DNA from: an uncultured Acidimicrobiales bacterium
Lineage (GTDB): Bacteria; Actinomycetota; Acidimicrobiia; Acidimicrobiales; Bin134
Direction of reading: 5' to 3'
Length of the DNA: 64,000 bases
NCBI GenBank assembly: GCA_951813555.1
Contig: OX638344.1
Coordinates: 1,688,990-1,752,989 of the forward strand
Shown here: in pieces, positions 1-64,000 of the stretch
Layout of the letters: every line of letters starts with the position of its first letter
Position numbering within the stretch: the stretch's first letter is position 1
The notes under the pieces: generated by a model
Told to the model about the DNA's origin: nothing
The model's database searches: none
What the model saw: the letters and a program-made list of their open reading frames with translations, nothing else
Program-made: the position numbers and the translations under genes

Positions 1-1
1 G

Positions 2-532
2 GCCGCCTACGTGGCCGGCACGTCCGGTGAAGTGGAGACGAATCGGTTGGGATTGCCACGGCTCACCGACCTCCATCGCATCACCGTGGCGCAGATCGAG
101 GGAGCAATCGAGCGCCAGGGCTTGCCCCAACCCGAGCCAGGCGACGCCCTATGCCTGCGCACTGGATGGATCAGCCTCACCCGGGAAGACCCGGAGCGAT
201 TCAAGGCCTCCTCGCCCGGACCGTGGATTGCGGAGAACAAGTGGCTGGCCTCCCACCGTCCGGCGCTGGTGTCCACCGACAGCTGGATGTGGGGGGTGTT
301 CGACTTCGAGGCCACCGGCGGTTGGGTGTCGGCCGGCCACCAGATCATGCTGGTGAAGGAGGGCATCCGCATGGCTGAGTCGATGAGCTGCGAGGAGGTC
401 GCGGCCGCCGGAGTCGACCGGTTCGTGTTCTGCCACTCGCCGTTTCGGGCTGAGGGCTCTACATCGTGCTCGTCGCCCCCCATGGCGATTGCCAACCCGC
501 CGAGCACCGACCAAGAGGAGGAACCAGAATGA
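2..532 (+). CDS. Cyclase-family (kynurenine-formamidase-like) protein, 5' end cut by window edge
   Basis: The frame of ORF 11..532 stays open back to nt 2. The C-terminal region (HQIMLVKEGIRMAESM...FVFCHSPFRAEG) resembles putative cyclase family tails. It shares a 4-nt ATGA overlap with the next gene. Confidence 0.45.
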   Translation, partial: AAYVAGTSGEVETNRLGLPRLTDLHRITVAQIEGAIERQGLPQPEPGDALCLRTGWISLTREDPERFKASSPGPWIAENKWLASHRPALVSTDSWMWGVFDFEATGGWVSAGHQIMLVKEGIRMAESMSCEEVAAAGVDRFVFCHSPFRAEGSTSCSSPPMAIANPPSTDQEEEPE

Positions 533-1383
533 GCATTTTCGACGGATCGCCCTTGGCTGGCAAGGTGGCCTTGGTCACAGGGGCCAGTCGGGGCATCGGC
601 AAGGGATGCGCCTTGGAGCTGGCCGCCGCCGGGGCGACTGTCTATGTTACCGGGCGCACCACCGGTGCCGGCCAGCACCCGCTGCCCGGCACGGTGGGGG
701 CTACCGCAGAGGAGATCGAGGCTGCGGGTGGTTCCGCGGTCGCGGTGGCCTGCGACCACCGCGACGATGACGCGGTGCGGGCGGTATTCGACCGGATCGA
801 CGAAGATCAGGGTCGCCTCGATGTATTGGTGAACAATGCCTTTGCCATTCCCGACGAGCTGACCGCCATGCTGCCCTTTTGGGATGTGCCCATCTCCAAC
901 TGGGACGACATGATGGACGTGGGCACCCGCTCGGCCTATGTGGCCTCGGTGCTGGCCGCCCCGGTGATGATCGGCCAAGGCGACGGGCTGATCGCCAACA
1001 TCAGCTCCTCAGGGGCGGTCGAATACGCCTGGCATGTGGCCTATGGGGTGGGTAAGTGCGCCCTAGACCGCATGACCGCCGATTGTGCCCGCGAGCTCCG
1101 GGACTCAGGAGTGTCGATGGTTTCGGTTTGGCCCGGGTTCGTGCGCACCGAGCGCATCGACGTGGCCGTCGATTCTGGGGTTGAACTGCCGCCGAGCTTG
1201 GACCTGTCGGCCGCCGAATCGCCCCGGTTCACCGGTCGGGCGGTAGCTGCTCTCGCCGTCGACGCCGACCGGTCCCGCTTCACCGGTCAAGCGGTCTCGG
1301 CGCGAGAAATGGCCGATTCCTACGAGTTCACCGACGTCGACGGCCGCTTGCCCGCCGGCCCCCTCCACGATCGCACCGGCTAG
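529..1383 (+). CDS. Short-chain dehydrogenase/reductase (SDR)
   Basis: Carries LVTGASRGIGKG (TGxxxGxG), NNAF and YGVGK (YxxxK). The internal ATG at 529 is preferred over the long ORF start at 466. Confidence 0.8.
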   Translation: MSIFDGSPLAGKVALVTGASRGIGKGCALELAAAGATVYVTGRTTGAGQHPLPGTVGATAEEIEAAGGSAVAVACDHRDDDAVRAVFDRIDEDQGRLDVLVNNAFAIPDELTAMLPFWDVPISNWDDMMDVGTRSAYVASVLAAPVMIGQGDGLIANISSSGAVEYAWHVAYGVGKCALDRMTADCARELRDSGVSMVSVWPGFVRTERIDVAVDSGVELPPSLDLSAAESPRFTGRAVAALAVDADRSRFTGQAVSAREMADSYEFTDVDGRLPAGPLHDRTG

Positions 1384-1399
1384 CCGGAGGGAGCGACCG

Positions 1400-2527
1400 A
1401 TGACCGCTGTTGAACCGTTCGCCATCGAGGTGCCCGATGAGGTGCTCGATGAGCTGCATCGTCGCTTGGACGCCACCCGGTGGTTCGATCCATTACCCGG
1501 GGTCGGGTGGGACGAGGGCACCGATCTGGACTACCTCAAGGAGCTGTGCCGCTATTGGCGCCACGACTACGACTGGCGGGCCGTTGAAGCCCAGCTCAAC
1601 CAATTTCCCCAGTACACCACCACCATCGACAACCAAAGGCTGCACTTCATCCACGCCCGAAGCCGCAACTCCGATGCCATGGCCCTGGTCATCCACCACG
1701 GCTGGCCGGGGTCGATCACCGAATTCGCCAAGGTGATCGAGCCGCTTCGGGAGCACTTCCACGTGGTGTGCCCGTCGCTGCCCGGCTACGGCTTCTCGGG
1801 CCCCACGTCGGAATCGGGCTGGACGCCCCGGCGCATGGCCGCGGGCTCGCTGGAGCTGATGAGCCGGCTCGGCTATGAGCAGTTCGGCGCCCAGGGCGGG
1901 GACTGGGGGGCGATGGTCACTGCCCAGATGGCCCTGCAAGCTCCCGAGCGAGTGATCGGCATCCACTTGAACTTGGCTATCGCTCCTGAGCCCCCGCCGG
2001 AAGCGGTGCGCGAGCTCACCGACGAGGAGAAGGCCGACCGGGCCAAAGGCCATGCCAGCAACCGGGTGGAGCGGGGCTACCGGGAGCAGCAGGCCACCCG
2101 CCCGCAGTCGCTGTCGGTGGGCCTCAACGACTCCCCGGCCGGGCTGGCTGCCTGGATCGTGGAGAAATTCCTGGTGTGGAGCGACATCGGCCCCGATAAC
2201 GACATCGAGGCCAGCTTCACCAAAGACGAACTGCTCACCAACGTGATGGTCTACTGGGTGACCGGCACCATCGCCTCGGCCAACCGGCTGTACTACGAGA
2301 CCCGCGTCGGGGGTCGGGGTTCCTCGGCCCCGGACCGGCGGGTGGAGGTGCCCACCGCCTATGCCCGGTTCCCCGGCGACGGCATCCGCCCAGCCCGGCC
2401 CTGGGTGGAGTACTGGTACAACATCGTCCGCTGGACCGAGATGCCCCGCGGCGGCCACTTCGCCTCCCTCGAGGCCCCCGACCTGTACATCGATGACGTG
2501 GTGGACTATTTCGGCTCTTTGGCCTGA
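1400..2527 (+). CDS. Epoxide hydrolase (alpha/beta hydrolase with EH N-terminal domain)
   Basis: The N-terminus FAIEVPDEVLDELHRRLDATRW is typical of the EH N-domain. An HGWPGS oxyanion motif is present. Length is 375 aa. Confidence 0.8.
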   Translation: MTAVEPFAIEVPDEVLDELHRRLDATRWFDPLPGVGWDEGTDLDYLKELCRYWRHDYDWRAVEAQLNQFPQYTTTIDNQRLHFIHARSRNSDAMALVIHHGWPGSITEFAKVIEPLREHFHVVCPSLPGYGFSGPTSESGWTPRRMAAGSLELMSRLGYEQFGAQGGDWGAMVTAQMALQAPERVIGIHLNLAIAPEPPPEAVRELTDEEKADRAKGHASNRVERGYREQQATRPQSLSVGLNDSPAGLAAWIVEKFLVWSDIGPDNDIEASFTKDELLTNVMVYWVTGTIASANRLYYETRVGGRGSSAPDRRVEVPTAYARFPGDGIRPARPWVEYWYNIVRWTEMPRGGHFASLEAPDLYIDDVVDYFGSLA

Positions 2528-2548
2528 TCCCCTCTGGCCTGAGCCTGT

Positions 2549-3586
2549 TTGCTTTGGGAGCGGCTACTGGGGTGTGGTGAACTTGCCGCCGTGCCCCAGT
2601 TGCATGACGTTGACTACACCCTCGAGTATCCCTACACCCGCACCACCGGGCCGGTCATCGGTCCGTTTCTGACCGGTTTGCGCGACGGGCGCATCCTCGG
2701 ACAGCGGTGCGGCGACCGGGTGCTGTGCCCGCCCATGGAGTTCGATCCGGACACCTCCGCCACCCTGGAGCCCGACCTCGTGGAGGTCGGCCCCGGCGGG
2801 GAGGTGGTCAATTGGACGTGGGTGGCCGAGCCCTCGGCCAAGCACCCCTTCGACCGGCCCTTCGGCTTCACCTTCATCAAGCTGGACGGAGCCGACACCG
2901 CCCTCGTGCATGCGGTGGACACCGGGGGCGACCCCGAGGCCATGAGCACCGGCATGAGGGTGCGGGCCCAATTCGCCACCGAGCGACACGGCTCCATCGC
3001 CGATGTGTACTTCGTGCCCGAGGCCGATGCCGGCGACCAGGTGATCGAGCCGGGCGATGAGCCGGTGGCCATCACCGAGCACCTCATCGGCCTGCGCATC
3101 AACGAGCCGCTCTACCCCCATCGGGCCCGGTTCGCCCAAGGGCTGCTGGACGGCAAGATCATCGGCCAGCGCAGCCCGGTCACCGGCAAGGTGTACGTGC
3201 CCGGCCGGGGCTACGACAACATGTCTCGGGTGCTGATGAGCGAAGCCGACGAGGTTGTGGTGTCCGACGTCGGCACCGTGGTGGCGTTCACCGAGCTGAA
3301 CCCGGTGCAGTACTACGGCCAAACTGAGACCGAGCCCTACGTGCGGTGCTCCATCCTGTTCGACGGGACCGACCAGCCGGTGATCGGCATCGACATCCGT
3401 GACATGACGGTGGACGAGATGCGGGTGGGCATGAGGATGCGCTGCATCTGGCGTGATCCCGAAGAGCGGTCGGTGGAGGACATCGACAACCGCTACGGCA
3501 ACATTCCCGAGGCGGTGTACGCCCGGTTCGAGCCCACCGGCGAACCCGACTTGCCCGCCGACGACCTCAAGGAGCACTCATGGTAA
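2549..3586 (+). CDS. Tandem (fused) DUF35 OB-fold/Zn-ribbon protein, partner of thiolase-fold Ltp proteins
   Basis: Two DUF35-like halves are present (LEYPYTRTTGPVIGPFLTGLRDGRILGQRC... and ...FAQGLLDGKIIGQRSPVTGKVYVP). It is paralogous to the split genes at 37700..38736. The true start is probably GTG 2591 or TTG 2600. Confidence 0.7.
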   Translation: MLWERLLGCGELAAVPQLHDVDYTLEYPYTRTTGPVIGPFLTGLRDGRILGQRCGDRVLCPPMEFDPDTSATLEPDLVEVGPGGEVVNWTWVAEPSAKHPFDRPFGFTFIKLDGADTALVHAVDTGGDPEAMSTGMRVRAQFATERHGSIADVYFVPEADAGDQVIEPGDEPVAITEHLIGLRINEPLYPHRARFAQGLLDGKIIGQRSPVTGKVYVPGRGYDNMSRVLMSEADEVVVSDVGTVVAFTELNPVQYYGQTETEPYVRCSILFDGTDQPVIGIDIRDMTVDEMRVGMRMRCIWRDPEERSVEDIDNRYGNIPEAVYARFEPTGEPDLPADDLKEHSW

Positions 3587-4647
3587 GTCTCGCCGAAGAC
3601 GTAGCCATCGTGGCGTTTGAGCAAACCCCTTCTCACGCCCACTTCAACGACAGCGAGCCGGCCATGATCATGCCGTGCGTGAACTCGGTGATCGAGCAGG
3701 TGGGCATAGACCGCCACGACATCGACTTCACCATTGCCGGGAGCTGCGACTACCTGTCGGGGATGCCCTTCGCCTTCGTCATGAACATCGACGCGGTGGG
3801 GGCGTGGCCGCCGGTGTATGAGAGCCATGTGGAGATGGACGGCGCCTGGGCCCTGTTCGAGGGGTTCGTGCGGCTCCAGTCGGGCGACATCGACACCGTG
3901 CTGGTATCGGGCTCGGGCAAGTGCTCGCCGGGCAGCTACCGGGAGGCGTTCTCGCTCCAGACCGACCCCTACGTGCACGCCCCCATTGGATTGGACCCCC
4001 GGACCCAGGCCGGGTTCCAGGCCCAAGCTCTCATCGCCGCGGGCAAGGCCACCGAGCGGGATTTCGCCGAGGTGGTGTCCCGCAGCCACGGCAACGCCAA
4101 GAACAACCCCTATGCCCAGCTCAGCGGCGACCTGTCGGTGGACGAGCTGCTGGCCGAGCCCTACGTGCAGCAGCCGCTGCGCCGCCTCGACTGCCCGCCG
4201 ACCAGCGACGGGGCCGCGGCCATGATTATCGCCCGGGCCGACAAGGCTCGGGAGCTGTGTGACAGCCCGGTGTGGATCCGGGCCATCGACCACCGCATCG
4301 ACTCGCACCACCCCACGTTGCGGGATCTCACCGACTCGTCGTCGGTGCGCATTGCCGCCGAGCGGGTGGGCCTCCACGACGGGCCGGTGGACATCGCCGA
4401 GCTGACCGTCACCTACAGCCCCGAGGAGATCATCCTGCAAGACGCCCTCGGGCTCAACGGCGGCACCACGGTGAATCCGTCGGGCGGGCCGCTTACCGGC
4501 AGCCCGTTCATGGCGGTGGGCCTCACTCGGGTGATCGAGTTGGCCCGGGCCATTCGCAACGGCGACGGACGCCGGGGGGTGGCCCACGCATCCAGCGGCC
4601 CGGCTTTGCAGCAGAACTTGCTGTGTGTTCTGGAAGGAGAAAGCTGA
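3580..4647 (+). CDS. Thiolase-fold lipid-transfer-protein (Ltp)-like protein, subunit 1
   Basis: 355 aa with thiolase-like motifs (NPSGGPLTGSPFMAVG). It overlaps the DUF35 gene by 7 nt. It is a paralog of 38733..39791. Confidence 0.7.
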   Translation: MVSLAEDVAIVAFEQTPSHAHFNDSEPAMIMPCVNSVIEQVGIDRHDIDFTIAGSCDYLSGMPFAFVMNIDAVGAWPPVYESHVEMDGAWALFEGFVRLQSGDIDTVLVSGSGKCSPGSYREAFSLQTDPYVHAPIGLDPRTQAGFQAQALIAAGKATERDFAEVVSRSHGNAKNNPYAQLSGDLSVDELLAEPYVQQPLRRLDCPPTSDGAAAMIIARADKARELCDSPVWIRAIDHRIDSHHPTLRDLTDSSSVRIAAERVGLHDGPVDIAELTVTYSPEEIILQDALGLNGGTTVNPSGGPLTGSPFMAVGLTRVIELARAIRNGDGRRGVAHASSGPALQQNLLCVLEGES

Positions 4648-5804
4648 TGGCCCCTCGACCATGTGCGGTACTGGGAATCGGCCAGACCAAGTACAAGCGG
4701 CGCCGCGACGACCTGACCTTGGACGGTCTGGTGCGGGAGGCCGTGCTGCGAGCGTTGGAAGACGCCGGGGCTGCCTTCGACGACATCGATGCCATCGTGA
4801 TCGGCAAGGCGCCCGACGCCCTCGAAGGGGTGATGATGCCGCTTCTGAGCCTGGCCGACGCTTTGGGCGCAGTGGGCAAGCCCATCCACCGAGTTCACAC
4901 CGCCGGGTCGGTGGGGGCGTCCACCGCCATCTCCGCGGTGAACCTGGTGGAGTCGGGCATGTACGACACCGTTTTGACCGTCGCCTATGAGAAGCAGTCG
5001 GAGGGCAACGCCACCTGGGCGCTGTCGGGCGGCAAGAGCGGGGGCCAGGGTGCGGGCGGCACGTTTGCTCCGTGGATCCGCAACTACATCGCCCGGTCGA
5101 AGGCCCCCGAGCACATCGGCTGGATGGTGGCGGTGAAGGACCGGCTCAACGCCCTCAAGAACGAGTACGCCCACCTGCACCTGCCCGACATCTCCATCGA
5201 GAAGGTGCGGGAGTCGCCCATGCTGTGGGATCCGCTCCACTTCTTGGAGTCGTGCCCCTCATCGGACGGAGCTGCGGCGATGGTGCTGGGCAACGACGAC
5301 GTGGCCAAAAAGTCGGGCCGACCCCCGGCGTGGGTCATCTCCCACGCCAAGCGGACCGAGTTTGGCCAGTTCCCCGGGCGGGACACAGTGCGGCCCCAAG
5401 CTGGGGTGGAGTGCTCGGAGGCCCTGTACCGCAAGGCGGGCATCACCAACCCCCGGGAGCAGATCGACTGCGCCGAGCTGTACGTGCCGTTCTCGTGGTA
5501 CGAGCCCATGTGGCTGGAGGGGCACCTCATCGCCGAGGAGGGCGAGGGGTGGAAGATGACCGACTCGGGCGACACTGAGCTGGGCGGGTCGTTCCCGGTG
5601 AACATGTCGGGCGGCGTTTTGTCGTCCAACCCCATCGGAGCATCGGGCATGATCCGCTGCTTGGAGGCGGCCAGCCAGGTGCGGGGCACCGCCGGTGAAT
5701 ACCAGGTGCCGGGGGCCAAGATCTCCATTGGCCATGCCTACGGGGGCGCCGCCCAGTACTACGCCATGTGGATGGTGTCGTCTGAGCTGAATCCAGAACT
5801 CTGA
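4647..5804 (+). CDS. Thiolase-fold Ltp-like protein, subunit 2 (SCP-x/nsLTP thiolase-like)
   Basis: MAPRPCAVLGIGQTKYKRRRDD is a typical nsLTP-thiolase N-terminus. A TGATG overlap joins it to the upstream gene, so the long ORF start at 4272 is rejected. It is a paralog of 39791..40957. Confidence 0.75.
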   Translation: MAPRPCAVLGIGQTKYKRRRDDLTLDGLVREAVLRALEDAGAAFDDIDAIVIGKAPDALEGVMMPLLSLADALGAVGKPIHRVHTAGSVGASTAISAVNLVESGMYDTVLTVAYEKQSEGNATWALSGGKSGGQGAGGTFAPWIRNYIARSKAPEHIGWMVAVKDRLNALKNEYAHLHLPDISIEKVRESPMLWDPLHFLESCPSSDGAAAMVLGNDDVAKKSGRPPAWVISHAKRTEFGQFPGRDTVRPQAGVECSEALYRKAGITNPREQIDCAELYVPFSWYEPMWLEGHLIAEEGEGWKMTDSGDTELGGSFPVNMSGGVLSSNPIGASGMIRCLEAASQVRGTAGEYQVPGAKISIGHAYGGAAQYYAMWMVSSELNPEL

Positions 5805-5805
5805 T

Positions 5806-6705
5806 ATGGCCGGAATCGCTGACGGCAGGGTGGTGGTGATCACCGGTGCGGCCCGGGGACTGGGCCGGGCCCACGCCCTGGAGTTCGCCGCCGAGGGGGC
5901 TCGGGTGCTGGTCAACGACCTGGGGGTGGAACGCGACGGCTCGGGCGGCGCGTCGGAACCCGCCCAGGAAGTGGTGGCCGAGATCCGGGCCATGGGGGGC
6001 ACCGCTGAGGCCAACGCCGCCGACGTGGCCGACTGGGACCAAGCGGAGGCCATGATCGCCCAGGCCGTGGACACTTGGGGCCGCCTCGACACGCTGGTGT
6101 GCAACGCCGGCTTCTTGCGCGACCGGATGCTGGCCAACATGAGCGAGCCGGAGTGGGACGCCATAATGCGGGTCCACCTCAAGGGCCACTTCGCCCCGGC
6201 CCGCCACGCGGTGGCCCATTGGCGGGACCGGTCCAAAGCCGGCGAAAACGTGCAAGGACGGCTCATCAACACCAGCTCCGGGGCCGGGCTGTTGGGCTCG
6301 ATCGGCCAGGGCAACTACACCGCGGCCAAGGCCGGGGTGGCCGCGCTGACCATCCAGCAGGCCGCCGAGTGGGGCCGCTACGGGGTGATGGTGAACGCCA
6401 TCGCCCCCGACGCCCGCACCCGCATGACCGCAGGGATCATGTACACCGAAGAGGCTCCTGATGGTTGGGACGAGAAAGACCCGGCCAACGCCTCGCCGTT
6501 AGTGGTGTGGCTGGGGTCGGACGCCTGCGACGTGTCTGGGCGGGTGTTCGAGATCGCCGGCGGGGCGCTCAACGTGTGCGACGGCTGGCAGCACGGGCAC
6601 GTGGTCGACGTGGGGCGCAAGTATGCCGCTGCCGAGGTTGGCGACGCGGTGCACGCTTCTATTGCCGGTTCGCCCGAGCCGGCGCCGGTGTACGGCGCTA
6701 GCTGA
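5806..6705 (+). CDS. SDR family oxidoreductase (3-hydroxyacyl-CoA dehydrogenase/FabG-like)
   Basis: Carries VVVITGAARGLGRAHA and NYTAAK (YxxxK). Length is 299 aa. Confidence 0.8.
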   Translation: MAGIADGRVVVITGAARGLGRAHALEFAAEGARVLVNDLGVERDGSGGASEPAQEVVAEIRAMGGTAEANAADVADWDQAEAMIAQAVDTWGRLDTLVCNAGFLRDRMLANMSEPEWDAIMRVHLKGHFAPARHAVAHWRDRSKAGENVQGRLINTSSGAGLLGSIGQGNYTAAKAGVAALTIQQAAEWGRYGVMVNAIAPDARTRMTAGIMYTEEAPDGWDEKDPANASPLVVWLGSDACDVSGRVFEIAGGALNVCDGWQHGHVVDVGRKYAAAEVGDAVHASIAGSPEPAPVYGAS

Positions 6706-6708
6706 GTT

Positions 6709-7929
6709 CTAGCTCGGTATCTCGCGGAAGGGGACCCCTTTGTCCACCCGGATGTCGGGGGGAAGGCCCAGCACCTTCTCGCCGATGGTGTTGCGCTGGA
6801 TGTCGTCGGTGCCACCGCCGATGCGCGACGCCCACTGGCTCAGGAACTCGTATTGCCAGCGTCCCTCGTCTCGGGCACTGTCCCCGTGGAGCATCCCAGC
6901 CGCCCCGCTCATGGCCATAACCAAATCGCCCATCTCCGCAAAGTGCAATGAGATGGCCAGCTTCATGGTGGAGCTCTCCGGTCCGGGCAGCTCCCCCCGG
7001 CTGGCCGCGGTCCGAACCCGGTATCCCTGATACTTCATGATTTCCATGCGGGTGTAGGCCTTGGCCAGCTCTTGGCGCAGGACCGGATCGCGGTCGGTGC
7101 CGGTTCGCTGGGCCAGTTTCACCAATTCCTGGAATCGGGTCCGGGCGTTGGAGCTGCCGATCAGGGCCCGCTCGTTGGCCAGCGTGGTCATGATCGGCCC
7201 CCATCCGGTGTTGACCCCGCCGAGGATGTTCTCGTGGGGCACCCGTACATCCGACAAGAACACCTCGTTGAAGTTGGCGGCGCCGGTGATCTGGACCAGC
7301 GGGCGCACTTCGATGCCGGGAGTGTTCATGTCCAACAGGAAATAGGTGATGCCCCGGTGCTTGGGCTGGTCGGGGTCGGTGCGAGTCAACAGGATGGCCC
7401 AGTCGCTGTATTGGGCACCCGAGGTCCACACCTTCTGGCCGTTTACCACCCACTCATCGCCGTCGCGCACCGCGGCGGTCCGCAGCCCGCCGAGATCCGA
7501 GCCGGCCGCTGGCTCGGAGAACAGTTGGCACCACACCTCGTCGCCCTTGAGCATGGCGGGCAGGAATCGCTGCTTTTGGGCGTCGGTGCCGTGGGCGATG
7601 ATGGTCGGGCCCGTCATGCCGATGCCCACTGAGAATACTCCGGTGGCCGACACCCGCCGGGCTTCTTCTTCTTTGAAGATCCCCTCGTGGATGCCGCTCA
7701 GGCCCTTGCCGCCGTACTCGGTCGGCCAGGTGATAGAACCCCAGCCGCCGTCGTATTTGGTGCGCTGCCAGGCTTTGCACCGGTGTACGTAGGACAACTC
7801 GATCTCGGGGTCGGTGATAGTCACAGTGGTCTGGGTTCGGGCGCCGCCGCCGGCGGGGACGTTGGCGTCCAGCCATTCAATGCACTCGGCTCGAAAGGCA
7901 GCTTCCTGGGGTGTCTCGTCGAAATCCAT
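6709..7929 (-). CDS. Acyl-CoA dehydrogenase
   Basis: MDFDETPQEAAFRAE... is a typical ACAD N-terminus, and the C-terminus carries GGGTDDIQRNTIGEKVLGLP. The internal ATG at 7929 is preferred over 8007. Confidence 0.8.
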   Translation of the reverse strand: MDFDETPQEAAFRAECIEWLDANVPAGGGARTQTTVTITDPEIELSYVHRCKAWQRTKYDGGWGSITWPTEYGGKGLSGIHEGIFKEEEARRVSATGVFSVGIGMTGPTIIAHGTDAQKQRFLPAMLKGDEVWCQLFSEPAAGSDLGGLRTAAVRDGDEWVVNGQKVWTSGAQYSDWAILLTRTDPDQPKHRGITYFLLDMNTPGIEVRPLVQITGAANFNEVFLSDVRVPHENILGGVNTGWGPIMTTLANERALIGSSNARTRFQELVKLAQRTGTDRDPVLRQELAKAYTRMEIMKYQGYRVRTAASRGELPGPESSTMKLAISLHFAEMGDLVMAMSGAAGMLHGDSARDEGRWQYEFLSQWASRIGGGTDDIQRNTIGEKVLGLPPDIRVDKGVPFREIPS

Positions 7930-8035
7930 GCCGCGTTGATGGTAGCCAGAGCGCTCCCGGCAGGCCCCACCGGACAATGGGTCCGCTAGGACTGTTGTCC
8001 CCTCCATTCGGGCTCAGCAGGCGGAGGATGGTTCA

Positions 8036-9181
8036 ATGATGGCCGTGAAATTCTCCATGATCTTCGAAGCCCAGATGGCCGACCCGTCTCGTGAGACTGA
8101 GCAGCAGGTCATCCGCGACTGCGTGGAGCAAGCGGTGTTGGCCGAGGAAGTGGGGTTCGACCGGATCTGGGCGGTGGAGCACCACTGCCTGAAGTGGTAC
8201 GCCCACATGAGCGCCCCCGAGATATTCCTGACCTGGGTGGCGGCCCGGACGTCCCGCATCCGCATCGGCCACGGGGTGGTGTGCATGCCGTTCGGCTACA
8301 ACCACCCGCTGCGGGCCGCGGAGCGCATCGCCATGCTGGACGTGCTGTCGGGCGGGCGGTTGGACGTGGGCGCGGGCCGGGGGGCCACCCTCCAGGAGAT
8401 GTCGGCGTTCGGGGTCAAGCCCGAGGACACCTACGCCCAGGTGGAGGAGTCGCTGCGGATCATCTCCAACTGCTGGCGGGATGAGGAGTTCGAGTGGGAG
8501 GGCCTGCTCGACATCTCGCCGCATCCTATTCTCCCCCGCCCGGTGCAAGATCCCCATCCGCCGCTGTATCTGGCCTGCACCAAGGTGGACACCGTGCGGC
8601 TGGCCGCCGAGCTGGGCATCGGCGCCCTGGTGCTGGGGTTCGCCGGCGCCGACGAGATCCGGCTGATGAAGGAGACCTACGACGAGGCCATCGCCACCCG
8701 CACCGGGGAGCGGTTCGTGAGCGATCATCCCAATAACTGGTTCTCGGCGCTGTGCCCCACCACGATCCTCGACGACCGGGACGAGGCCTTCCGCATCGGG
8801 GTTCGGGGCCAGCGGTTCTTCGCCGAGGCCATCATGCACTGGAACCTGGGCACACCTCCGCCTCGGGCCGGATCAGCCGACGAGGATACCGCCGCGGCCA
8901 TCGACGAGGCGGTGGGCAACGTCCACGCCAAGATCAGCGAGATGAACATCCCGCTGAGCCCCAACGCCACCAGCACGTTCAACGTCGAGCACGCCTACGG
9001 CGACTACGAAGACGCCATCCGCTACGTGAGCGAGCTCGAGGCCGTCGGCTGCGACGAGATCATGTGCATGATCCAAATGGGCACCATCCCCCAAGAGGTC
9101 ATGCTCGAGACCATCCGCCAATTCGGCCACCACGTGATCCCCCACTTCCGGGCCAAGCAGGAAGCGGCGGTACCGGCGTAG
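8036..9181 (+). CDS. LLM-class (luciferase-like) flavin/F420-dependent oxidoreductase
   Basis: The N-terminus FSMIFEAQ...AEEVGFDRIWAVEHH is a pattern typical of luciferase-like monooxygenases. Length is 381 aa. Confidence 0.7.
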   Translation: MMAVKFSMIFEAQMADPSRETEQQVIRDCVEQAVLAEEVGFDRIWAVEHHCLKWYAHMSAPEIFLTWVAARTSRIRIGHGVVCMPFGYNHPLRAAERIAMLDVLSGGRLDVGAGRGATLQEMSAFGVKPEDTYAQVEESLRIISNCWRDEEFEWEGLLDISPHPILPRPVQDPHPPLYLACTKVDTVRLAAELGIGALVLGFAGADEIRLMKETYDEAIATRTGERFVSDHPNNWFSALCPTTILDDRDEAFRIGVRGQRFFAEAIMHWNLGTPPPRAGSADEDTAAAIDEAVGNVHAKISEMNIPLSPNATSTFNVEHAYGDYEDAIRYVSELEAVGCDEIMCMIQMGTIPQEVMLETIRQFGHHVIPHFRAKQEAAVPA

Positions 9182-9206
9182 CCACTCTCCACGGTATCCT
9201 CGTCCC

Positions 9207-10205
9207 ATGGCGACTCTGGTTGCCGACAAAGCACCGACGCTCGATGATGCCGCCCGCGGCGCTGAGGCGATAGCCGCGGCCGATCCGCACATTGTCCGAA
9301 TCGTGGTCTTCGGGTCGGTGGCAAAGAGCACCCAGCAGCCCGGCTCCGACATCGACATCATCGTCGTCACCAGTACATCTCGGCCGTCAGCCGAAGATCG
9401 CCGGGCGACCAAGTACGCCCTGCGCCAGGCGGCTGAAACCGCATGCGGGATCAAATGCGAGGTGATCCTCGCCACTATCGGCGAATGGGAGTGGAGCTTG
9501 GAGCATGCCCGTTCCTCCGTTTTCGGGGAAGCGCATGCCCACGGCGTCATCCTCATGCAGCGCCCCTGCCCACCTCCGGCCCTATGGGCCGAGGAGATCG
9601 CTGTGCTGCGAGACGACTGGGGCCTCGCCCTCAAAGACCTTGAAGAGGCCCACCGCAAGAACTTGGAACTAATCCGAATCCTCGAGTCCATCCCCGGCAA
9701 AGCAGCCGCGGGCGAATGGTTGTCTGCCGACCGCGGGTATGCCTATGAGTCTGCGCTGGAATCCGCCCACATGAGCATCGAGAAGAGCCTGACCGCGCTG
9801 GGCCGGCTCCACCTTCGCCGATATCTCGACAACACCCACGCCATCGATGTCATGGCTGGCAAGCTCCGCTCAACCCCGTCTGGTCGTTTCGTCGATAGCG
9901 TGCTGGACACGCTCGACACCGCCGAGAACGACGGTTCTCATACCAACTGGAGGCTCGCTCCCTATCTGGGCCAGTCGGACTCATTCCAACAGATGATCGC
10001 CCCCAACAACACCGCCGCCCACATACGCGCCGCCGCCGACCTCCTTGAGCACGCTCTTGCCGCCACCGCCAAGTCCGCCCTGCGCCCCATCCCCATCCCT
10101 ACCGACGATGCCACCACCCTCTACCGCTTTGCGGAGCCCATCGACTACCTCCGCCACCACGCCACCCCCGACTACCTGCAAACCGGAATTCCTCCATGTC
10201 CTTGA
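9207..10205 (+). CDS. Fused nucleotidyltransferase (MNT) - HEPN domain protein
   Basis: The N-terminus carries the minimal NTase motif VVFGSVAKSTQQPGSDIDIIVV. The C-terminal helical region carries the RRYLDNTH (Rx4-6H) HEPN motif at nt 9816..9839. Confidence 0.6.
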   Translation: MATLVADKAPTLDDAARGAEAIAAADPHIVRIVVFGSVAKSTQQPGSDIDIIVVTSTSRPSAEDRRATKYALRQAAETACGIKCEVILATIGEWEWSLEHARSSVFGEAHAHGVILMQRPCPPPALWAEEIAVLRDDWGLALKDLEEAHRKNLELIRILESIPGKAAAGEWLSADRGYAYESALESAHMSIEKSLTALGRLHLRRYLDNTHAIDVMAGKLRSTPSGRFVDSVLDTLDTAENDGSHTNWRLAPYLGQSDSFQQMIAPNNTAAHIRAAADLLEHALAATAKSALRPIPIPTDDATTLYRFAEPIDYLRHHATPDYLQTGIPPCP

Positions 10206-10249
10206 TAGTGCTGAGCTTCCCCCTTTTCGTGGAGACATGGTGGTGATTA

Positions 10250-10666
10250 TCAGAGCGAGCCTCGGGGGGCGACCCATTCCACCGGCTGGCCGGTGTACGC
10301 GGCGATCCGGTCAAAGTCGGAGTCGTAGTGGATGACGGTCAAGTGGTTGACCTCGGCAATCGCGGCGATCAGCAAGTCCGGGAGGGGAACCCGGTGCTGG
10401 CCCCGCCGGGCAAGTCCGTGCTGGACTTCGATTGCTCGGTCGGTGACCGTTTCGGTGATCGGATATGAGGGCAGGGCGCGCCTTTCGTCAAGTATCTGCT
10501 CGTAGTCGGCAAAGGAGCGGGCGCTGTAGAGCACTTCGAGGTCGATGATCGGGCAAGTCGCCACGTATCCGTCGATCAGCAGCGGGCCGAGCCGCTGGGC
10601 GATTTCGGGGGTGTTCATGCGCGTGAGCGCGCTCTTGTCTGCGAGGTAGTGCGGGGTCAACGCCAC
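10250..10666 (-). CDS. vapC: PIN-domain toxin VapC
   Basis: The sequence is PIN-like (YLADKSAL..., ...DLLIAAIAEVNHLTVIHYDSDFDRIA). It overlaps the upstream antitoxin. The start is GTG 10666 or TTG 10660 (TTGA overlap). Confidence 0.8.
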   Translation of the reverse strand: MALTPHYLADKSALTRMNTPEIAQRLGPLLIDGYVATCPIIDLEVLYSARSFADYEQILDERRALPSYPITETVTDRAIEVQHGLARRGQHRVPLPDLLIAAIAEVNHLTVIHYDSDFDRIAAYTGQPVEWVAPRGSL

Positions 10667-10869
10667 GCGGTGGCCATGATGTCATCGTCGGCGAGGTCGG
10701 TGCCGTCAAGATTGGCGAGCCTCTGGGCGTGCCGCAGCCTCAGATCGGCTTTGACGGTATGCAGCAAGGCCGAGTTCACCGTTTCCTTCATGGTTGTGGC
10801 TCCGATGACCTCGCGGGCCCGCTCAAGCAGCGCATCGTCGATGTCGATCAGGCGTTTCGTCATAGACAT
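10657..10869 (-). CDS. vapB: VapB-type antitoxin
   Basis: MSMTKRLIDIDDALLERAREVIGATTMKETVNSALL is a typical VapB/DUF2191-like antitoxin sequence. The start is ATG 10869 or ATG 10863. Confidence 0.75.
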   Translation of the reverse strand: MSMTKRLIDIDDALLERAREVIGATTMKETVNSALLHTVKADLRLRHAQRLANLDGTDLADDDIMATAWR

Positions 10870-10937
10870 GAGTATATCCACTCTGTGCATCCGGTATATA
10901 CCCGGCTGCCACTACGCACCAGCCCGCTGGTGTCTGC

Positions 10938-11273
10938 TTAGCGTGTTTTGGAACCGATCTGGATTGGGATGACAGTTTCTTCCTCGTCGCCTTCAAAAAC
11001 GGCGGAAATCCGCAGTGTGGCGCCAAGTCCCTGTACATAGTTGTCGAGGGTGGAGATCAAGATGTCGTCCCCGCGCTCAAACTGGGAAACGGCAGATTGC
11101 GTGATTCCCATGGCCTCGGCCAGATCAGTCTGCGACAGCTTGAGGACTCCTCGGATTTCTTGGAGTTCAATCTCGGCCAAGGTCTCCTTGCGGAGTTCCG
11201 CGAGTCGTTCGACGGCACCGGGCCGGGTAATGACCTTTTGATGAAGACGGTGATAACTCTTGCTTGATGGCAT
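10938..11273 (-). CDS. XRE-family helix-turn-helix protein (antitoxin/Aca-like or local regulator)
   Basis: The HTH is LKLSQTDLAEAMGITQSAVSQFERG. Length is 111 aa. It is transcribed away from the cas operon. Confidence 0.7.
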   Translation of the reverse strand: MPSSKSYHRLHQKVITRPGAVERLAELRKETLAEIELQEIRGVLKLSQTDLAEAMGITQSAVSQFERGDDILISTLDNYVQGLGATLRISAVFEGDEEETVIPIQIGSKTR

Positions 11274-11351
11274 TGTGGTGGTCCTTCATTCGTCGGTGTA
11301 CTCGACCTCCCACACCAGGCCACTATAAGTAATGACTAATAGAAGTTCAAC

Positions 11352-11648
11352 CTAATACTCCAACACTTCGAACCCGAGGCAGCGGAGTACACAAACCGCA
11401 GAATCGGAACTGCTCACGCCCCCATTCAGCTTCCCTTCCCATCTGGTCACTCCAGCGGCGATTCCGACGATCGCCTTCGATGGGTAGCCCTTCTGCTCCC
11501 ACACCAACCAGTATCGCCGCGCTGCCCTATATCCCCACTGCCTCGCAACCCCATCAGCACCCAGCCTGTCGTATTCGGCTATCGCCTTGAGGATATCGGA
11601 GCAGGTGATGCTGTCAGTCCACTTCACTTGCTGAGTCTTGCACCTCAC
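11352..11648 (-). CDS. Small hypothetical protein (98 aa), upstream partner of the XRE gene
   Basis: GTG-initiated ORF with coding-like codon usage in an AT-richer stretch. The segment ILKAIAEYDRLG...WGYRAARRYWLVWEQKGYPSKAIVGIAAG recalls, from memory only, the N-terminal 'head' domain seen in McrA-like HNH nucleases. Confidence 0.4.
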   Translation of the reverse strand: MRCKTQQVKWTDSITCSDILKAIAEYDRLGADGVARQWGYRAARRYWLVWEQKGYPSKAIVGIAAGVTRWEGKLNGGVSSSDSAVCVLRCLGFEVLEY

Positions 11649-11845
11649 CCGACAGCCCCATAAGTAGGCGATTCCACTGCCCCGTGCCTGCTGAAGAAAT
11701 TGAAGTCGGCGTGTCTCCAGGAGGGCGACAAAGGCGTTTCAACCAGGTGCTATGTGTCCATTGAGCAATGATCAAGACCATATTGTCATCACCTCTTGCT
11801 AACGTCACCGACACCTTTGCCAATGGAAGAAGAGGAGAGGGCTTT

Positions 11846-13093
11846 ATGACCCAACTAATGCAGGAAGAAGGACACGTCTCTCTGCTGACGTACGAGAAAC
11901 TGCGAGATGCGGTAGCGGGAGGAGCTGTTGCGCTGAGGTCCCGGACGGAGTTGCAGCCGGCGGACGGGCCAGGGGGAAAGGTATTTCCGCCGACCTATGC
12001 GGTGAACGCCGGGCACAAGTACGCCGTTGAGACTCGCCAGATTGGTGACCGTGAGGTGCAGACGGTCCTTTTGGACTCGGTGGCATCTCAAGCGAACCGT
12101 GCCGAGTTGGCTCTGTTGGAGGGCTGGGAGGCTGGTGAATTGAAGTTTCCTGTCCCATACGTCGACTTCTCAACGGAGAATGGTGAGTTCAACGATGTTG
12201 GCCGACTGACTGTGTTGGAGGCACCCCATCGGCTTGCTGACGCTATCTTCCGCGACAGCCTCCTTGACGGCACGCTGTTTCGTCTGTCTGAGGTAGGTCG
12301 AGCGATTACTGACGCGCAGCCCCGCAACGCAACCGCACTGTTCCGGTATGCCCCCACGGCGCTGCTGTTCGGCCAGTGGGACTCCACTGGGCCAAAGGGC
12401 GGTCTGGGGTCCAAGTTCCAGCGGGCATACGTGTCTGAGATTGTCGGCCACGATGTGCGGATTGGGCGCAAAGTCGGAAGTCGGTTGGATCCGCTTCAGA
12501 TAGAGCGGGAGGCGGCAGTGGTTTATGAGCATCAGGACTCTGAACAGCACTGGACACTGGATAAAGCCGAAGCCGCCGTAGAGAAGAGCAAGCCAAGAGT
12601 CGCTGGGGCTGACGGGAAACCTTCTCAGATCAACCACGGGAACATCGCTCCCAGCATTGATGCTGTTTCGGGGGGCGTAACGATTTCGGCCGCGGTTCAG
12701 ACGACCGTGATCTCGCTCGCCGCTCTTCGCCGTCTGCGGTTTGCCGGCTACAGCCGAGAGGCAGAAGCCGCAGCACGGACAGCGGTTGCCGCGCTAGGAG
12801 TGGCTGCTCTGGTCTTGCAGCACGAAATGGATCACGACCTACGGTCCCGTTGCCTATTGATCCCGCAGCATTTGCCACGCATCGAACTGGTTGGTCGCGA
12901 TGGCGCAGCTCCAAAGAGCGTCGAAGTCGACCGCGATGCCGCAGCTCAGATTCTGGCCCAGTCTGCACAGGCATCAGCTGATCTGGATTTGGGGTGGGAG
13001 ACTGCCGAGATCAAGCTCCAGCCAGCTCCCAAGCTGCTTGAGCTACTCCGGCGCAGTCGTGAGGTTTCTGCACGCGAGACTCCGGGGGAGTGA
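11846..13093 (+). CDS. cas7: Type I-G/I-U Cas7 (Csb1, GSU0053 family)
   Basis: The motif GKVFPPTYA and overall RAMP-like composition match the Csb1/Cas7u family as I remember it. ATG 11846 sits 6 nt after GGAGAGG. It is the first gene of the cas operon. Confidence 0.75.
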   Translation: MTQLMQEEGHVSLLTYEKLRDAVAGGAVALRSRTELQPADGPGGKVFPPTYAVNAGHKYAVETRQIGDREVQTVLLDSVASQANRAELALLEGWEAGELKFPVPYVDFSTENGEFNDVGRLTVLEAPHRLADAIFRDSLLDGTLFRLSEVGRAITDAQPRNATALFRYAPTALLFGQWDSTGPKGGLGSKFQRAYVSEIVGHDVRIGRKVGSRLDPLQIEREAAVVYEHQDSEQHWTLDKAEAAVEKSKPRVAGADGKPSQINHGNIAPSIDAVSGGVTISAAVQTTVISLAALRRLRFAGYSREAEAAARTAVAALGVAALVLQHEMDHDLRSRCLLIPQHLPRIELVGRDGAAPKSVEVDRDAAAQILAQSAQASADLDLGWETAEIKLQPAPKLLELLRRSREVSARETPGE

Positions 13094-13096
13094 TCT

Positions 13097-14767
13097 GTGC
13101 TTGCCGTTGAGGTTAACTTCCTCACTGGCCGGTTCGTGGCTACCTCGCACAACGACCGAGAGGCCAGTGAGTGGCCGCCGCACCCAGCCAGGTTGTTCTC
13201 AGCCCTCGTTGCCGGCTGGGCCGAAGCCGGTGAAGATGATGCCGAGCGTGAGGTTCTGGAATGGCTGGAAGCTCAACCAGCCCCATCTCTTGCGACCTCA
13301 GAGGCTGATCCCCGCAGAACCGTGAGCTATTTCGTGCCGGTCAATGACGCCAGCATCATCAGTGGGGCTTGGTACAGGCGCCGCAGCGAGAATCTCGACA
13401 AGCTGGAAGATCAATTCGATTCCGAACTCCAGCAATCCGGTGGTGAGCTGACCAAGAAGGCCGAGCGGACCCGCGACAAGATTCAGAAGGAGCTAGACGT
13501 TGACAGCCAAGTGTCCAATGTAGGGACGACTTCGCCTAGGTCGGCATTGGAACTGCTGCCTGAAAGTAGAGGCAAGCAAGAACGGCACTTTCCGTCGGTC
13601 ACCCCGATCGAACCGCGGGTGACCTTCATTTGGCCAGATGCCCACTGCCGAGAGGCGACGAGGAACTCGTTGGACAACTTGCTCAAAAGGGTTACCCGCA
13701 TCGGGCACTCGTCATCTCTGGTGTCATGTCGTCTTGTCGGTGAACCGCCTGCCCCAAACTGGATCCCAGGAACAGGCAACCAGGTTCTTAGATGCGCTGG
13801 CCCTGGTCAGCTAACGGCACTGAAAGAGAGGTACCGACAGCACCAGGCCATCAGGCCGAGGTCGCTCCCGTTTTCTGCGATCCACTACGGCGAAGTGGCA
13901 GGCGAGCATGGGTCGTTGCCTCCGCTACTTCCAGACACGGCAGGAGAGTGGATCGTTTTCGAGTTTCTTGCGCGGTCGCGGCGGTTTCCTTCCTCGCGAA
14001 CCTTGGAAATCGCCTCCGCTATGCGGGCGGCCATCATGTCCTATGCCGAGGATCCAATTCCCGAAGGCCTAAGCGGTCATCAACCTGCCGGAAGCCCGAC
14101 CCTGGAACCGCATGTGGCTTTTTTGCCGCTGCCCTATGTGAGGTTCGAGCACGCCGACGGCAGAGTCATGGGACTAGCAGTGTCTCTGCCGGGATCTTTG
14201 ACCGAGGAGTCCCGGCGAGCGACCCTGCGGGCGATCGGTCGCTGGGAGCAACGGAGCGACTCGGGGCAATTAGTCCTCACCCTAGGTAGCAAGGGGCTAA
14301 TTCAGATCCAGCGCAAGAGCGGTCCGATTGATCTCGTGACAATCAGGCCAGAGCTTTGGAGCAAGCCTTCCAAGCAGTGGGTGTCAACCACCCCGATTGC
14401 CTTGCCCACCCATCCGGGGCCACTGAGCAAGGGGAGCGCTGCTGCTCGTTCCAAGGCCTGGGACCGAGCGGAACTGGCAGTGGTCGCTTCTTGTCGTCAT
14501 GTTGGGCTTCCAGAGCCAGCCCAAGTCGAGGTGTCGTTCGATCCTTTCGTTCGAGGCGCTAAGCCAGCCTCAGATTTCCCGACATTTCGCCAGCGAGGCC
14601 GTGATGGCAAGCCAGTTGCTCGTCGGCTCCTGCATGCCGCGTTGAGATTCGATCAGCCAGTCCAAGGGCCTCTGATGCTGGGAACCGGGCGCTTCCTGGG
14701 TCTTGGTCTGATGCGACCAGTGAGTGAATCGGAAATTGCTCGAGACGAGGCAGTAGGCGATGAGTGA
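13097..14767 (+). CDS. csb2: Type I-G/I-U Cas5-Cas6 fusion (Csb2, GSU0054 family)
   Basis: The N-terminus VEVNFLTGRFVATSH...EWPPHPARLFSALVAGW is the hallmark Csb2 start. Length is 556 aa. It has a GTG start and overlaps cas3 by 8 nt. Confidence 0.8.
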   Translation: MLAVEVNFLTGRFVATSHNDREASEWPPHPARLFSALVAGWAEAGEDDAEREVLEWLEAQPAPSLATSEADPRRTVSYFVPVNDASIISGAWYRRRSENLDKLEDQFDSELQQSGGELTKKAERTRDKIQKELDVDSQVSNVGTTSPRSALELLPESRGKQERHFPSVTPIEPRVTFIWPDAHCREATRNSLDNLLKRVTRIGHSSSLVSCRLVGEPPAPNWIPGTGNQVLRCAGPGQLTALKERYRQHQAIRPRSLPFSAIHYGEVAGEHGSLPPLLPDTAGEWIVFEFLARSRRFPSSRTLEIASAMRAAIMSYAEDPIPEGLSGHQPAGSPTLEPHVAFLPLPYVRFEHADGRVMGLAVSLPGSLTEESRRATLRAIGRWEQRSDSGQLVLTLGSKGLIQIQRKSGPIDLVTIRPELWSKPSKQWVSTTPIALPTHPGPLSKGSAAARSKAWDRAELAVVASCRHVGLPEPAQVEVSFDPFVRGAKPASDFPTFRQRGRDGKPVARRLLHAALRFDQPVQGPLMLGTGRFLGLGLMRPVSESEIARDEAVGDE

Positions 14768-17507
14768 GCTGACGGCAGAGGACTTTTCTGCCTACTTCCA
14801 GCAGGTCCATGGCCAAAGTCCGTTTCCATGGCAGCAGCGCCTCACTACCCAAGTGCTCAGCGACGGCCAATGGCCAGATGTCATTGATCTGCCCACTGGA
14901 ACCGGCAAGACCGCGGTGCTCGACACGGCGATATTCGCTTTGGCTGCTCGTCCCGAACTGTTTCCACGTCGAGTGGTTTTCGTCATCGACCGGAGGATCG
15001 TTGTCGACCAGGTTGTTCAACGTGCCCAGACAATTCAAGGGAAGATTCAAGAGGCCTCGACCCCGATACTGGCGAGCATCAAAGAGCGCCTGGGAGACAT
15101 AAGTGGAGAGTCACCACTGGGGGTAGTGGCCTTGCGAGGCGGAATCTCTATCGACGGAGAGTGGGCCCGTCGTCCCGACGAGCCCTGGGTGATGGTGTCC
15201 ACTGTGGACCAATACGGCTCCCGGCTGTTGTTCCGCGGCTATGGAGTTAGCCCGAAGATGCGTCCGGTACACGCTGGATTGGCTGGCAACGACTGTTTGG
15301 TGGTTCTCGATGAGGTCCATTTGAGCCGGGCATTTGCCGCGACATTGCAGGAAGTGGGAAGTCTCAGCAGCAATGGTGATCTTCCCCGGAGATTTCATGT
15401 AGTCGAGATGTCGGCAACGCCGACGAATTCCAACGGAAAACGGTTTGAGTTGACCGAAGCAGACTTGGAAGGCTCCGCTGAACTTCGTCGTCGTGCCAAG
15501 GCCGCTAAATCGGCCAAGCTGCATGATGCCGGACCGAAGGCTCCGCATGTGGCGATTCCAGCTTCCGTAAAGAAAATTCTGAAATCTGAGCTTGATCCGA
15601 CGATTCACAGGGTGGGTGTGATCGTCAACCGGGTACGAACGGCCCGTGAAATCCATCGGGAGCTATTGGAGGCTGGGTGCTCAGCGCATCTGATTACTGG
15701 GAGAATGCGGCCGCTCGACAAGGCAAGGTCGCTTGAAACGATTGCTTCGATAGTCGATCCAGACAAGCGGCCAGGTGGCGAGGGTCTGACTGTGGTAGTC
15801 GCTACTCAGGCCATCGAAGTCGGTGCAGATTTCAGCTTCGATGCGTTGATCACCGAGGTTGCTCCCATCGATAGCTTGCGGCAGCGATTCGGCCGGCTCG
15901 ACCGTCGGGGTGACCTTGCCGCGCGGACCGGGGAACCGGCAAAGGCCTGGATTGTCGGGGCTAAGGCGACGCTCAGCCCTACGCGACCAGATCCCATTTA
16001 CGGCGACTCGGCCCGAACCACGTGGGAGGAGCTACAGGAGCTGGAAGGGTTCGATTCCATCGACTTCAGCCCACGTCCTGAGTCGCCACATCATTTCCCC
16101 GAAGAGTGCTACGCCCCCGCAGCTCAAGCACCGCTACTTCTTAGTACGTACATGGATGCCTGGGTTCAGACGTTTCCCGAGCCAATTGTCCAGCCTGCCG
16201 TGGACTGGTTCTTGCACGGGATCGAACGTGAGCCACAAGTTGCAGATGTGAACATCGCCTGGCGCTACGACCAAACTCTGGATGCACTCAACGCGGTTCC
16301 GCTCCGTCCGGCTGAATTCCTTCAAGTCCCAATCGGGGCCGCGAAAGCCTGGCTTGGAGGAGCAGCTGAGGAAGTGCCAGTTGCTGATGTCAGTGCGAAA
16401 TCAGAGTCTGATGTGGCTTTTGGAAGCGCTCTGGGAACCGGTTGGCTTCGCTGGCGGGGATTTGACGAAGACCCCGAACCGATTTCGGTAGGCGCAATTC
16501 GTCCGGGGGACACTCTCATTGTCGATCCGTTGCGAGGCGGACTCTCCGGCGGTACCTGGGATCCCAATTCAACAAATCCAGTAGAAGACTTGGGAGACGA
16601 GGCTCAGGCCGCGTACGGCCAGCGCTACACCATGCGGCTGGACAAACAGCTAATGCCCGAGGACTGGTGGCCAACTCCACCACGCCCGGATGATGAGCAG
16701 GGAGCCTTGGAGCCTCTGTCTGAGCGGATCGACCGGTGGCTGGCCGAAGTTGCTGTTCTTCCCGATTTGCTCGAATGGCAGCAGGAAGCCGTCGAGAAGA
16801 TCAGGAACGGGGTCTTGATCAAGTCGTTGGATGACTACTACGTGCTTACCACCGGGAATGTCGATTTTTCGACGTTGGATGGTTCAGACCAATCATCGTC
16901 TTTCACCGGTACGGGTGTCACACTCCGCGGTCATCTGAGAGGAGTCGGGGAGCGGGCTGCCGATTATGGCCGCAGACTTGGCCTGAGTTCAGAGATTCAG
17001 GCCGACCTCAAACTCGCCGCCCAGCTCCACGACTTGGGCAAGGTCGACTCTCGTTTTCAAAAACAGATGGTCGGCGATGACGAAGTGCATCTGGCTATGC
17101 TCAGTGAGCCTCTAGCCAAGTCACTTCCAGGTGCCCGTCCTGAACGTGACAAATGGCCACCCGTTCGACACGAGATCATGAGCGTGGCCTTGGCCCAGTC
17201 CAACTCCGAGGTAATGGCTGCTGCCTGCGATCCCGATCTGGTCCTCCACCTCGTTGGCACCCATCACGGGTTTGCCCGTCCTCTTCCGCCGATTAGAGAA
17301 GACCTTTGTCCTGAGGTGCTCAAGTTCGATCACGAAGGTATCCCCATGGAAGCGAGCACCGAACTTGTGGAGAGCACACTGGCCTTGGAGATGGCCGACC
17401 GTTTCTGGAAATTGGTAGGGCGCTACGGCCATCACGGACTGGCATGGTTGGAAGCCATTCTCCGGCTTGCCGACCACCAACAGAGCGCCGAGGAGGCCAA
17501 CCAATGA
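14760..17507 (+). CDS. cas3: Cas3 helicase with C-terminal HD nuclease domain (type I-G architecture)
   Basis: Helicase motifs PTGTGKTA (Walker A) and VVLDEVHLS (DEVH) are present. The C-terminus carries the HD motifs LHDLGKVDSRFQ, RHEIMS and GTHHGFARP. Confidence 0.85.
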   Translation: MSELTAEDFSAYFQQVHGQSPFPWQQRLTTQVLSDGQWPDVIDLPTGTGKTAVLDTAIFALAARPELFPRRVVFVIDRRIVVDQVVQRAQTIQGKIQEASTPILASIKERLGDISGESPLGVVALRGGISIDGEWARRPDEPWVMVSTVDQYGSRLLFRGYGVSPKMRPVHAGLAGNDCLVVLDEVHLSRAFAATLQEVGSLSSNGDLPRRFHVVEMSATPTNSNGKRFELTEADLEGSAELRRRAKAAKSAKLHDAGPKAPHVAIPASVKKILKSELDPTIHRVGVIVNRVRTAREIHRELLEAGCSAHLITGRMRPLDKARSLETIASIVDPDKRPGGEGLTVVVATQAIEVGADFSFDALITEVAPIDSLRQRFGRLDRRGDLAARTGEPAKAWIVGAKATLSPTRPDPIYGDSARTTWEELQELEGFDSIDFSPRPESPHHFPEECYAPAAQAPLLLSTYMDAWVQTFPEPIVQPAVDWFLHGIEREPQVADVNIAWRYDQTLDALNAVPLRPAEFLQVPIGAAKAWLGGAAEEVPVADVSAKSESDVAFGSALGTGWLRWRGFDEDPEPISVGAIRPGDTLIVDPLRGGLSGGTWDPNSTNPVEDLGDEAQAAYGQRYTMRLDKQLMPEDWWPTPPRPDDEQGALEPLSERIDRWLAEVAVLPDLLEWQQEAVEKIRNGVLIKSLDDYYVLTTGNVDFSTLDGSDQSSSFTGTGVTLRGHLRGVGERAADYGRRLGLSSEIQADLKLAAQLHDLGKVDSRFQKQMVGDDEVHLAMLSEPLAKSLPGARPERDKWPPVRHEIMSVALAQSNSEVMAAACDPDLVLHLVGTHHGFARPLPPIREDLCPEVLKFDHEGIPMEASTELVESTLALEMADRFWKLVGRYGHHGLAWLEAILRLADHQQSAEEANQ

Positions 17508-18409
17508 ACGGCACTCACCTCACGGGCCTCGAAGGCACGAATCCCCTTGGATTTTTCGCGGCCTTGGGTGTGCAGGTCGCGTTCGAAGGGGAAGGAGAAG
17601 TACCTCGTTTGTGGTGGAGTGATGATGTTGTTCCTCACGCCGTGGTGGATGGTTCTTTCAGTATCGAGAACATCGCTTCCCGGGCGATGGAGGTGTTTCC
17701 TGCGTGGTTGGAGAGTCCTGCAATAAAAACTAGCCTTGAACCTGCTGGCGATGTGAAGTTCAACGAATGGGACATCACGACCTATCTCGACAATGCGCGA
17801 CTCGCTGGCCCTAATGCTGGTCTAGCAGCGTGTCTCGTGGCTGAAGGGAGCTTCGACAACAGCAATGCAGCAAAGCCAACCGATCTCTATTTCACAGCCG
17901 GCCAGCAAAAGTTCTTGAGGATGATCGTGGATATCCTCGAAGGAGTCACAGCAGAAGACCTGGAAATTGGAATAACTGGGCCATGGCCTTATCAGAGCAA
18001 GTTGAGTTCCCTCATGTGGGATGTCGCGGACGACAGCAACTACGCCTTGTCGGCCAGCGACCCCTCGAAAGGAAAGAAACTGACCAACCCCGGTGTAGAA
18101 GCCCTCGCGATTCTCGGTATCAGCAACTACCCGGTGTTCGGCAGTCCGGGCCGAACACGGACCCAAGGAACCTCTGGAGGGTGGAAACGCGGGGCTTTCG
18201 CATGGCCGATCTGGGCAAGACCGGCATCGCACAGAACTGTCTCTTCTCTGCTTGCTCACACCACAGGTGCCCAACCGGAATTGAGTACGCGGGCAGACCT
18301 GTACCCGTCTTGGGGTATCTCGCAGATCATGCAGTCAGCTATCAGACGCAGCGACCAGGGCGGATACGGCACGTTCGGTCCCCCTGAGGTTGTCTGGTCT
18401 CGTGGCTGA
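17504..18409 (+). CDS. Short Cas8-like large-subunit candidate (Cas8u/Csb3- or Csx17-like)
   Basis: An ATGA overlap joins it to the cas3 stop. The N-terminus LTGLEGTNPLGFFAALGVQVAF resembles the N-terminus of Csx17/Cas8u proteins. At only 301 aa, the assignment rests mainly on position in the operon. Confidence 0.5.
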   Translation: MNGTHLTGLEGTNPLGFFAALGVQVAFEGEGEVPRLWWSDDVVPHAVVDGSFSIENIASRAMEVFPAWLESPAIKTSLEPAGDVKFNEWDITTYLDNARLAGPNAGLAACLVAEGSFDNSNAAKPTDLYFTAGQQKFLRMIVDILEGVTAEDLEIGITGPWPYQSKLSSLMWDVADDSNYALSASDPSKGKKLTNPGVEALAILGISNYPVFGSPGRTRTQGTSGGWKRGAFAWPIWARPASHRTVSSLLAHTTGAQPELSTRADLYPSWGISQIMQSAIRRSDQGGYGTFGPPEVVWSRG

Positions 18410-20042
18410 CGCACCTGATCTCGTTCCGGCCAGAATGGTCAACGAGTTCGAGTACTGCCCGCGGCTCTTCTACTTGGAGTGGGTCCAATCACGCTTCGAA
18501 GACAACCCTGACACCGTCGAAGGCCGTTATGTGCATCGGAATGTGGATGCTGGTGGGGGGCGCATCGACGACCCTGATGAAGACAGCCCGGTACGGAAAG
18601 CCCGTTCAGTTACCATCAGTTCTGAAGACCTGGGGATAATCGCCAAAGCGGACATTATTGAAGGCAAGGGGAACAAGGTCACCCCGGTTGAGGTAAAGCG
18701 GGGGCGGTCGCCGAAGCATGGCCCGGCGTGGTCGCCTGATCTTGTGCAGATCTGCGCCATCGGCCTCATACTCCAGGACAATGGGTATGACTGCTCAGAG
18801 GGTCAGATCTTCTTTGCCGAGTCGCGTGAGCGCGTCAAAGTGCCCTTCGACGAGAAGCTGGTGTGGCAGACCCTGAACGTGCTGCGAGACTTGAGAGAGG
18901 TTGCTGTATCGCCCGATCCGCCGCCTCCCCTCGTAGACAGCCCCAAATGCCCTCGATGCTCGCTGGTGGGAATCTGTTTGCCTGACGAAACAAATCTTCT
19001 GGCCAACCGATCGGATGTTCCACCCCGTCGCTTGACTCCCAGGGACTCCGCGGCCCGGCCTCTCTACGTGACAGAGCAGGGGACCAGGATTGGGGTCAGG
19101 AAGGGAAGGGTCACGGTTTCTCAGCAGAAGGAGGTTCTCCAGGAGGTCAGGCTGATTGATGTCTCTCAAGTTTCAATTTACGGAAATGTGCAGATCAGCT
19201 CCCAGGCAATGAGGGCGATGTTCGATCAGCAGGTTCCAGTCTGCTGGTTTTCCTACGGTGGCTGGTTCCAAGGCATTGCCCATGGGCTGCCCTCCAAGCA
19301 CGTCGATCTTCGGAGGCGCCAAGTTGCTATTGCCGCGCAGGCAGGTCTGCCGATAGCCCAAAAGATGATTGAAGGGAAGATCAGGAATTCAAGGACACTG
19401 TTGCGACGGAACTCACGAAGTGAAGTCAAGCCTATTTTGGAACAGTTGAAGGCGACTGCTGATCAGACTGATGATGTAGACACTATTGAATCGCTGTTGG
19501 GTGTGGAAGGTGCAGCAGCCCGGCTCTATTTTTCAGGCTTCTCAGCAATGTTGAAGGATGACTCGTTGGGAACCTTCGACTTTCAAGGGCGAAATAGAAG
19601 ACCTCCTAGAGATCCAATCAATTGCCTACTCTCCTATGGGTATTCCTTGTTGACGAAAGACCTGACTGCCGTCACGCTTGCTGTGGGGTTTGATCCCTAC
19701 TTGGGAGTCTTTCATAAACCGAGATTTGGACGTCCCGCGTTGGCTCTTGATCTTGCTGAAGAGTTTCGTCCCCTCATTGCTGACTCAGTTGTGATCAACG
19801 TAATCAACAACGGTGAGATTCAGGAGAACGGATTTGTGGTCAGAGCTCAAGGCGTTGCCTTGACCCAGCAAGGCCGTCGATCATTTATCGCTGCCTACGA
19901 GCGCCGCCTCGATCAAGAAGTGACTCATCCAGTCTATGGGTACAAGATCACCTACCGCCGTGTCCTAGAGGTTCAAGCGCGGGTGCTGGGCGCGTATTTG
20001 CTCGGTGAGATCCCTAATTATGTGCCGTTCATGACCAGGTGA
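18390..20042 (+). CDS. cas1: Cas4-Cas1 fusion
   Basis: The N-terminus is Cas4-like (FEYCPRLFYLEWV ... CPRCSLVGICLPDE Cys cluster) and the rest is Cas1-like. Length is 550 aa. The start is TTG 18390 or ATG 18435. Confidence 0.85.
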   Translation: MSGLVADAPDLVPARMVNEFEYCPRLFYLEWVQSRFEDNPDTVEGRYVHRNVDAGGGRIDDPDEDSPVRKARSVTISSEDLGIIAKADIIEGKGNKVTPVEVKRGRSPKHGPAWSPDLVQICAIGLILQDNGYDCSEGQIFFAESRERVKVPFDEKLVWQTLNVLRDLREVAVSPDPPPPLVDSPKCPRCSLVGICLPDETNLLANRSDVPPRRLTPRDSAARPLYVTEQGTRIGVRKGRVTVSQQKEVLQEVRLIDVSQVSIYGNVQISSQAMRAMFDQQVPVCWFSYGGWFQGIAHGLPSKHVDLRRRQVAIAAQAGLPIAQKMIEGKIRNSRTLLRRNSRSEVKPILEQLKATADQTDDVDTIESLLGVEGAAARLYFSGFSAMLKDDSLGTFDFQGRNRRPPRDPINCLLSYGYSLLTKDLTAVTLAVGFDPYLGVFHKPRFGRPALALDLAEEFRPLIADSVVINVINNGEIQENGFVVRAQGVALTQQGRRSFIAAYERRLDQEVTHPVYGYKITYRRVLEVQARVLGAYLLGEIPNYVPFMTR

Positions 20043-20045
20043 CCC

Positions 20046-20345
20046 ATGACGCAAGGACGTAAGAGAATCTTGGTGGCGTATGACATCCGTGACTCCAAGC
20101 GCCTCCGAAAAGTCCACAAAACGATGGTGGGCTACGGCTGGTCGATGCAGTACAGCGTGTTCATCTGCGACCTCGATGCAATGGAGATGATTGCCATGAA
20201 GACTGAACTAGGAGAGATCATCCACCATGCTGAAGACTCCATTGCTATGATCGACATCGGTGACCCGAGTCAGAGGGGCAGAGACTGCTTCCAGTTTATG
20301 GGAGTATCCGTCCCCTTGCCGACCAGTGGCCCAGTCATTCTGTGA
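20046..20345 (+). CDS. cas2: Cas2
   Basis: RILVAYDIRDSKRLRKVHKTMVGYGWSMQYSVFICDL is a canonical Cas2 N-terminus. Length is 99 aa. Confidence 0.9.
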   Translation: MTQGRKRILVAYDIRDSKRLRKVHKTMVGYGWSMQYSVFICDLDAMEMIAMKTELGEIIHHAEDSIAMIDIGDPSQRGRDCFQFMGVSVPLPTSGPVIL

Positions 20346-20516
20346 TGCGAGCGCTGAGGTGGGCCATGAGATACCCGGCAGTGCTCGAAACCGCATGAAT
20401 GCAAGGGTCTTGATGCTCCTTGACATCCGAATAGACCCACAAAAGTGCTTCCACTACACAACCGCTCGTAGCTGCTCGCGAACCCGCAGGTCAGGGTGAG
20501 CGTTTAGGGCGAGCTG
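20346..20516 (+). promoter_or_regulatory. Putative CRISPR leader
   Basis: A 171-nt non-coding, AT-richer segment lies between cas2 and repeat 1. The degenerate repeats are at the opposite end of the array, which sets the polarity. No convincing -35/-10 pair was found. Confidence 0.5.
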
Positions 20517-23500
20517 TTCGGGGGGTTCTATAACCCCCCCTTCATTGAAGCTTAACACCCTCAGATAATGATGCGAATTTCTCCAGAGTTCGGGGGGTTC
20601 TATAACCCCCCCTTCATTGAAGCCCCGATCCAGGCGGCGCCACCACTCCTACCCAAAGGGGTTCGGGGGGTTCTATAACCCCCCCTTCATTGAAGCGCAC
20701 ACCATCCCATCATGGCGGGCCAGCAGAACTGCCGTTCGGGGGGTTCTATAACCCCCCCTTCATTGAAGCCTGTGGACACGGGGGGCAGTGGCTATACCGC
20801 CGTCGTGTTCGGGGGGTTCTATAACCCCCCCTTCATTGAAGCGCATGCGGGTTCACCAGCCTTATCGACCCGTCGGCGTTCGGGGGGTTCTATAACCCCC
20901 CCTTCATTGAAGCCCCGTCGCCTCGGCCGCATCGCCCATCTTGGCGATGGTTCGGGGGGTTCTATAACCCCCCCTTCATTGAAGCCGGATCGAGGTGGAC
21001 GCCCCCGACGGCACCAGGGAGGGTTCGGGGGGTTCTATAACCCCCCCTTCATTGAAGCACTTCGACGCTGGGCGCTATCGAATCCCTTCTGAGTTCGGGG
21101 GGTTCTATAACCCCCCCTTCATTGAAGCTACGTCGTCTCGGTGGACGGCCCCCATTCGTTCGTGCAGGTTCGGGGGGTTCTATAACCCCCCCTTCATTGA
21201 AGCACGGTTTGGGAGGCGCTGGCCCGCGGCATCGTCGGCGGTTCGGGGGGTTCTATAACCCCCCCTTCATTGAAGCGGCCATCCGGTCGATGGCGTCGTA
21301 CATGACCTGCAGGGTTCGGGGGGTTCTATAACCCCCCCTTCATTGAAGCAGCGTCGTCTTCCACCCGTTCCGCCCCAGAAAAAGCGTTCGGGGGGTTCTA
21401 TAACCCCCCCTTCATTGAAGCGGCCGCTTCGCCTTCGCCCCGCTGCCGAGCACCCGCGTTCGGGGGGTTCTATAACCCCCCCTTCATTGAAGCCGCTGGA
21501 GCGCGGCGACTGGCTGATCCTGGCCGGATGTTCGGGGGGTTCTATAACCCCCCCTTCATTGAAGCGTCGCGGCCCTCGGACAGGACGGTGCCGCGCACCG
21601 CCCGTTCGGGGGGTTCTATAACCCCCCCTTCATTGAAGCCAGTATGTGCGGCGGCGGATCGACGACGGGTGGCTGAGTTCGGGGGGTTCTATAACCCCCC
21701 CTTCATTGAAGCGGGGATACGCCGCATCCCCAACGTGATCCCCGCCCGGTTCGGGGGGTTCTATAACCCCCCCTTCATTGAAGCCGGGGATACGCCGCAT
21801 CCCCAACGTGATCCCCGCCCGGTTCGGGGGGTTCTATAACCCCCCCTTCATTGAAGCCTGCTGCGCCATGCGGGAGTCGGGGGAGCTGCATGGTTCGGGG
21901 GGTTCTATAACCCCCCCTTCATTGAAGCGCTTCGCGCAGGTCCGCGCCGCGCAGCTTCGCGCCGGTTCGGGGGGTTCTATAACCCCCCCTTCATTGAAGC
22001 GGGGCATTGGACCGTGGAGGCCGACGCGACGCTGCGTTCGGGGGGTTCTATAACCCCCCCTTCATTGAAGCGGGTACAGCAGATCGGGGGAGTCGGCGCA
22101 TTCCTCGAGTTCGGGGGGTTCTATAACCCCCCCTTCATTGAAGCACGTGGAACTCCCACAGCTCGGGATCAAGCGGATCGCGTTCGGGGGGTTCTATAAC
22201 CCCCCCTTCATTGAAGCGGCGGCGTCGAGTCTCTGGTGGGCGTCGACTTTTTGGTTCGGGGGGTTCTATAACCCCCCCTTCATTGAAGCGAGTGGGACGT
22301 GAATGACAGCTTTCCCGACGGGGTGGTTCGGGGGGTTCTATAACCCCCCCTTCATTGAAGCACGCCCGACAAGAACGGCAAGGTCCCCACGGTGGACATG
22401 TTCGGGGGGTTCTATAACCCCCCCTTCATTGAAGCGAGAAGTTCGTGTGGCCCATCATATGGACTGTGCTCGTTCGGGGGGTTCTATAACCCCCCCTTCA
22501 TTGAAGCACCCAGCGCGGCGACGCCATCGACAAGACATCGACGTTCGGGGGGTTCTATAACCCCCCCTTCATTGAAGCCCGATCCACCATCTGCGGTGCC
22601 GCCTCCCCGAGCCGTGTTCGGGGGGTTCTATAACCCCCCCTTCATTGAAGCCCGCACGAGGCCGTCTAACAGCACGTCCTCATCCAGGGGTTCGGGGGGT
22701 TCTATAACCCCCCCTTCATTGAAGCCCCGAACTCGAAGCCGAGGACGCCAAGGTCGAGGCGGTTCGGGGGGTTCTATAACCCCCCCTTCATTGAAGCATG
22801 CTCAGCGTGGTCGCTGAGGGGCGGCCGTCGGGGGTTCGGGGGGTTCTATAACCCCCCCTTCATTGAAGCTCAACGCTGGTCGGCTGGCATCACTAAGCCC
22901 TGCGGGTTCGGGGGGTTCTATAACCCCCCCTTCATTGAAGCATTGACGCTCAGGCCAGCGAGATTTCCCGGCGTGCCGTTCGGGGGGTTCTATAACCCCC
23001 CCTTCATTGAAGCACCGAGTACGCAGGGTCGCCGGCGGCGGCCTCTCGGGTTCGGGGGGTTCTATAACCCCCCCTTCATTGAAGCGACTTCAACGCCGGG
23101 ACCGAGGTGCTGGACTGGCTGGTTCGGGGGGTTCTATAACCCCCCCTTCATTGAAGCTCGCAGTGGTACTCCAACTCCTCGACATCGGTGATGTTCGGGG
23201 GGTTCTATAACCCCCCCTTCATTGAAGCACCGTCCGCATGCTGAACGTCATGGCGGCCACCCACGGGTTCGGGGGGTTCTATAACCCCCCCTTCATTGAA
23301 GCCTGGACCTCCAGACGGGGACGTGCGGGACCTCGCCTCGTTCGGGGGGTTCTATAACCCCCCCTTCATTGAAGCTAAGATAAATCCTGCCGTTTGCCCC
23401 ATCAGAGATGGGTTCGGGGGGTTCTATAACCCCCCCTTCATTGAAGCCACGACGACATCTACTGCGCCGACATCACCGACGATGGTTCGGGGGGTTCTAT

Positions 23501-23953
23501 AACCCCCCCTTCATTGAAGCCGGACCCACCGACCAGGCTGAGCCATCACCACTGCGGGTTCGGGGGGTTCTATAACCCCCCCTTCATTGAAGCGCCTTCG
23601 AGCTGCTGTTGGCCCCGGACTGGGCGTGGTTCGGGGGGTTCTATAACCCCCCCTTCATTGAAGCTGGACCCGGACCGCTATCGGGGTGGTGGCCAGTGAT
23701 GTTCGGGGGGTTCTATAACCCCCCCTTCATTGAAGCTGCTCCTTGCTGACGGACATCTCGGCGCTGATCTGCACGTTCGGGGGGTTCTATAACCCCCCCT
23801 TCATTGAAGCATCCACTGGGGAGCCTCGTCGAGCACGACGATCGTCGTTCGGGGGGTTCTATAACCCCCCCTTCATTGAAGCGCGACAATCGTGGTGACG
23901 TGGATCACCAGCTCCAGGTTTGGGGGGATATTGAACCCCTTCTTCATTGAAGC
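20517..23953 (+). CRISPR. CRISPR array: 48 repeats (36-nt consensus GTTCGGGGGGTTCTATAACCCCCCCTTCATTGAAGC), 47 spacers of 34-39 nt
   Basis: All repeat starts were located by hand (20517, 20588, 20661, ... 23847, 23918). The last repeat, GTTTGGGGGGATATTGAACCCCTTCTTCATTGAAGC, has 7 mismatches. The first repeat appears to have a G5 rather than G6 run. Confidence 0.97.
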
Positions 23954-23989
23954 TACGGGTCGACCATTCCTTCTCCGTTGGCATCAACA

Positions 23990-24026
23990 ATTCGAGGATT
24001 CAAGACAGTTCTCCTTCATTTGTGAG
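23990..24026 (+). repeat. Heavily decayed relic repeat (possible 49th repeat)
   Basis: ATTCGAGGATTC...CTCCTTCATTTGTGAG begins exactly 36 nt after repeat 48. It keeps the 5' TTCG.GG..TTC and 3' CCTTCATT segments of the consensus. Confidence 0.4.
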
Positions 24027-24113
24027 TAAGGGAATCCAATTGTCGACGTCCAGTGTATGTAGTTCTCTTGAACTCCTGAGATACTGTCACAGGTGGGTTG
24101 TATTCTTGTGGGC

Positions 24114-25337
24114 ATGGAGTTCACTGGTGTAGCGGGTTCTGAACCCGCAACCACAAGGGATAAATCTGGTGTGGAGCCAGAGGTTGCGTTGTGTGTATTC
24201 CGTGAGAATGTTGGTGAGTTGTCTACCGAAGTGTTGGATGATCGGATCGAGGAATTGGGCCGGGCTCGGTCGCAGATTGAGGGATTGTTGGCCGAAGCGT
24301 TGGCTGAACGTGCCGCTCAGAGCACTCGTCGGGCCGCTACGGGGGTGTTGCGGGAGCGGGTGTTGGAGTCGGCGGGGCGGGCGAGCTCGGATGTGAAGTT
24401 GGCGGTGTCGTTGTCGGAGGATTTTCCGGCGACGCTGGAGGCGCTGATTGCGGGTGAGATCACCTCGGGTCACGCCCGGGTGATCGACCGGGTGGCGGGG
24501 AAGCCCGACTACCGCAGCGAAGAGGTCGTCTTGGGCGACGCGAAGGCGGTGCCGGCAGATTTGCTGTCGCGATATGCATTGCGTCGGGAGAGGGTCGAGG
24601 TGCGGGACTACACCAAGTACCAGCAACAGCGCCTGGACCGCAGAGGGTTCATGGCCCAAGAGCCCGACGGGTCGTGGATGATGTTTGCCCACTTCGACTA
24701 CATGGCCGGGCGGCGGGTCAGCATGGCCTGGGCCAAGATGGCTGAGGCGTTCCGCCGCGAGGAAAAGCCCGACAGCAAGGTCACCTACTTGCAGCGGAAT
24801 GCTGACGCGCTGGTGCAACTGATCACCCGGGACGGCCCACAGAGGGCAGCGCCGGCATCGCTGTTGATCATCTCCGAGTACGACAGCGCGTCCGGCGAGT
24901 TCGGCCAGCCCCGGCTTGACGACGGGCAGCCCGTGCCTCCGGAGGAATTGGCCCGGCTCGTTGCCGATGCTGATGTTTACGCCGCATTCGCCGACGCTGA
25001 CGGCCAGCCGCTGTGGCTGGGTCGGTCCCAGCGGTCGGCATCTTTGACCCAGCGGATCATGCTCGCGGCCCGAGATGGCGGTTGTGTCGGTTGCAAGGCT
25101 CCGTCAGAGCGGTGCGAGGCCCACCATATCCAGCATTGGTCTGATAACGGCCCCACCGATATCGACAACCTTGCCATGCTTTGTCCGGGCTGCCATCACC
25201 TTGTCCACGATTGCAATTGGCAAATCTGCCGCGAACCCTTGGGTCGATATCGAATCAAGGCTCCCCCCGATCCTTTCCCCGACTACGGGACTACTACCTA
25301 CAAACTCGTCCAGCACAGCCCGGTGCTCCGCAACTGA
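24114..25337 (+). CDS. DUF222/HNH endonuclease domain protein (REP13E12-like family)
   Basis: The C-terminal HNH motif is CVGCKAPSERCEAHHIQHWSDNGPTDIDNLAMLCPGCHHLVH, and the N-terminal part is DUF222-like and helical. ATG 24114 is preferred over GTG 24093. Confidence 0.8.
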   Translation: MEFTGVAGSEPATTRDKSGVEPEVALCVFRENVGELSTEVLDDRIEELGRARSQIEGLLAEALAERAAQSTRRAATGVLRERVLESAGRASSDVKLAVSLSEDFPATLEALIAGEITSGHARVIDRVAGKPDYRSEEVVLGDAKAVPADLLSRYALRRERVEVRDYTKYQQQRLDRRGFMAQEPDGSWMMFAHFDYMAGRRVSMAWAKMAEAFRREEKPDSKVTYLQRNADALVQLITRDGPQRAAPASLLIISEYDSASGEFGQPRLDDGQPVPPEELARLVADADVYAAFADADGQPLWLGRSQRSASLTQRIMLAARDGGCVGCKAPSERCEAHHIQHWSDNGPTDIDNLAMLCPGCHHLVHDCNWQICREPLGRYRIKAPPDPFPDYGTTTYKLVQHSPVLRN

Positions 25338-25384
25338 AACTTGCAACCTACTTCGAACTGATTCCCGACTGTTCTGCTATCGGC

Positions 25385-26065
25385 CTATATGCCAAGCCCC
25401 ACCGGATCAGCGACCTCCGGGCCGGTGTTGGATGCCGAGTTGACCAGTCGAGAGACCTCATAGGCCTCCAGGGTGTCGTCCGTGCAGGGGGCAAGGAATT
25501 GCGTCAACGTGAGACTTTCATCGAGGGCGGTGTCCAACCAGGGATCCTCCAATTCGTCGGGGAGGATGACCGGCATCCGGTGGTGGATTGGTTGGAGCAC
25601 GTCGTTTGCCTGGGTGGTGATGATGGTGCACGATTCGATGAGGCTGCCAGCCGGGTCTTTCCACTCTGACCAGAGCCCGGCAAAGGCGAAGGGCTCACCG
25701 GTTCGCATGACGATTCGCATGGGGCGCTTGGCGTCGCTCGTCCTTTGCCACTCGTAGAAGCCGTCGGCCAGCACCAGGCAGCGGCGTCGCTTGAGCGAGT
25801 CGCGGAATGAGGGCTTCTCAGCCACCGTCTCCGCCCTTGCGTTGATGAGAGGCCTGCCGGTGGGTGCCTCTTTGGCCCACCGGGGGATCAGGCCCCAGCG
25901 CATGAAGCGTGCTTGGCGGGATTCGCCGCCCACGACGGTCAACACTTGCTGGGTGGGAGCGATGTTGTACCTCGGCCTGACGGCTTCCCGGTCGCTTTCG
26001 AACTCGAATTCGAACCGCTTGGCAAGCTCCGACGGGCTAGCTGTCAGGCTGTATCTTCCGCACAT
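25385..26065 (-). CDS. SOS-response-associated peptidase (SRAP/YedK, abasic-site processing)
   Basis: The invariant N-terminus MCGRYSL is present, along with ...RYNIAPTQ... and ...DGFYEW.... Confidence 0.85.
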   Translation of the reverse strand: MCGRYSLTASPSELAKRFEFEFESDREAVRPRYNIAPTQQVLTVVGGESRQARFMRWGLIPRWAKEAPTGRPLINARAETVAEKPSFRDSLKRRRCLVLADGFYEWQRTSDAKRPMRIVMRTGEPFAFAGLWSEWKDPAGSLIESCTIITTQANDVLQPIHHRMPVILPDELEDPWLDTALDESLTLTQFLAPCTDDTLEAYEVSRLVNSASNTGPEVADPVGLGI

Positions 26066-26107
26066 CTTGTCCTCTTCATGAATCTTATGGAGACACAGTC
26101 GCAGCAG

Positions 26108-26515
26108 TTATCCAGAGCGGTCGGGGCCGGCGCGTTGGATGTCGAAGCGGACCAGGCAGCGCTGGTCGTCGACCATGGCCTGGCGGTACTCGTCCCAGTC
26201 GGGGTGCTCGCCCCGCAGGGTGCGGTAGTACTCGACCAGCGGCGCCAGCGCGTCTGGGCCGGAGATGATCTCGGCTTGGCACTCGACCTGCACCCAGTCG
26301 CCGAAGAAATTGCGGGGGAACACGCACAGCCAGCTTCGGGGGTCGCGGCGCAGGTTCTTGGTCTTGTAGGCCGTCTCGCGGGTGCTCATCACCACCGTGT
26401 CGTCCACCACCGCCAGGGTGACCGGCGACATCTGGGGGGCGCCGTCCTTGCGCCTGGTGGCCAGCACTGCGTTGGTGTTCTCCCGGATGTAGTCCAAAGC
26501 TTTCGCAGGATCCAT
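26108..26515 (-). CDS. PPOX-class (pyridoxamine 5'-phosphate oxidase family) probable F420-dependent enzyme
   Basis: The pattern LDYIRENTNAVLATRRKDGAPQMSPV...MSTRETAYKTKNLRRDPR fits the family. Length is 135 aa. Confidence 0.7.
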   Translation of the reverse strand: MDPAKALDYIRENTNAVLATRRKDGAPQMSPVTLAVVDDTVVMSTRETAYKTKNLRRDPRSWLCVFPRNFFGDWVQVECQAEIISGPDALAPLVEYYRTLRGEHPDWDEYRQAMVDDQRCLVRFDIQRAGPDRSG

Positions 26516-26546
26516 GGCGGCATCTTATGGGGCCGCCCCATCCGGC

Positions 26547-27203
26547 CTACCAGCGGTTCCAGCGGGTGACCAGCTCCAGGGGCTCTCGGCGGGCGGGGCG
26601 GAAGTCGGTGCCCATGGTGTGGGCGAAGGGGATGAGGGCGAGCTGCATCACCTCGTCATAGGGGATGCCCAGCAGCTCGGCCGCCTCCTGTTCGTAGCAG
26701 AGGTGGATGGTGGTCCACACCGTGCCGATGCCCCGCTCTCGGGCGGCCAGCATGAACGACCACGCCGCTTGGATGACCGACCCCACGTGGGAGGCCACCG
26801 TCACCGGGGGATGGTCCCACACCCGGCCGGCCAGACACGGGACCAGCATTCCCGGCACCTCGTGCAGGTGCTCAGACAGGTGGCCGGCCGAGGCGTACAT
26901 CTTCTCGTTGGCGGCCTCGAGCCGCTCGGGGTCGGGCACATCGAGGCGGGGGAGCACCCCCAGATAGTCGCCGGCCACCTCGCCGGCCCGGCGGTACAGG
27001 TCGGCCAGCCCGGCGATCAGTTCGGGTTCGGTGACCACCATGAACCGCCAGTTCTGCCGATTCGACCCGGTGGGGGCCTGCACGGCGATCTCCAAGCACT
27101 CGGTGATCAGCTCCGGCGCCACCGGCCGGGACGTGTCCAGCCGCCGCCGCACCGCTCGGGTAGTGGTGAGCACCTCATCAGCGCTCAAGTTCAAATGGGC
27201 CAT
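26547..27203 (-). CDS. Nitroreductase family protein
   Basis: LTTTRAVRRRLDTSRPVAPELITECLEIAVQAPTGSNRQNWRFMVV is a typical nitroreductase N-terminus. Confidence 0.75.
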   Translation of the reverse strand: MAHLNLSADEVLTTTRAVRRRLDTSRPVAPELITECLEIAVQAPTGSNRQNWRFMVVTEPELIAGLADLYRRAGEVAGDYLGVLPRLDVPDPERLEAANEKMYASAGHLSEHLHEVPGMLVPCLAGRVWDHPPVTVASHVGSVIQAAWSFMLAARERGIGTVWTTIHLCYEQEAAELLGIPYDEVMQLALIPFAHTMGTDFRPARREPLELVTRWNRW

Positions 27204-27260
27204 CCCCCTGTTCTAGTAGTTCTTCGGGTTGGTCGCCGCCTTGCTCGGTATCATCGGGCT

Positions 27261-28043
27261 ATGGCGCTGGCGCTTGACCGGTATCCGGGAGTCACCTATG
27301 ACGCTGCTCCTCCTGAAGTCAGCGACCTCGAGGAACTGCGCCTGCTCCGCAAGTGGGAGGCGGCTATTGGGTACCGCATCTTTGCCGCCATGCGGTGGGG
27401 ACAGATCGGCGATGGCCACATCACCGCCCGCGACCCGATCCTCACCGACCACTTCTGGGTGCTGGGCTACGGGATCCGCTTCGGCGATGCCACTGTCGAC
27501 AACCTCACCCTGGTGGGCCCCGAGGGCCAGGGGGTGGCCGGCCCGTTGGAGAACGGGGTGAACTTCGCGGCCTACCACATCCACTGGCCGATCCTCAGCG
27601 CCCGTCCCGATCTTGCGTCGGCCGCTCACACCCACACTCCCTACGGCACGCCGTGGTCGGCCAACGTCGAGATGTTTCGGGCCATCAGCCAGGAGTCGTG
27701 CGCCTTCGTATTCGACCAATCGCTCTATGACGGCGACAACCTCGAGGTGAACGACGTGGCCGGCGGCGAGGCCATCGCCCAGGCCATGGGCAACAGCCGG
27801 GTGTGCATCCTCCGCAATCACGGCCTGCTCACCGGCGGGCGCTCGCCCGGAGAAGCCGTGGGGTGGTTCGTGGCCGCCGAGCGGGTGGCCGAAGTGCACG
27901 TGAAGGCCCCCGACGCCAAGCCCATCAGCGAGGAGGCCGCCAAAGAAGTCGAGTCCTCGCTGTTCTCGTTGGACAATGGCTGGCGGATGTTCCAATGGCT
28001 GGCCCGCGACTTGGTACCCGATCCTTCTGTGGTCATGGGCTGA
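27261..28043 (+). CDS. Class II aldolase/adducin domain protein
   Basis: Motifs GHITARDP..., ...AAYHIHWPILSARPDLASAAHTHTPYG are present. ATG 27261 is in frame within long ORF 26514..28043, whose first 249 codons are antisense to the nitroreductase gene. Confidence 0.75.
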   Translation: MALALDRYPGVTYDAAPPEVSDLEELRLLRKWEAAIGYRIFAAMRWGQIGDGHITARDPILTDHFWVLGYGIRFGDATVDNLTLVGPEGQGVAGPLENGVNFAAYHIHWPILSARPDLASAAHTHTPYGTPWSANVEMFRAISQESCAFVFDQSLYDGDNLEVNDVAGGEAIAQAMGNSRVCILRNHGLLTGGRSPGEAVGWFVAAERVAEVHVKAPDAKPISEEAAKEVESSLFSLDNGWRMFQWLARDLVPDPSVVMG

Positions 28044-28046
28044 GCG

Positions 28047-28909
<863 letters not shown>

Positions 28910-28962
28910 TTCCCATTCCTTCTGAAGAATGGCCGGCGTCGTATTGATAGCGTCGCGGCCCG

Positions 28963-30150
28963 GTGTACATCGACTACACAGACGAGCAGCGGGCGCTCAG
29001 CGCAGAGCTGAGGGCCTACTTCGCCGGCCTGATGACCGACGAGGTCCGCGAGGCACTCCAAGGAGCCCATGAGACCAGCCCGGTCCGGCGGGAGATCTTC
29101 CGCCGCCTAGGGCGCGACGGCATGCTGGGCATCGGCTGGCCCAAGGCCTATGGCGGCCAAGGACGATCAGCCATCGACCAGTTCATCTTCTTCGACGAGG
29201 CCCAGCGGTCGGGCTGCCCCATGCCGTTCGTCACCCTCAACACCGTGGGGCCCACGCTGATGGCCCACGGCTCCGAGGAGCACAAGGCGGCCTACCTGCC
29301 CGGCATTCTGACCGGCGACGTCCTGTTTGCCATCGGCTACAGCGAGGCGGGCGCGGGCACCGACCTGGCGTCTCTCACCACGAAGGCGGTAAGCGACGGC
29401 GATGAATGGGTGATCAACGGCCAAAAGATGTGGACCTCCGGTGCCAATGAGGCCGATTACATCTGGCTGGCCTGCCGGACCAATCCCGACGCCCCCAACC
29501 ACAAGGGCATCTCCATCATCATCGTGCCCACTGACAGCCCCGGCTTCTCCCATACCCCCATCGTGACCGTGGGCAACGCCACCACCACCGCCACCTACTA
29601 CGACGAGGTGCGAGTTCCGGCCGCCAATCTGGTGGGGGCGGAAAACGAGGGGTGGAAGCTCATCACCAGCCAGCTCAACCACGAGCGGGTGGGACTGGCC
29701 GCAGTGGGGGCGCTGTCGTTCCAGCTTTACGAGGAAGTGGTGGCCTGGGCAGCCGAGACCCCGGCCGCCGACGGGCACGAGTCGACGGTGCTGGACCAGG
29801 GATGGGTGCAGATGGACTTGGCCCGGTGCCACGCCAAACTGGAGGCCATGAAGCTGCTGAACTGGCAGATGGCCGCCGCGGTGGCCGCCGACTCCCTGGC
29901 GCCGGCGCGGGCGTCGGCGGTGAAGGTGTACGGCACCGAGGCGGTGAGCGATGTCTACCACTTGCTATTGGGAGTGCTGGGAGCGGGAGCCCACTTCCGG
30001 GAAGCGAGCCCGGGTGCTGTATTGGCGGGCCGGGTGGAGGCCGCCGCCCGCACCGCCCAGATAAACACGTTCGGTGGCGGGGTCAACGAGGTCCAACGCG
30101 AGATTGTGGCCTGGACTGGGCTCCAAATGACCCGGGGCGGTCGGCGGTGA
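28963..30150 (+). CDS. Acyl-CoA dehydrogenase (first of a coupled pair)
   Basis: ACAD motifs are present (GIGWPKAYGGQG, FAIGYSEAGAGTDLASL, TFGGGVNEVQREIV). It has a GTG start. Confidence 0.8.
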   Translation: MYIDYTDEQRALSAELRAYFAGLMTDEVREALQGAHETSPVRREIFRRLGRDGMLGIGWPKAYGGQGRSAIDQFIFFDEAQRSGCPMPFVTLNTVGPTLMAHGSEEHKAAYLPGILTGDVLFAIGYSEAGAGTDLASLTTKAVSDGDEWVINGQKMWTSGANEADYIWLACRTNPDAPNHKGISIIIVPTDSPGFSHTPIVTVGNATTTATYYDEVRVPAANLVGAENEGWKLITSQLNHERVGLAAVGALSFQLYEEVVAWAAETPAADGHESTVLDQGWVQMDLARCHAKLEAMKLLNWQMAAAVAADSLAPARASAVKVYGTEAVSDVYHLLLGVLGAGAHFREASPGAVLAGRVEAAARTAQINTFGGGVNEVQREIVAWTGLQMTRGGRR

Positions 30151-31283
30151 ACTTCGATTTCAGCGAGTCGCAGGAGGCGGTGGCCGCACTGGCCGAGCAG
30201 GTCTTCTCCGGCTCGGCGGGGGCCGACCGGGTGGCTGTAGTGGAGCGCACCGCCGATCGGTTCGACCGGGAGCTGTGGGCCGCGCTGGCTACATCCGATT
30301 TGTTGGGGGTGGCCATTGGCCAAGAGCACGGCGGGCTCGGCCTCGGCATGGTCGAGACCGCTTTGGTGTTGCGGGAGCAGGGCCGTCGGGTGGCACCGGT
30401 ACCGCTGTGGCCCACGCTGGTGCTGGGGGCCATGCCCATCGCCGAGTTCGGCGACCAGACACTGCGAGACCGCTGGCTGGGGGCGGTGGCCTCCGGGCAA
30501 GCAGTGCTCACCGGGGCACTGTCGGAGTGGGGGGCCGACGACGCATATTCGCCGTCGGTCACCGCGGCTCGCCTTCCCGGTGGGAGCTGGGAGCTGAACG
30601 GATCGAAGCCCGCAGTTCCTGCCGCGGGGTTAGCCGACGCCGTTTTGGTGTCCACCCGCATCGCTGGCGAAGACGACAGCCTGGCCGTGTTTGTCGTCGA
30701 CCTCGACGCCGACGGGGTGGAGGTGGAGCTGAGCGAGACCACCAGCCGGGAAATCCATGGCGAACTGGACTTGCGGTCGGCGGTGGTCGGCGAAGACGCG
30801 AGGCTGGACGGCGCCGACGGTCGGTCGATCATTGAGTGGATGCTGGTTCGGGCCCAGGTGGCGGTGGCCGCAGTGGCGGTGGGGTGCTGTGAGGAGGCCA
30901 CCGCCATGGCCGCGGCCTACACGTCGCAGCGAGAGCAATTCGGCCGTCCCCTGTCCACGAACCAAGGGGTGGCCATGCGGGCGGCAGACTGCTACATCGA
31001 CACCGACTGCATGAGGGCAACCCTGCTCCAGGCCGCCTGGCTCATCGACGAGGGGCGCTCTGCGGCCGAGATCGCCGATGCCGCCGCGGTGGCCAAGTGG
31101 TGGTCGGCCGACGCCGGCCAGCGGGTGGTGCATGCTACCCAGCATCTGCACGGTGGGATGGGGGCCGACGTCGACTACCCCGTCCACCGCTACTTCTTGT
31201 GGGTCAAGCAATTGGAGAACACCTTCGGCGGCGGCAGCCGCCAGCTGGCCGCCATCGGCCGAACTCTGGCCAAGGACTGGTAG
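30147..31283 (+). CDS. Acyl-CoA dehydrogenase (second of a coupled pair)
   Basis: VNFDFSESQEAVAALAEQVF... through ...HGGMGADVDYPVHRYF is ACAD-like. A GTGA overlap joins it to the upstream ACAD. The long ORF start at 29652 is rejected. Confidence 0.75.
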   Translation: MNFDFSESQEAVAALAEQVFSGSAGADRVAVVERTADRFDRELWAALATSDLLGVAIGQEHGGLGLGMVETALVLREQGRRVAPVPLWPTLVLGAMPIAEFGDQTLRDRWLGAVASGQAVLTGALSEWGADDAYSPSVTAARLPGGSWELNGSKPAVPAAGLADAVLVSTRIAGEDDSLAVFVVDLDADGVEVELSETTSREIHGELDLRSAVVGEDARLDGADGRSIIEWMLVRAQVAVAAVAVGCCEEATAMAAAYTSQREQFGRPLSTNQGVAMRAADCYIDTDCMRATLLQAAWLIDEGRSAAEIADAAAVAKWWSADAGQRVVHATQHLHGGMGADVDYPVHRYFLWVKQLENTFGGGSRQLAAIGRTLAKDW

Positions 31284-32132
31284 CTACCAGCCCTTCCAGT
31301 TGGGGTCGCGCCGCTCTTTGAAAGCGTCTACTCCCTCCATGGCGTCCTCGCCGGCCATCAGCAGGTCTTGGGCCCAGGCCTCCATCTCAAACATGGTCTG
31401 GCGGCTGGTCTCGAAGCTGCGGTTCACCAGCAGTTTGCTCATTGTGAGGCTCTTGGTGGGCTGGGCCGCCAGGCGCTCGGCCCAGGCTTGGGCGGTGGGC
31501 ATCAGCTGGTCGGGAGGCACTACCCGATTCACCAGGCCCATGGCGTGCGCATCGACTGCGCTCACGTCGTCGCCGAAGAACATCAGTTCCTTGGCCTTCT
31601 GGGGGCCGATCAGACGGGGCAGCAAGTACACGCCGCCGGCGTCGGGCACCAGGCCACGGCGCACGAACACCTCGATGAACCGCACTCCCTCCGCGGCGAC
31701 TACCAGATCGCAGGCCACCGCCATGTGTACTCCCATCCCCGCCGCGGTGCCGTTGACGGCGGCGATCACCGGCTTCTCGCAGTCCAAGATGGCTGCGACC
31801 AGCTTCTGAGCCCCGGTCTTGATGCCCCGAGCGCCATCCAGGATGGCTCGGGCGGGGGCCCCTTCAGGCCGCACCGGGTCGGGCCGGGACATGCGCAAAT
31901 CGGCGCCGGTGCAGAATCCCTTGCCTACCGCAGTGAAGATCACCGCTCGAACGGCGAGGTCTTCGCTGGCCCGGGCGAACTCGTCGGCCAAGAAATTCCG
32001 CTGGTCGGGGGTAATGGCGTTGTGGGCGTCAGGCCGGTTCAAGGTGAGGGTGAGCACGCCGCCGTCTTGGGCCACCAGGATGTCGCCGCCGAGGACCTCG
32101 GTTACGGTGCCTTCTGTACTCTCGCTGCTCAT
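31284..32132 (-). CDS. Enoyl-CoA hydratase/isomerase (crotonase family)
   Basis: VLTLTLNRPDAHNAI, FCTGADL and AAVNGTAAGMG are crotonase motifs. The internal ATG at 32132 (MSSEST) is preferred. Confidence 0.8.
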   Translation of the reverse strand: MSSESTEGTVTEVLGGDILVAQDGGVLTLTLNRPDAHNAITPDQRNFLADEFARASEDLAVRAVIFTAVGKGFCTGADLRMSRPDPVRPEGAPARAILDGARGIKTGAQKLVAAILDCEKPVIAAVNGTAAGMGVHMAVACDLVVAAEGVRFIEVFVRRGLVPDAGGVYLLPRLIGPQKAKELMFFGDDVSAVDAHAMGLVNRVVPPDQLMPTAQAWAERLAAQPTKSLTMSKLLVNRSFETSRQTMFEMEAWAQDLLMAGEDAMEGVDAFKERRDPNWKGW

Positions 32133-32207
32133 GTTGCTGGTACCTCGTCTAGCGTGGCCGTTCGTGCCCAGGAAATCATCGCCGAACTCCCTGTGGGCAA
32201 ACGCTAG

Positions 32208-33599
32208 GTGACCGCGGCGGCCGCCCCCCAACCAGTCACCGGGCATCCGGCCATCGGGTTGACAGTACTGGTCATCGCGGCCTCCCTGACCGGCATCGGC
32301 CTGTCGATCATGACAGTGGGCTACCCGGCACTCGGGGAGGCATTCCCCGGCGTCTCCGACCCGACCCTGTCGTGGGTCACCAACATCTTCACCATCGTCG
32401 GAGCGGCCACCTTGGTACCCGCCGGTGTGCTGGCCGACAAGCTTGGGCGGCGGCGGATGCTGCTCGTCGGCACGCTGCTTTTCTTGGCCGGCTCGGTGGT
32501 TGGGGGACTGGCCCCCTCGGTGGGAGTGCTTATCGGTGCCCGGGCGGTGCTGGCACTGGGCGCCTCCGCCGTGAACACGGCCGCAGTGGCCCTGCTGCTG
32601 GCCACCATGCCCGCCAACCGGCTGCCGCTGGCCATCGGAATCTGGGCGGTGGCCGGTGGGACATCGTCAGCCATCGGCCCGCCGGTGGGCGGATTGGCTA
32701 TCGAGTGGCTGGGGTGGGAGTGGATGTTCTGGCTGAACGTCCCGTTCTGCCTCATCGTCCTAGTCGTGGTTCCGTTGGTGTATAGGGAGTCCCGCAGCGC
32801 CGACATTCGGGCGCTGCCCGATCCCCTTGGTGGGCTGATGGTGGCCGCGGCCACCGCGCTGGTCACCTTGGGCATCGTGCAGAGTGATCCGTGGGGCTGG
32901 GCTGACTGGAAGGTAGGGGGCAGCATTGTGGGGGGTTTGGCCGTTTTCGGGCTGTTCGTGCAGCGGACATGGAATCACCCGAACCCGTTGGTGGAGCTGC
33001 GGCTTTTCCGCTTTCCCAATGTTCGCCGGAGCAACCTGTCCATGCTGATTTTCGCGTCGTCGTGGTTCGCCATGTTCTTCGGATTCACCGTGATCATCAT
33101 CCGGTCTTGGGGGTGGACTCCCATTGAGGGCGGGTTCGCAGTGGCGCCGCTGGCGCTGTTTGCCGGTGTGGTCGGCGTGCTCATCGGCCGGATCGCCCAC
33201 CGTACCGGCCATCGCATGTTCATCCTCCCCGGCACCGCCATCTATGTCAGCGGCACCATCATGCTGTGGGTGGTGTTGGGCGATGAACCCAACGCCGCGG
33301 TGTTCGTGACCGGCATGACCATTATCGGGGTGGCCACCGGCATGGTCTTCCCGTCCTTGATGGCCGCATCGGTCACCGATGTGCCTGCCGACAAGCATTC
33401 TTTGGCCACTGGCATCAACTTCACTGCTCAGCGGGTGGCGACCACCATCGGTGTGGCCCTCGGGCTCACCTTCGCCACCACCGCCGCCTCGGCATCGGAG
33501 GCCATCGACCTGCTTATGGGCATGGTGGTCGTCACCGCCGCCCTGTCTCTGCCCTTCTCCCTCCGGATCGACACCCGCCCTCGACAAGCGCAAGGCTGA
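32208..33599 (+). CDS. MFS transporter (drug:H+ antiporter-like, about 14 predicted TM segments)
   Basis: The protein is highly hydrophobic, 463 aa, and carries the MFS motif LADKLGRRRMLL. The start is uncertain. Confidence 0.75.
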   Translation: MTAAAAPQPVTGHPAIGLTVLVIAASLTGIGLSIMTVGYPALGEAFPGVSDPTLSWVTNIFTIVGAATLVPAGVLADKLGRRRMLLVGTLLFLAGSVVGGLAPSVGVLIGARAVLALGASAVNTAAVALLLATMPANRLPLAIGIWAVAGGTSSAIGPPVGGLAIEWLGWEWMFWLNVPFCLIVLVVVPLVYRESRSADIRALPDPLGGLMVAAATALVTLGIVQSDPWGWADWKVGGSIVGGLAVFGLFVQRTWNHPNPLVELRLFRFPNVRRSNLSMLIFASSWFAMFFGFTVIIIRSWGWTPIEGGFAVAPLALFAGVVGVLIGRIAHRTGHRMFILPGTAIYVSGTIMLWVVLGDEPNAAVFVTGMTIIGVATGMVFPSLMAASVTDVPADKHSLATGINFTAQRVATTIGVALGLTFATTAASASEAIDLLMGMVVVTAALSLPFSLRIDTRPRQAQG

Positions 33600-33603
33600 G
33601 GGC

Positions 33604-33903
33604 ATGTTCATCGCCATTGCCGACATGATCACTCTCGAAGATGCAGGCAACTTCCGGGAGTTCCATGTGGCAATCGACGGCGACGTGGCCGCCGCGGTGG
33701 CGGCCTTCGGAGGACGGGCCGCCGCCTCGGAACGGGACAATCACCTGTGGGTCGACATCGCCTTCGTGCGAGAGCTAGCCGGCGATGCAGTCGACGCCGA
33801 GTGGCAGGCCCAATTCGAAGGAATGCTGGCCTACGCCAACTCCAAAGGCTGGATCGACGAGCCCGCCAATCGAGTAGAAGCCCACATTCAGCCCCCGGGT
33901 TAG
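33604..33903 (+). CDS. Hypothetical protein (99 aa)
   Basis: ATG 33604 lies 5 nt after the MFS stop, within ORF 33379..33903. No domain was recognised. Confidence 0.4.
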   Translation: MFIAIADMITLEDAGNFREFHVAIDGDVAAAVAAFGGRAAASERDNHLWVDIAFVRELAGDAVDAEWQAQFEGMLAYANSKGWIDEPANRVEAHIQPPG

Positions 33904-33927
33904 TCACCCAGAGTCAGGTATTGACCC

Positions 33928-34938
33928 TCATTCCTTCAGGTTGGCGAACAGCTCGGCAACCAAGGGTTGGGGGGCGCCGTGGAGGGAGAGGTGGATGCGG
34001 TCGGCCAAGCCGCCGAAGCGGTTGTGAATCTCAGCAGCAGCCTCTGAGGGGGTGCCCTGGATGCTGAGGGTATGGACCATCTCGTCATCCCAGACGTCGC
34101 CGATGTCGCCCCAGCGGCCCTGTTTGGTGAGGCGGTTGAGCTCGTCTTGCAGCTCGCCCCAGCCGTGGGCGTCGAGCACCACCCGATACGCCGGAGTGGA
34201 ACCGTAGAAGCCCAGGTTGGAACGGCAGAGCTGCTCCACCCGCCAAGCCTCCGACTCGTCGGCATCGTCGCCGTACAGCCCGACGATTACCCCCACCCCG
34301 AAGGTGAAATCGTCCCGGCTGCGACCGGCGGTGGACAGACCCGCTTCTACCGCCGGGAGCGTTTTGGTCCGCAGGAAGCGCTCGGAGCAGAACGGGTGGA
34401 TCAGGATGCCGTCGGCGGTCTCGGCCACCATCTTGGTCATCTTCGGCCCGAGCGCCCCGGCCCAGATGGGTGGCGTCCCCCACTCCAGCGGTTCGGGCTC
34501 GAAGATCGGGGTGGAGAGCGTGAAGGTGTAGTAGTCGCCCCGGAAGTCGAGGGGATCGCCATCCTGCCACCGGGCGAAGATGGCCTTGGTGGCGGCCATC
34601 AGCTCCCGCATCTGGGCCACCGGGCGGTCCCACACCGCGCTGTAGCGCTTGGTGATGTGGGGTTTGATCTGAGATCCCAGGCCCAGGGCAAACTTCCCGC
34701 CCGACAGCCGGTGCAGATCGAACGACTGGTAGGCCAGGTGCATCGGGCTGCGGGGCAGGGCGATGGCCACGTTGGTGTAGAGGTCGAGTCCGGTGTCCTC
34801 GGCCGCGGCCAGCAGGGGGAAGAACACATCGCGCTGGCCTTCGAAGGTGAACACCCCGTCGACCCCCATGTCCTGGTAGGCCTGGGCCTGGTCCCGAACC
34901 CCGGACAGATCGGCCGATAGCGGCATGTCGAACTTCAT
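33928..34938 (-). CDS. LLM-class F420-dependent oxidoreductase
   Basis: The pattern DMGVDGVFTFEGQRDVFFPLLAAA...LGLGSQIKPHITKRYS is typical of F420-dependent LLM enzymes. Length is 336 aa. Confidence 0.7.
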   Translation of the reverse strand: MKFDMPLSADLSGVRDQAQAYQDMGVDGVFTFEGQRDVFFPLLAAAEDTGLDLYTNVAIALPRSPMHLAYQSFDLHRLSGGKFALGLGSQIKPHITKRYSAVWDRPVAQMRELMAATKAIFARWQDGDPLDFRGDYYTFTLSTPIFEPEPLEWGTPPIWAGALGPKMTKMVAETADGILIHPFCSERFLRTKTLPAVEAGLSTAGRSRDDFTFGVGVIVGLYGDDADESEAWRVEQLCRSNLGFYGSTPAYRVVLDAHGWGELQDELNRLTKQGRWGDIGDVWDDEMVHTLSIQGTPSEAAAEIHNRFGGLADRIHLSLHGAPQPLVAELFANLKE

Positions 34939-34981
34939 GGGTTTACCCTCGCTGGGCTGCTCACAATGTCGATTTTCACGG

Positions 34982-36139
34982 TCAGGAGCCTTTCAAGCGG
35001 GGGAACATGGGGAAGGGGACCTGCTCGGCGTCCTCCTGTTCAGGCAGTCCGCCGGCAAATGCGGGCCACACAACCTCGGCGGTGTGGGGGTGGGGCAGCG
35101 ACCAGTCGAACTCATCGTCGATGCCCACCATGTTGGTGAACGGCCACATCAGGCCCCTGAAGTACACATAGGTGCCGTTGCGGACCTTCTCCTCGAAGGT
35201 CCATGTGTTCATCAACCGGTAGGCGTCGGACTGGGCTTTCTTGACGGCCGCCAAGATGTCGGGCATCTCCTCCCGGTCCACCGGCACCAGCTTGCCGCCG
35301 GGCTGGGGGTCGAACACCGACATGGCCTCCAGCCAGGCCAGGTTGTCGGCCGGCACCGAGAACGTGGTTGACAGATCGTTCACCCGGTTGTGGACGCCGG
35401 GCCGGAACACCAAGCCCACCACCAGGTTCTGGTAGGGGACGTCGGCGGCCACATGGCTCCAGGGGATCCAGCTCTGGGCCAGCGAGGAGAACTCTCGGAC
35501 GATCATGTGGCGCCCGTTGGGCAGCGGATAGGGCCCGGTGTCACCGGTGCCCAGCCGGGTATCCAAGTACAGCAAGAACAGGTATTGCTGGAGTCCGGCC
35601 ACGAATCGCCGGGCGGTGCGGTTATCGCCGTCGCCATCCACCGACCAGGCCGCCTCATACAGGGTGTCGATGATCTCGGGGTCGCAGGTCCGCAGCGTGT
35701 CGGCCGCATCCCAGCACGACCGGAAGCCGTCGCCCCGCCACGGCTCCACCCAGCGAATCCAGTAGTCCATGAGGAAGCGCACCCGATCCTCCACGTCGTC
35801 CACCTGGGTGGTGAGCCCCATGGCCGACAGCTCCTCGAGTGCCCTCCAGCCGCCGAACGGGATGCAGACGAGGGCGAAGGGGTGGGCGTTGGTGGTCTGC
35901 GTGCCCGGCCCCCGCATCTTGGCCCCCAACTCGGACGCCTCCATTACCTCGTCGCAGCGGGCCAAGATGTCGGGCCAGCGCAGCCAGGCCTCCATGCCCG
36001 AGTAGCCGGTGTATTCCCGCACCGGGATCAACCCCGAGGTGAGACCGGTGCGCTTCTTGGAGTTCTCCGACACCAAGATGTCCCAGAACTCCACCAGTCG
36101 GTTCAGCTCCTCCATGTCCAGCGGAATGGTCTGCGGCAT
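34982..36139 (-). CDS. Hypothetical protein (385 aa, Trp-rich), function unknown
   Basis: Long ORF with coding-like composition and no motif I can assign. The antisense ORFs overlapping it are typical high-GC artefacts. Confidence 0.55.
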   Translation of the reverse strand: MPQTIPLDMEELNRLVEFWDILVSENSKKRTGLTSGLIPVREYTGYSGMEAWLRWPDILARCDEVMEASELGAKMRGPGTQTTNAHPFALVCIPFGGWRALEELSAMGLTTQVDDVEDRVRFLMDYWIRWVEPWRGDGFRSCWDAADTLRTCDPEIIDTLYEAAWSVDGDGDNRTARRFVAGLQQYLFLLYLDTRLGTGDTGPYPLPNGRHMIVREFSSLAQSWIPWSHVAADVPYQNLVVGLVFRPGVHNRVNDLSTTFSVPADNLAWLEAMSVFDPQPGGKLVPVDREEMPDILAAVKKAQSDAYRLMNTWTFEEKVRNGTYVYFRGLMWPFTNMVGIDDEFDWSLPHPHTAEVVWPAFAGGLPEQEDAEQVPFPMFPRLKGS

Positions 36140-36211
36140 GGCAGATGAGACTAGCCATCGGTTTGGCGGCTAGGTGTGTCGTAGAAGGCAGGCGCGGCCT
36201 ACGATCCTGGG

Positions 36212-37294
36212 ATGCTTGCGGCGATTATGCGAGAAGTGGGCGATGTCAACCTTGACGTTTGCGACGACGTCGAGATGTTGGACTTGGGCCCTGATGATGT
36301 AGCCATCAAGATCACCCACACGGGGGTGTGCCACTCCGATGTGTCGGCCATGAACGGAACCATTCCCCAGGCTCCGCCGGCGGTGCTCGGCCACGAGGGC
36401 GCGGGGATCATCCAGGAAGTCGGCTCCAATGTGGACGACCTGGCTTCCGGCGACCATGTGATCGTGGTGTGGTCTCCGCCCTGTGGAACTTGCGTCTACT
36501 GCACGGGACGCAACCAGCCCAACCTGTGCTCCAACATCACTTTCGGCTCCATGGCCCGAATGAAGTTCACCCAGGGTGGCCAGGAGATCGGCGGCATGGC
36601 CGGAGCGGGCACGTTCGCGGAAAAGATGCTCATGCCCCGCCAGGGCGTGGTGAAGATCGATCCCGACATCCCATTGGATGTGGCCTCCCTTATCGGCTGT
36701 GGCGTGATGACCGGGGCTGGGGCGGCCATGAACACTGCCAAGATCAGCCCAGGCTCGTCGGCGTTGGTGATCGGCGCCGGAGGCGTGGGCGTGGCCGCCA
36801 TCCAGGGGGCCAGGATCGCCGGGGCGGCCGAGATCGTGGCCGTGGACAAGAACCCGGCCAAGCTGGATGAAGCCATCTCTTTTGGGGCTACCCACGCGGT
36901 GCTGCCCGAAGACCTGGAGGGGGCCAAGAACGAGGTCACCGGCGGCGACGGTTTCGACTACGCCCTGGAATGCGTCGGCATTCCCGCACTCATGCGCACC
37001 GCCTACGACATGACCCGCCGGGGCGGCACCTGCTGCATCGTGGGTGTGGGTCGGATGGAGGAGACAGTGTCGTTCAGCGCCTTCGAGTTGTTCTACAACG
37101 AGAAGACCCTGGTGGGCTCATACTACGGCGGCACCGACGCGCGCACCGACTTCCACCGGCTGCTGCGGCTGTGGAAGAGCGGCAAGCTCGACTTGGAGAG
37201 CATGATCACCCGGCGCATTACCATCGACGAGGTCAACCCCGCCCTTGAGGCGGTGCGAAACGGCGAGGTTGTGCGCCAGGTCATCGAGTTTTGA
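36212..37294 (+). CDS. Zn-dependent alcohol dehydrogenase (class III/mycothiol-dependent-like)
   Basis: HTGVCHSDV...GHEGAGIIQEVG is the Zn-binding signature, and GAGGVGVAAIQGA is the Rossmann motif. Length is 360 aa. Confidence 0.85.
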   Translation: MLAAIMREVGDVNLDVCDDVEMLDLGPDDVAIKITHTGVCHSDVSAMNGTIPQAPPAVLGHEGAGIIQEVGSNVDDLASGDHVIVVWSPPCGTCVYCTGRNQPNLCSNITFGSMARMKFTQGGQEIGGMAGAGTFAEKMLMPRQGVVKIDPDIPLDVASLIGCGVMTGAGAAMNTAKISPGSSALVIGAGGVGVAAIQGARIAGAAEIVAVDKNPAKLDEAISFGATHAVLPEDLEGAKNEVTGGDGFDYALECVGIPALMRTAYDMTRRGGTCCIVGVGRMEETVSFSAFELFYNEKTLVGSYYGGTDARTDFHRLLRLWKSGKLDLESMITRRITIDEVNPALEAVRNGEVVRQVIEF

Positions 37295-37332
37295 CGGGCG
37301 ATGCTTGCTGAGCAGAAGGTCATCAAATCTTG

Positions 37333-37695
37333 ATGGGCGAGGTCGTTGGCCGGGGCAGCCCGGTGTTCTCGGGCATCTCCGGCCAAGGCCGGCTGATGCG
37401 TTTCGACACCCCTGATGACGTCATCGCTGTTCTCGATGCCGGTGACGACGTCGCCTCAGAGACGGTGGCGCTGGTGAAGGACGCTGGGGCCACGTTCTTG
37501 GCTCCCATAGAGGCCGACCTGGCTGGAATCCTGTGCCGGTCGGGCGACATTGAGAGCCACCTGGCCATCATCAGCCGGGACTTCCAGATCCCCTGTCTGA
37601 TGGGGGTGCAGTTCGACGGCGACGAGCCGGCCGACGGAACCGCGGTGGTCATCGACACCGATGCCGGCACTATCTCTTTGGACGGCCAGGGATAG
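37333..37695 (+). CDS. Stand-alone PEP-utilising-enzyme mobile (swivel phosphohistidine) domain protein
   Basis: LAGILCRSGDIESHLAIISRDFQIPCLMGV matches the GG.TSHaAIvAREfGIPavvG phosphohistidine loop. Length is about 120 aa. Confidence 0.65.
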   Translation: MGEVVGRGSPVFSGISGQGRLMRFDTPDDVIAVLDAGDDVASETVALVKDAGATFLAPIEADLAGILCRSGDIESHLAIISRDFQIPCLMGVQFDGDEPADGTAVVIDTDAGTISLDGQG

Positions 37696-37699
37696 CCAC

Positions 37700-38146
37700 A
37701 TGCCGGAGCGATTGAGGGCCGACTTGGTGCTGGAGTACCCGTTTACCCGCACAACTGGGCCGGTGATCGGCGGCTTCCTCACTGGCTTGCGTGAGGGAAT
37801 GATCCTCGGCATCCGCCGTTCTGACGGCACGGTGCTGTGTCCCCCCACCGAATACGACCCTGAGTCCTCTGAACCGCTGACCGATTTGGTGGAGGTTGGT
37901 CCCGGTGGCGAGGTGGTGAGCTGGACCTGGGTGGATCCGCCCCGATCTCAGTCCCCGTGGGATCAGCCCCACGGCTTGGGCTTGATCCAATTAGACGGGG
38001 CTGACACCCCTATTGTCCACGGACTGCTGGTGGAAGGCCCTAGTGAGTTGTCGGTGGGGATGCGGGTGACGGCCCGATGGCGGCCTGAGCGAGAGGGCCA
38101 CATCGCCGATCTTGAGGGTTTTGTGCCCGAGGGAGCAGTCCGATGA
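37700..38146 (+). CDS. DUF35 OB-fold/Zn-ribbon protein (split copy, N-half equivalent)
   Basis: LEYPFTRTTGPVIGGFLTGLREGMILGIRRSDGTVLCPPTEYDP aligns by eye with the N-terminal half of 2549..3586. Confidence 0.7.
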   Translation: MPERLRADLVLEYPFTRTTGPVIGGFLTGLREGMILGIRRSDGTVLCPPTEYDPESSEPLTDLVEVGPGGEVVSWTWVDPPRSQSPWDQPHGLGLIQLDGADTPIVHGLLVEGPSELSVGMRVTARWRPEREGHIADLEGFVPEGAVR

Positions 38147-38736
38147 GCACCGATCCGAGTGTTCCCCCTGCGGCGCTGGCGGGCGAGGTGCGCCTGCCCG
38201 AGAAGCTGGCCGATGTGGAGCCGGTGCGGTCGGTGCGCACCCCCATCCGACTGGAGTACGACTTCATCCCCGGCGATGCCTCATCCGGGTATCTGAATGC
38301 CTTTGCCGACCGCAAGATCCTCGGCCAGCGCTCTCCGGTGGACGGTGCGGTGTTCGTGCCCCCTCGAGGGGTAGATCCCCGCCACGGCGCGGCCACCCCC
38401 GACTATGTGGAGCTGCCCGACACCGGCCATGTGGGGGGCTTCTGTGTGACCCGTCTGCCCATTCCGGGCCGGGACGACTTGGAGATCCCCTACGTAAGCG
38501 CCTGGATCCACCTCGACGGCGCCGATATCGGCTTTCTGGGCCTAGTCGGCGGGATCGACACCTCCGAGGTGCGGATGGGCATGCGGGTGCGGGCGGTGTG
38601 GAAGCCCGATGACCAACTGGGCCGCACTGCGGAGAACATTCTGTACTGGGAACCCTCCGGCGAGCCCGACGTGCCCGTGACCGCAGCCGGCACCAATGCC
38701 TGGCACGCCAAGCAGGTGGCCAAGGAGCAGGGTTGA
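38143..38736 (+). CDS. DUF35 OB-fold/Zn-ribbon protein (split copy, C-half equivalent)
   Basis: An ATGA overlap joins it to the previous gene. FADRKILGQRSPVDGAVFVPPRGVD aligns with the C-terminal half of 2549..3586. Confidence 0.7.
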   Translation: MSTDPSVPPAALAGEVRLPEKLADVEPVRSVRTPIRLEYDFIPGDASSGYLNAFADRKILGQRSPVDGAVFVPPRGVDPRHGAATPDYVELPDTGHVGGFCVTRLPIPGRDDLEIPYVSAWIHLDGADIGFLGLVGGIDTSEVRMGMRVRAVWKPDDQLGRTAENILYWEPSGEPDVPVTAAGTNAWHAKQVAKEQG

Positions 38737-39791
38737 TGCGCGACATCGCCGTGGTGTCGGCGGCCCAGCACCAGCAGAAGGCCCTCACCCACACCACCGA
38801 AGTGGAGCTGATGGTGCCGCTGATCAACGAAGCCCGCGGCGCGGTGGGCTTGACCCAGGACGACATCGGATTTACCTGCTCGGGCAGCAGCGACTTTCTG
38901 GCCGGACAGGCGTTCTCATTCGTCCACACCCTGGACGCGGTGGGTGCGGTGCCGCCCATCAGCGAGAGCCATGTGGAGATGGACGGGGCCTGGGCCCTGT
39001 ACGAAGCATGGGTGAAGCTCCAGATCGGCGGGGTGGACACTGCGCTGGTGTATAGCTACGGCAAGTCGTCGCCCGGATCGCTGCGCGACGTGCTTTCCAC
39101 CCAGCTCGACCCCTACTACCTGGGACCGCTGTGGCCCGATGCCTTTGCCCTGGCTGCTCTCCAGGCCCGGATCATGCTGGAGTCGGGCGCGGTCAGCGAG
39201 CAGCGCCTGGCCGAGATCGCCGTCCGCAGCCTCAACGGCGCGGCCGACAACCCGCGGGCGGTGCGATCTTCTGCCGAGGCCACCATCGACAGCATTTTGG
39301 CCGAGGCACCCATCGCCGACCCGCTGCGGCCCAGCGACTGCGCCGCTTCAGCCGACGGAGGCGTGGCCGTGGTGCTGGCCGCCGGCGACCGGGCCCGAGA
39401 GCTGTGCGAACGCCCAGCGTGGATCAAGGGCATCGACCACCGAATCGATCCACACCAGCCGGGGGTGCGCGACCTGACCCGGGCGCCCAGTGCGCAAGTG
39501 GCCGCGGCCCAGGCCGGGGCGGGCGACGACCGCTTGGACGCCGCGGAGCTGGCCGCTCCGTTCACCACCCAAGAGCACATCTTGGAGCTTGAGCTGGGGC
39601 TGGGAGCCGACACTGCCGTAAACGCCAACGGCGGGGCACTGGCCGGCCACACCATGATGGCCGCCGGGCTCATGCGCATCGCCGATGCCGCGGCCCATAT
39701 CCACGACGAGCGGGCCGACCGGGTGCTGGGCCACGCCGCGTCGGGCTTGTACCTCCAGCAGAATCTGGTGTGCGTCATGGAGGGGGAGTGA
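38733..39791 (+). CDS. Thiolase-fold Ltp-like protein, subunit 1 (paralog of 3580..4647)
   Basis: SESHVEMDGAWALYEAWVKLQIGGVDTALV parallels ESHVEMDGAWALFEGFVRLQSGDIDTVLV in the first module. Confidence 0.7.
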   Translation: MMRDIAVVSAAQHQQKALTHTTEVELMVPLINEARGAVGLTQDDIGFTCSGSSDFLAGQAFSFVHTLDAVGAVPPISESHVEMDGAWALYEAWVKLQIGGVDTALVYSYGKSSPGSLRDVLSTQLDPYYLGPLWPDAFALAALQARIMLESGAVSEQRLAEIAVRSLNGAADNPRAVRSSAEATIDSILAEAPIADPLRPSDCAASADGGVAVVLAAGDRARELCERPAWIKGIDHRIDPHQPGVRDLTRAPSAQVAAAQAGAGDDRLDAAELAAPFTTQEHILELELGLGADTAVNANGGALAGHTMMAAGLMRIADAAAHIHDERADRVLGHAASGLYLQQNLVCVMEGE

Positions 39792-40957
39792 TGGCCGAGC
39801 GCACCGCAGTGCTGGGGGTTGGCCAGACCAAGTACCAAACCACCCGGGGCGACGTGTCGCTGCCCGGCCTGGTGCGGGAGGCCGCCTATCGGGCGCTGGA
39901 GGACGCCGAACTGGGCTGGGACGACATCGACGCCGTGGTGGTGGGCAAGGCCCCCGACTTTTTCGAAGGAGTCATGCAGCCCGAGCTGTACTTGGCTGAG
40001 GCGCTGGGAGCGGTGGGCAAGCCTCTGTTGCGGGTCCACACCGCGGGATCGGTGGGCGGGTCTACCGCAGTGGTGGCCGCCTCACTGGTGCAAGCCGGCA
40101 TTCACCGCCGGGTGCTGACCCTGGGATTCGAGAAGCAGTCGGAGTCCAATGCCACCTGGGCGCTGTCTTTGCCCCAACCGTTCTCGGTATCGATCAACGC
40201 CGGGGCCGGCGGCTACTTCTCGCCCATCATCCGCCAGTACATGGCCCGCACTGATGCCCCCGAGCTGATCGGCTGCATGGTGGCGTTCAAAGACCGCCAG
40301 CACGCGCTGCGCAACCCGTATGCCCACCTGCAACAGAAGGAACTGACCTTCGACCAGGTGGTGGAGTCGCCCATGCTGTGGGAGCCGATCCGGTTTTCTG
40401 AGACCTGTCCGTCATCAGATGGTGCCTGCGCGCTGGTGTTGGGCGACGAGGCCGCCGGGGATGTCTCGACCAAGCCGGTGGCCTGGATCCACGGCACGGC
40501 CTTGCGCAGTGAGGCCAACAACTTCCCCGGGCGCGACGAGGTGAACCCCCAGGCCAGCCGGGACTGCGCCGACGATGTATTCGCCCAAGCGGGCATAGTC
40601 GACCGCCGGGCTGAGATCGACGCGGTGGAGATCTACGTGCCGTTCTCGTGGTACGAGCCCATGTGGCTGGAGAGCCTGGGGTTCTGTGAGATCGGCGACG
40701 GTTGGAAGCTGGTGGAGGAAGGCGCCACCCACCTCGACGGCGGGGACCTGCCAGTGAACTGCTCGGGCGGAGTGCTCTCGTCCAACCCGATTGGGGCCTC
40801 GGGCATGATCCGCTTCGCCGAGGCCGCCCTCCAGGTTCGGGGCATGGCCGGCGATCACCAGGTGGACGGTGCCCGCAAAGCCCTCGGCCACGCCTACGGC
40901 GGCGGTGCCCAGTACTACGCCATGTGGATAGTGGGCGCCGACAAGCCCACCTCCTGA
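39791..40957 (+). CDS. Thiolase-fold Ltp-like protein, subunit 2 (paralog of 4647..5804)
   Basis: MAERTAVLGVGQTKYQTTRGD is the N-terminus, and a TGATG overlap joins it to the upstream gene. VHTAGSVGGSTA and GGVLSSNPIGASGMIRF are shared with the paralog. Confidence 0.75.
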   Translation: MAERTAVLGVGQTKYQTTRGDVSLPGLVREAAYRALEDAELGWDDIDAVVVGKAPDFFEGVMQPELYLAEALGAVGKPLLRVHTAGSVGGSTAVVAASLVQAGIHRRVLTLGFEKQSESNATWALSLPQPFSVSINAGAGGYFSPIIRQYMARTDAPELIGCMVAFKDRQHALRNPYAHLQQKELTFDQVVESPMLWEPIRFSETCPSSDGACALVLGDEAAGDVSTKPVAWIHGTALRSEANNFPGRDEVNPQASRDCADDVFAQAGIVDRRAEIDAVEIYVPFSWYEPMWLESLGFCEIGDGWKLVEEGATHLDGGDLPVNCSGGVLSSNPIGASGMIRFAEAALQVRGMAGDHQVDGARKALGHAYGGGAQYYAMWIVGADKPTS

Positions 40958-40967
40958 CAATGGCGGC

Positions 40968-41050
40968 GCGCGCGTCCGGGCGGCGGGTCCTGTCGCCGGG
41001 GCGGCTCGGCGCGCGGTGGCGCCGAGTCCTAGCCCCGACGCCACCCACCG
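40968..41050 (+). repeat. Structured GC-rich intergenic repeat, copy A
   Basis: The 65-nt core at 40984..41048 differs at only 2 positions from 51552..51616. It contains the inverted repeat CTCGGCGC-N6-GCGCCGAG. Confidence 0.8.
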
Positions 41051-41076
41051 CCCTCGGGGGTTACTGTCAGTGGAGT

Positions 41077-41412
41077 ATGCGGGGCTTGTCGCTTTTGCTG
41101 GTGTTGGCTCTTCTGTTACCGGCGTGCAGCAGCGAGGACAAGGGCGACTTCGTGGCCTTTTGCGAGCTGGCGACCGAGGGCGTGGGTATGCGACCGGCCA
41201 ATAACGAAGATGATCTCGCTCAGTTGGATGCCCTAGAAGAAGCCGCCCCACCCGAGATCCGCGATGCGGCCACCACCGTGGCCAACGCCTCCCGAGAGAT
41301 CGAAGAGATCGAAAGCCTCCGCGAGCTCTTCCGCAAAGCCTTCGCCCTAGAAGAAGCCGTAGCCACCGCCCGCCAAGAAATCCGCACCTACACCCAGCAC
41401 CACTGCCTCTGA
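41077..41412 (+). CDS. Small lipoprotein (111 aa)
   Basis: The signal peptide MRGLSLLLVLALLLPAC carries a lipobox (LLPAC). It lies within long ORF 40702..41412. Confidence 0.6.
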   Translation: MRGLSLLLVLALLLPACSSEDKGDFVAFCELATEGVGMRPANNEDDLAQLDALEEAAPPEIRDAATTVANASREIEEIESLRELFRKAFALEEAVATARQEIRTYTQHHCL

Positions 41413-41492
41413 CAGACGTTCGGCCCGATGGTGACGGGGTGGGGGTTGGTTGAGTAGGGTCGGGGTGTCTTTTTGGGAGATGGGAGGATCCG

Positions 41493-41693
41493 ATGGGATA
41501 CCGGGTGGTCGTGGACTACGACCTGTGCGAGAGCAACGCCATTTGCATGCAGGTCGCTCCTGATGTTTTCGAAGTGCGCGACGACGACTTCTTGTACCTG
41601 CTGAACGAGACCCCGGGGGATGAGGCCCGCGAGCGAGTGAACGAATCGGTCCAGCGCTGCCCCAAACAAGCCATCTCCGTCGCCGAGGAGTAA
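41493..41693 (+). CDS. Small ferredoxin (single-cluster, P450-associated type)
   Basis: VDYDLCESNAICMQVAPDVFEV...RCPKQAI is a typical 3Fe-4S/4Fe-4S ferredoxin of about 65 aa. Confidence 0.8.
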   Translation: MGYRVVVDYDLCESNAICMQVAPDVFEVRDDDFLYLLNETPGDEARERVNESVQRCPKQAISVAEE

Positions 41694-41700
41694 TCGCCCG

Positions 41701-42900
41701 CTGCGCTCTTTAGCAATTGTAGGAGCGTCGCTAGCCGGAACCCGGGCCGCGGAGACGCTGCGACGAGACGGATTTGACGGGGCCATCACCATCATCGGCG
41801 ATGAGCCCCACCAGCCCTACGACCGGCCTCCCCTTTCCAAACAGGTCCTCGCCGGAGAGTGGGAGCTAGACCGCATCGCGCTGTCCGACGATGAATCGCT
41901 TCAGGGCCTAGAGGCCGACTGGAGACTGGGCCGACGGGCCGCGAGCCTCGATGTCGCTAGCCGAACTGTCACCCTCGACGACGGCTCTATGGTCGCTGCC
42001 GACGGCATCCTCATCGCCACCGGAGCCCGTTGCCGGGAGCTGCCCACCGACGGCCTCGACGGCATCTACACCTTGCGGGGCCTCGACGACTGCCTGGCCA
42101 TCCGAGCCGAGCTGGAGGCCACTCCCCAGCGAGTGGTGGTGGTAGGGGCCGGTTTCATTGGTGCCGAGGTGGCTGCCACCGCCCGGGAGCGGGGCCTGGA
42201 GGTCACCGTGATTGAGGCCCTGCCCGTGCCGCTGGGCCGGATCTTGGGCACCGAGGTGGGCACAGTTTGCGCCGAGGTCCACCGGGACCACGGGGTGGAC
42301 CTGCGCTTAGGGGTGGGGGTCGACGGCTTCGACGGCCACGACCGGGTGGAGCGGGTGAACTTGAGCGACGGCACTTCGGTGGACGCCGACGTGGTGGTGG
42401 TGGGCATCGGGGTCATCCCCAACACGGAATGGTTGGAAGGCTCAGGCCTGGAGTTGGACAACGGGGTGGTGTGCGACGAGACCTGCCTGGCCGCAGCCGG
42501 CATTGCCGCCGCCGGCGACGTGGCCCGCTGGCCCAACCGCCTGTTCGGCGAGACCATGAGGGTCGAGCACTGGGACAACGCCATCGAGCAAGGCCAGCAC
42601 GCAGCCCGCCGCCTGCTGGCTTCCGACGGCGAGGCCCAGCCCTACACCCCGGTGCCGTGGTTCTGGAGCGACCAGTACGACCGCAAGATCCAGCTGGCCG
42701 GCCGGGCCCGGCCCGACGACGAGGTGCGCATCATCACCGGATCAACCGAAGAGCGGCGCTTTGCCGCCCTCTACGGCCGGGCGGGCCGCCTGGTCGGCGT
42801 GCTCGGATTCAACCGACCCCGCCATGTGATGAAGTACCGCAACCTCATCGAGCAGGGCACCAGCTTCGACGAGGCGATCAAAATCGCCGAGCAGGAATAG
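41701..42900 (+). CDS. Ferredoxin-NAD(P)+ reductase (FAD-dependent pyridine nucleotide-disulfide oxidoreductase), non-canonical start
   Basis: The track ORF 41989..42900 lacks the FAD Rossmann fold. The same frame is open from 41641 and encodes LRSLAIVGASLAGTRAAETLRRDGFDGAITIIGDEPHQPYDRPPLSK. There is no in-frame ATG, GTG or TTG before 41989. CTG 41701 lies 10 nt after GAGGAG. Confidence 0.65.
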   Translation: MRSLAIVGASLAGTRAAETLRRDGFDGAITIIGDEPHQPYDRPPLSKQVLAGEWELDRIALSDDESLQGLEADWRLGRRAASLDVASRTVTLDDGSMVAADGILIATGARCRELPTDGLDGIYTLRGLDDCLAIRAELEATPQRVVVVGAGFIGAEVAATARERGLEVTVIEALPVPLGRILGTEVGTVCAEVHRDHGVDLRLGVGVDGFDGHDRVERVNLSDGTSVDADVVVVGIGVIPNTEWLEGSGLELDNGVVCDETCLAAAGIAAAGDVARWPNRLFGETMRVEHWDNAIEQGQHAARRLLASDGEAQPYTPVPWFWSDQYDRKIQLAGRARPDDEVRIITGSTEERRFAALYGRAGRLVGVLGFNRPRHVMKYRNLIEQGTSFDEAIKIAEQE

Positions 42901-42967
42901 CCATGCGCGGCTGCGAGTTTCGAAGACGCGCTGGCGGTGGCAGAGCAAAGCGAATAAGAGTGGGGGC

Positions 42968-43762
42968 ATGGGTACTCCCGGGGAGTTCCCCATCAGCGAG
43001 CTTGTAGCCCGCACTGGAGTCCCGGCTGCCTCCATCCACCACTACCGGCGGCTGGGCCTTCTGCCCGCGCCCCGCCGGGCCGCCGCCAACCGCTTCCTCT
43101 ACAGCCAGCGCCATGCCGAAGCAGTAGAGCAGATCAGGGAACTGCGAGAGCGCCACCGCTTGCCGTTGCGCCATATCGCCCAGATCATGAACGCCGAGAA
43201 CCCCGATCACGCTGAAGTGGCCAATTTGGCTGACAGCGGCGAGCAGCTTCGGGACGTGGCCATTCAGGAGTTCGCCCTCAGGGGCTACACCGAGGTGAGC
43301 GTGTCCGACATCTGCACTCAAGCTGGTGTGGCCAAGGGGACCTTCTACCGCCACTACCGCTCCAAGCAGGATTTGTTCTTCCGAGCGGTGGAGGCGGTGG
43401 TGGACAACACCGCGGAAGAATTCGCCGCCTCGATCGACGGCCAGGCCGGGTTGAGCCGGCAAGAGCTCACCCGCCGCCTGGCTGAATCGCTCCTGCCTGG
43501 CCTGCCCATCATGCTGGAAGTGGCCAAGCGCTCGGTGCAGGGCCAGGTGGAGCATGCCGCCGCCGCCCAGCGGGTGTTCTGGCGGCTGGCCGAGCGACTT
43601 GGGGAGGCTCTGTCCGACGATCCCCGGGGACATCGGCTCGCCGGGGCCCTCATCATGGACGCCATCGCCCACATTTTCGCCGAGAGCCTCATGGGTCGAT
43701 TCGCCGATCGTCCCACCCTTGACGACTCCGAAACTGTCAATGCCTTGACAGCCCCGGATTGA
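42968..43762 (+). CDS. Dual-HTH regulator: N-terminal MerR-type HTH fused to TetR-type HTH/ligand domain
   Basis: FPISELVARTGVPAASIHHYRRLGLL is MerR-like. AIQEFALRGYTEVSVSDICTQAGVAKGTFYRHYRSKQDLF is TetR-like. Confidence 0.65.
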   Translation: MGTPGEFPISELVARTGVPAASIHHYRRLGLLPAPRRAAANRFLYSQRHAEAVEQIRELRERHRLPLRHIAQIMNAENPDHAEVANLADSGEQLRDVAIQEFALRGYTEVSVSDICTQAGVAKGTFYRHYRSKQDLFFRAVEAVVDNTAEEFAASIDGQAGLSRQELTRRLAESLLPGLPIMLEVAKRSVQGQVEHAAAAQRVFWRLAERLGEALSDDPRGHRLAGALIMDAIAHIFAESLMGRFADRPTLDDSETVNALTAPD

Positions 43763-43770
43763 GCGCGTAC

Positions 43771-43803
43771 AAAAAGGTGACCTGATGGTCACCCTTTTGT
43801 TTG
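43771..43803 (+). terminator. Rho-independent terminator candidate (bidirectional)
   Basis: The structure is AAAAA-GGTGACC-TGAT-GGTCACC-CTTTTGTTTG: a perfect 7-bp stem with a 4-nt loop, an upstream A-tract and a downstream T-tract. It lies 9 nt after the regulator stop. Confidence 0.55.
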
Positions 43804-43892
43804 CAATTGGGTAACGATTGTCAGGATATTGTCAAGAATTGCCCGGCTAGCTCGTTGACCAGCGGGTTAGCCCAGAAAGCAGCGGGGGCGTT

Positions 43893-44795
43893 GTGCAGAC
43901 AGAAGTCGGGTTCGACTTGAACTCGATCATGACCCAGAGGGGAGGCGAGAACTTCCCGGTTGTGCTGCGAGCTGTCCCGGCGCGCCCCCGGGCCCATCTG
44001 CTGGCTGTCTACGGCTTCGCCCGACTGGTGGACGACATCGGTGACGAATACGAAGGCGATCGCTTGGCCGCATTGGATTGGATCCAAGAGGAGCTCCTAC
44101 GAGCGCGCGCCGACGACGCCACCCATCCGGTCATGGTGCGGCTCCAACCGCTCCTCGGCGACCTGGATGTCGACGACGAGCCGTTCTTGGCGCTGATCGA
44201 GGCCAATCGGCTGGATCAGCGCAAGCACCGCTATCAGACTCAGGCCGAATTGGCCGAGTACTGCATGTTGTCGGCCAACCCCGTGGGGCGGCTGGTGCTG
44301 GCGATTTTCGAATCGGCCACCGCAGAGCGCATCGCCCTGAGCGATGCGGTGTGCACCGGCCTGCAATTGATAGAGCATCTTCAGGACATCCGGGAGGACT
44401 ACGTCGAAAAGGGCCGCATCTATTTCCCGGCCGATGAGATGGCCCGTTTCAGCGTGGAGGAGGACGATCTTGCCGCGGCCCGGGCAGCGGAGCAGCTCCG
44501 CCGCCTGGTGGCCCACCAGTGCGACACTGCCCGCGGGCTGCTGAGCCGAGGCGACTCGCTGGTGGCCTCTCTCAGCGGGTGGGCCAAGGTGACGGTGGCC
44601 GGCTATGCCGCGGGCGGATTTGCCGCCTTGGATGCCATCGCCGGGGCCGACTACGACGTGCTGGCAAAGCTGCGGACCCCTACAAAGGTTCGCACCGCGG
44701 CTCATGCGATTCGGCTGGTTGCCCCCCGCGAGGTGACTGATGCCAAACCGGTTCGCGCCGCGCGGGACGCCGCGGCCCGCTGGAGGCGACAGTGA
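43893..44795 (+). CDS. hpnC: Hydroxysqualene synthase HpnC (squalene/phytoene synthase family)
   Basis: ENFPVVLRAVPARPRAHLLAVYGFARLVDDIGDE is typical of HpnC. The start is GTG 43893 or ATG 43929. Confidence 0.75.
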   Translation: MQTEVGFDLNSIMTQRGGENFPVVLRAVPARPRAHLLAVYGFARLVDDIGDEYEGDRLAALDWIQEELLRARADDATHPVMVRLQPLLGDLDVDDEPFLALIEANRLDQRKHRYQTQAELAEYCMLSANPVGRLVLAIFESATAERIALSDAVCTGLQLIEHLQDIREDYVEKGRIYFPADEMARFSVEEDDLAAARAAEQLRRLVAHQCDTARGLLSRGDSLVASLSGWAKVTVAGYAAGGFAALDAIAGADYDVLAKLRTPTKVRTAAHAIRLVAPREVTDAKPVRAARDAAARWRRQ

Positions 44796-45646
44796 GGACA
44801 GCCGACGCCTATCAGCGATGCGAGGAGATCACCCGGACCGAGGCCCGCAACTTCTCCTACGGCATCCGGCTGTTGCCCAAGCCCAAGCGACTGGCCATGT
44901 CCGCGCTGTACGCCATGGCCCGGCGCATCGACGACGTGGGCGACGGCCCGCTTCCCCAGGACGAAAAACTTGCCCAACTGGCCGAGCTGCGGGCCGACAT
45001 CGACACCCTGGCCGACGGCGGTCTCAGTGACCCGGAAGATCCGGTGCTGGTGGGACTCCGCCACGCCATCGACCGGTTCCCCATCCCGGTGGCCGCCCTG
45101 AATGAGATCGTCGACGGGTGCGAGCAGGACGCCGTGGGGACGGTGTACACCACCATCGAAGAGACGGAGCATTATTGCCGGCTGGTGGCCGGATCGGTGG
45201 GCCGCCTGTCGCTGGGGGTGTTCGGCAGCACTGGTGATGCCGACGAGGCCGCGGAGCTGGCCGACGTGCTGGGCGTAGGCCTCCAGCTCACCAACATCCT
45301 GCGCGACATCGTGGAGGACCGGGGCATGGGCCGGGTCTACCTGCCATCGGCTGATATCGAGGAGTTCGGCTGCGCCCCGGACCTGACCGGGCCGACCGAC
45401 GCGGTGGGCGCACTGGTGTCGTTCGAGGCCGAGCGGGCTGAGAGGCGGTTCGCCGAGGGACTGAAGCTGCTCAAGATGCTGGACCATCGTAGCCGGGCCT
45501 GTACCGGGGCGATGGCTGGGATCTATCACCGGCTGCTGTCCCGCATTGCCGATGCTCCCACCGCCGTGCTGGAGGGGCGGATGTCGGTGCCCACCAGGGA
45601 AAAAGCTTGGGTGGCCGTCCGCAGCTTGGCAGGAGTCGCCCCATGA
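44792..45646 (+). CDS. hpnD: Presqualene diphosphate synthase HpnD
   Basis: YQRCEEITRTEARNFSYGIRLLPKPKRLAMSALYAMARRIDDVGD fits HpnD. A GTGA overlap joins it to hpnC. Confidence 0.75.
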   Translation: MRTADAYQRCEEITRTEARNFSYGIRLLPKPKRLAMSALYAMARRIDDVGDGPLPQDEKLAQLAELRADIDTLADGGLSDPEDPVLVGLRHAIDRFPIPVAALNEIVDGCEQDAVGTVYTTIEETEHYCRLVAGSVGRLSLGVFGSTGDADEAAELADVLGVGLQLTNILRDIVEDRGMGRVYLPSADIEEFGCAPDLTGPTDAVGALVSFEAERAERRFAEGLKLLKMLDHRSRACTGAMAGIYHRLLSRIADAPTAVLEGRMSVPTREKAWVAVRSLAGVAP

Positions 45647-47085
45647 GCCGTGCCGCCATCAAACCGACGACCGATCCGGACGCTCCGCCGCAGATCGCGG
45701 TAGTCGGAGGAGGATTGGCCGGCTTGGCCGCGGCAATAGCCGCGGCCGACGGCGGGGCCCAAGTGACGCTGTATGAGCGGGCTCCTCGGTTGGGCGGGGC
45801 CACCTGGTCGTTCCAGCGCAACGGCCGATGGTTTGACAACGGCCAGCACGTGTTCATGCGGTGCTGCACCGAGTACCGGGCATTTCTGGATCGCCTGGGG
45901 GTAACCGACCACGTGGCCGAGCAAGCCCGGCTGTCGGTTCCCGTGACCCGCCCCGGTCGCCGTTTGGCGCGCATCTCCCGTACCGGCGCTCCGGCCCCCC
46001 TGCATCTGGCCCGATCGCTCCTGCGCTATGGCCCGCTCTCGGTCGCCGACCGGCTGCGGGCGGTTCGCACCGCGCTGGCCCTGCGCCGTCTTGATCCCGA
46101 CGACCCGGAAACCGACGAGACGAGTTTCGGGGGATGGCTGCGAATTCGAGGGGAGTCCGACCGGGCCATTGCCGGTCTGTGGGACCTGATCTGCTTGCCC
46201 ACCGTGAACCTGAGGGCCGACGATGCCTCTCTGAGCCTGGCGGTCAAGGTCTTTCGCACCGGGCTCTTGGACGACACCGATTCCGCCGACCTGGGTTGGA
46301 CTCGGGTGCCGTTGTCGGCCCTCCACGGCGATGCCGCCGCCCGGGTGATCACCGCCCAAGGGGGGAGCATCCAGCTCCAAGCTCAGGTGGAAGCCGTGGA
46401 CCACGGCCCTTCGGTAACGGCAGACGGGCAACGGATTGACGCTGAAGCGGTGATCCTTGCTGTCCCCCACGACACGGTGGACAGCTTGCTGCCTCCCGAA
46501 ACCGTCGCCGGGCAAGCCGAACTGGCCGACCTCGGGATCTCTCCCATCGTCAACGTGCATTTCGTGTTTGACCGCCAGATCATGGACGTGCCCTTCACCG
46601 CGGCCCTTGACTCTCCGGTGCAGTTCGTGTTCGACCGCACCGAGGCCGCCAACTGGGCCGGGGATGAGCCGGGGGAGACCACTGGTGTCCGTAGCCGCGG
46701 CGAGCAGGTCGTGGCCGTGTCGCAGTCGGCGGCCTTCGATGAAATCGGTGACCGGCCCGCCGAGCTGATCGAGCGATATCAGTCGGCGCTCGCCGATCTC
46801 TTCCCGCTCTCGGCCGAGGCCGACGTGTTGGATGCAGTGGTGACCCGAGAGCATCGGGCCACCTTCGCCGGTCGTCCCGGTACCCGGCGGCTTCGTCCCG
46901 GCCCGACCACTGCCATCGATGGTCTGTATCTGGCCGGAGCGTGGACCGATACCGGCTGGCCGGCCACCATGGAGGGCGCGGTCCGCTCCGGCAACCAAGC
47001 GGCCCGCATGGCGCTGAACTATTGCCGTGGGGCCAACGCGTCGACGCCCGCCTGGCAAGACCAACGAGAGAGGACGATTGCATGA
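45643..47085 (+). CDS. hpnE: Hydroxysqualene dehydroxylase HpnE (FAD-dependent amine-oxidase fold)
   Basis: IAVVGGGLAGLAAAIAAADGGAQVTLYERAPRLGG is a dinucleotide-binding motif. An ATGA overlap joins it to hpnD. Confidence 0.75.
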   Translation: MSRAAIKPTTDPDAPPQIAVVGGGLAGLAAAIAAADGGAQVTLYERAPRLGGATWSFQRNGRWFDNGQHVFMRCCTEYRAFLDRLGVTDHVAEQARLSVPVTRPGRRLARISRTGAPAPLHLARSLLRYGPLSVADRLRAVRTALALRRLDPDDPETDETSFGGWLRIRGESDRAIAGLWDLICLPTVNLRADDASLSLAVKVFRTGLLDDTDSADLGWTRVPLSALHGDAAARVITAQGGSIQLQAQVEAVDHGPSVTADGQRIDAEAVILAVPHDTVDSLLPPETVAGQAELADLGISPIVNVHFVFDRQIMDVPFTAALDSPVQFVFDRTEAANWAGDEPGETTGVRSRGEQVVAVSQSAAFDEIGDRPAELIERYQSALADLFPLSAEADVLDAVVTREHRATFAGRPGTRRLRPGPTTAIDGLYLAGAWTDTGWPATMEGAVRSGNQAARMALNYCRGANASTPAWQDQRERTIA

Positions 47086-48080
47086 GCGGTGGATCATCGG
47101 CTACGGCCATTCTTGAGCGGGCCAGAAATTTGGTCGACCCCGCCATCGCCGCGGCCTTGGACGGGCTGTGCGACGAGCTGAGGGTGCCCGCCGAGTACCA
47201 CTTTCAAGGGCGGGGCAAGGGGATGCGCCCCGCCCTGGCCATTTTGTCGGCCGAGGCTGTCGGCGCTCCCCCAGAGACTGGGCTTCCTGGGGCAGTGGCC
47301 ATCGAGCTGATCCACGATTTCTCGCTCATCCACGATGACATCATCGACGACGATGCCGAGCGCCGGCACCGGGCCACGGTGTGGGCCAAGTTCGGCATCG
47401 GCGTCGGTGTGGTGGTGGGAGATGCCCTCCACGCTTTGGCCTTCGAGGTCTTGATGTCCGACCCCACGCCGCCCCGGGTCAAAGCAGCCAAGCGTTTGGC
47501 TGGCGCAGTCTCGGGCATGATCGCGGGCCAGAGCATGGACATGGCCTTTGAGGAGAGGTCCAACATCACCCCGGAGCAGTGCCTGGCCATGGAGCAGGGC
47601 AAGACGGGGGCTCTTTTGTCATACGCCTCATCAGTGGGGGCCATCTTGGCTGGGGCCGACGATGAAGTAGTCGGCAGGTTGGCCGACTACGGCACCCATA
47701 TGGGGATTGCCTTTCAGGCGGTGGACGACCTGCTGGGGATATGGGGGGACCCCGAGCGCACCGGGAAGCCCGCGGGGGCTGATCTGCGGGAGCGCAAGAA
47801 GTCGCTGCCGGTGGTTATCGCCCTCAACAGCGGCACGTCGGTAGCCGGTGAGTTGGCCGACCTCTATGCCCGAACTCATTTGGAAGCCAAAGACATAGAG
47901 GCGGCCCGGGCTTTGGTGGATGTGGGGGGCGGCCGGGAAGGCGCCCAGGCGCTGGCCCGGACCCACCTCGGCTTGGCCATGTCGGCCCTCGACTCCGTCT
48001 CCCAGAACGAGTCGGTTGTTGCCGAGGTGGTGGAGGAAATGCGCTCTCTGGCCCAGTTCATCGTAGGAAGGGATTTCTGA
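47082..48080 (+). CDS. Polyprenyl (farnesyl/geranylgeranyl) diphosphate synthase
   Basis: The Asp-rich motifs LIHDDIIDDD and FQAVDDLLG are present. An ATGA overlap joins it to hpnE. Confidence 0.85.
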   Translation: MSGGSSATAILERARNLVDPAIAAALDGLCDELRVPAEYHFQGRGKGMRPALAILSAEAVGAPPETGLPGAVAIELIHDFSLIHDDIIDDDAERRHRATVWAKFGIGVGVVVGDALHALAFEVLMSDPTPPRVKAAKRLAGAVSGMIAGQSMDMAFEERSNITPEQCLAMEQGKTGALLSYASSVGAILAGADDEVVGRLADYGTHMGIAFQAVDDLLGIWGDPERTGKPAGADLRERKKSLPVVIALNSGTSVAGELADLYARTHLEAKDIEAARALVDVGGGREGAQALARTHLGLAMSALDSVSQNESVVAEVVEEMRSLAQFIVGRDF

Positions 48081-49966
48081 TGGGTGCCGAGCAGTCCCTG
48101 ACCAGGGCCCGCGACCGACTCCTGAGCTTCCAAGACGCCGAGGGGTGGTGGAAGGACGAACTAGAGACCAACGCGTCCATCGAGGCCGAGGATTTGTTCC
48201 TCCGCGAGTTCTTGGGCATCTCCGACCCGGAGATCACCCGGAAGACCGCGAACTGGATCCGCCACTGCCAGCGGGCCGACGGCACCTGGTCCACCTACTT
48301 CCAGGGTCCGGCTGATTTGTCGGTCACCGTGGAGGCCTACTGGGCGCTGCGCTACGCCGGCGACCCGGTCGACGCCGACCACATGACGAAAGCGGCCGCG
48401 TATATCCGCGGCGAGGGCGGCCTGGAGCGCAGCCGGGTGTTCACCCGTATCTGGATGGCGCTGTTCGGCCTGTGGCGGTGGGAGGATCTCCCGGCGCTGC
48501 CGCCTGAGGTGATCCTCTTGCCCAAGAAGGTGCCTTTGAACATCTACGACTTCGCCTGCTGGGCCCGCCAGACTGTGGTGGCGCTGACCGTGGTGGGGGC
48601 TCACCGCCCGGTGCGGTCGATGGGGGTCAGCTTGGACGAGATCCGCACCGGGGCCACTCCCCCGGAAAGAGAGCTCGCCCCGATCGGGTCAGTGGCCCGG
48701 CGATTCCAGCGCCTCGATCGGGTGCTGCATCGTTACGAGAACCGCCCGCATCGGCGGCTGCGGGAGTGGGCTCTCAGTCGGGCTGAGCAGTGGATCATCG
48801 CTCGACAGGAGTCCGACGGCTGTTGGGGCGGCATCCAGCCTCCGTGGGTGTACTCGCTCTTGGCCCTGTACCTGCGCGGCTATTCCCTGAAACATCCGAT
48901 ATTGGCCCAGGGACTCGACGGATTCGACGCCTGGACCATTGTCGAAGACGACATGCGCCGGCTGGAGTGCTGCCAGTCGCCGGTATGGGACACCTGCCTG
49001 GCGTTGGTCGCGCTGGCCGACGCCGGGGTGGAACCAGACGACCCCCAGATGGAAGCCGGGGCCCGCTGGCTGCTGGACCAGGAGGTCCATGTCGTGGGCG
49101 ACTGGGCCGAGCAGCGCCCCCATTTGGCCCCCGGCGGGTGGGCGTTCGAATTCGAGAACAGCTTCTACCCCGACCTGGACGACACCGCCGAGGTGGCCCT
49201 GGCCTTGCGCCGCATCCACCACCCCGATGCCAAGCCGGTGCAAAAGGCGCTGGAGCGAGCGGTGGTGTGGACTCAGGGGATGCAGTGCTCTGACGGCGGC
49301 TGGGCCGCCTTCGACGCCGACAACTGCTCCCCTCTTGTGGCCGAGCTGCCCTTCTGCGACTTCGGTGAGGTCATCGACCCGCCGTCGTCCGATGTGACCG
49401 CTCACGTGGTGGAGATGCTGTGCGAGCTGGACGCCGACGGTCTGGGCCTGTCGGTGGACCGTCGGGCAGTGGACCGTGGCGTCGAGTGGCTGAGCGCCGA
49501 GCAGGAGGCCGACGGATCCTGGTACGGGCGATGGGGGGCCAACCACATCTACGGCACTGGCGCGGCAGTCCCGGCTCTCATCAGCGCTGGAGTGCCGACC
49601 GACGACGACCGGGTGGTGCGGGCCTGCCGATGGCTGGAGTCGGTGCAGAACCACGATGGCGGCTGGGGCGAGGACATGCGCTCGTATGTCGACCACAACT
49701 GGCGGGGTCGCGGGGAGTCCACCCCGTCGCAAACCGCGTGGGCGCTGCTGGCGTTGATCGCGGCCGGTCGAGCTGGCGGGGAGGCGGCTCGGGCAGGGGT
49801 GGCCTGGTTGGTGGACAACCAGCGGGCTGACGGCGACTGGGACGAGCCCTGGTACACCGGGACCGGCTTCTCCGGGGACTTCTACATCCGGTACCATTTG
49901 TACCGCCTGGTCTTCCCGGTGATGGCCTTGGGCCGCTGGGTGCGGGCGACGAGCGGTGGAGAGTGA
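48080..49966 (+). CDS. shc: Squalene-hopene cyclase
   Basis: Catalytic DxDDTA is present (YPDLDDTAEVALAL), with repeated QW-type motifs (...DGGWG..., ...DGSWYGRWG...). Length is 628 aa. Confidence 0.92.
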   Translation: MGAEQSLTRARDRLLSFQDAEGWWKDELETNASIEAEDLFLREFLGISDPEITRKTANWIRHCQRADGTWSTYFQGPADLSVTVEAYWALRYAGDPVDADHMTKAAAYIRGEGGLERSRVFTRIWMALFGLWRWEDLPALPPEVILLPKKVPLNIYDFACWARQTVVALTVVGAHRPVRSMGVSLDEIRTGATPPERELAPIGSVARRFQRLDRVLHRYENRPHRRLREWALSRAEQWIIARQESDGCWGGIQPPWVYSLLALYLRGYSLKHPILAQGLDGFDAWTIVEDDMRRLECCQSPVWDTCLALVALADAGVEPDDPQMEAGARWLLDQEVHVVGDWAEQRPHLAPGGWAFEFENSFYPDLDDTAEVALALRRIHHPDAKPVQKALERAVVWTQGMQCSDGGWAAFDADNCSPLVAELPFCDFGEVIDPPSSDVTAHVVEMLCELDADGLGLSVDRRAVDRGVEWLSAEQEADGSWYGRWGANHIYGTGAAVPALISAGVPTDDDRVVRACRWLESVQNHDGGWGEDMRSYVDHNWRGRGESTPSQTAWALLALIAAGRAGGEAARAGVAWLVDNQRADGDWDEPWYTGTGFSGDFYIRYHLYRLVFPVMALGRWVRATSGGE

Positions 49967-50523
49967 CCCTGATGTTGTTTTGTCCGCTGGCCATGGAGGC
50001 TCGAGCCGCACGGAAGGGCATCCGCCGCGATGGCGGTGGGGCGACCGTGGCGTGCACGGGAATGGGCCCCAAACCGAGCCGCCGCGTGGAGCCGCACTGT
50101 GGCCCGGTGGCGGTGGTCGGCATGGGCGGAGCGGTGGTCGGCGGTATCGAGCCGGGCGATGTGGTGGTTGCCACCGAGGTGTCGGCCGATAACATGGCGC
50201 CGATCGGCTTGCCCCTGGCCGAAGCAGTGGCCAAGAGCCTGGAGGAAGCCGGATTCACCGTGCACACCGGCCCGGTGGCCAGCGTGCCTGAGCTGGCCGT
50301 CGGCCTGCGCCGACAGGAGCTGGCCGACCGGGGTGCGGTGGCAGTCGACATGGAGTCGGCCTGGCTGTTGGAACGTCATAGCGGCGGTCCGGCGGCAGTG
50401 GTGCGGGTGGTGACCGACACCCCCAGCCGCGAACTGCGGTCTCTGACCGCCCCAGCGAGGATTTATCGAGCATTGCGCACCATTCGCCGGTTGACGCCAG
50501 TGCTGGCCAAGGAGGTTTGCTGA
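49963..50523 (+). CDS. hpnG: HpnG-like phosphorylase-family nucleosidase
   Basis: It sits between shc and hpnH. The composition is PNP/UDP-phosphorylase-like (CPLAMEARA..., ...AVDMESAW). The start is GTG 49963 or ATG 49972. Confidence 0.55.
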   Translation: MTLMLFCPLAMEARAARKGIRRDGGGATVACTGMGPKPSRRVEPHCGPVAVVGMGGAVVGGIEPGDVVVATEVSADNMAPIGLPLAEAVAKSLEEAGFTVHTGPVASVPELAVGLRRQELADRGAVAVDMESAWLLERHSGGPAAVVRVVTDTPSRELRSLTAPARIYRALRTIRRLTPVLAKEVC

Positions 50524-50524
50524 T

Positions 50525-51532
50525 ATGCCCATCCCAGTTCGCCAAGCGATGAGGGTTGGCAGCTACGTGTTCAAGAACAAGCTGCGCCGCCGCGAGAAGT
50601 TCCCGCTCATCGTGGAGCTGGAGCCGCTGTTCGCCTGCAACCTGGAATGCCCCGGCTGCGGCAAGATCCAGTACCCCACCGAGGTGCTGCGCAAGCGGGT
50701 CAGCGTGGACGAAGCCATTGGAGCCATGGAGGAGTGCGGTGCCCCGATGGTGTCCATCGCCGGGGGCGAGCCGCTGCTGCACCCCCAGATCGACGAGATG
50801 GTGGACGAGCTCATCAAGCGCAAGAAATTCGTGTACCTGTGCACCAATGCTGTATTGCTGAGGCGCAAGATCGACAAGTTCAAGCCGTCGCCCTACTTCT
50901 CCTTCGTGGTCCACGTGGACGGGCTCCAGGAGCGCCACGATCTGGCCGTGGCCCGCGAGGGGGTGTTCGACGAGGTCGTGGAGGCCGTCAACGAGGCCAA
51001 GGAAAAGGGCTTCCGGGTCACCACCAATAGCACCTTCTTCAGCACCGACAGCCCCGACGACGTGCGCAGCGTGCTCGACTTCTTGAACGACGACCTCGAA
51101 GTCGACTCCATGATGATCTCGCCGGGATACGCCTACGAGAAGGCTCCCGACCAGGAACACTTTCTGCCGGTGGAGCAGACCAAGAGCCTGTTCCGGGACG
51201 CCTTCTCGGAGGGTAAGCGCAAGAAGTGGCGGCTGAACCACACGCCGCTGTTCCTGGACTTCCTCGAGGGCAAGGTGGAGTACGAGTGCACCGCCTGGGG
51301 CATCCCCAGCTACTCGGTATTCGGCTGGCAGCGGCCCTGCTACCTCATGGCCGACGGTTACACCGAGACCTACCAGGAGCTGATCGACACCACCGACTGG
51401 GACAGCTACGGCCGGGGGAAGGATCCCCGCTGCGAGAACTGCATGGCCCACTGCGGCTACGAGCCCACCGCGGTGTTCGCCACGATGAAGTCGCTGCGCG
51501 AGTCAATTCGCGCCGCGGTCGGGACTGGTTAG
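50525..51532 (+). CDS. hpnH: Radical SAM adenosylhopane synthase HpnH
   Basis: The radical-SAM cluster is CNLECPGCGKI. Overall the sequence is typical of HpnH, including the C-terminal CENCMAHCGYEPTA. Confidence 0.85.
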   Translation: MPIPVRQAMRVGSYVFKNKLRRREKFPLIVELEPLFACNLECPGCGKIQYPTEVLRKRVSVDEAIGAMEECGAPMVSIAGGEPLLHPQIDEMVDELIKRKKFVYLCTNAVLLRRKIDKFKPSPYFSFVVHVDGLQERHDLAVAREGVFDEVVEAVNEAKEKGFRVTTNSTFFSTDSPDDVRSVLDFLNDDLEVDSMMISPGYAYEKAPDQEHFLPVEQTKSLFRDAFSEGKRKKWRLNHTPLFLDFLEGKVEYECTAWGIPSYSVFGWQRPCYLMADGYTETYQELIDTTDWDSYGRGKDPRCENCMAHCGYEPTAVFATMKSLRESIRAAVGTG

Positions 51533-51620
51533 CGCGCGTCCGGCGAGGCTGCGGGTCCTGTCGTCGGGGCGGCTCGGCGCGCGGTGGCGCCGAGTCCTGG
51601 CCCCGACGCCACCCACAGCC
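51532..51620 (+). repeat. Structured GC-rich intergenic repeat, copy B
   Basis: It starts at the last base of the hpnH stop codon and fills the convergent gap to pepN. The core at 51552..51616 matches 40984..41048 with 2 mismatches. Confidence 0.8.
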
Positions 51621-51634
51621 CCGCCTCAGTTGTC

Positions 51635-54148
51635 CTACTTTGACAACGCTTCCTGGACTCTTCTTCGCAGTTGGACGTTGATCTCTTGGCGTTCTAGGTG
51701 TTGGGCGACGATTAGGGGGCCTTGGGGAACGGGGTGGGCTTCTAGGAAGGTCTGGACATCGGTGGCCAGTTCGGGGGTGGACAGGGCGCTGATGCCGCCG
51801 AGCATTCGGGGGACGATGGCGGAGGGGAGGCGTTGGTTGATGTCGTCCCAGTGCTGGGCGATATGCGCCCAGGCTTGGGGGCCGAGGTCGCGGTTTTCCA
51901 GGCATCCCCGCAGCACGAAACCGGCGTCTTGGCTGCGCACGGTGCCGTCGAGGGTGGCGGCCAGAGTGCGGTCCATGAGCTGGGGATCGTCGAAGGTGGT
52001 GAGCGCCATCAGATAGCGCAGTTCGAGCTGCGGCGTGGGGGCGTTGCCGAAGCGCTGGCGGATGTCTTCGTAGTCCGCCTCGTCACCGGTGGCGGCCACA
52101 ACGGCGATGGCGGCCGCGGCCAGGGCAGGGTCGACGCCCTCGGCGGCCATAAGCGCCCGGCACCGGGCGATGGCCTCGGCGTCGTTGCCCCCCACGGCCC
52201 GGGTACGTGCGAGCACGCCCCGCAATTCGCCGACACGGTCGTCCTCGCCGGCGACCGGCTCCCAGCCCACCTGGCCCCAGGCCGGGCCGACCATGTCCCT
52301 GACTCGGGCCTGGAGTCCAGCCCGACCGTCGTCGGGAACCATGTGGTCGAGAGTGCCCAGTGTGCCGGCCAGCCGGCGCCACACAGCCAAGTCGTCTTCG
52401 GTGGCGGCCATGCGCTCGACGAACGCCAGGTAGTCGGCCAAACTTTGCCGGTTGGCCACCGTCAGGGCCCATTGGTCGTCCACCAACACGTATCGCTGGA
52501 GCGGGTCCAGATCGGGGCCGATGTCCAGCAGCCTGTCCAGCAATCCACCTTGGTAGGCCACTCGGTAGAAGCCGTCGGCGGTCGGGTTGACCATGACCCA
52601 AGCAGGGTCGTCAGCATCGAGGGCGACCGGGTCTTCCAGCACCAGCCGCTCGGCGTGTTCTCCGGTGCCGGTGCCCACGGCGGCCACCACCGGAACCTGC
52701 CAGCGGGCGTCGTCGGGCTGCCCGTCGTAGCGGAATCGCTCCTGGCTGAGTGTGATCGTGCCGGTGTCGTCGCCCGCAGCAGTCACCACGGGGTGGCCGC
52801 CCTGGAAGATCCATGAGTCCATGACGTCGCGGGCGGGCTCGCCGGTGGACTCGGCCAGGGCATCCCACAGGTCGTGGGTCTCGGTGTTGGCGTAGGAGTG
52901 GCGCTGGAGATAATGGCGGACCCCGTCGCGGAAGGCCTCGGCGCCCAGGAATTGCTCCAGCATCCGCACCGCGGCCGCGCCCTTCTCATAGGTGAGCAGG
53001 TCGTACATGCCCTCGGCGTCGGCAGGGGAAACCACCGGATACTCGATGGCCCGCGTGGCGGCCAGGGCGTCCACGTCGAAGGCCGCCGCCCGGGACAGCC
53101 CGAACGCCAGCCAGCGCTTCCAGTCGGGGCGGTAGGCGTCCACCGCCAGCATCTCGCAGAACGTGGCGAAGGCCTCCTTGAGCCAGATGCCGTTCCACCA
53201 CTTCATGGTCACCAGGTTCCCGAACCACATGTGGGCCAGCTCGTGGGCGATCACATCCACCGCGGTCTGACGCTCTTGCTGGGTGGAGCTGTCGGGGTCG
53301 AGCAGCAGCAGGATCTCCCGGAAGGTGACGCACCCCATGTTCTCCATGGCCCCGAAGGCGAAGTCGGGTATGGCCACCAGATCGAGCTTGTCGCCGGGGT
53401 AGTCGATGGCGAAGTAGTCCTCGAAGAAGCTGAGGCAAAACGCGCCGGCGTCGAGGGCGAACTCGGTGAGGTGGCCCTTGCCGACAGGATGGACGACGCG
53501 CAGCGGCGTGCCGTTCACATCCACCGATTCGGTAACCTCCAGCGGTCCGACGATGAAGGCCAGCAGGTAAGTGGACATCTTCATGGTGGGGGCGAACGAC
53601 ACCGCCCGGCGCCCGTCGCCGGTGGGCTGGGAATCCATCTCGGCCCCCGAGGACACGGCCATCAGATCGTCGGGCACCACCAGGGTCACCTCGAAAGTCG
53701 CCTTGAGGTCGGGCTCGTCCCAGCATGGAAACGCCCGACGGGCGTTGGTGGACTCGAACTGCGTGGTGGCGATTACCCGCTCATCGCCGTCTTTATCGGT
53801 GAACGTAGACCGGTAGAACCCCCGAAGCTGATCGTTGAGAGTGCCGGAAAAGGTCAAGTTCAGCCGGGCTGGCCCTGGCGAGACAGGCTCGCCCAGCCTC
53901 AGCGCCGCCCGCTCGTGCTCGTCGTCGTAGTCGATCCCGGCTAGCGCCACCCCGCCGAGGTCCCCACCGGCAATCTCCAGCTCTGCCGCGTTGAGCACGA
54001 TCTCGTCCACCGGCTCCAGCACTTCAAGATCCACGCCCAGCGTCCCCGCAAAGATGAACCCGTCCAGATCAGGCTCCAACCGCAGCTCATACCGCCGCGG
54101 CACCACCGTCCTAGGCAGCCGGTACGGGTTCACTGGGGACTCGGCCAT
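51635..54148 (-). CDS. pepN: Aminopeptidase N (M1 family)
   Basis: GAMEN is present, together with HELAHMWFGNLVTMKWWNGIWLKEAFA (HExxH-x18-E). Length is 837 aa. Confidence 0.92.
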   Translation of the reverse strand: MAESPVNPYRLPRTVVPRRYELRLEPDLDGFIFAGTLGVDLEVLEPVDEIVLNAAELEIAGGDLGGVALAGIDYDDEHERAALRLGEPVSPGPARLNLTFSGTLNDQLRGFYRSTFTDKDGDERVIATTQFESTNARRAFPCWDEPDLKATFEVTLVVPDDLMAVSSGAEMDSQPTGDGRRAVSFAPTMKMSTYLLAFIVGPLEVTESVDVNGTPLRVVHPVGKGHLTEFALDAGAFCLSFFEDYFAIDYPGDKLDLVAIPDFAFGAMENMGCVTFREILLLLDPDSSTQQERQTAVDVIAHELAHMWFGNLVTMKWWNGIWLKEAFATFCEMLAVDAYRPDWKRWLAFGLSRAAAFDVDALAATRAIEYPVVSPADAEGMYDLLTYEKGAAAVRMLEQFLGAEAFRDGVRHYLQRHSYANTETHDLWDALAESTGEPARDVMDSWIFQGGHPVVTAAGDDTGTITLSQERFRYDGQPDDARWQVPVVAAVGTGTGEHAERLVLEDPVALDADDPAWVMVNPTADGFYRVAYQGGLLDRLLDIGPDLDPLQRYVLVDDQWALTVANRQSLADYLAFVERMAATEDDLAVWRRLAGTLGTLDHMVPDDGRAGLQARVRDMVGPAWGQVGWEPVAGEDDRVGELRGVLARTRAVGGNDAEAIARCRALMAAEGVDPALAAAAIAVVAATGDEADYEDIRQRFGNAPTPQLELRYLMALTTFDDPQLMDRTLAATLDGTVRSQDAGFVLRGCLENRDLGPQAWAHIAQHWDDINQRLPSAIVPRMLGGISALSTPELATDVQTFLEAHPVPQGPLIVAQHLERQEINVQLRRRVQEALSK

Positions 54149-54217
54149 CGGCTGAGACTAGATGACGTTGTTCCGCGATTCTGCGCGGAAGAGCAGCCAG
54201 ATAGACGCTGACTGCTG

Positions 54218-54394
54218 CTACCGCTGTCGAGCTTGGGCTTCATGGAGCTGGGCTTCCAGTTCCATTTCGTCGACCTCTCTCAGCGCCTCTTCGAGGGCCC
54301 CGCTCTTGATGATCGTCCTGATAACTTCGCGGCCTTCCGCACCTATGCGCGAGGTGCTCCTCTTGCTGGTGGGCGATCGGGCGACGTCGGTCAT
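54218..54394 (-). CDS. Possible small hypothetical protein (58 aa)
   Basis: An internal ATG of ORF 54218..54457 in a lower-GC gap. It has a helical acidic C-terminus, no clear RBS and no recognised family. Confidence 0.25.
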   Translation of the reverse strand: MTDVARSPTSKRSTSRIGAEGREVIRTIIKSGALEEALREVDEMELEAQLHEAQARQR

Positions 54395-54551
54395 TGCTTG
54401 CAGCCTACACACGCCTCTCACCCATTCATTGGGGTGTACGCGCAAGAGCCCGGCCACTCACCGTCCGGAGAGGTACCGGGCTCCACTTCATCGGGCTACT
54501 GCCCTCAGCAGAACAGACGGCAGTGAGTCGTGGGTTTGCTAGAACCAGGTG

Positions 54552-55247
54552 ATGGCGAATTTTGTGTTGGTTCATGGGGCGGCTCATGGGGCGTGGTGTT
54601 GGGAGCGGCTAGTACCGATTCTTGAGGCGAGCTCCCACGCGGAGAAGGTGATTGCCATCGACTTGGTAGGGCACGGGGAACGGCTGAAGGAGAAGCCGCT
54701 GGATCAGATCTGCCTTGATGACTATGCCGACGACGTGGTCCGGGAGATCGAGGGCCGCGATCTGCACGATGTGGTGTTGGTGGGGCACTCATTGGCCGGG
54801 ATCACGCTGCCACCGGCCGCCCACCGCCTGGTGGGCCGGTTGCGGCGGCTGGTGTATCTGTCGACAACGAATCCGCCGGTGGGGCAGTCGGTGGAGGATC
54901 GGATGAACGACCCGTTGTCGCCGATCTCTCGGGAAGTGGACTTCGAGACAATGTTCTGCAACGACCTCGATGCCGAGACCTCAAACTGGCTGCTGTCCTG
55001 CCTCGGTCCTGAGCCACCCGGCCCGATGGCCGAGAAGGTAACGGTGGCCTCTGGGCCTCCCGGCATCCCCTCCACCTACATCCTGTTGGAGAAAGACGAG
55101 GCCCTCCCGCCCGCCTACCAGCGCGAGGAGGCCCGTACCGCCCAAGTCGACGATATCGTCACCCTCGACGCCGGCCACAGCGCCTTCGCCTCCCGTCCCC
55201 AAGAACTGTCCGACCTCCTGCTGCGGGTGGCCCATCGCGGGAACTAG
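54552..55247 (+). CDS. Alpha/beta hydrolase (esterase, methylesterase-like)
   Basis: MANFVLVHGAAHGAWCWERLVPIL is a typical N-terminus, and GHSLAG is the nucleophile elbow (GxSxG). Confidence 0.8.
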   Translation: MANFVLVHGAAHGAWCWERLVPILEASSHAEKVIAIDLVGHGERLKEKPLDQICLDDYADDVVREIEGRDLHDVVLVGHSLAGITLPPAAHRLVGRLRRLVYLSTTNPPVGQSVEDRMNDPLSPISREVDFETMFCNDLDAETSNWLLSCLGPEPPGPMAEKVTVASGPPGIPSTYILLEKDEALPPAYQREEARTAQVDDIVTLDAGHSAFASRPQELSDLLLRVAHRGN

Positions 55248-55294
55248 ACGTTCTCGGGCTACGTCAAATGGACGTGGCAACGAATGAGAGGCAC

Positions 55295-55792
55295 ATGACC
55301 ATGAAGCATCTACGCGGGTCTGGCCTCCCAACTGCGGTTCGAATTCCACTCGTTGGTGTGATGACCATGGCCATTCTGTTGAGCGCCTGCGGTGGCAATT
55401 CCACCCCGGCCGACATAGACAACGGGCCAGCGCCGACAGCGGCTGCACCCGAGGCAACCCCCGTCAATAGCAGGCTGACCGGCGACATTACCATCGAGGG
55501 CGCCTTCGAACTGTCGCACATTCCCTCGTCGCGGGTAGTGGTGCGGCTTGAGGACATCTCTATGCTCGACGTTCCGTCGGTGGTCCTTGCGGAGCAGGTG
55601 CTTACAGGGGTTACCACGCTCCCACTGCAATATGTGCTGTCGTGGACGGGCGAGTTGGATCCCGAGTTCATGTACGCCGTGAGCGCGACCATCTATGGAA
55701 ACGATGGTGAACTCCTTTTCTGGACCGACACGAGCTATCCGGTCGAACCCGGTGACATCAAGGTGGACTTCTTCGTCGTAACCGCCTCTTGA
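55295..55792 (+). CDS. YbaY-like lipoprotein
   Basis: The lipobox is MAILLSAC. The downstream pattern ...VVVRLEDISMLDVPSVVLAEQV...LPLQYVL... resembles YbaY/YscW-type lipoproteins. The start is uncertain (55268, 55295 or 55301). Confidence 0.55.
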   Translation: MTMKHLRGSGLPTAVRIPLVGVMTMAILLSACGGNSTPADIDNGPAPTAAAPEATPVNSRLTGDITIEGAFELSHIPSSRVVVRLEDISMLDVPSVVLAEQVLTGVTTLPLQYVLSWTGELDPEFMYAVSATIYGNDGELLFWTDTSYPVEPGDIKVDFFVVTAS

Positions 55793-55836
55793 AATCGAGT
55801 CAGTGCCCAGGTTCCGACACTTAGGGTGAATGTTGT

Positions 55837-55865
55837 ATGCAAAATGATGGCAATGCTGGTATAAT
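55837..55865 (+). promoter_or_regulatory. Promoter candidate with extended -10 (TGgTATAAT) giving a leaderless vapB mRNA
   Basis: A perfect TATAAT at 55860..55865 is preceded by TGG. There is a weak -35 (ATGCAA) 17 nt upstream. The vapB ATG at 55872 lies 6 nt after the -10 box. Confidence 0.5.
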
Positions 55866-55871
55866 GCTTTC

Positions 55872-56108
55872 ATGGGAGTACAGATCACCATTCGGGAGGT
55901 TCCTGAGGAAGTTCGGAATGTGCTAGCGGCCCGGGCCGCTCTGAAGCGGCAGTCGATGCAGGAGTACTTGCGGGGAGAGCTGGTGCGCATAGCGGCAAGG
56001 CCCACTTTGGATACCTGGATCGAAGAGGTCCGTCGTCGAAAGGACGCCGCGGGTACCAGCATCGCGACCTCAGCGATCCTTGATGCTCGGGACGCCGACC
56101 GCCGGTGA
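55872..56108 (+). CDS. vapB: Ribbon-helix-helix antitoxin (VapB/FitA-like)
   Basis: MGVQITIREVPEEVRNVLAARAALKRQSMQEYLRGELVRIA is a typical FitA-like antitoxin sequence. Confidence 0.8.
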   Translation: MGVQITIREVPEEVRNVLAARAALKRQSMQEYLRGELVRIAARPTLDTWIEEVRRRKDAAGTSIATSAILDARDADRR

Positions 56109-56503
56109 GCGTGGTCATAGATGCGTCGGTGCTGGTGGCGGCACTGGTCGATTCCGACCAAGACGGCCCGTGGGCTGAAGCGGCAATCGCACAAGGACAA
56201 CTGGCCGCGCCGGAAATGGTCTTGGCCGAGGCGACCAACATCTTGCGCCGAATGGATCTGTCCGGTCAGGTATCGAGGTTGGAGGCCACGGCTTCCTTTC
56301 GCGATCTGCTGCGCCTAGATGTCGAGCTCTACCCGTTTACTCCGCTGGCCGAGCGAGTCTGGGAGCTGAGGGGCAACGTGACTAGCTATGACGCTTGGTA
56401 TGTGGCGCTGGCGGAGGCGCTCAACAATCCACTCTTTACACTCGACCGCAGGCTGAGCAAGGCCAGCGGGGTCCAATGCGAGGTGGTTGTCCCGCCTCAT
56501 TAG
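56105..56503 (+). CDS. vapC: PIN-domain toxin VapC
   Basis: A GTGA overlap joins it to vapB. VVIDASVLVAAL... and ...SYDAWYVALAEALNNPLFTLDRRL are PIN motifs. Confidence 0.85.
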   Translation: MSVVIDASVLVAALVDSDQDGPWAEAAIAQGQLAAPEMVLAEATNILRRMDLSGQVSRLEATASFRDLLRLDVELYPFTPLAERVWELRGNVTSYDAWYVALAEALNNPLFTLDRRLSKASGVQCEVVVPPH

Positions 56504-56557
56504 GAGAGGACTCCAGGTGGGCGGCCGACTCTCTACGGATTGGCCTCTGGGGCCGTC

Positions 56558-59392
56558 TCAGTTGGGGACTTGGCCGCTGCGGTCTATGGCGCGGGTGTCT
56601 AGGCCAAGGTAGCTGGTGATGACGGCGGCGTTGGTTCGGACTTCGGCGGGTGTTCCCTGGGCGATGATCGACCCGGCTTCGAGGCAGTAGACGCGGTCGC
56701 TGATCGACATGATGAGCGGCATGTCGTGTTCGACGATGAGCATGGCGGCGTGGAGATGGCGACGGATTTCAACGATGAGGGGGCTGAAGGCCTCGGCCTC
56801 TCGCTGCGCTACTCCGGCGGTGGGCTCATCGAGGCACAGCATTTGGGCGTTGAGGGCGAGGAGCCCGGCGAGTTCGACGATTCGGCGTGTGCCGGTGGAG
56901 AGGTCGGCGATGTGGCTGTCGGCGTAGCGGCCCAACCCGAGAAAGTCGATCAGTTCGTCGACCTGGGCCTGAGCGGAGCGCCTGCCTCGCCCGGTCTGGT
57001 TGGCGGTCACGAGTTGTCGGGAACCATTGGACGGTGCCGATGTGGCTGCCACCAGGACGGTTTCTCGCACGGTGAGCTCGGGAAACAGGGTTGCGGCTTG
57101 GAATGTCCGGCCCAGACCATTTCGGGAGCGTTCGGCGGGCTTGAGGCGGTGGATCGGCGAGCCGTAGAGCTCAACGCGGCCTTTGGAGGGGACGAAGCCG
57201 CCGATGGCGTTTATCAGGGTTGACTTGCCGGCACCGTTGGAGCCGATGAGCCCCACGATCTCACCGGGGGCCACTTCGATATGGGCGTTGTCAACCGCCA
57301 GTCGGCCGCCGAAGCGCACGGTAATCCCGATTGCCCGCAGCGCCGGTTCGGAGGTGTCGGGCACCGCGGCCGGAACTGCGAGTGCCGTGGGCACGGAGTG
57401 GGTTTGTTTGGCCGCGGGTGGTGGTCGGCGGGCCTCCAGCCAGGCCACGATCCGGTCGCGGGCGGAGTAGGCGATCTGAGCGAGGCCGCTGGGGAAGTAC
57501 AAAAGGAGGATCAGCAGGCCGACGCCCGAGGTGAACAGGGGGATCAGGCGGTTAGTAGGAGCGAAGGCGGGCAGGCCGATCACCCAAAGCGCGCCGAACA
57601 CCGGCCCGATGGTGGCGCCGATGCCGCCGATGATGGCCATGGAGATGAGCCGCAACGACTCCCCGGTCCCGAAGAAGCGACCGGTCAGGGGGACCTCGTG
57701 TATCACTCCGGCCAAGAGGCCTCCCCCAAGCCCGGCCACCGCGCCGGCCAACACGAAGGCTCCCAGCTTGGTACGAGCCGGGCGAACCCCGTAGGCCGCG
57801 GCGGCGTCGGCATTGTCCCGCAGAGCCCGGATGGCCCGGCCAAAGCGGCTTCGGTGAATGCGGGCAACGGCGATCAGCACCACCACCAAGACCCCGAGCA
57901 GCAGCCAGTAGTAGGTGCGCTGACTGTCGAGGTCGAGCCCGAACACCTGGCCCCGGCGCAAGGAGACTGAAGTGGTGTTTCCGTCGCTGAAGATGGGCCG
58001 GCGGAAGAGGTATTCCTCGGTGGCCAGCGCGAGAACGAACGTGGCCACGGCGAGCAGCAGGCCGCGCACTCGCAGCGCTCCCATGCCCACCATCCCGGCG
58101 AACGCGGCGGCAACCACGGCTCCGAGGGCAACCGCGGCCGCGAAGGGGATGCCGCCGGCTTCGAAGCTGATCAGCCGGTTGTCGCCCCAGCCGATGTCCA
58201 TTTGGATGCCCCGCTGGAATGAAGCTGCTGCCACGGCACCAATTCCGGCAAAGGCCATCTGGCCCAGCGATAGCTGTCCCGCCCATCCGGTGATGATGGC
58301 CACCGACACCGCGCAGATCCCAAAGGCCAAGATGGTGGCGTAGGTGATCTGCCGTGACGGGGTGGAAACGACAATGGGCAACAGCACCGCGGTCAACCCA
58401 GCCAATCCCAGGGCCAGCTTGCCCAGGTGGCGGATCCACCAGATGGACAGGAGGTGCTTGGGAATTGGGCGGATCTTGGGAGCAAACGAGTACCGCCCTG
58501 CAGCGTCGTCGTCGCGGCGGCGCTGCACCGCTACCGCTACGAGCACGCCGATCAGCAGGACGAACTCAAAGAGCCCGCCTTCAACAGGATAGTTGAACTT
58601 GACCAGCGAGAACGTGACGCCGACCACCACCCCCCCGGCCAGAGCGAGCGGGAACGATCGCATCCGGGCGATGACCGCGGCGGCCAGGGAGTTGGCCATG
58701 GTGGTGAGGCCCACTGTCTCCAGTCCGCTCACGCTGCGGTCGGCAGAGAGCAGTATCACCGCGATGGTGGACACCACTCCGGCGATCACCCAGATGGTGA
58801 GCGATACCCGTTTCGGCTTGATGCCCGAGACTCGCGACAAATCGGGGTTGGCCGCGGTGGCCTGCACCGTTCGGCCGTAGGGCGTGCGGTCCAGCAGCAC
58901 GCCAAGCGCAATCGCCACCAGGGGGGCGACGATGAGCGCGCTGAGCTGCGGGCCGGTGACGAAGAGCCCGGCCACATCGGTCAAGATCGTGTCGATGATG
59001 ACGGGATAGCGGGTGCCGATGCCGCCGCCGACGTCGGGGTAGGCCAACAGGATGCCCTGAGCAAGCTGGGCGACCCCGATGGTGGCCACCAAGAGGATCA
59101 CCCTCGGCGCGGTGAACAGCCGGCGTACCACGCCGATCTCCACCACGGCGGCGAAGAGAGCGCCCACCGCGATGGCGGTGAGTGCCGCTATCCAGAAGGG
59201 GACGTCCCAGCGCAGGGCCAACAGGGCCAACAGACCGGCACCGGGCAGCCCCATGTTTCCAGCGGCGAAATTGATGACCCGGGAGGAGCGGAATATCAGA
59301 ACGATGGCCATGGCCAGCATCCCGTACACCAGACCGTTCACCGCCCCGTCGAAGATGAGCTGGCGGTTGGCTTCGAGGAAACCCAGCGCCAT
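56558..59392 (-). CDS. Branched-chain-amino-acid-type ABC transporter, fused permease-permease-ATPase (LivH-LivM-LivG-like)
   Basis: The protein is 944 aa. The N-terminus is LivH-like (NGLVYGMLAMAIVLIFRSSRVINFAAGNMG). The middle is a second hydrophobic, LivM-like domain. The C-terminus carries Walker A GLIGSNGAGKST, signature LSTGTRR and Walker B LCLDEP. Confidence 0.8.
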   Translation of the reverse strand: MALGFLEANRQLIFDGAVNGLVYGMLAMAIVLIFRSSRVINFAAGNMGLPGAGLLALLALRWDVPFWIAALTAIAVGALFAAVVEIGVVRRLFTAPRVILLVATIGVAQLAQGILLAYPDVGGGIGTRYPVIIDTILTDVAGLFVTGPQLSALIVAPLVAIALGVLLDRTPYGRTVQATAANPDLSRVSGIKPKRVSLTIWVIAGVVSTIAVILLSADRSVSGLETVGLTTMANSLAAAVIARMRSFPLALAGGVVVGVTFSLVKFNYPVEGGLFEFVLLIGVLVAVAVQRRRDDDAAGRYSFAPKIRPIPKHLLSIWWIRHLGKLALGLAGLTAVLLPIVVSTPSRQITYATILAFGICAVSVAIITGWAGQLSLGQMAFAGIGAVAAASFQRGIQMDIGWGDNRLISFEAGGIPFAAAVALGAVVAAAFAGMVGMGALRVRGLLLAVATFVLALATEEYLFRRPIFSDGNTTSVSLRRGQVFGLDLDSQRTYYWLLLGVLVVVLIAVARIHRSRFGRAIRALRDNADAAAAYGVRPARTKLGAFVLAGAVAGLGGGLLAGVIHEVPLTGRFFGTGESLRLISMAIIGGIGATIGPVFGALWVIGLPAFAPTNRLIPLFTSGVGLLILLLYFPSGLAQIAYSARDRIVAWLEARRPPPAAKQTHSVPTALAVPAAVPDTSEPALRAIGITVRFGGRLAVDNAHIEVAPGEIVGLIGSNGAGKSTLINAIGGFVPSKGRVELYGSPIHRLKPAERSRNGLGRTFQAATLFPELTVRETVLVAATSAPSNGSRQLVTANQTGRGRRSAQAQVDELIDFLGLGRYADSHIADLSTGTRRIVELAGLLALNAQMLCLDEPTAGVAQREAEAFSPLIVEIRRHLHAAMLIVEHDMPLIMSISDRVYCLEAGSIIAQGTPAEVRTNAAVITSYLGLDTRAIDRSGQVPN

Positions 59393-61569
59393 CAGCCCCC
59401 CTCGTCGCCCAGGAAAACGGCTCTGACCAGGTCGTCGCGGTCAGCCAGTTCAGAGGCTGGTCCTTGGAACCGCACCTGACCCTTTTCGATGAACACGGCC
59501 CGGTCGGCCAATTCCAGGGCGATGTTGAGCGACTGCTCGACGATGACAATGGTCTGCCCGGTCGATTGGAGCCGCTCGATGTGGCCCATGAGCTCGGCCA
59601 CCGCGGTCGGAGCGAGGCCGAGGGACAGTTCGTCGATCAGGAGCACTTCGGGCTGGCACAGCAGCGTTCGGGCCAGGGCGAGCATCTGTTGTTGGCCGCC
59701 CGACAAGGCGTCGGCTCGGTCGTCGAGGCGGGAGCGGAGTTCGGGGAACAACTCAAGGGCGTGCTCGATTCGGCGATGCCGTTCGGACTTGTCGTCTCGG
59801 AGCTGATAGGTCCCCATCTCCAGGTTGTGGCGCACGCTGAGCGGCGCCCATACGCCGCTTCCCCCCAGCAGGGTCTGTATTCCCATCTCCGTTCGCTGCT
59901 CGGGGGTGGAGAAGGTGATGGTGCGGCCGTTCAGACGTACCACTCCCCGCTCCGGAGTGCCGAGGCCGGCGATCACCCGCAGAATGGTCGACTTTCCGGC
60001 GCCGTTGGTGCCCAGCAGGGCCAGGGTCTCGCCCCTTCGGACTTCGAAACCGACGTCGAAGAGGACCTGGACGTTGCCATAGCTGAAGTCGATGTCGGCC
60101 AGTTGCAGGGCGGGGATGTGTTCGGGATCTTCTTGTTGGCGGTTGTGTTCGGCCTGCTCCTCGAGTATCTCGGCCACGTTGCGAGACAAGTCGCGCCGTA
60201 TGTGGCGGGCACCGTTCAACATGAAGGCCCCGCCGACGATGGTGGAGGGCAGTCCCAGCACCAGGATCGTGGTCTTCGGGCCGCTGGCATCGACCACCAT
60301 GGCCGACAGCAGGCCGCCGCCGGCCGCGCCGATGAAGAAGATGTACAACGTGGACAGCGCCGAGCCGATGCCCCGAAGCCGATAGGGGACGACGGCCTGC
60401 ATGAGGGGCCCGACCATGGCGAAGGCCGCGAACATCATCAGCGAGCCGGGAACGTCCAACACGGCAAAGAGCCACGGGTTGGGCATGTTGAACTGGACGG
60501 GCAACAACAGTGCGGAGGGCAAGATGAGCGCGCCGATCAGCCCCATCGCCCGGGTTGGGTTCTGGCGGTAGAGGCGATCGAACTGTCGCCCGACAAACGG
60601 CATGATGGCGATGACCCCGACCCCGGACGCGGTGGTGAGGGTGCCGCGGCCCAACGGGCCCAATCCGTACTCGTCCTCAAGGAACAAAGAGGTGAGCACT
60701 GGCCGGCTGAACAGTCCGAAGCCCAGCGCGGCGAACCCGAGGAGCACCGTGCGCAGGGTCGCCACCTTGTTGAGCCGGGCGAACGCCGCTTCTAGGGAGA
60801 CAGGGGCAGAATCGCCCGCGTCGCCGGCCTGGCCTAAGACATCGGCCTTCTCCCATTGGCCTCGCACCGGCTCGGGGAGCCGGAACGCGGCCACGGCCAC
60901 AACGGCCACCGGGATCCACAGGGTGTAGTAGGTCCAGCGCCAGCTGACGAAGGCGGCGATGGCCCCGACCAGCACGGGGCTGATGATGCCCACCGACCGT
61001 CCGACCATGATGGTGAGCGACGCGATACGGCCCCGAACCCCGATGGGGTACTGGTCGGCGATCAGGGAGCTGTGGACAGGCAGGGTGTTGGACTTGGAGA
61101 TCCCGGTTCCCAGCCGAGCGAGGAAGAACACCGCAACATGGCGGGCCAGGCCGGACAGCAGCGAGAACAGGCCGAAGGCGAGACTGGCCGCCCCGATGAC
61201 CGGCCCCCGGCGAAATCGGTCGGCCAGCCAGCCCATGGGCAGTGCGCCGAGGAACACAAACGACACCGAGGCGGCACCCAAGAAAACGATGACCCCATCG
61301 CCCACGCCGAAGCTGTCTCGGATCTCGGGGGCGAGAACCGACAGTGCAGCCGATTCGAGCTCGTCGAGGCTGTTGAGGATCAACAGGACGAGGAATGTCG
61401 CTATTCCGCCTTTGGCCAGCCCTTCCCGCAGCGACATTTGCTCGCCGCCCACACCGGGAAGGACGTGGTCGGGAAATATCACCTCATCGTCGGCGCCGGT
61501 CTGATCTGTCTGACTGTCAAGCACCCGGCGAGACAGGGCGCCGGCGTCGTTGCTGGCGGCGTCGGTCAT
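59392..61569 (-). CDS. MFS-like membrane domain fused to LivF-like ABC ATPase
   Basis: The protein is 725 aa. The N-terminal 450 aa or so are hydrophobic and carry the MFS-type motif GWLADRFRRGPV. The C-terminus carries Walker A LLGTNGAGKST, signature LSGGQQQ and Walker B LLIDELS. A TGATG overlap joins it to the downstream gene. Confidence 0.75.
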   Translation of the reverse strand: MTDAASNDAGALSRRVLDSQTDQTGADDEVIFPDHVLPGVGGEQMSLREGLAKGGIATFLVLLILNSLDELESAALSVLAPEIRDSFGVGDGVIVFLGAASVSFVFLGALPMGWLADRFRRGPVIGAASLAFGLFSLLSGLARHVAVFFLARLGTGISKSNTLPVHSSLIADQYPIGVRGRIASLTIMVGRSVGIISPVLVGAIAAFVSWRWTYYTLWIPVAVVAVAAFRLPEPVRGQWEKADVLGQAGDAGDSAPVSLEAAFARLNKVATLRTVLLGFAALGFGLFSRPVLTSLFLEDEYGLGPLGRGTLTTASGVGVIAIMPFVGRQFDRLYRQNPTRAMGLIGALILPSALLLPVQFNMPNPWLFAVLDVPGSLMMFAAFAMVGPLMQAVVPYRLRGIGSALSTLYIFFIGAAGGGLLSAMVVDASGPKTTILVLGLPSTIVGGAFMLNGARHIRRDLSRNVAEILEEQAEHNRQQEDPEHIPALQLADIDFSYGNVQVLFDVGFEVRRGETLALLGTNGAGKSTILRVIAGLGTPERGVVRLNGRTITFSTPEQRTEMGIQTLLGGSGVWAPLSVRHNLEMGTYQLRDDKSERHRRIEHALELFPELRSRLDDRADALSGGQQQMLALARTLLCQPEVLLIDELSLGLAPTAVAELMGHIERLQSTGQTIVIVEQSLNIALELADRAVFIEKGQVRFQGPASELADRDDLVRAVFLGDEGG

Positions 61570-61593
61570 CTACCCCCCTTCCCGGTGGTTTGC

Positions 61594-62634
61594 TTATCGG
61601 TGCTCGAACAGATCTTGGGACTCCTGTCGGTGCATGAAGCGCGGGTCGGACAACGCGGCGGCATAGCGTTCGGCCAAGCCATCCCAAGAGCCGATTCTGG
61701 TATCGCCGTAGAACGGGAACATGCCGTCCCGCCAATCGGTGGCGATCACTGTCAGGGCTTTGATCTCGGGCCGACGCCGGACCAGTTCGAACATGGCCTC
61801 GTACCAGGCCCATTGGTCTTCGAAGTCGCCGATCTCGAGCAGCCCGTCGCGAAACGACTCGGGACGGTCGGGATCGACCAGATTCCAATCGAAGAAGAAG
61901 GGACACGACTCGGGAATCATCACCGGCTTCCTCTCTTCCCGGCACCGGTCGAGATAGGCGGATGTCTCGGAGCGCTCGAAGCCAATCGGGGCGAACACGT
62001 CCACCGCGGCCCAATCGACGTAGTCGTTGCCGGGCCACCAGTCGAACGGATCTCGGAACTGGAACGAGCCGGCCGCAGAGCACCACGTGGAGGCGACGTT
62101 GTGAGCCTCCTCTTGTTTGAACAGCTCGACGATGTGGGGAAAGAGGTCCTTGTAGGCCTCGGTGTCGTGGGGGTCGAAGCTGAGGTTGAACTCATAGCCG
62201 ATCCGCAGCCACACGGGCATGCCCAGATCCCGCAGACACCGAGCCATTCGGCGTAGCGATTCATCGCATGCCCCTGTGGCTACCACCCGCTCAACCGGCC
62301 GGACGTGAAGCCCAACGATCAGCGGGGTGTGGGGGCGCTTGGCCGACAGGTTGCCGACACCCTGGCAAAAGGACTCGAGGATTCCGTCGCTGGTGTCGTG
62401 GACGTGGGCATAGGTGCTCACCACCCCCGGCTTGGGGTCGATGGTGGCTTCGTACTCGCAAAGCTCCTCATCGGACACCAGGTGGGGTCGATCCTCGACG
62501 CCGAGCTGGCCCCAGCAGTGCAGTACCCGACCGGCAGGAGGCTCGAACGGAGCGCCGAAGTCAACTGGCTCACTAGAGCGATCCGGGGTCTGGACGGTGA
62601 TCTGCATCCTGCCCGAGTCTTGTCGCATGGCCAC
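61594..62634 (-). CDS. Hypothetical protein, possibly glycoside-hydrolase (GH26-like TIM barrel)
   Basis: WLRIGYEFN and WWPGNDYVDWAAVDVF resemble GH26 motifs as I remember them. No signal peptide is apparent. Low certainty. Confidence 0.35.
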   Translation of the reverse strand: MAMRQDSGRMQITVQTPDRSSEPVDFGAPFEPPAGRVLHCWGQLGVEDRPHLVSDEELCEYEATIDPKPGVVSTYAHVHDTSDGILESFCQGVGNLSAKRPHTPLIVGLHVRPVERVVATGACDESLRRMARCLRDLGMPVWLRIGYEFNLSFDPHDTEAYKDLFPHIVELFKQEEAHNVASTWCSAAGSFQFRDPFDWWPGNDYVDWAAVDVFAPIGFERSETSAYLDRCREERKPVMIPESCPFFFDWNLVDPDRPESFRDGLLEIGDFEDQWAWYEAMFELVRRRPEIKALTVIATDWRDGMFPFYGDTRIGSWDGLAERYAAALSDPRFMHRQESQDLFEHR

Positions 62635-62684
62635 AACCTAATGTGGCAACGTGAAGGGCCAGACCTTTGCGGAGGGATGCAGCC

Positions 62685-64000
62685 ATGCGCTTACGACTCA
62701 TAGGAATCATCACCGTTCTGTTCGTTTTGGCATCGGCGTGCGGGGGCGGAGACTCTGAACCGGAAATCGACGGCGGCGCTGCGGAGCCTCAGACTCAGCC
62801 AGTCGAAGATGGGCCTGAGGAATCGCAGTCGGCGACAAGGGTCCCGGAGCCCGCAGACGAGCCGGAAGAGGCTGACGCGGAGGCCACGGCGCCGGAACCG
62901 GAGACACCTGAGCCCGCAGACGAGCAGGCTGAGGCGCCGGAGACCGAGGAAGAGCCAGCCGAGCCTGAGCCGATTGTGCTGACCGACTCGTTCCGGGGCG
63001 TGACCTCTGAGGCGATCAAGATCGGCATCGTGATCATCGATCTCTCCGTCATCGGCCGCAGCAACGGCGACGTGGAAGCCAAGTGGGAGGCCGTCATCGA
63101 CGAGGTCAACGCCAGCGGTGGGGTTCTCGGTCGCCGACTTGAGCCGGTCATGGTGGGGTATTCGCCCCTAGGGGATGTCGAGTCAGAGGCGGCCTGCGTG
63201 CAGTTGACGCAAGATGAGGAAGTGTTTGCGGCCATGGGTCCGCTGCTCACCAATCTGACCTGTTTCACCGACGTGAACGAAACGATCTTTATCAACACCT
63301 TCGGGGTCAGCCAAGAGGATTTCGACCGGTCCAAGGCTGTGGCCATCGGCCCAGGCGCGCTCCCTGCCCGCGGCGCGGCAATCAGCGTCCAGTTGCTGAT
63401 CGATGCCGGGATCCTGGATGGTCCGGTGGCGGTGCATGCCGCGGCGGACACGGGAAGTGAGCGGGATCACTACATCAACGCCCTGGTGGCCGCCGGAGTC
63501 GATGTGGTGTCAGAGACCGAATCCACCGACAGTGGGGGTGACATTGCCGCCTCAGATGCCGAGATGCAGGCCTTTGCCCAGCGGTGGCAGGCCGACGGGG
63601 CCGAGGTAATCCTCGCGGTGGGAATCGGTTCGGCTCTCAACGTGGTCGCTGGCATTGATCGGAGTCCATATCGCCCCAGGTTGGTGGCAACCAGAGGAAG
63701 CGGCGTCGACCCCGAACTTTATCGCGACCTCGGCTACACGACCGATGCCCTAGAAGGTGCCTATGCGCTCGGTTCAGTGGGATTCGAAGATCTCGCCAAG
63801 GCGGGGGATCCAAGCGTTGTTTCCTGCATCGACCGCTTCGAAGCGGCGTCGGACGAAGTTGTCAATGTCGACCCCGAGGGTGATGAACCGGTGAATCTGA
63901 ACACCACCATTTGGGCGTGCCAAGCTGTGGAGATATTCACGCAGATTGCTACGGCTGCCGGGCCAGATCTCACCAACGATTCGTTTAGGGCGGCCGCCGA
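62685..64000 (+). CDS. ABC transporter substrate-binding lipoprotein (Leu/Ile/Val-binding, Peripla_BP_6-like), 3' end cut by window edge
   Basis: It is absent from the ORF track because no stop falls within the window. My translation reads MRLRLIGIITVLFVLASAC (lipobox), then an acidic Pro/Glu linker, then IKIGIVIIDLS...VNASGGVLGRRLEPV. GGAGGG lies 9 nt upstream of the ATG. Confidence 0.75.
   Translation, partial: MRLRLIGIITVLFVLASACGGGDSEPEIDGGAAEPQTQPVEDGPEESQSATRVPEPADEPEEADAEATAPEPETPEPADEQAEAPETEEEPAEPEPIVLTDSFRGVTSEAIKIGIVIIDLSVIGRSNGDVEAKWEAVIDEVNASGGVLGRRLEPVMVGYSPLGDVESEAACVQLTQDEEVFAAMGPLLTNLTCFTDVNETIFINTFGVSQEDFDRSKAVAIGPGALPARGAAISVQLLIDAGILDGPVAVHAAADTGSERDHYINALVAAGVDVVSETESTDSGGDIAASDAEMQAFAQRWQADGAEVILAVGIGSALNVVAGIDRSPYRPRLVATRGSGVDPELYRDLGYTTDALEGAYALGSVGFEDLAKAGDPSVVSCIDRFEAASDEVVNVDPEGDEPVNLNTTIWACQAVEIFTQIATAAGPDLTNDSFRAAA

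Follow-up and report, generated by a model that had tools for sequence, protein, structure and literature searches.

What is encoded by the short gene that sits directly behind cas3 in this type I-G CRISPR-Cas operon, and what part might its product take in the interference complex? The gene (17504..18409, + strand; hereafter X) lies in a 64,000-nucleotide stretch of DNA from an uncultured Acidimicrobiales bacterium, which we call the window. The original prediction had described it as an unusually short Cas8-like protein in the large-subunit slot and as the only gene of the operon that could not be assigned.

The operon and the start of gene X

The window contains an intact type I-G operon, entirely on the + strand, in the order csb1, csb2, cas3, X, cas4/cas1 and cas2, followed by a repeat array. 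The csb1/cas7g gene (11846..13093), which encodes the Cascade backbone subunit, matched TIGR02570 (E 4.8e-23) and PF09617 (E 2.7e-52). Its mechanical ORF call begins at 11768; the likely true start is the ATG at 11846, giving a protein of about 415 aa, with GGAGAGGG found 6 nt upstream of this ATG and the alignment with Bifidobacterium Csb1 beginning at the same codon. The type I-G signature gene csb2 (13097..14767), a Cas5-Cas6 fusion, matched TIGR02165 over its full length (E 2.4e-96) and the PADLOC profile Cas56g (E 2e-124). The cas3g gene (14760..17507) encodes a helicase of 915 aa with a C-terminal HD nuclease (residues 722-909), and its residues 8-910 aligned with positions 1-854 of the 854 in TIGR02621 (E 3.6e-216). 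Downstream of X lie the adaptation module gene cas4g/cas1g, a fusion (18390..20042; NF049935, E 2.4e-235), and cas2 (20046..20345; matches to TIGR01573 and PF09827). The CRISPR array (20516..23882) is composed of 47 identical copies of a 36-nt repeat, GTTCGGGGGGTTCTATAACCCCCCCTTCATTGAAGC, and 46 unique spacers of 34-39 nt. With the aim of inferring the PAM, protospacers for the 46 spacers were sought; no credible ones were found in the window or in 97 related loci, and spacers 1 and 3 had no exact match in IMG/VR.

All NCBIfam type I-G models scored above their cut-offs in the operon, and the locus shows the expected features of the type: csb2, Cas7g/Csb1, Cas3g with a C-terminal HD domain, a Cas4-Cas1 fusion and no cas11. 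As had been predicted, a search of the operon turned up neither cas11 nor any other small-subunit family. Csb1 also gave no sign of an added domain that could represent a relocated Cas11-like element when compared with Cereibacter Cas7g and Bifidobacterium Csb1: it is collinear with the latter, and the residues it has in excess of the former (about 415 versus 344 aa) are distributed among the two ends and several insertions. A PDB sequence search with the window Csb1 returned no match.

The X protein has the N-terminus MNGTHLTGLEGTNPLGFFAALGV and a length of 301 aa, with the ORF ending at 18409. A longer mechanical call (upstream ATG at 17444, 321 aa) was rejected in favor of the conserved start at 17504, since homologues align from residue 1 and since a 4-nt ATGA or GTGA overlap with cas3 was present in 64 of 80 unfused loci (79 genome loci and an Azotobacter plasmid, with one genome locus left out for want of a callable start). 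In the window, the ATG of X (17504-17506) and the TGA of cas3 (17505-17507) form the ATGA overlap that had been proposed to couple the translation of the two genes. A Shine-Dalgarno motif, GAGGAGG (17490..17496, + strand), was read from the sequence inside the 3' end of cas3, 7 nt before the ATG. An out-of-frame ORF (17983-18387) is also found within the X region.

Family membership and gene order

X matched the NCBIfam model NF049934 (adjac_Cas3_IG, "type I-G CRISPR-associated protein, Cas3-extension family") with 282.1 bits and an E-value of 6.4e-84 against a curated cut-off of 65 bits, its residues 6-294 covering positions 1-298 of 299, i.e. the full length of the model. The PADLOC profile PDLC01514 ("Cas8g, CAS-I-U effector_LS"), which recognizes the same proteins, matched residues 1-297 over positions 1-286 of 287 (E 2.6e-59). 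The other five genes of the operon were indeed assigned, and X itself, having a family, is not the orphan it was first taken for. In its length of about 300 aa and its place directly after cas3g it is like the rest of NF049934, with no structural difference. No other NCBIfam model, those of the Csx17 type included, matched X at E<=10, and Pfam holds no family for it. No experimental work on any NF049934 member was found in the literature searched.

The family is large. With X as the query, 1105 homologues were found at E<=1e-3, and among the 120 of these matches that were listed most were 291-320 aa long (range 234-352); a search of representatives returned 1594 cluster representatives. Basic residues conserved in X include K85, K124 and R282. 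X directly followed cas3 in all 80 genome loci, and csb1 and csb2 lay ahead of cas3 in 75 of the 80 (as far as the contig reaches), so that csb1, csb2 and cas3 are essentially always its neighbors. This synteny is invariant across many phyla. The homologues thus do not occur mostly outside CRISPR-Cas loci, and no similarity to a non-Cas family emerged.

These observations bear on the reading that X is a decayed or truncated pseudogene of a csx17 gene of about 700 codons, or else a gene of unrelated origin that found its way into the operon. Such an origin might be suggested by its size, less than half that of Csx17 (301 versus 720 aa in 8b2x_M), as noted in the original prediction, and by the lack of a Pfam family. 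However, X is a full-length member of a family of more than 1000 homologues with many invariant columns among the closer ones, has a conserved start overlap preceded by a Shine-Dalgarno sequence, keeps its genomic position across phyla and yields a confident single-domain model (see below). We consider this origin scarcely credible.

Predicted fold and comparison with known large subunits

The AlphaFold2 model of X (pLDDT 83, pTM 0.88) shows a single domain of mixed alpha/beta structure, with beta strands at its C-terminal end and no helical bundle. Its only PDB match at E<=1e-3 was the Csx17/Cas8g chain (649 modeled residues) of the type I-G effector 8b2x, a chain that was itself predicted with AlphaFold and then fitted into density of ~8 Å (PMC9638904). 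The match is a moderate one (E 3.9e-5, probability 1.0, TM-score on the query 0.47, rmsd 11.5 Å). Second in the PDB ranking was the type I-A Cascade chain 7tr6_C, and a search of viral predicted structures (BFVD) gave nothing at E<=1e-3. On the sequence level, PDB searches with X alone or with a profile of its close homologues found no Cas protein. With a profile of 116 X-family sequences, the top PDB match was again Csx17 (8b2x_M, 720 aa) at a whole-sequence E of 0.019, with profile positions 2-42 aligned to Csx17 8-49 and 231-260 to 303-332; neither piece is significant alone. The suggested resemblance of the X N-terminus to Csx17 is therefore real but weak in sequence, and the description of X as a Cas8-type protein in the large-subunit slot holds on the strength of the PDLC01514 match together with the fold.

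The protein that best matched X both in fold and in PDB sequence, Csx17/Cas8g1 of Thioalkalivibrio sulfidiphilus, shares with it collinear motifs (an N-terminal strand-helix 'L.G....L.ALGVLR' and 'PLWE.P.SL') and a gene placed directly after cas3, although the order there is cas3-cas8g-cas7-csb2 rather than csb1-csb2-cas3-X. In Cas8g, the N-terminal domain is of the alpha/beta type and resembles Cas8a2, and the C-terminal domain is Cas11-like (PMC9638904). Only the N-terminal domain of Cas8g1 aligns with X; Cas8g1 has more than double the length of X, and its Cas11-like helical bundle has no counterpart in X. Thus, X has neither the ~650-720 aa with an alpha/beta N-terminal part and a Cas11-like C-terminal bundle nor the significant Csx17 profile match by which Csx17/Cas8g1 proteins are recognized. 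Judging from the predicted model, X most likely corresponds to the Cas8g N-terminal domain without the C-terminal bundle.

A small subunit might instead be produced from within X, as in the Cas8 proteins of types I-B, I-C and I-D with an internally translated Cas11, and a search for an internal start had been suggested. This idea was not borne out: among the 116 family members no methionine column other than M1 is conserved, and the C-terminal half of the single alpha/beta domain, in which no helical bundle is found, is predicted to be largely beta strands.

The length of X is not exceptional either. Of the four large-subunit families in type I-G, three are normally about 280-360 aa long, among them Cas8g2 (about 285 aa) and Csb3 (about 350 aa), and only Csx17/Cas8g1 reaches about 700 aa. 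Short large subunits are therefore typical of the type, and with a large family already curated as NF049934 X can be called neither unusually short nor a uniquely minimized form. Cas8g2 (TIGR04106, cas8c_GSU0052; the Geobacter/Cereibacter type) is comparably short (282 positions in the model, 288 aa in Cereibacter) and is likewise encoded directly after cas3, but upstream of cas7 and csb2, whereas X stands at the end of the effector operon. According to Makarova 2011 (PMC3150331), Cas8g2 has kept the C-terminal, helical portion of Cas8. X did not match TIGR04106, and hhalign of the X profile against a single Cereibacter sequence detected no relationship (probability 1%); any kinship between X and Cas8g2 would be a very remote one.

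The second relative of interest is Csb3. Aligned by hhalign, the X and Csb3 families gave a probability of 96.7% (E 3.3e-10, 244 columns), with about 17% identity between Bifidobacterium Csb3 and X over the aligned profile columns. X did not match the Csb3 profile PDLC01374 itself (at E<=1 it hit only PDLC01514), and an authentic Csb3 matched it at E 1e-139; any transfer of function from Csb3 to X therefore rests on remote homology. An independently built Csb3 model (pLDDT 86) had the same top two PDB matches as X in the same order (8b2x, 7tr6_C), and the N-terminal secondary-structure elements of the two models follow in the same order. Csb3, of about 350 aa, differs from the 301-aa X in having an additional helical stretch around residues 283-317, ahead of the terminal strands. 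In Bifidobacterium animalis and B. pseudolongum (loci L095-L097), the genes run csb1-csb2-cas3-csb3, with csb3 placed as X is in the window; wording in PMC9335239 suggests that csb3 precedes cas3 in B. lactis, a placement that the contigs do not show. Only 37 clusters of Csb3 homologues were found, nearly all from Bifidobacterium or other Actinomycetota. Of the two labels offered in the original prediction, Csb3 fits by remote homology and synteny, while Cas8u1, a label that one source uses for a protein of ~700 aa, does not.

The kinship with Csb3 brings in a further reading of X, as a Cas6-like RAMP with an RRM fold. Makarova et al. proposed this for Csb3 from secondary-structure prediction, likening it to Cas6-family RAMPs with a C-terminal helical extension (Makarova 2011, PMC3150331), and X is a remote homologue of that protein. 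Yet neither the X nor the Csb3 model matched a Cas6, Cas5 or Cas7 structure in the PDB, Cas8g coming first for both; the conserved histidine reported after strand 1 of Csb3 is not kept in the X family, where H5 is not among the invariant columns; Csb3 showed no RNase activity (bioRxiv 10.1101/2022.08.19.504415); and the Cas6 nuclease is already supplied by Csb2 (PMC9638904). We regard a RAMP identity as very improbable.

Taken with its position in the operon, this makes it probable in our view that X serves as large subunit in a type I-G effector of compact build (csb1-csb2-cas3-X), similar to the N-terminal part of Cas8g1 and distantly related to Csb3.

The link to Cas3 and what it means

In some loci X is joined to Cas3 in a single polypeptide. 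The fusion proteins P0192 (1349 aa, on 4 contigs) and P0195 (1338 aa, on 2 contigs) match TIGR02621 (Cas3g) and then NF049934, and their loci carry csb1 and csb2 with no separate large-subunit gene. At only 39% identity to each other, they represent two divergent lineages. As read from sequence, these natural fusions lend independent support to a link between X and Cas3. The experimental background comes from related systems. The type I-G system of Bifidobacterium animalis subsp. lactis interferes at TAT/TAC PAMs (bioRxiv 10.1101/2022.08.19.504415; PMC9335239), and in a TXTL assay its Cascade-dependent repression needs Cas3 (PMC9335239). In T. sulfidiphilus, Csx17/Cas8g1 bridges Cas3 to the backbone, which Cas3 does not join in the absence of Cas8g (PMC9638904).

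The same linkage can be read in the opposite direction, with X as a detached C-terminal domain of Cas3g that modulates the helicase-nuclease and is not a Cascade large subunit. Cascade would then lack Cas8, leaving PAM recognition to Cas7 or to the Cas5 portion of Csb2, as happens in minimal complexes of type I-F2/I-Fv. This fits the in-frame fusions in two lineages, the position of X, which never lies beside csb1 but invariably behind cas3, with its translation coupled to that of cas3, and the name chosen by the NCBI curators for NF049934, which is 'Cas3-extension family' and not Cas8. But the fold match and the weak sequence match of X are to the Cas8g/Csx17 large subunit, and Csb3, to which it is remotely homologous, was purified together with Csb1, Csb2 and crRNA when expressed without cas3 (bioRxiv 10.1101/2022.08.19.504415). 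As T. sulfidiphilus Cas8g itself bridges Cas3 to the backbone, the two readings are largely one bridge seen from opposite ends. We hold the detached-domain reading to be unlikely.

Under the preferred reading, X as a large subunit most likely anchors Cas3 to Cascade. We hypothesize that X is translated in step with Cas3g via the ATGA overlap, would bind the C-terminal end of Cas3g that carries the HD nuclease, and would dock Cas3g on the Cas7g/Csb2/crRNA backbone, which would make Cas3 a constitutive rather than a recruited subunit; for this organism, we infer the contact between X and Cas3. Purely on the model of other Cas8 proteins, a part for X in reading the PAM and initiating the R-loop also seems probable, although the Cas8g N-terminal domain in the T. 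sulfidiphilus structure lies some distance from the crRNA 5' end (PMC9638904).

X is a further member of an already known family, and these findings do not overturn current understanding. It can be annotated as a short type I-G large subunit (Cas8g, Csb3-like, NF049934) instead of 'hypothetical' or 'unassigned', and with the large subunit so named the type I-G locus is complete. Comparative evidence for a Cas8-like domain as the Cas3 anchor in this variant comes from the conserved coupling of translation and from the repeated occurrence of fusions to Cas3, in agreement with the experimental finding that Cas3 is an integral subunit of type I-G effectors.

It is also possible, and we put this forward tentatively, that the csb1-csb2-cas3-X variant is a type I effector without any Cas11-like element, in which an N-terminal-only Cas8g serves as the obligate stoichiometric partner of the Cas3 C-terminus. 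If so, the relation between X, Csb3 and the Cas8g1 N-terminal domain, which we did not find stated in the literature searched, would bring these large subunits of type I-G together under a single fold, to which a helical tail is added in some and not in others, leaving Cas8g2 unlinked. It would raise the question of how the R-loop is stabilized by a Cascade without any Cas11-like domain. The Cas3g::X lineages would then be three-gene interference machines (cas7g, csb2, cas3-cas8), which would place them among the most compact of the type I systems that bring their own nuclease, and as a tool the fused form with its three genes could offer a Cas3-based editor of unusually small size.

The type I-G operon and its CRISPR array

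The gene under study (X, 17504-18409) lies on the forward strand in a cas operon whose genes all read in that direction: csb1/cas7g, for the backbone subunit, from 11768 or, likelier, 11846 to 13093; csb2, a Cas5-Cas6 fusion, at 13097-14767; cas3g, a helicase with HD at its C-terminus, at 14760-17507; X itself; and the adaptation genes cas4g/cas1g (18390-20042) and cas2 (20046-20345). In the array at 20516-23882, 46 unique spacers separate 47 perfectly identical 36-nt repeats, suggesting recent activity. No protospacers for its spacers were found in the fetched loci, nor any for spacers 1 and 3 in IMG/VR. The 3' end of the repeat, CTTCATTGAAGC, resembles that of a Bifidobacterium lactis type I-G repeat fragment, CTTCATTGAGGG, with which metagenomes were scanned.

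The ATGA overlap with cas3 described in the original prediction is real and lies at the stated position: the ATG of X (17504-17506) and the TGA of cas3 (17505-17507) overlap, with GAGGAGG 7 nt 5' of the ATG and a product of 301 aa. A mechanical ORF start at 17444 is disfavoured, as the family alignment and the overlap kept in relatives favour 17504. For csb1, the mechanical start at 11768 has no ribosome-binding site; because GGAGAGGG lies 6 nt 5' of the ATG at 11846 and homologue alignments start there, Csb1 is probably 415 aa, not 441 aa, long. Upstream of csb1 and divergent from it, on the reverse strand, are genes for an HTH_3 (XRE-type) protein (10938-11273) and a 98-aa ORF without family (11352-11648), possibly a regulator or a pair of toxin-antitoxin-like genes beside the operon. 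A DUF222 and HNH endonuclease gene (24093-25337, forward strand) begins about 200 nt past the last repeat.

Family, fold and size of X

Pfam holds no family matching X. NCBIfam NF049934 ("type I-G CRISPR-associated protein, Cas3-extension family"; cut-off 65 bits) covers it end to end with 282 bits (E 6.4e-84), no other NCBIfam model matches it even at E<=10, and PADLOC PDLC01514 ("Cas8g; CAS-I-U; effector_LS") also covers it end to end (E 2.6e-59). These two profile matches place X, taken at first for the only unassigned gene of the operon, among proteins already represented in the curated NCBI naming models and in a CRISPR-typing profile set, the latter labelling it a large subunit. Among 5.8 billion proteins searched were 1105 homologues, mostly 291-320 aa long among the 120 listed (range 234-352), including a 100% identical copy on a 3.8-Mb contig; the closest named relatives among the matches listed came from Acidimicrobiia and Candidatus Poriferisocius MAGs. 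At E<=1e-3, an exhaustive profile search yielded 1594 cluster representatives.

AlphaFold2, given 30 homologues, produced a confident model (pLDDT 83, pTM 0.88) that predicts a single mixed alpha/beta domain with beta strands at the end and no helical bundle. Foldseek returned one PDB match at E<=1e-3, Csx17/Cas8g1 (chain M) in the type I-G effector structure 8b2x (E 3.9e-5, TM-score on the query 0.47); the second was the type I-A Cascade chain 7tr6_C (E 0.12). Together with the large-subunit label, this fold match bears out the Cas8-like character proposed for X. No RAMP, Cas6 or enzyme folds occurred among the PDB matches, and the idea that X is a Cas6-like RAMP, which the data contradict, is highly improbable. 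The same Csx17 chain (8b2x_M, 720 aa) was the top PDB sequence match of a 116-sequence profile of the X family (E 0.019), profile positions 2-42 and 231-260 aligning collinearly with Csx17 8-49 and 303-332, so that the Csx17-like N-terminus is reproduced, if weakly. Cas8g consists of an alpha/beta N-terminal domain like Cas8a2 and a Cas11-like helical C-terminal domain (Shangguan et al., PMC9638904). Unlike Csx17/Cas8g1, X lacks the helical domain and is, by its model, the predicted counterpart of the N-terminal domain only.

Authentic Csb3 was recovered by scanning metagenomes with the repeat fragment of B. animalis subsp. lactis; the Csb1 encoded beside that array served as query, and contigs with the whole Bifidobacterium locus were then fetched. 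The locus reads cas4/1, cas2, csb1, csb2, cas3 and a 348-363-aa gene, which is named Csb3 in the sources, matches PADLOC PDLC01374 and, as in the window, directly follows csb1-csb2-cas3. Profile-profile comparison of the X and Csb3 families gave a probability of 96.7% (E 3.3e-10) over 244 columns (X 3-262, Csb3 3-288). An independent AlphaFold2 model of Csb3 (pLDDT 86) has the N-terminal element order of the X model and the same two top PDB matches (8b2x, E 1.9e-4; 7tr6_C, E 0.015). Profile match, N-terminal order and shared fold matches mark X as a remote homologue of Csb3; since it has no score on PDLC01374, it falls outside the Csb3 family proper, and the proposed Csb3 type holds only as remote homology. 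Csb1, Csb2 and crRNA co-purify with Csb3, which has no RNase activity (bioRxiv 10.1101/2022.08.19.504415). In B. lactis, TAT/TAC PAMs support interference, and its Cascade required Cas3 for TXTL repression (PMC9335239).

The supposedly unusual shortness of X was not upheld. Typical lengths are about 285 aa for Cas8g2 (TIGR04106), 300 aa for the X family (NF049934), 350 aa for Csb3 and 650-720 aa for Csx17/Cas8g1, the only one that the benchmark of ~700 aa fits. Type I-G large subunits differ considerably in size, Csx17/Cas8g1 being the largest of three variants (PMC9638904), and a Cereibacter plasmid type I-G locus encodes, directly after cas3, a 288-aa large subunit matching TIGR04106 ("cas8c_GSU0052 / type I-G Cas8g2", model length 282). 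Thus, 301 aa is a normal size for type I-G. The Cas8g2-type locus of Cereibacter azotoformans p4 has a Csb2 of 695 aa (7551-9638), versus 460-570 aa elsewhere, and genes for a WYL-domain and an HTH protein upstream of cas3.

As first noted, the window operon has no separate small-subunit (cas11-like) gene, and type I-G has been described without one (PMC9638904). The suggested internal start found no support: M1 is the sole conserved methionine column across 116 family members, M171 is conserved among close relatives only, and its product would be mostly beta strands. Since Csb1 of the window aligns collinearly with that of Bifidobacterium and owes its extra length relative to Cas8g2-type Cas7g to scattered small insertions, comparison with these two revealed no relocated helical domain. 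With neither gene, conserved internal start nor relocated domain, the variant appears to operate without a Cas11-like module. The original observation is therefore confirmed and its interpretation borne out in part: X resembles Cas8 and Csb3, is neither unusual nor, in current databases, unassigned, and contains no internal small subunit.

Gene neighbourhood and fusion with Cas3g

In 80 fetched genome loci, whose X relatives are 51-82% identical, cas3 immediately precedes X without exception, and csb1 and csb2 both lie 5' of cas3 in 75; in the other five, one of them a cut contig, csb1 or csb2 was not detectable in the fetched stretch. The homologues thus stand beside csb1/csb2/cas3, as anticipated, and clearly not mostly outside CRISPR-Cas loci. 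A pseudogene or unrelated gene, likewise contradicted by the data, is the least probable reading of X. About two thirds of the 80 loci have cas4/cas1 and cas2 adjoining. The cas3-X junction was measured in 80 unfused loci (79 of the genome loci, the eightieth having no callable start, and the Azotobacter plasmid): 64 share the 4-nt ATGA/GTGA overlap of the window, six overlap by 1 nt, one has a longer overlap, and the remainder have gaps of <=20 nt.

The csb1-csb2-cas3-X module also occurs on plasmids of Azotobacter chroococcum (pAcX50e), Thermus thermophilus (pHB5018c) and Streptomyces, with X annotated "hypothetical protein" and cas1/cas2 not adjacent. The Streptomyces homologue as annotated (253 aa) covers family-model positions 90-298 only, without the N-terminal part. 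Near-complete copies of the variant, whose Cas proteins share 50-60% identity with those of the window, are present in MAGs labelled as >10 phyla (e.g. loci L047, L014, L023 and L044), including a Nitrosopumilaceae archaeon, Binatia, Latescibacterota, Chloroflexota, Gemmatimonadota, Gammaproteobacteria and Spirochaetia. This distribution suggests one CRISPR variant broadly spread by horizontal transfer, possibly within sponge microbiomes; several of the MAGs bear sponge-symbiont taxon names (Poriferisocius, Spongiisociaceae, Porisulfidus).

Among the best 150 of the 1594 representatives, three carry the X domain C-terminally in a larger protein: P0192 (1349 aa) and P0195 (1338 aa) comprise a complete Cas3g (TIGR02621) followed in frame by NF049934, and P0266 is a fragment of this type. 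P0192 was found on four contigs, the three displayed coming from separate JGI and ENA samples, and P0195 on two; the two proteins are only 39% identical. Given these several contigs, separate samples and low identity, the fusion is old or recurrent, not an assembly artefact, and it explains the NCBI name "Cas3-extension family". Each fusion gene is preceded by csb1 and csb2, in loci that lack a separate large-subunit gene. Such a locus is a three-gene type I effector module (csb1, csb2, cas3g::X); HicA/HicB adjoin csb1 in one set of loci, and the other has no cas1/cas2 in the displayed stretch. As classical gene-fusion evidence, the fusions suggest that X, in acting, physically contacts Cas3g at its C-terminal (HD nuclease) end.

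A proposed role as Cas3 anchor

The observed family, fold, synteny, coupling and fusions, with the published dependence of Cas3 association on Cas8g (PMC9638904) and the presence of Csb3 in Cascade (bioRxiv 10.1101/2022.08.19.504415), fit a mechanism that we consider probable. Translational coupling would produce X in step with Cas3g; X would bind the C-terminal region of Cas3g and dock it on the Cas7g/Csb2/crRNA backbone, making Cas3 a standing subunit, and might, in addition, help to read the PAM and initiate the R-loop. For the source organism, we infer the contact between X and Cas3, as we do any PAM role. The main alternative, in which X serves only as an accessory domain of Cas3 and Cascade does without Cas8, overlaps heavily with the anchor mechanism; it seems unlikely, as the fold of X matches Cas8g and Csb3 co-purifies with the backbone when Cas3 is absent. 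Coupling and recurrent fusion provide comparative evidence for a Cas8g reduced to its N-terminal domain and acting as Cas3 anchor; this evidence and the occurrence of effector modules with three genes are of modest interest.

Follow-up and report, generated by a model that had tools for sequence, protein, structure and literature searches.

An MFS domain fused to the LivF-like ATPase of an actinobacterial HAAT-type ABC importer

A 725-aa protein of an uncultured Acidimicrobiales bacterium presents a complete, well-conserved MFS domain as what appears to be an obligate covalent part of an ABC importer. The protein is encoded in a stretch of 64,000 nucleotides, the whole of which is referred to below as the window. 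Our results show, or strongly imply, that it and the 944-aa product of the adjoining gene are the two chains of one binding-protein-dependent ABC importer of the LivFGHM/HAAT type. For the role of the MFS domain within this importer we lean, with rather less than even confidence, towards an obligate third membrane module that is conformationally active and tied to the ATPase cycle, a job that we infer.

The MFS and the ABC transporters, the largest two superfamilies of transport proteins, are taught as distinct in mechanism, the former working on ion gradients and the latter on ATP. If the two parts are coupled here, they would constitute a natural system for asking whether an ABC motor can drive or gate an MFS rocker switch, and would show how a third membrane module can be fitted onto an ABC importer. 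If they are uncoupled, the protein is still a clear case of two hard-wired transport systems, and has a bearing on how the abundant Acidimicrobiia of the sea and of sponges take up nutrients. An earlier note on this DNA had been aware of no characterised example. We likewise found no description of the MFS-LivF architecture in the full-text literature searched, although it is already machine-annotated in public databases, where JGI names both COGs and NCBI gives 'MFS transporter'. The analysis corrects the annotation of proteins that are now labelled just 'MFS transporter' or 'ATP-binding protein'.

Architecture of the 725-aa protein

The reading frame starts with ATG and is unbroken over its 725 codons. 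From the N- to the C-terminus the protein comprises an N-terminal extension, the MFS domain, a conserved linker helix and a LivF/UrtE-like ABC ATPase (Table 1), and the full-length AF2 model (pLDDT 82.6, pTM 0.76) contains 12 TM helices, the linker helix and the ATPase domain. The fusion of an MFS-like hydrophobic region to a full LivF-like ATPase, as described in the earlier note, is borne out by MFS_1 and ABC_tran matches that both exceed their Pfam cut-offs and by UrtE and LivF matches in NCBIfam. The open reading frame and every motif quoted there are present, with motif A found at residue 113.

Table 1. Positions in the window of the fusion gene, its parts and the neighbouring genes
Feature	Position	Strand	Basis
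MFS-LivF fusion gene	59392..61569, stop codon included	(-)	ORF listing; Pfam MFS_1 + ABC_tran; full-length AF2 model
N-terminal cytoplasmic extension, aa 1-46	61432..61569	(-)	Alignment A1; AF2 pLDDT
MFS domain, aa 47-453, 12 TM helices as 6+6	60211..61431	(-)	Pfam, DSSP, Foldseek, topology count, conservation
MFS motif A, GWLADRFRRGPV, aa 113-124, cytoplasmic loop TM2-TM3	61198..61233	(-)	Position, conservation
Conserved linker, aa 454-487	60109..60210	(-)	DSSP, pLDDT, conservation
LivF/UrtE-like ABC ATPase domain, aa 488-725	59395..60108	(-)	Pfam, NCBIfam, Foldseek
944-aa LivH-LivM-LivG triple fusion, partner gene	56558..59392	(-)	ORF listing, Pfam, NCBIfam, sequence overlap
346-aa GH26-like protein gene	61594..62634	(-)	ORF, PDB sequence match, intergenic sequence
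Candidate substrate-binding lipoprotein	62685..64000, runs off window end	(+)	Translation, sub-threshold Pfam match, homologues

Within the N-terminal extension, residues 9-24 form a conserved helix and residues 36-41 an LLPGVG motif, whose P38 and G39 do not vary in alignment A1. Residues 1-29 have low pLDDT in the AF2 model, and the LLPGVG motif is missing from the sequences of the most distant family members. At the other end of the MFS domain, the linker is mainly one long helix (aa 457-480 by DSSP; pLDDT about 80-88) that connects TM12 with the ATPase. The MFS-ATPase junction is conserved at D460, E470, E474, R477 and P482; D460 is invariant, and R477, E470 and E474 are near-invariant.

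At aa 505-647 the ATPase domain matches Pfam ABC_tran with 98 bits (E 9.5e-28; cut-off 25). Its Walker A (GTNGAGKST, aa 520), signature (LSGGQQQ, aa 622) and Walker B (LLIDELS, aa 643, with E647) are all invariant in alignment A1, as are E678, Q679 and S680 of the VEQS sequence that occupies the H-loop position. Glutamine at this position is typical of LivF. In NCBIfam the C-terminal part (aa 488-721) matches UrtE (E 3.3e-52) and LivF (E 4.3e-46) best, both under their equivalog cut-offs (LivF 157.3 against 441; UrtE 177.2 against 285.8). The domain is of the same kind as LivF and UrtE, and these scores do not establish it as an orthologue of either. Its best Foldseek match is the LivF-like 1JI0 (38% identity, TM-score 0.90 on the target).

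Identity and fold of the N-terminal domain

The Pfam profile PF07690 (MFS_1, clan CL0015) matches aa 66-405 with E 4.4e-29 and 101.9 bits, where the gathering cut-off is 33.4; Sugar_tr also exceeds its cut-off (24.8 against 22.3 bits). DSSP of the AF2 models gives 12 long helices with a central loop at aa 229-269. A topology count of lysine plus arginine yields 23 inside and 4 outside, which puts the ATPase on the cytoplasmic side; the predicted topology of the domain is N-in, C-in, with a cytoplasmic C-terminus. Motif A, whose general form is G-x-x-x-D-R/K-x-G-R-R/K, reads G113-W-L-A-D117-R118-F-R-R121 in loop 2-3 and has a motif-A-like counterpart in loop 8-9 (G327-R-x-x-D331-R-x-x-R335). 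The domain also retains an acidic residue in TM1 (D69) and the motif-B arginine of TM4 (R152).

Foldseek with the full-length model was swamped by the ATPase domain, and the fold was judged from an MFS-only AF2 model of modest quality (pLDDT 69.9). The best 50 matches of this model are all MFS proteins, with Spns1 (9BOI; E 2.7e-10, TM-score 0.77) at the top and resemblance to Spns1, Spns2, DgoT and NorA at TM-scores of 0.70-0.77. A non-MFS fold, raised in the earlier note as a possible objection, is contradicted by the Pfam match, the 12 TM helices, the uneven lysine and arginine count and the Foldseek result, and a genuine MFS fold is confirmed. In particular, an ordinary ABC transmembrane domain mistaken for an MFS domain is ruled out by MFS_1 and the all-MFS top matches. 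No curated NCBIfam MFS subfamily cut-off is reached; the best score is TIGR00895 (63.9 against 418.6 bits), and TIGR00711 EmrB scores 53 against 230. The domain can therefore not be filed under DHA2/EmrB, aromatic acid:H+ symporter, ACS/DgoT or Spinster.

These features bear on a rival reading that we consider possible, if somewhat unlikely, in which the MFS domain is an independent passenger. It would be a pmf-driven carrier, perhaps an exporter of DHA or Spinster type, that works on its own and is fused to LivF only so that the two are co-expressed and co-localised at 1:1 stoichiometry. Such a Rosetta-stone fusion would link two transporters related in function and mechanically separate. Consistent with such a role, the domain shows all the sequence hallmarks of a working carrier, and its nearest relatives are stand-alone carriers, with NCBIfam pointing to the EmrB and aromatic-acid:H+ symporter families and the fold comparison to Spns and NorA.

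Partner gene and neighbours in the window

The 944-aa partner contains two BPD_transp_2 stretches, a LivG-like ABC_tran domain and BCA_ABC_TP_C (Pfam, NCBIfam), and its best NCBIfam match is LivG (194.8 bits). The TGATG coupling described previously is seen in the sequence, where the MFS-LivF stop overlaps the start of the 944-aa frame. The wording on the pair needs correction, in that the 725-aa gene lies upstream and the 944-aa fusion gene downstream. A PDB sequence search with the partner returned ATPase domains only and no HAAT permease structure, so that no solved HAAT permease is available as a modelling template.

The frame beginning at 62685, which the earlier note took to be the substrate-binding protein, is better called a candidate. 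It does encode a signal peptide with the lipobox LASAC, followed by an acidic Pro/Glu-rich linker and a Peripla_BP_6-like domain; the Pfam match of this frame, clipped by the window end, is sub-threshold (E 3e-5, 24.3 against 31.7 bits), and the protein matches no NCBIfam equivalog. The gene lies on the opposite strand, divergent from the fusion gene, with the 346-aa gene between the two. A homologue occupies the same position in close relatives, and loci L001 and L003 carry precomputed Pfam matches to Peripla_BP_6.

The intervening gene is co-oriented with MFS-LivF, 24 nt upstream of its start codon, and probably opens the operon in this lineage. In the PDB sequence search its product matches the beta-1,3-xylanase AlXyn26A (E 9.7e-25) and XYL4; it has no Pfam or NCBIfam match and, judged by eye, no obvious N-terminal signal peptide. 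An Rfam scan found no riboswitch or other RNA family in the whole window, and the matches from a promoter and terminator scan were not above chance.

Distribution and synteny of the fusion

The fusion is present in hundreds of actinobacterial species, including at least 233 species-representative genome stretches, and among the homologues listed all 120 carry both domains as a fusion. Following a genome scan with alignment A3, 83 loci from genomes and MAGs were examined, complete chromosomes and isolate genomes among them. In every one of these, and in two more distant loci, MFS-LivF is a single reading frame with LivHMG directly after it (split into separate reading frames in locus L060), and in 79 of the 83 the partner gene has its nearest start -4 to +11 nt from the MFS-LivF stop. 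The MFS identity of the two distant loci is 28-32%; one of them belongs to the cultured Ilumatobacter fluminis, which together with Embleya scabrispora makes the question of coupling directly testable in cultured carriers.

The possibility that the fusion is an artefact (a sequencing frameshift, a misassembly or two genes read as one) is rejected as negligible, with nothing in its favour. Contrary to the frameshift error that the earlier note had considered, the frame is unbroken in the window, in 83 independent loci and in the two distant ones, the listed homologues are without exception fused, and the junction residues are conserved.

A binding-protein gene lies nearby in 65 of the 83 loci, and in most of the 83 no separate LivF-only reading frame was matched. 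In a shuffled variant, [LivH-LivM] + [MFS-LivF-LivG], the same five modules are again found together. The gene neighbours vary and include acyl-CoA enzymes, esterases, rhamnosidases, integrases and a GH26-like gene; a Pfam census of 101 flanking genes was heterogeneous and showed no shared pathway pointing to a substrate. These gene contexts suggest that the substrates may not be only amino acids.

The stand-alone relatives, which share about 30% identity, are MFS genes of the ordinary kind, and the two that were examined have no Liv neighbours. There is thus no sign of an unfused precursor complex. This observation also speaks for the passenger reading, since it indicates that the ancestor was an independent carrier and that the fused copy might still work independently. 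A substrate-specific passenger would, however, be expected to change in step with binding protein and gene context, or to have been lost in some lineages. Instead the MFS domain is kept in all 83 cassettes and the two distant ones, despite differing contexts and a binding protein at 31% identity. In addition, the MFS domain and the ATPase are connected by a conserved helix, in which D460 is invariant and R477 nearly so, rather than by a floppy tether, and in the shuffled variant both ATPases are joined to the MFS domain.

Conservation of the MFS domain

Across 61 distant loci, identity to the window protein is 54% for the MFS domain, 52% for each of LivH and LivM, and 31% for the binding protein. 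In 71 non-redundant family members R121, P175, P395, R399 and D460 are invariant, and D117, R118, D172, R179 and R181 score at least 0.90. The motif-A loop has the highest conservation of all regions scored (0.80), with the cytoplasmic face and central loop at 0.67-0.80. Conservation per helix is nearly flat (0.50-0.66): peripheral TM3 and TM6 are conserved as much as core TM1 and TM4, and TM10, normally a core helix in MFS, is lowest at 0.50. This is not the pattern of a substrate-binding carrier. As a test of pocket against interface, the profile of high loops and low TM10 is only suggestive.

It nevertheless suits a protein-protein interface better than a substrate pocket, and in this respect favours a non-transporting accessory, which we regard as unlikely overall. 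Here the domain would have lost transport and would serve as a membrane anchor or scaffold, holding at the membrane, next to the single-chain LivHMG, the one subunit that would otherwise be soluble, or as a transceptor-like sensor or regulator of the importer that responds to proton-motive force, lipids or a ligand. In line with such an accessory, the role looks generic and independent of binding protein and gene context, and the other ATPase is likewise tethered to the membrane through fusion. Against this, 12 helices, motif A in both halves, the TM1 Asp and the TM4 Arg far exceed the needs of an anchor. These features are kept down to 28-36% identity, and no decay of the MFS signatures was seen in the family members compared.

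Proposed complex and mechanism

The LivF-like ATPase must pair with the LivG-like ATPase at the end of the other chain, and the fused MFS domain is thereby necessarily drawn in beside LivH and LivM as a third membrane module. The ATPase is carried by the conserved helix of ~24 residues that follows the cytoplasmic C-terminus of the MFS domain. In working MFS carriers the motif-A salt-bridge loops, the TM1 acid and the TM4 arginine govern inward/outward switching and proton coupling. Based on the retention of motif-A loops in both halves and of D69 and R152, we think that the MFS module is more than an inert anchor and still rocks between two states.

As the LivF-LivG dimer closes and opens, its movement may then be relayed to the MFS module by the rigid linker together with the cytoplasmic face, which is highly conserved, such that a single ATPase engine would be coupled to two membrane modules, the binding-protein-fed LivHM pathway and the MFS. 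The latter might either offer a second pathway of a generic kind or act as a gate, so that ATP turnover depends on the state it is in. Because binding proteins and neighbourhoods vary widely while the MFS domain is constant, its role is probably generic rather than substrate-specific. We infer both the contact of the MFS module with LivH/LivM and the effect of its state on the ATPase, and the conserved cytoplasmic loops could be a docking surface instead of a switch. Among the roles offered in the earlier note, the third transmembrane subunit is the best supported, by the invariant synteny, the tight translational coupling and the shuffled variant; an anchor or sensor is still a rival, albeit an unlikely one.

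The stronger form of this proposal is a hybrid ABC-MFS machine in which ATP binding and hydrolysis by LivF-LivG drive or gate the MFS rocker switch beside a binding-protein-fed permease. We hold this to be unlikely, a shade more so than an accessory role; if true, an ABC motor would here be seen for the first time to energise or control an MFS module. More extreme, and in our view quite improbable, is an MFS that is itself a primary-active pump, its rocker switch powered by the LivF-LivG dimer, with LivHM as a parallel pathway or a dimer-closing partner. The covalent and, in the AF2 model, rigid connection between TM12 and the ATPase would fit such a pump, as would the variant with a complete ATPase pair on the MFS chain and the extremely conserved cytoplasmic MFS loops, which could resemble coupling helices. 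However, an ABC-powered MFS is without known precedent, ABC ATPases engage the coupling helices of ABC permeases, and a complete LivH-LivM pair is always co-encoded.

Comparison with known systems

The closest known systems are the LivFGHM-LivJ/K and UrtABCDE importers (HAAT, TC 3.A.1.4). Common to these and the present system are two BPD_transp_2 domains, a LivG-type ATPase with a BCA_ABC_TP_C tail and a LivF/UrtE-type ATPase with an H-loop Gln; a candidate binding lipoprotein of Peripla_BP_6 type is also encoded nearby. The differences are that LivH, LivM and LivG form one 944-aa chain here, that LivF bears an N-terminal 12-TM MFS domain, and that the ATPase scores far under the NCBIfam equivalog cut-offs for LivF and UrtE.

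With the stand-alone carriers of the Spinster, DHA (EmrB, NorA, MdfA) and anion:cation symporter (DgoT, PcaK) groups, the MFS domain shares the 12-TM 6+6 fold, motif A in loop 2-3 with its echo in loop 8-9, the TM4 motif-B arginine and a DHA-like start of TM1, 'LDxxxxxVLAPxIxxxFGVS'. What sets it apart from them is that its cytoplasmic N-terminal extension and its central loop are conserved, that an ABC ATPase is fused to it, and that an ABC permease is always co-encoded with it.

The earlier note had started from the premise that secondary-transporter folds are not expected to be energised by ABC ATPases. As a general rule against energising by any ATPase this is too strong, the textbook counter-example being the arsenite pump ArsB/ArsA, in which the ATPase is non-ABC. 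ArsB has a secondary-carrier fold that uses the membrane potential when alone and becomes a primary pump once the ATPase ArsA binds, and it offers a conceptual precedent for such a fold working with an ATPase. It differs from our system in that ArsB is not an MFS protein and there is neither a fusion nor a separate ABC permease.

ECF transporters and LptB2FGC, with LptC, show that one ABC ATPase pair can serve a complex with an extra, non-canonical membrane component. The extras there are small S-components or single helices and are not fused to the ATPase, whereas here the extra is a complete secondary-transporter fold. In LplT-Aas, finally, the cytoplasmic domain attached covalently to the MFS domain uses a nucleotide and acts in the same pathway. 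The partner in that case is an acyltransferase/synthetase acting on the transported lipid, while in the present protein it is the motor subunit of another transporter.

A genuine and conserved MFS-LivF fusion

The earlier note had described an MFS-type membrane domain joined to a LivF-like ATPase in a single protein, and this was correct in both position and content. Pfam places MFS_1 at residues 66-405 (101.9 bits; cut-off 33.4) and ABC_tran at residues 505-647 (98 bits; cut-off 25), scores well past chance, and UrtE and LivF are the top NCBIfam matches for residues 488-721. All four sequence motifs picked out in the note are present, at residues 113, 520, 622 and 643, and judged from its sequence the LivF-type ATPase is catalytically complete. 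The proposed coupling to the next gene is also seen, with the MFS-LivF stop codon and the partner ATG overlapping as TGATG. The 944-aa partner, LivHMG, comprises two BPD_transp_2 permease domains, a LivG-like ATPase and a BCA_ABC_TP_C tail.

Homology searching with MFS-LivF returned 1905 proteins at E <= 1e-10. MFS_1 and ABC_tran occur together in all 120 of the matches listed, nearly all of which are full length (~700-770 aa), with identity down to 56%. As both domains are found in each of these 120 homologues, and in one ORF at all 83 loci examined, a frameshift or other artefact is ruled out as the source of the fusion; we give it virtually no chance. When the MFS part was used by itself as the query, an exhaustive search recovered three architectures: single-ATPase fusions of 698-752 aa, with identity down to 28%; rarer MFS proteins of 903 and 1017 aa that bear two ATPase domains; and stand-alone MFS proteins of ~460 aa at ~30% identity. 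The fusion already has automatic annotation in databases, with public names including 'MFS transporter [Candidatus Poriferisocius sp.]' and a double COG name at JGI, and our literature search found no paper describing it. The architecture is real, widespread, conserved and uncharacterised.

Coordinates of the features discussed (other-genome loci carry an L handle)
Feature	Position	Strand	Remarks
MFS-LivF gene	59392-61569	-	725 aa
MFS domain of MFS-LivF	60211-61431	-	
LivHMG gene	56558-59392	-	944 aa
GH26-like gene	61594-62634	-	346 aa; ends 24 nt upstream of MFS-LivF start
Candidate binding lipoprotein	62685-64000	+	opposite strand; runs off window end
PIN-domain (VapC-like) toxin gene	56105-56503	+	just past LivHMG 3' end, convergent
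YscW-domain small lipoprotein-like protein	55268-55792	+	adjoins alpha/beta hydrolase
Alpha/beta hydrolase	54549-55247	+	
M1-family aminopeptidase	51635-54148	-	837 aa; Peptidase_M1_N, Peptidase_M1, ERAP1_C
Shuffled cassette, L084	765-5752		LivH-LivM without ATPase, then MFS-LivF-LivG
Shuffled cassette, L087	2-5974		LivH-LivM without ATPase, then MFS-LivF-LivG
Cassette locus L003	3048-18199		
Cassette locus L088	478-4307		

Fold and conservation of the MFS domain

The full-length AlphaFold2 model of the 725-aa protein (pLDDT 82.6, pTM 0.76) contains 12 long helices with a central loop, followed by a linker helix (residues 457-480) and a typical ATPase domain. When the MFS part was modelled alone (pLDDT 69.9, pTM 0.74), its 50 best PDB matches were all MFS transporters, among them Spns1, Spns2, DgoT, a bacterial Spinster homologue, NorA and MdfA at TM-scores of 0.70-0.77. 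This rules out an ordinary ABC membrane domain as the N-terminal fold. Together, the Pfam score, the 12 helices and these fold matches bear out the MFS-type assignment of the earlier note, and by every testable structural and sequence criterion the domain belongs to the MFS; its scores lie below all of the curated MFS subfamily cut-offs. The predicted cytoplasmic loops hold 23 Lys and Arg residues versus 4 on the outer loops, which gives an N-in, C-in topology with a cytoplasmic ATPase.

Measured against the window protein over the 61 most distant loci, the MFS module has a median identity of 54% and LivH and LivM both have 52%, so the MFS part is constrained as much as the true permease domains; the LivF and LivG modules reached 66% and 61%, and the binding protein 31%. 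Among 71 non-redundant members (36-80% identity), residues G55, P81, R121, P175, G283, R308, P395, R399, G414 and D460 are invariant. The domain also keeps a motif-A-like GRxxDRxxR in loop 8-9, the acidic residue D69 in TM1 and the motif-B arginine R152 in TM4, and the linker helix carries the invariant D460 and a near-invariant R477.

The distribution of this conservation is atypical for a carrier. It is highest in the cytoplasmic loops and central loop (motif-A loop 2-3, 0.80; loop 4-5, 0.71; loop 10-11, 0.69; central loop, 0.67), while the helices score 0.50-0.66, the core helix TM10 being the least conserved (0.50) and the peripheral TM3 and TM6 level with TM1 and TM4.

Such cytoplasmic-face conservation mildly favours a reading of the MFS domain as a non-transporting anchor or sensor; with the residues retained in TM1, TM4 and loop 8-9 weighing against it, we consider that reading unlikely.

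A two-gene cassette that travels together

Screening one genome for each species turned up 233 stretches encoding a relative, most of them from Acidimicrobiia MAGs (Poriferisocius, Aldehydirespiratoraceae, Ilumatobacteraceae), but also from two Embleya, one of them the cultured Embleya scabrispora DSM 41855. We examined 83 loci, of which 80 were kept from this screen and three had been fetched earlier. At all 83 the single MFS-LivF ORF is directly followed by LivH-LivM-LivG, with locus L060, whose partner is broken up into individual ORFs, as the sole partial exception. At 79 of the 83 loci the closest in-frame start available to the partner falls within -4 to +11 nt of the MFS-LivF stop, the 1-nt overlap of the window recurring at 30 of those 79, and 65 of the 83 include a binding-protein homologue. 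The pair also occurs, with 4-nt overlaps, at 28-32% MFS identity, one example being the genome of the isolate Ilumatobacter fluminis (WP_166657336.1).

On two contigs the modules are shuffled, so that the MFS chain carries both ATPases (the proteins of 903 and 1017 aa). Joined either way, the five modules travel together, and no other evidence argues as strongly for a single complex. Most of the 83 loci show no separate LivF-type ORF; the LivF domain must therefore pair with LivG of the partner chain, and the fused MFS domain is thereby brought into the complex, where it makes up a third membrane module. This arrangement is strongly implied, if not shown outright, and we regard it as very probable that the MFS domain is a subunit integral to the ABC complex. 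That it works as a carrier in its own right, tethered to the complex as a passenger, seems rather unlikely; the MFS part accompanies the other four modules in both arrangements.

How the subunit might act is less certain. The retained switch and proton-relay features, together with the conserved rigid linker helix, suggest that the MFS module could be conformationally active and tied to the ATPase cycle, where it would act either as a gate or as a second pathway of a generic kind; we put this forward tentatively, as our preferred reading. That the module is driven or gated by the ABC motor is quite unlikely, and that ATP drives it directly is very improbable.

Three genomes each carry two paralogous cassettes at ~50-80% identity (loci L021 and L079, both on OZ240616.1; L022 and L041, both in JAQWMR01; L065 and L068, both in CAZCUD01), indicating duplication of the module, whose copies presumably work with different binding proteins.

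Genomic context and potential cargo

The gene upstream of MFS-LivF is, from its strand and 24-nt spacing, probably co-transcribed with it. Its product has no Pfam or NCBIfam match and no signal peptide obvious by eye; against the PDB it matches the GH26 beta-1,3-xylanases AlXyn26A (E 9.7e-25) and XYL4, which hints at an oligosaccharide-related cargo in the window lineage. The candidate binding protein has a lipoprotein signal, a Peripla_BP_6 match below the cut-off only, and an acidic, Pro/Glu/Ala-rich low-complexity linker of ~80 residues between lipobox and binding domain. The table lists other genes of the region, including a YscW-domain protein, unusual in an actinobacterial context; YscW is a type III secretion lipoprotein chaperone family.

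Elsewhere, L003 has rhamnosidase, GH43 and rhamnose-catabolism-like neighbours, and the I. fluminis cassette a rhamnosidase and a sulfatase; the surroundings of the cassette in L003 and L088 are rhamnosidase, GH43, aldolase_II/adh_short, FGGY-kinase or sulfatase genes. Loci L001, L002 and L089 instead adjoin acyl-CoA dehydrogenase, thiolase and ChsH2-type genes, and a flanking-gene census (n=101) found no common pathway. Cargo thus seems to vary from one lineage to the next, with the MFS part unchanged, and from these differing contexts the label 'branched-chain amino acid' probably does not fit many of the members.

Comparison with known systems

Three known systems offer conceptual precedents: in ArsAB an ATPase makes a secondary carrier into a pump, ECF transporters add an extra membrane component to an ABC motor, and in LplT-Aas an MFS domain is fused to a cytoplasmic enzyme. 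To our knowledge, none of the three unites an ABC ATPase and an MFS fold. The parts of the cassette belong to the LivFGHM/Urt (HAAT) type of ABC importer, and it would work in the same way; its LivF-type ATPase scores below the LivF and UrtE equivalog cut-offs.
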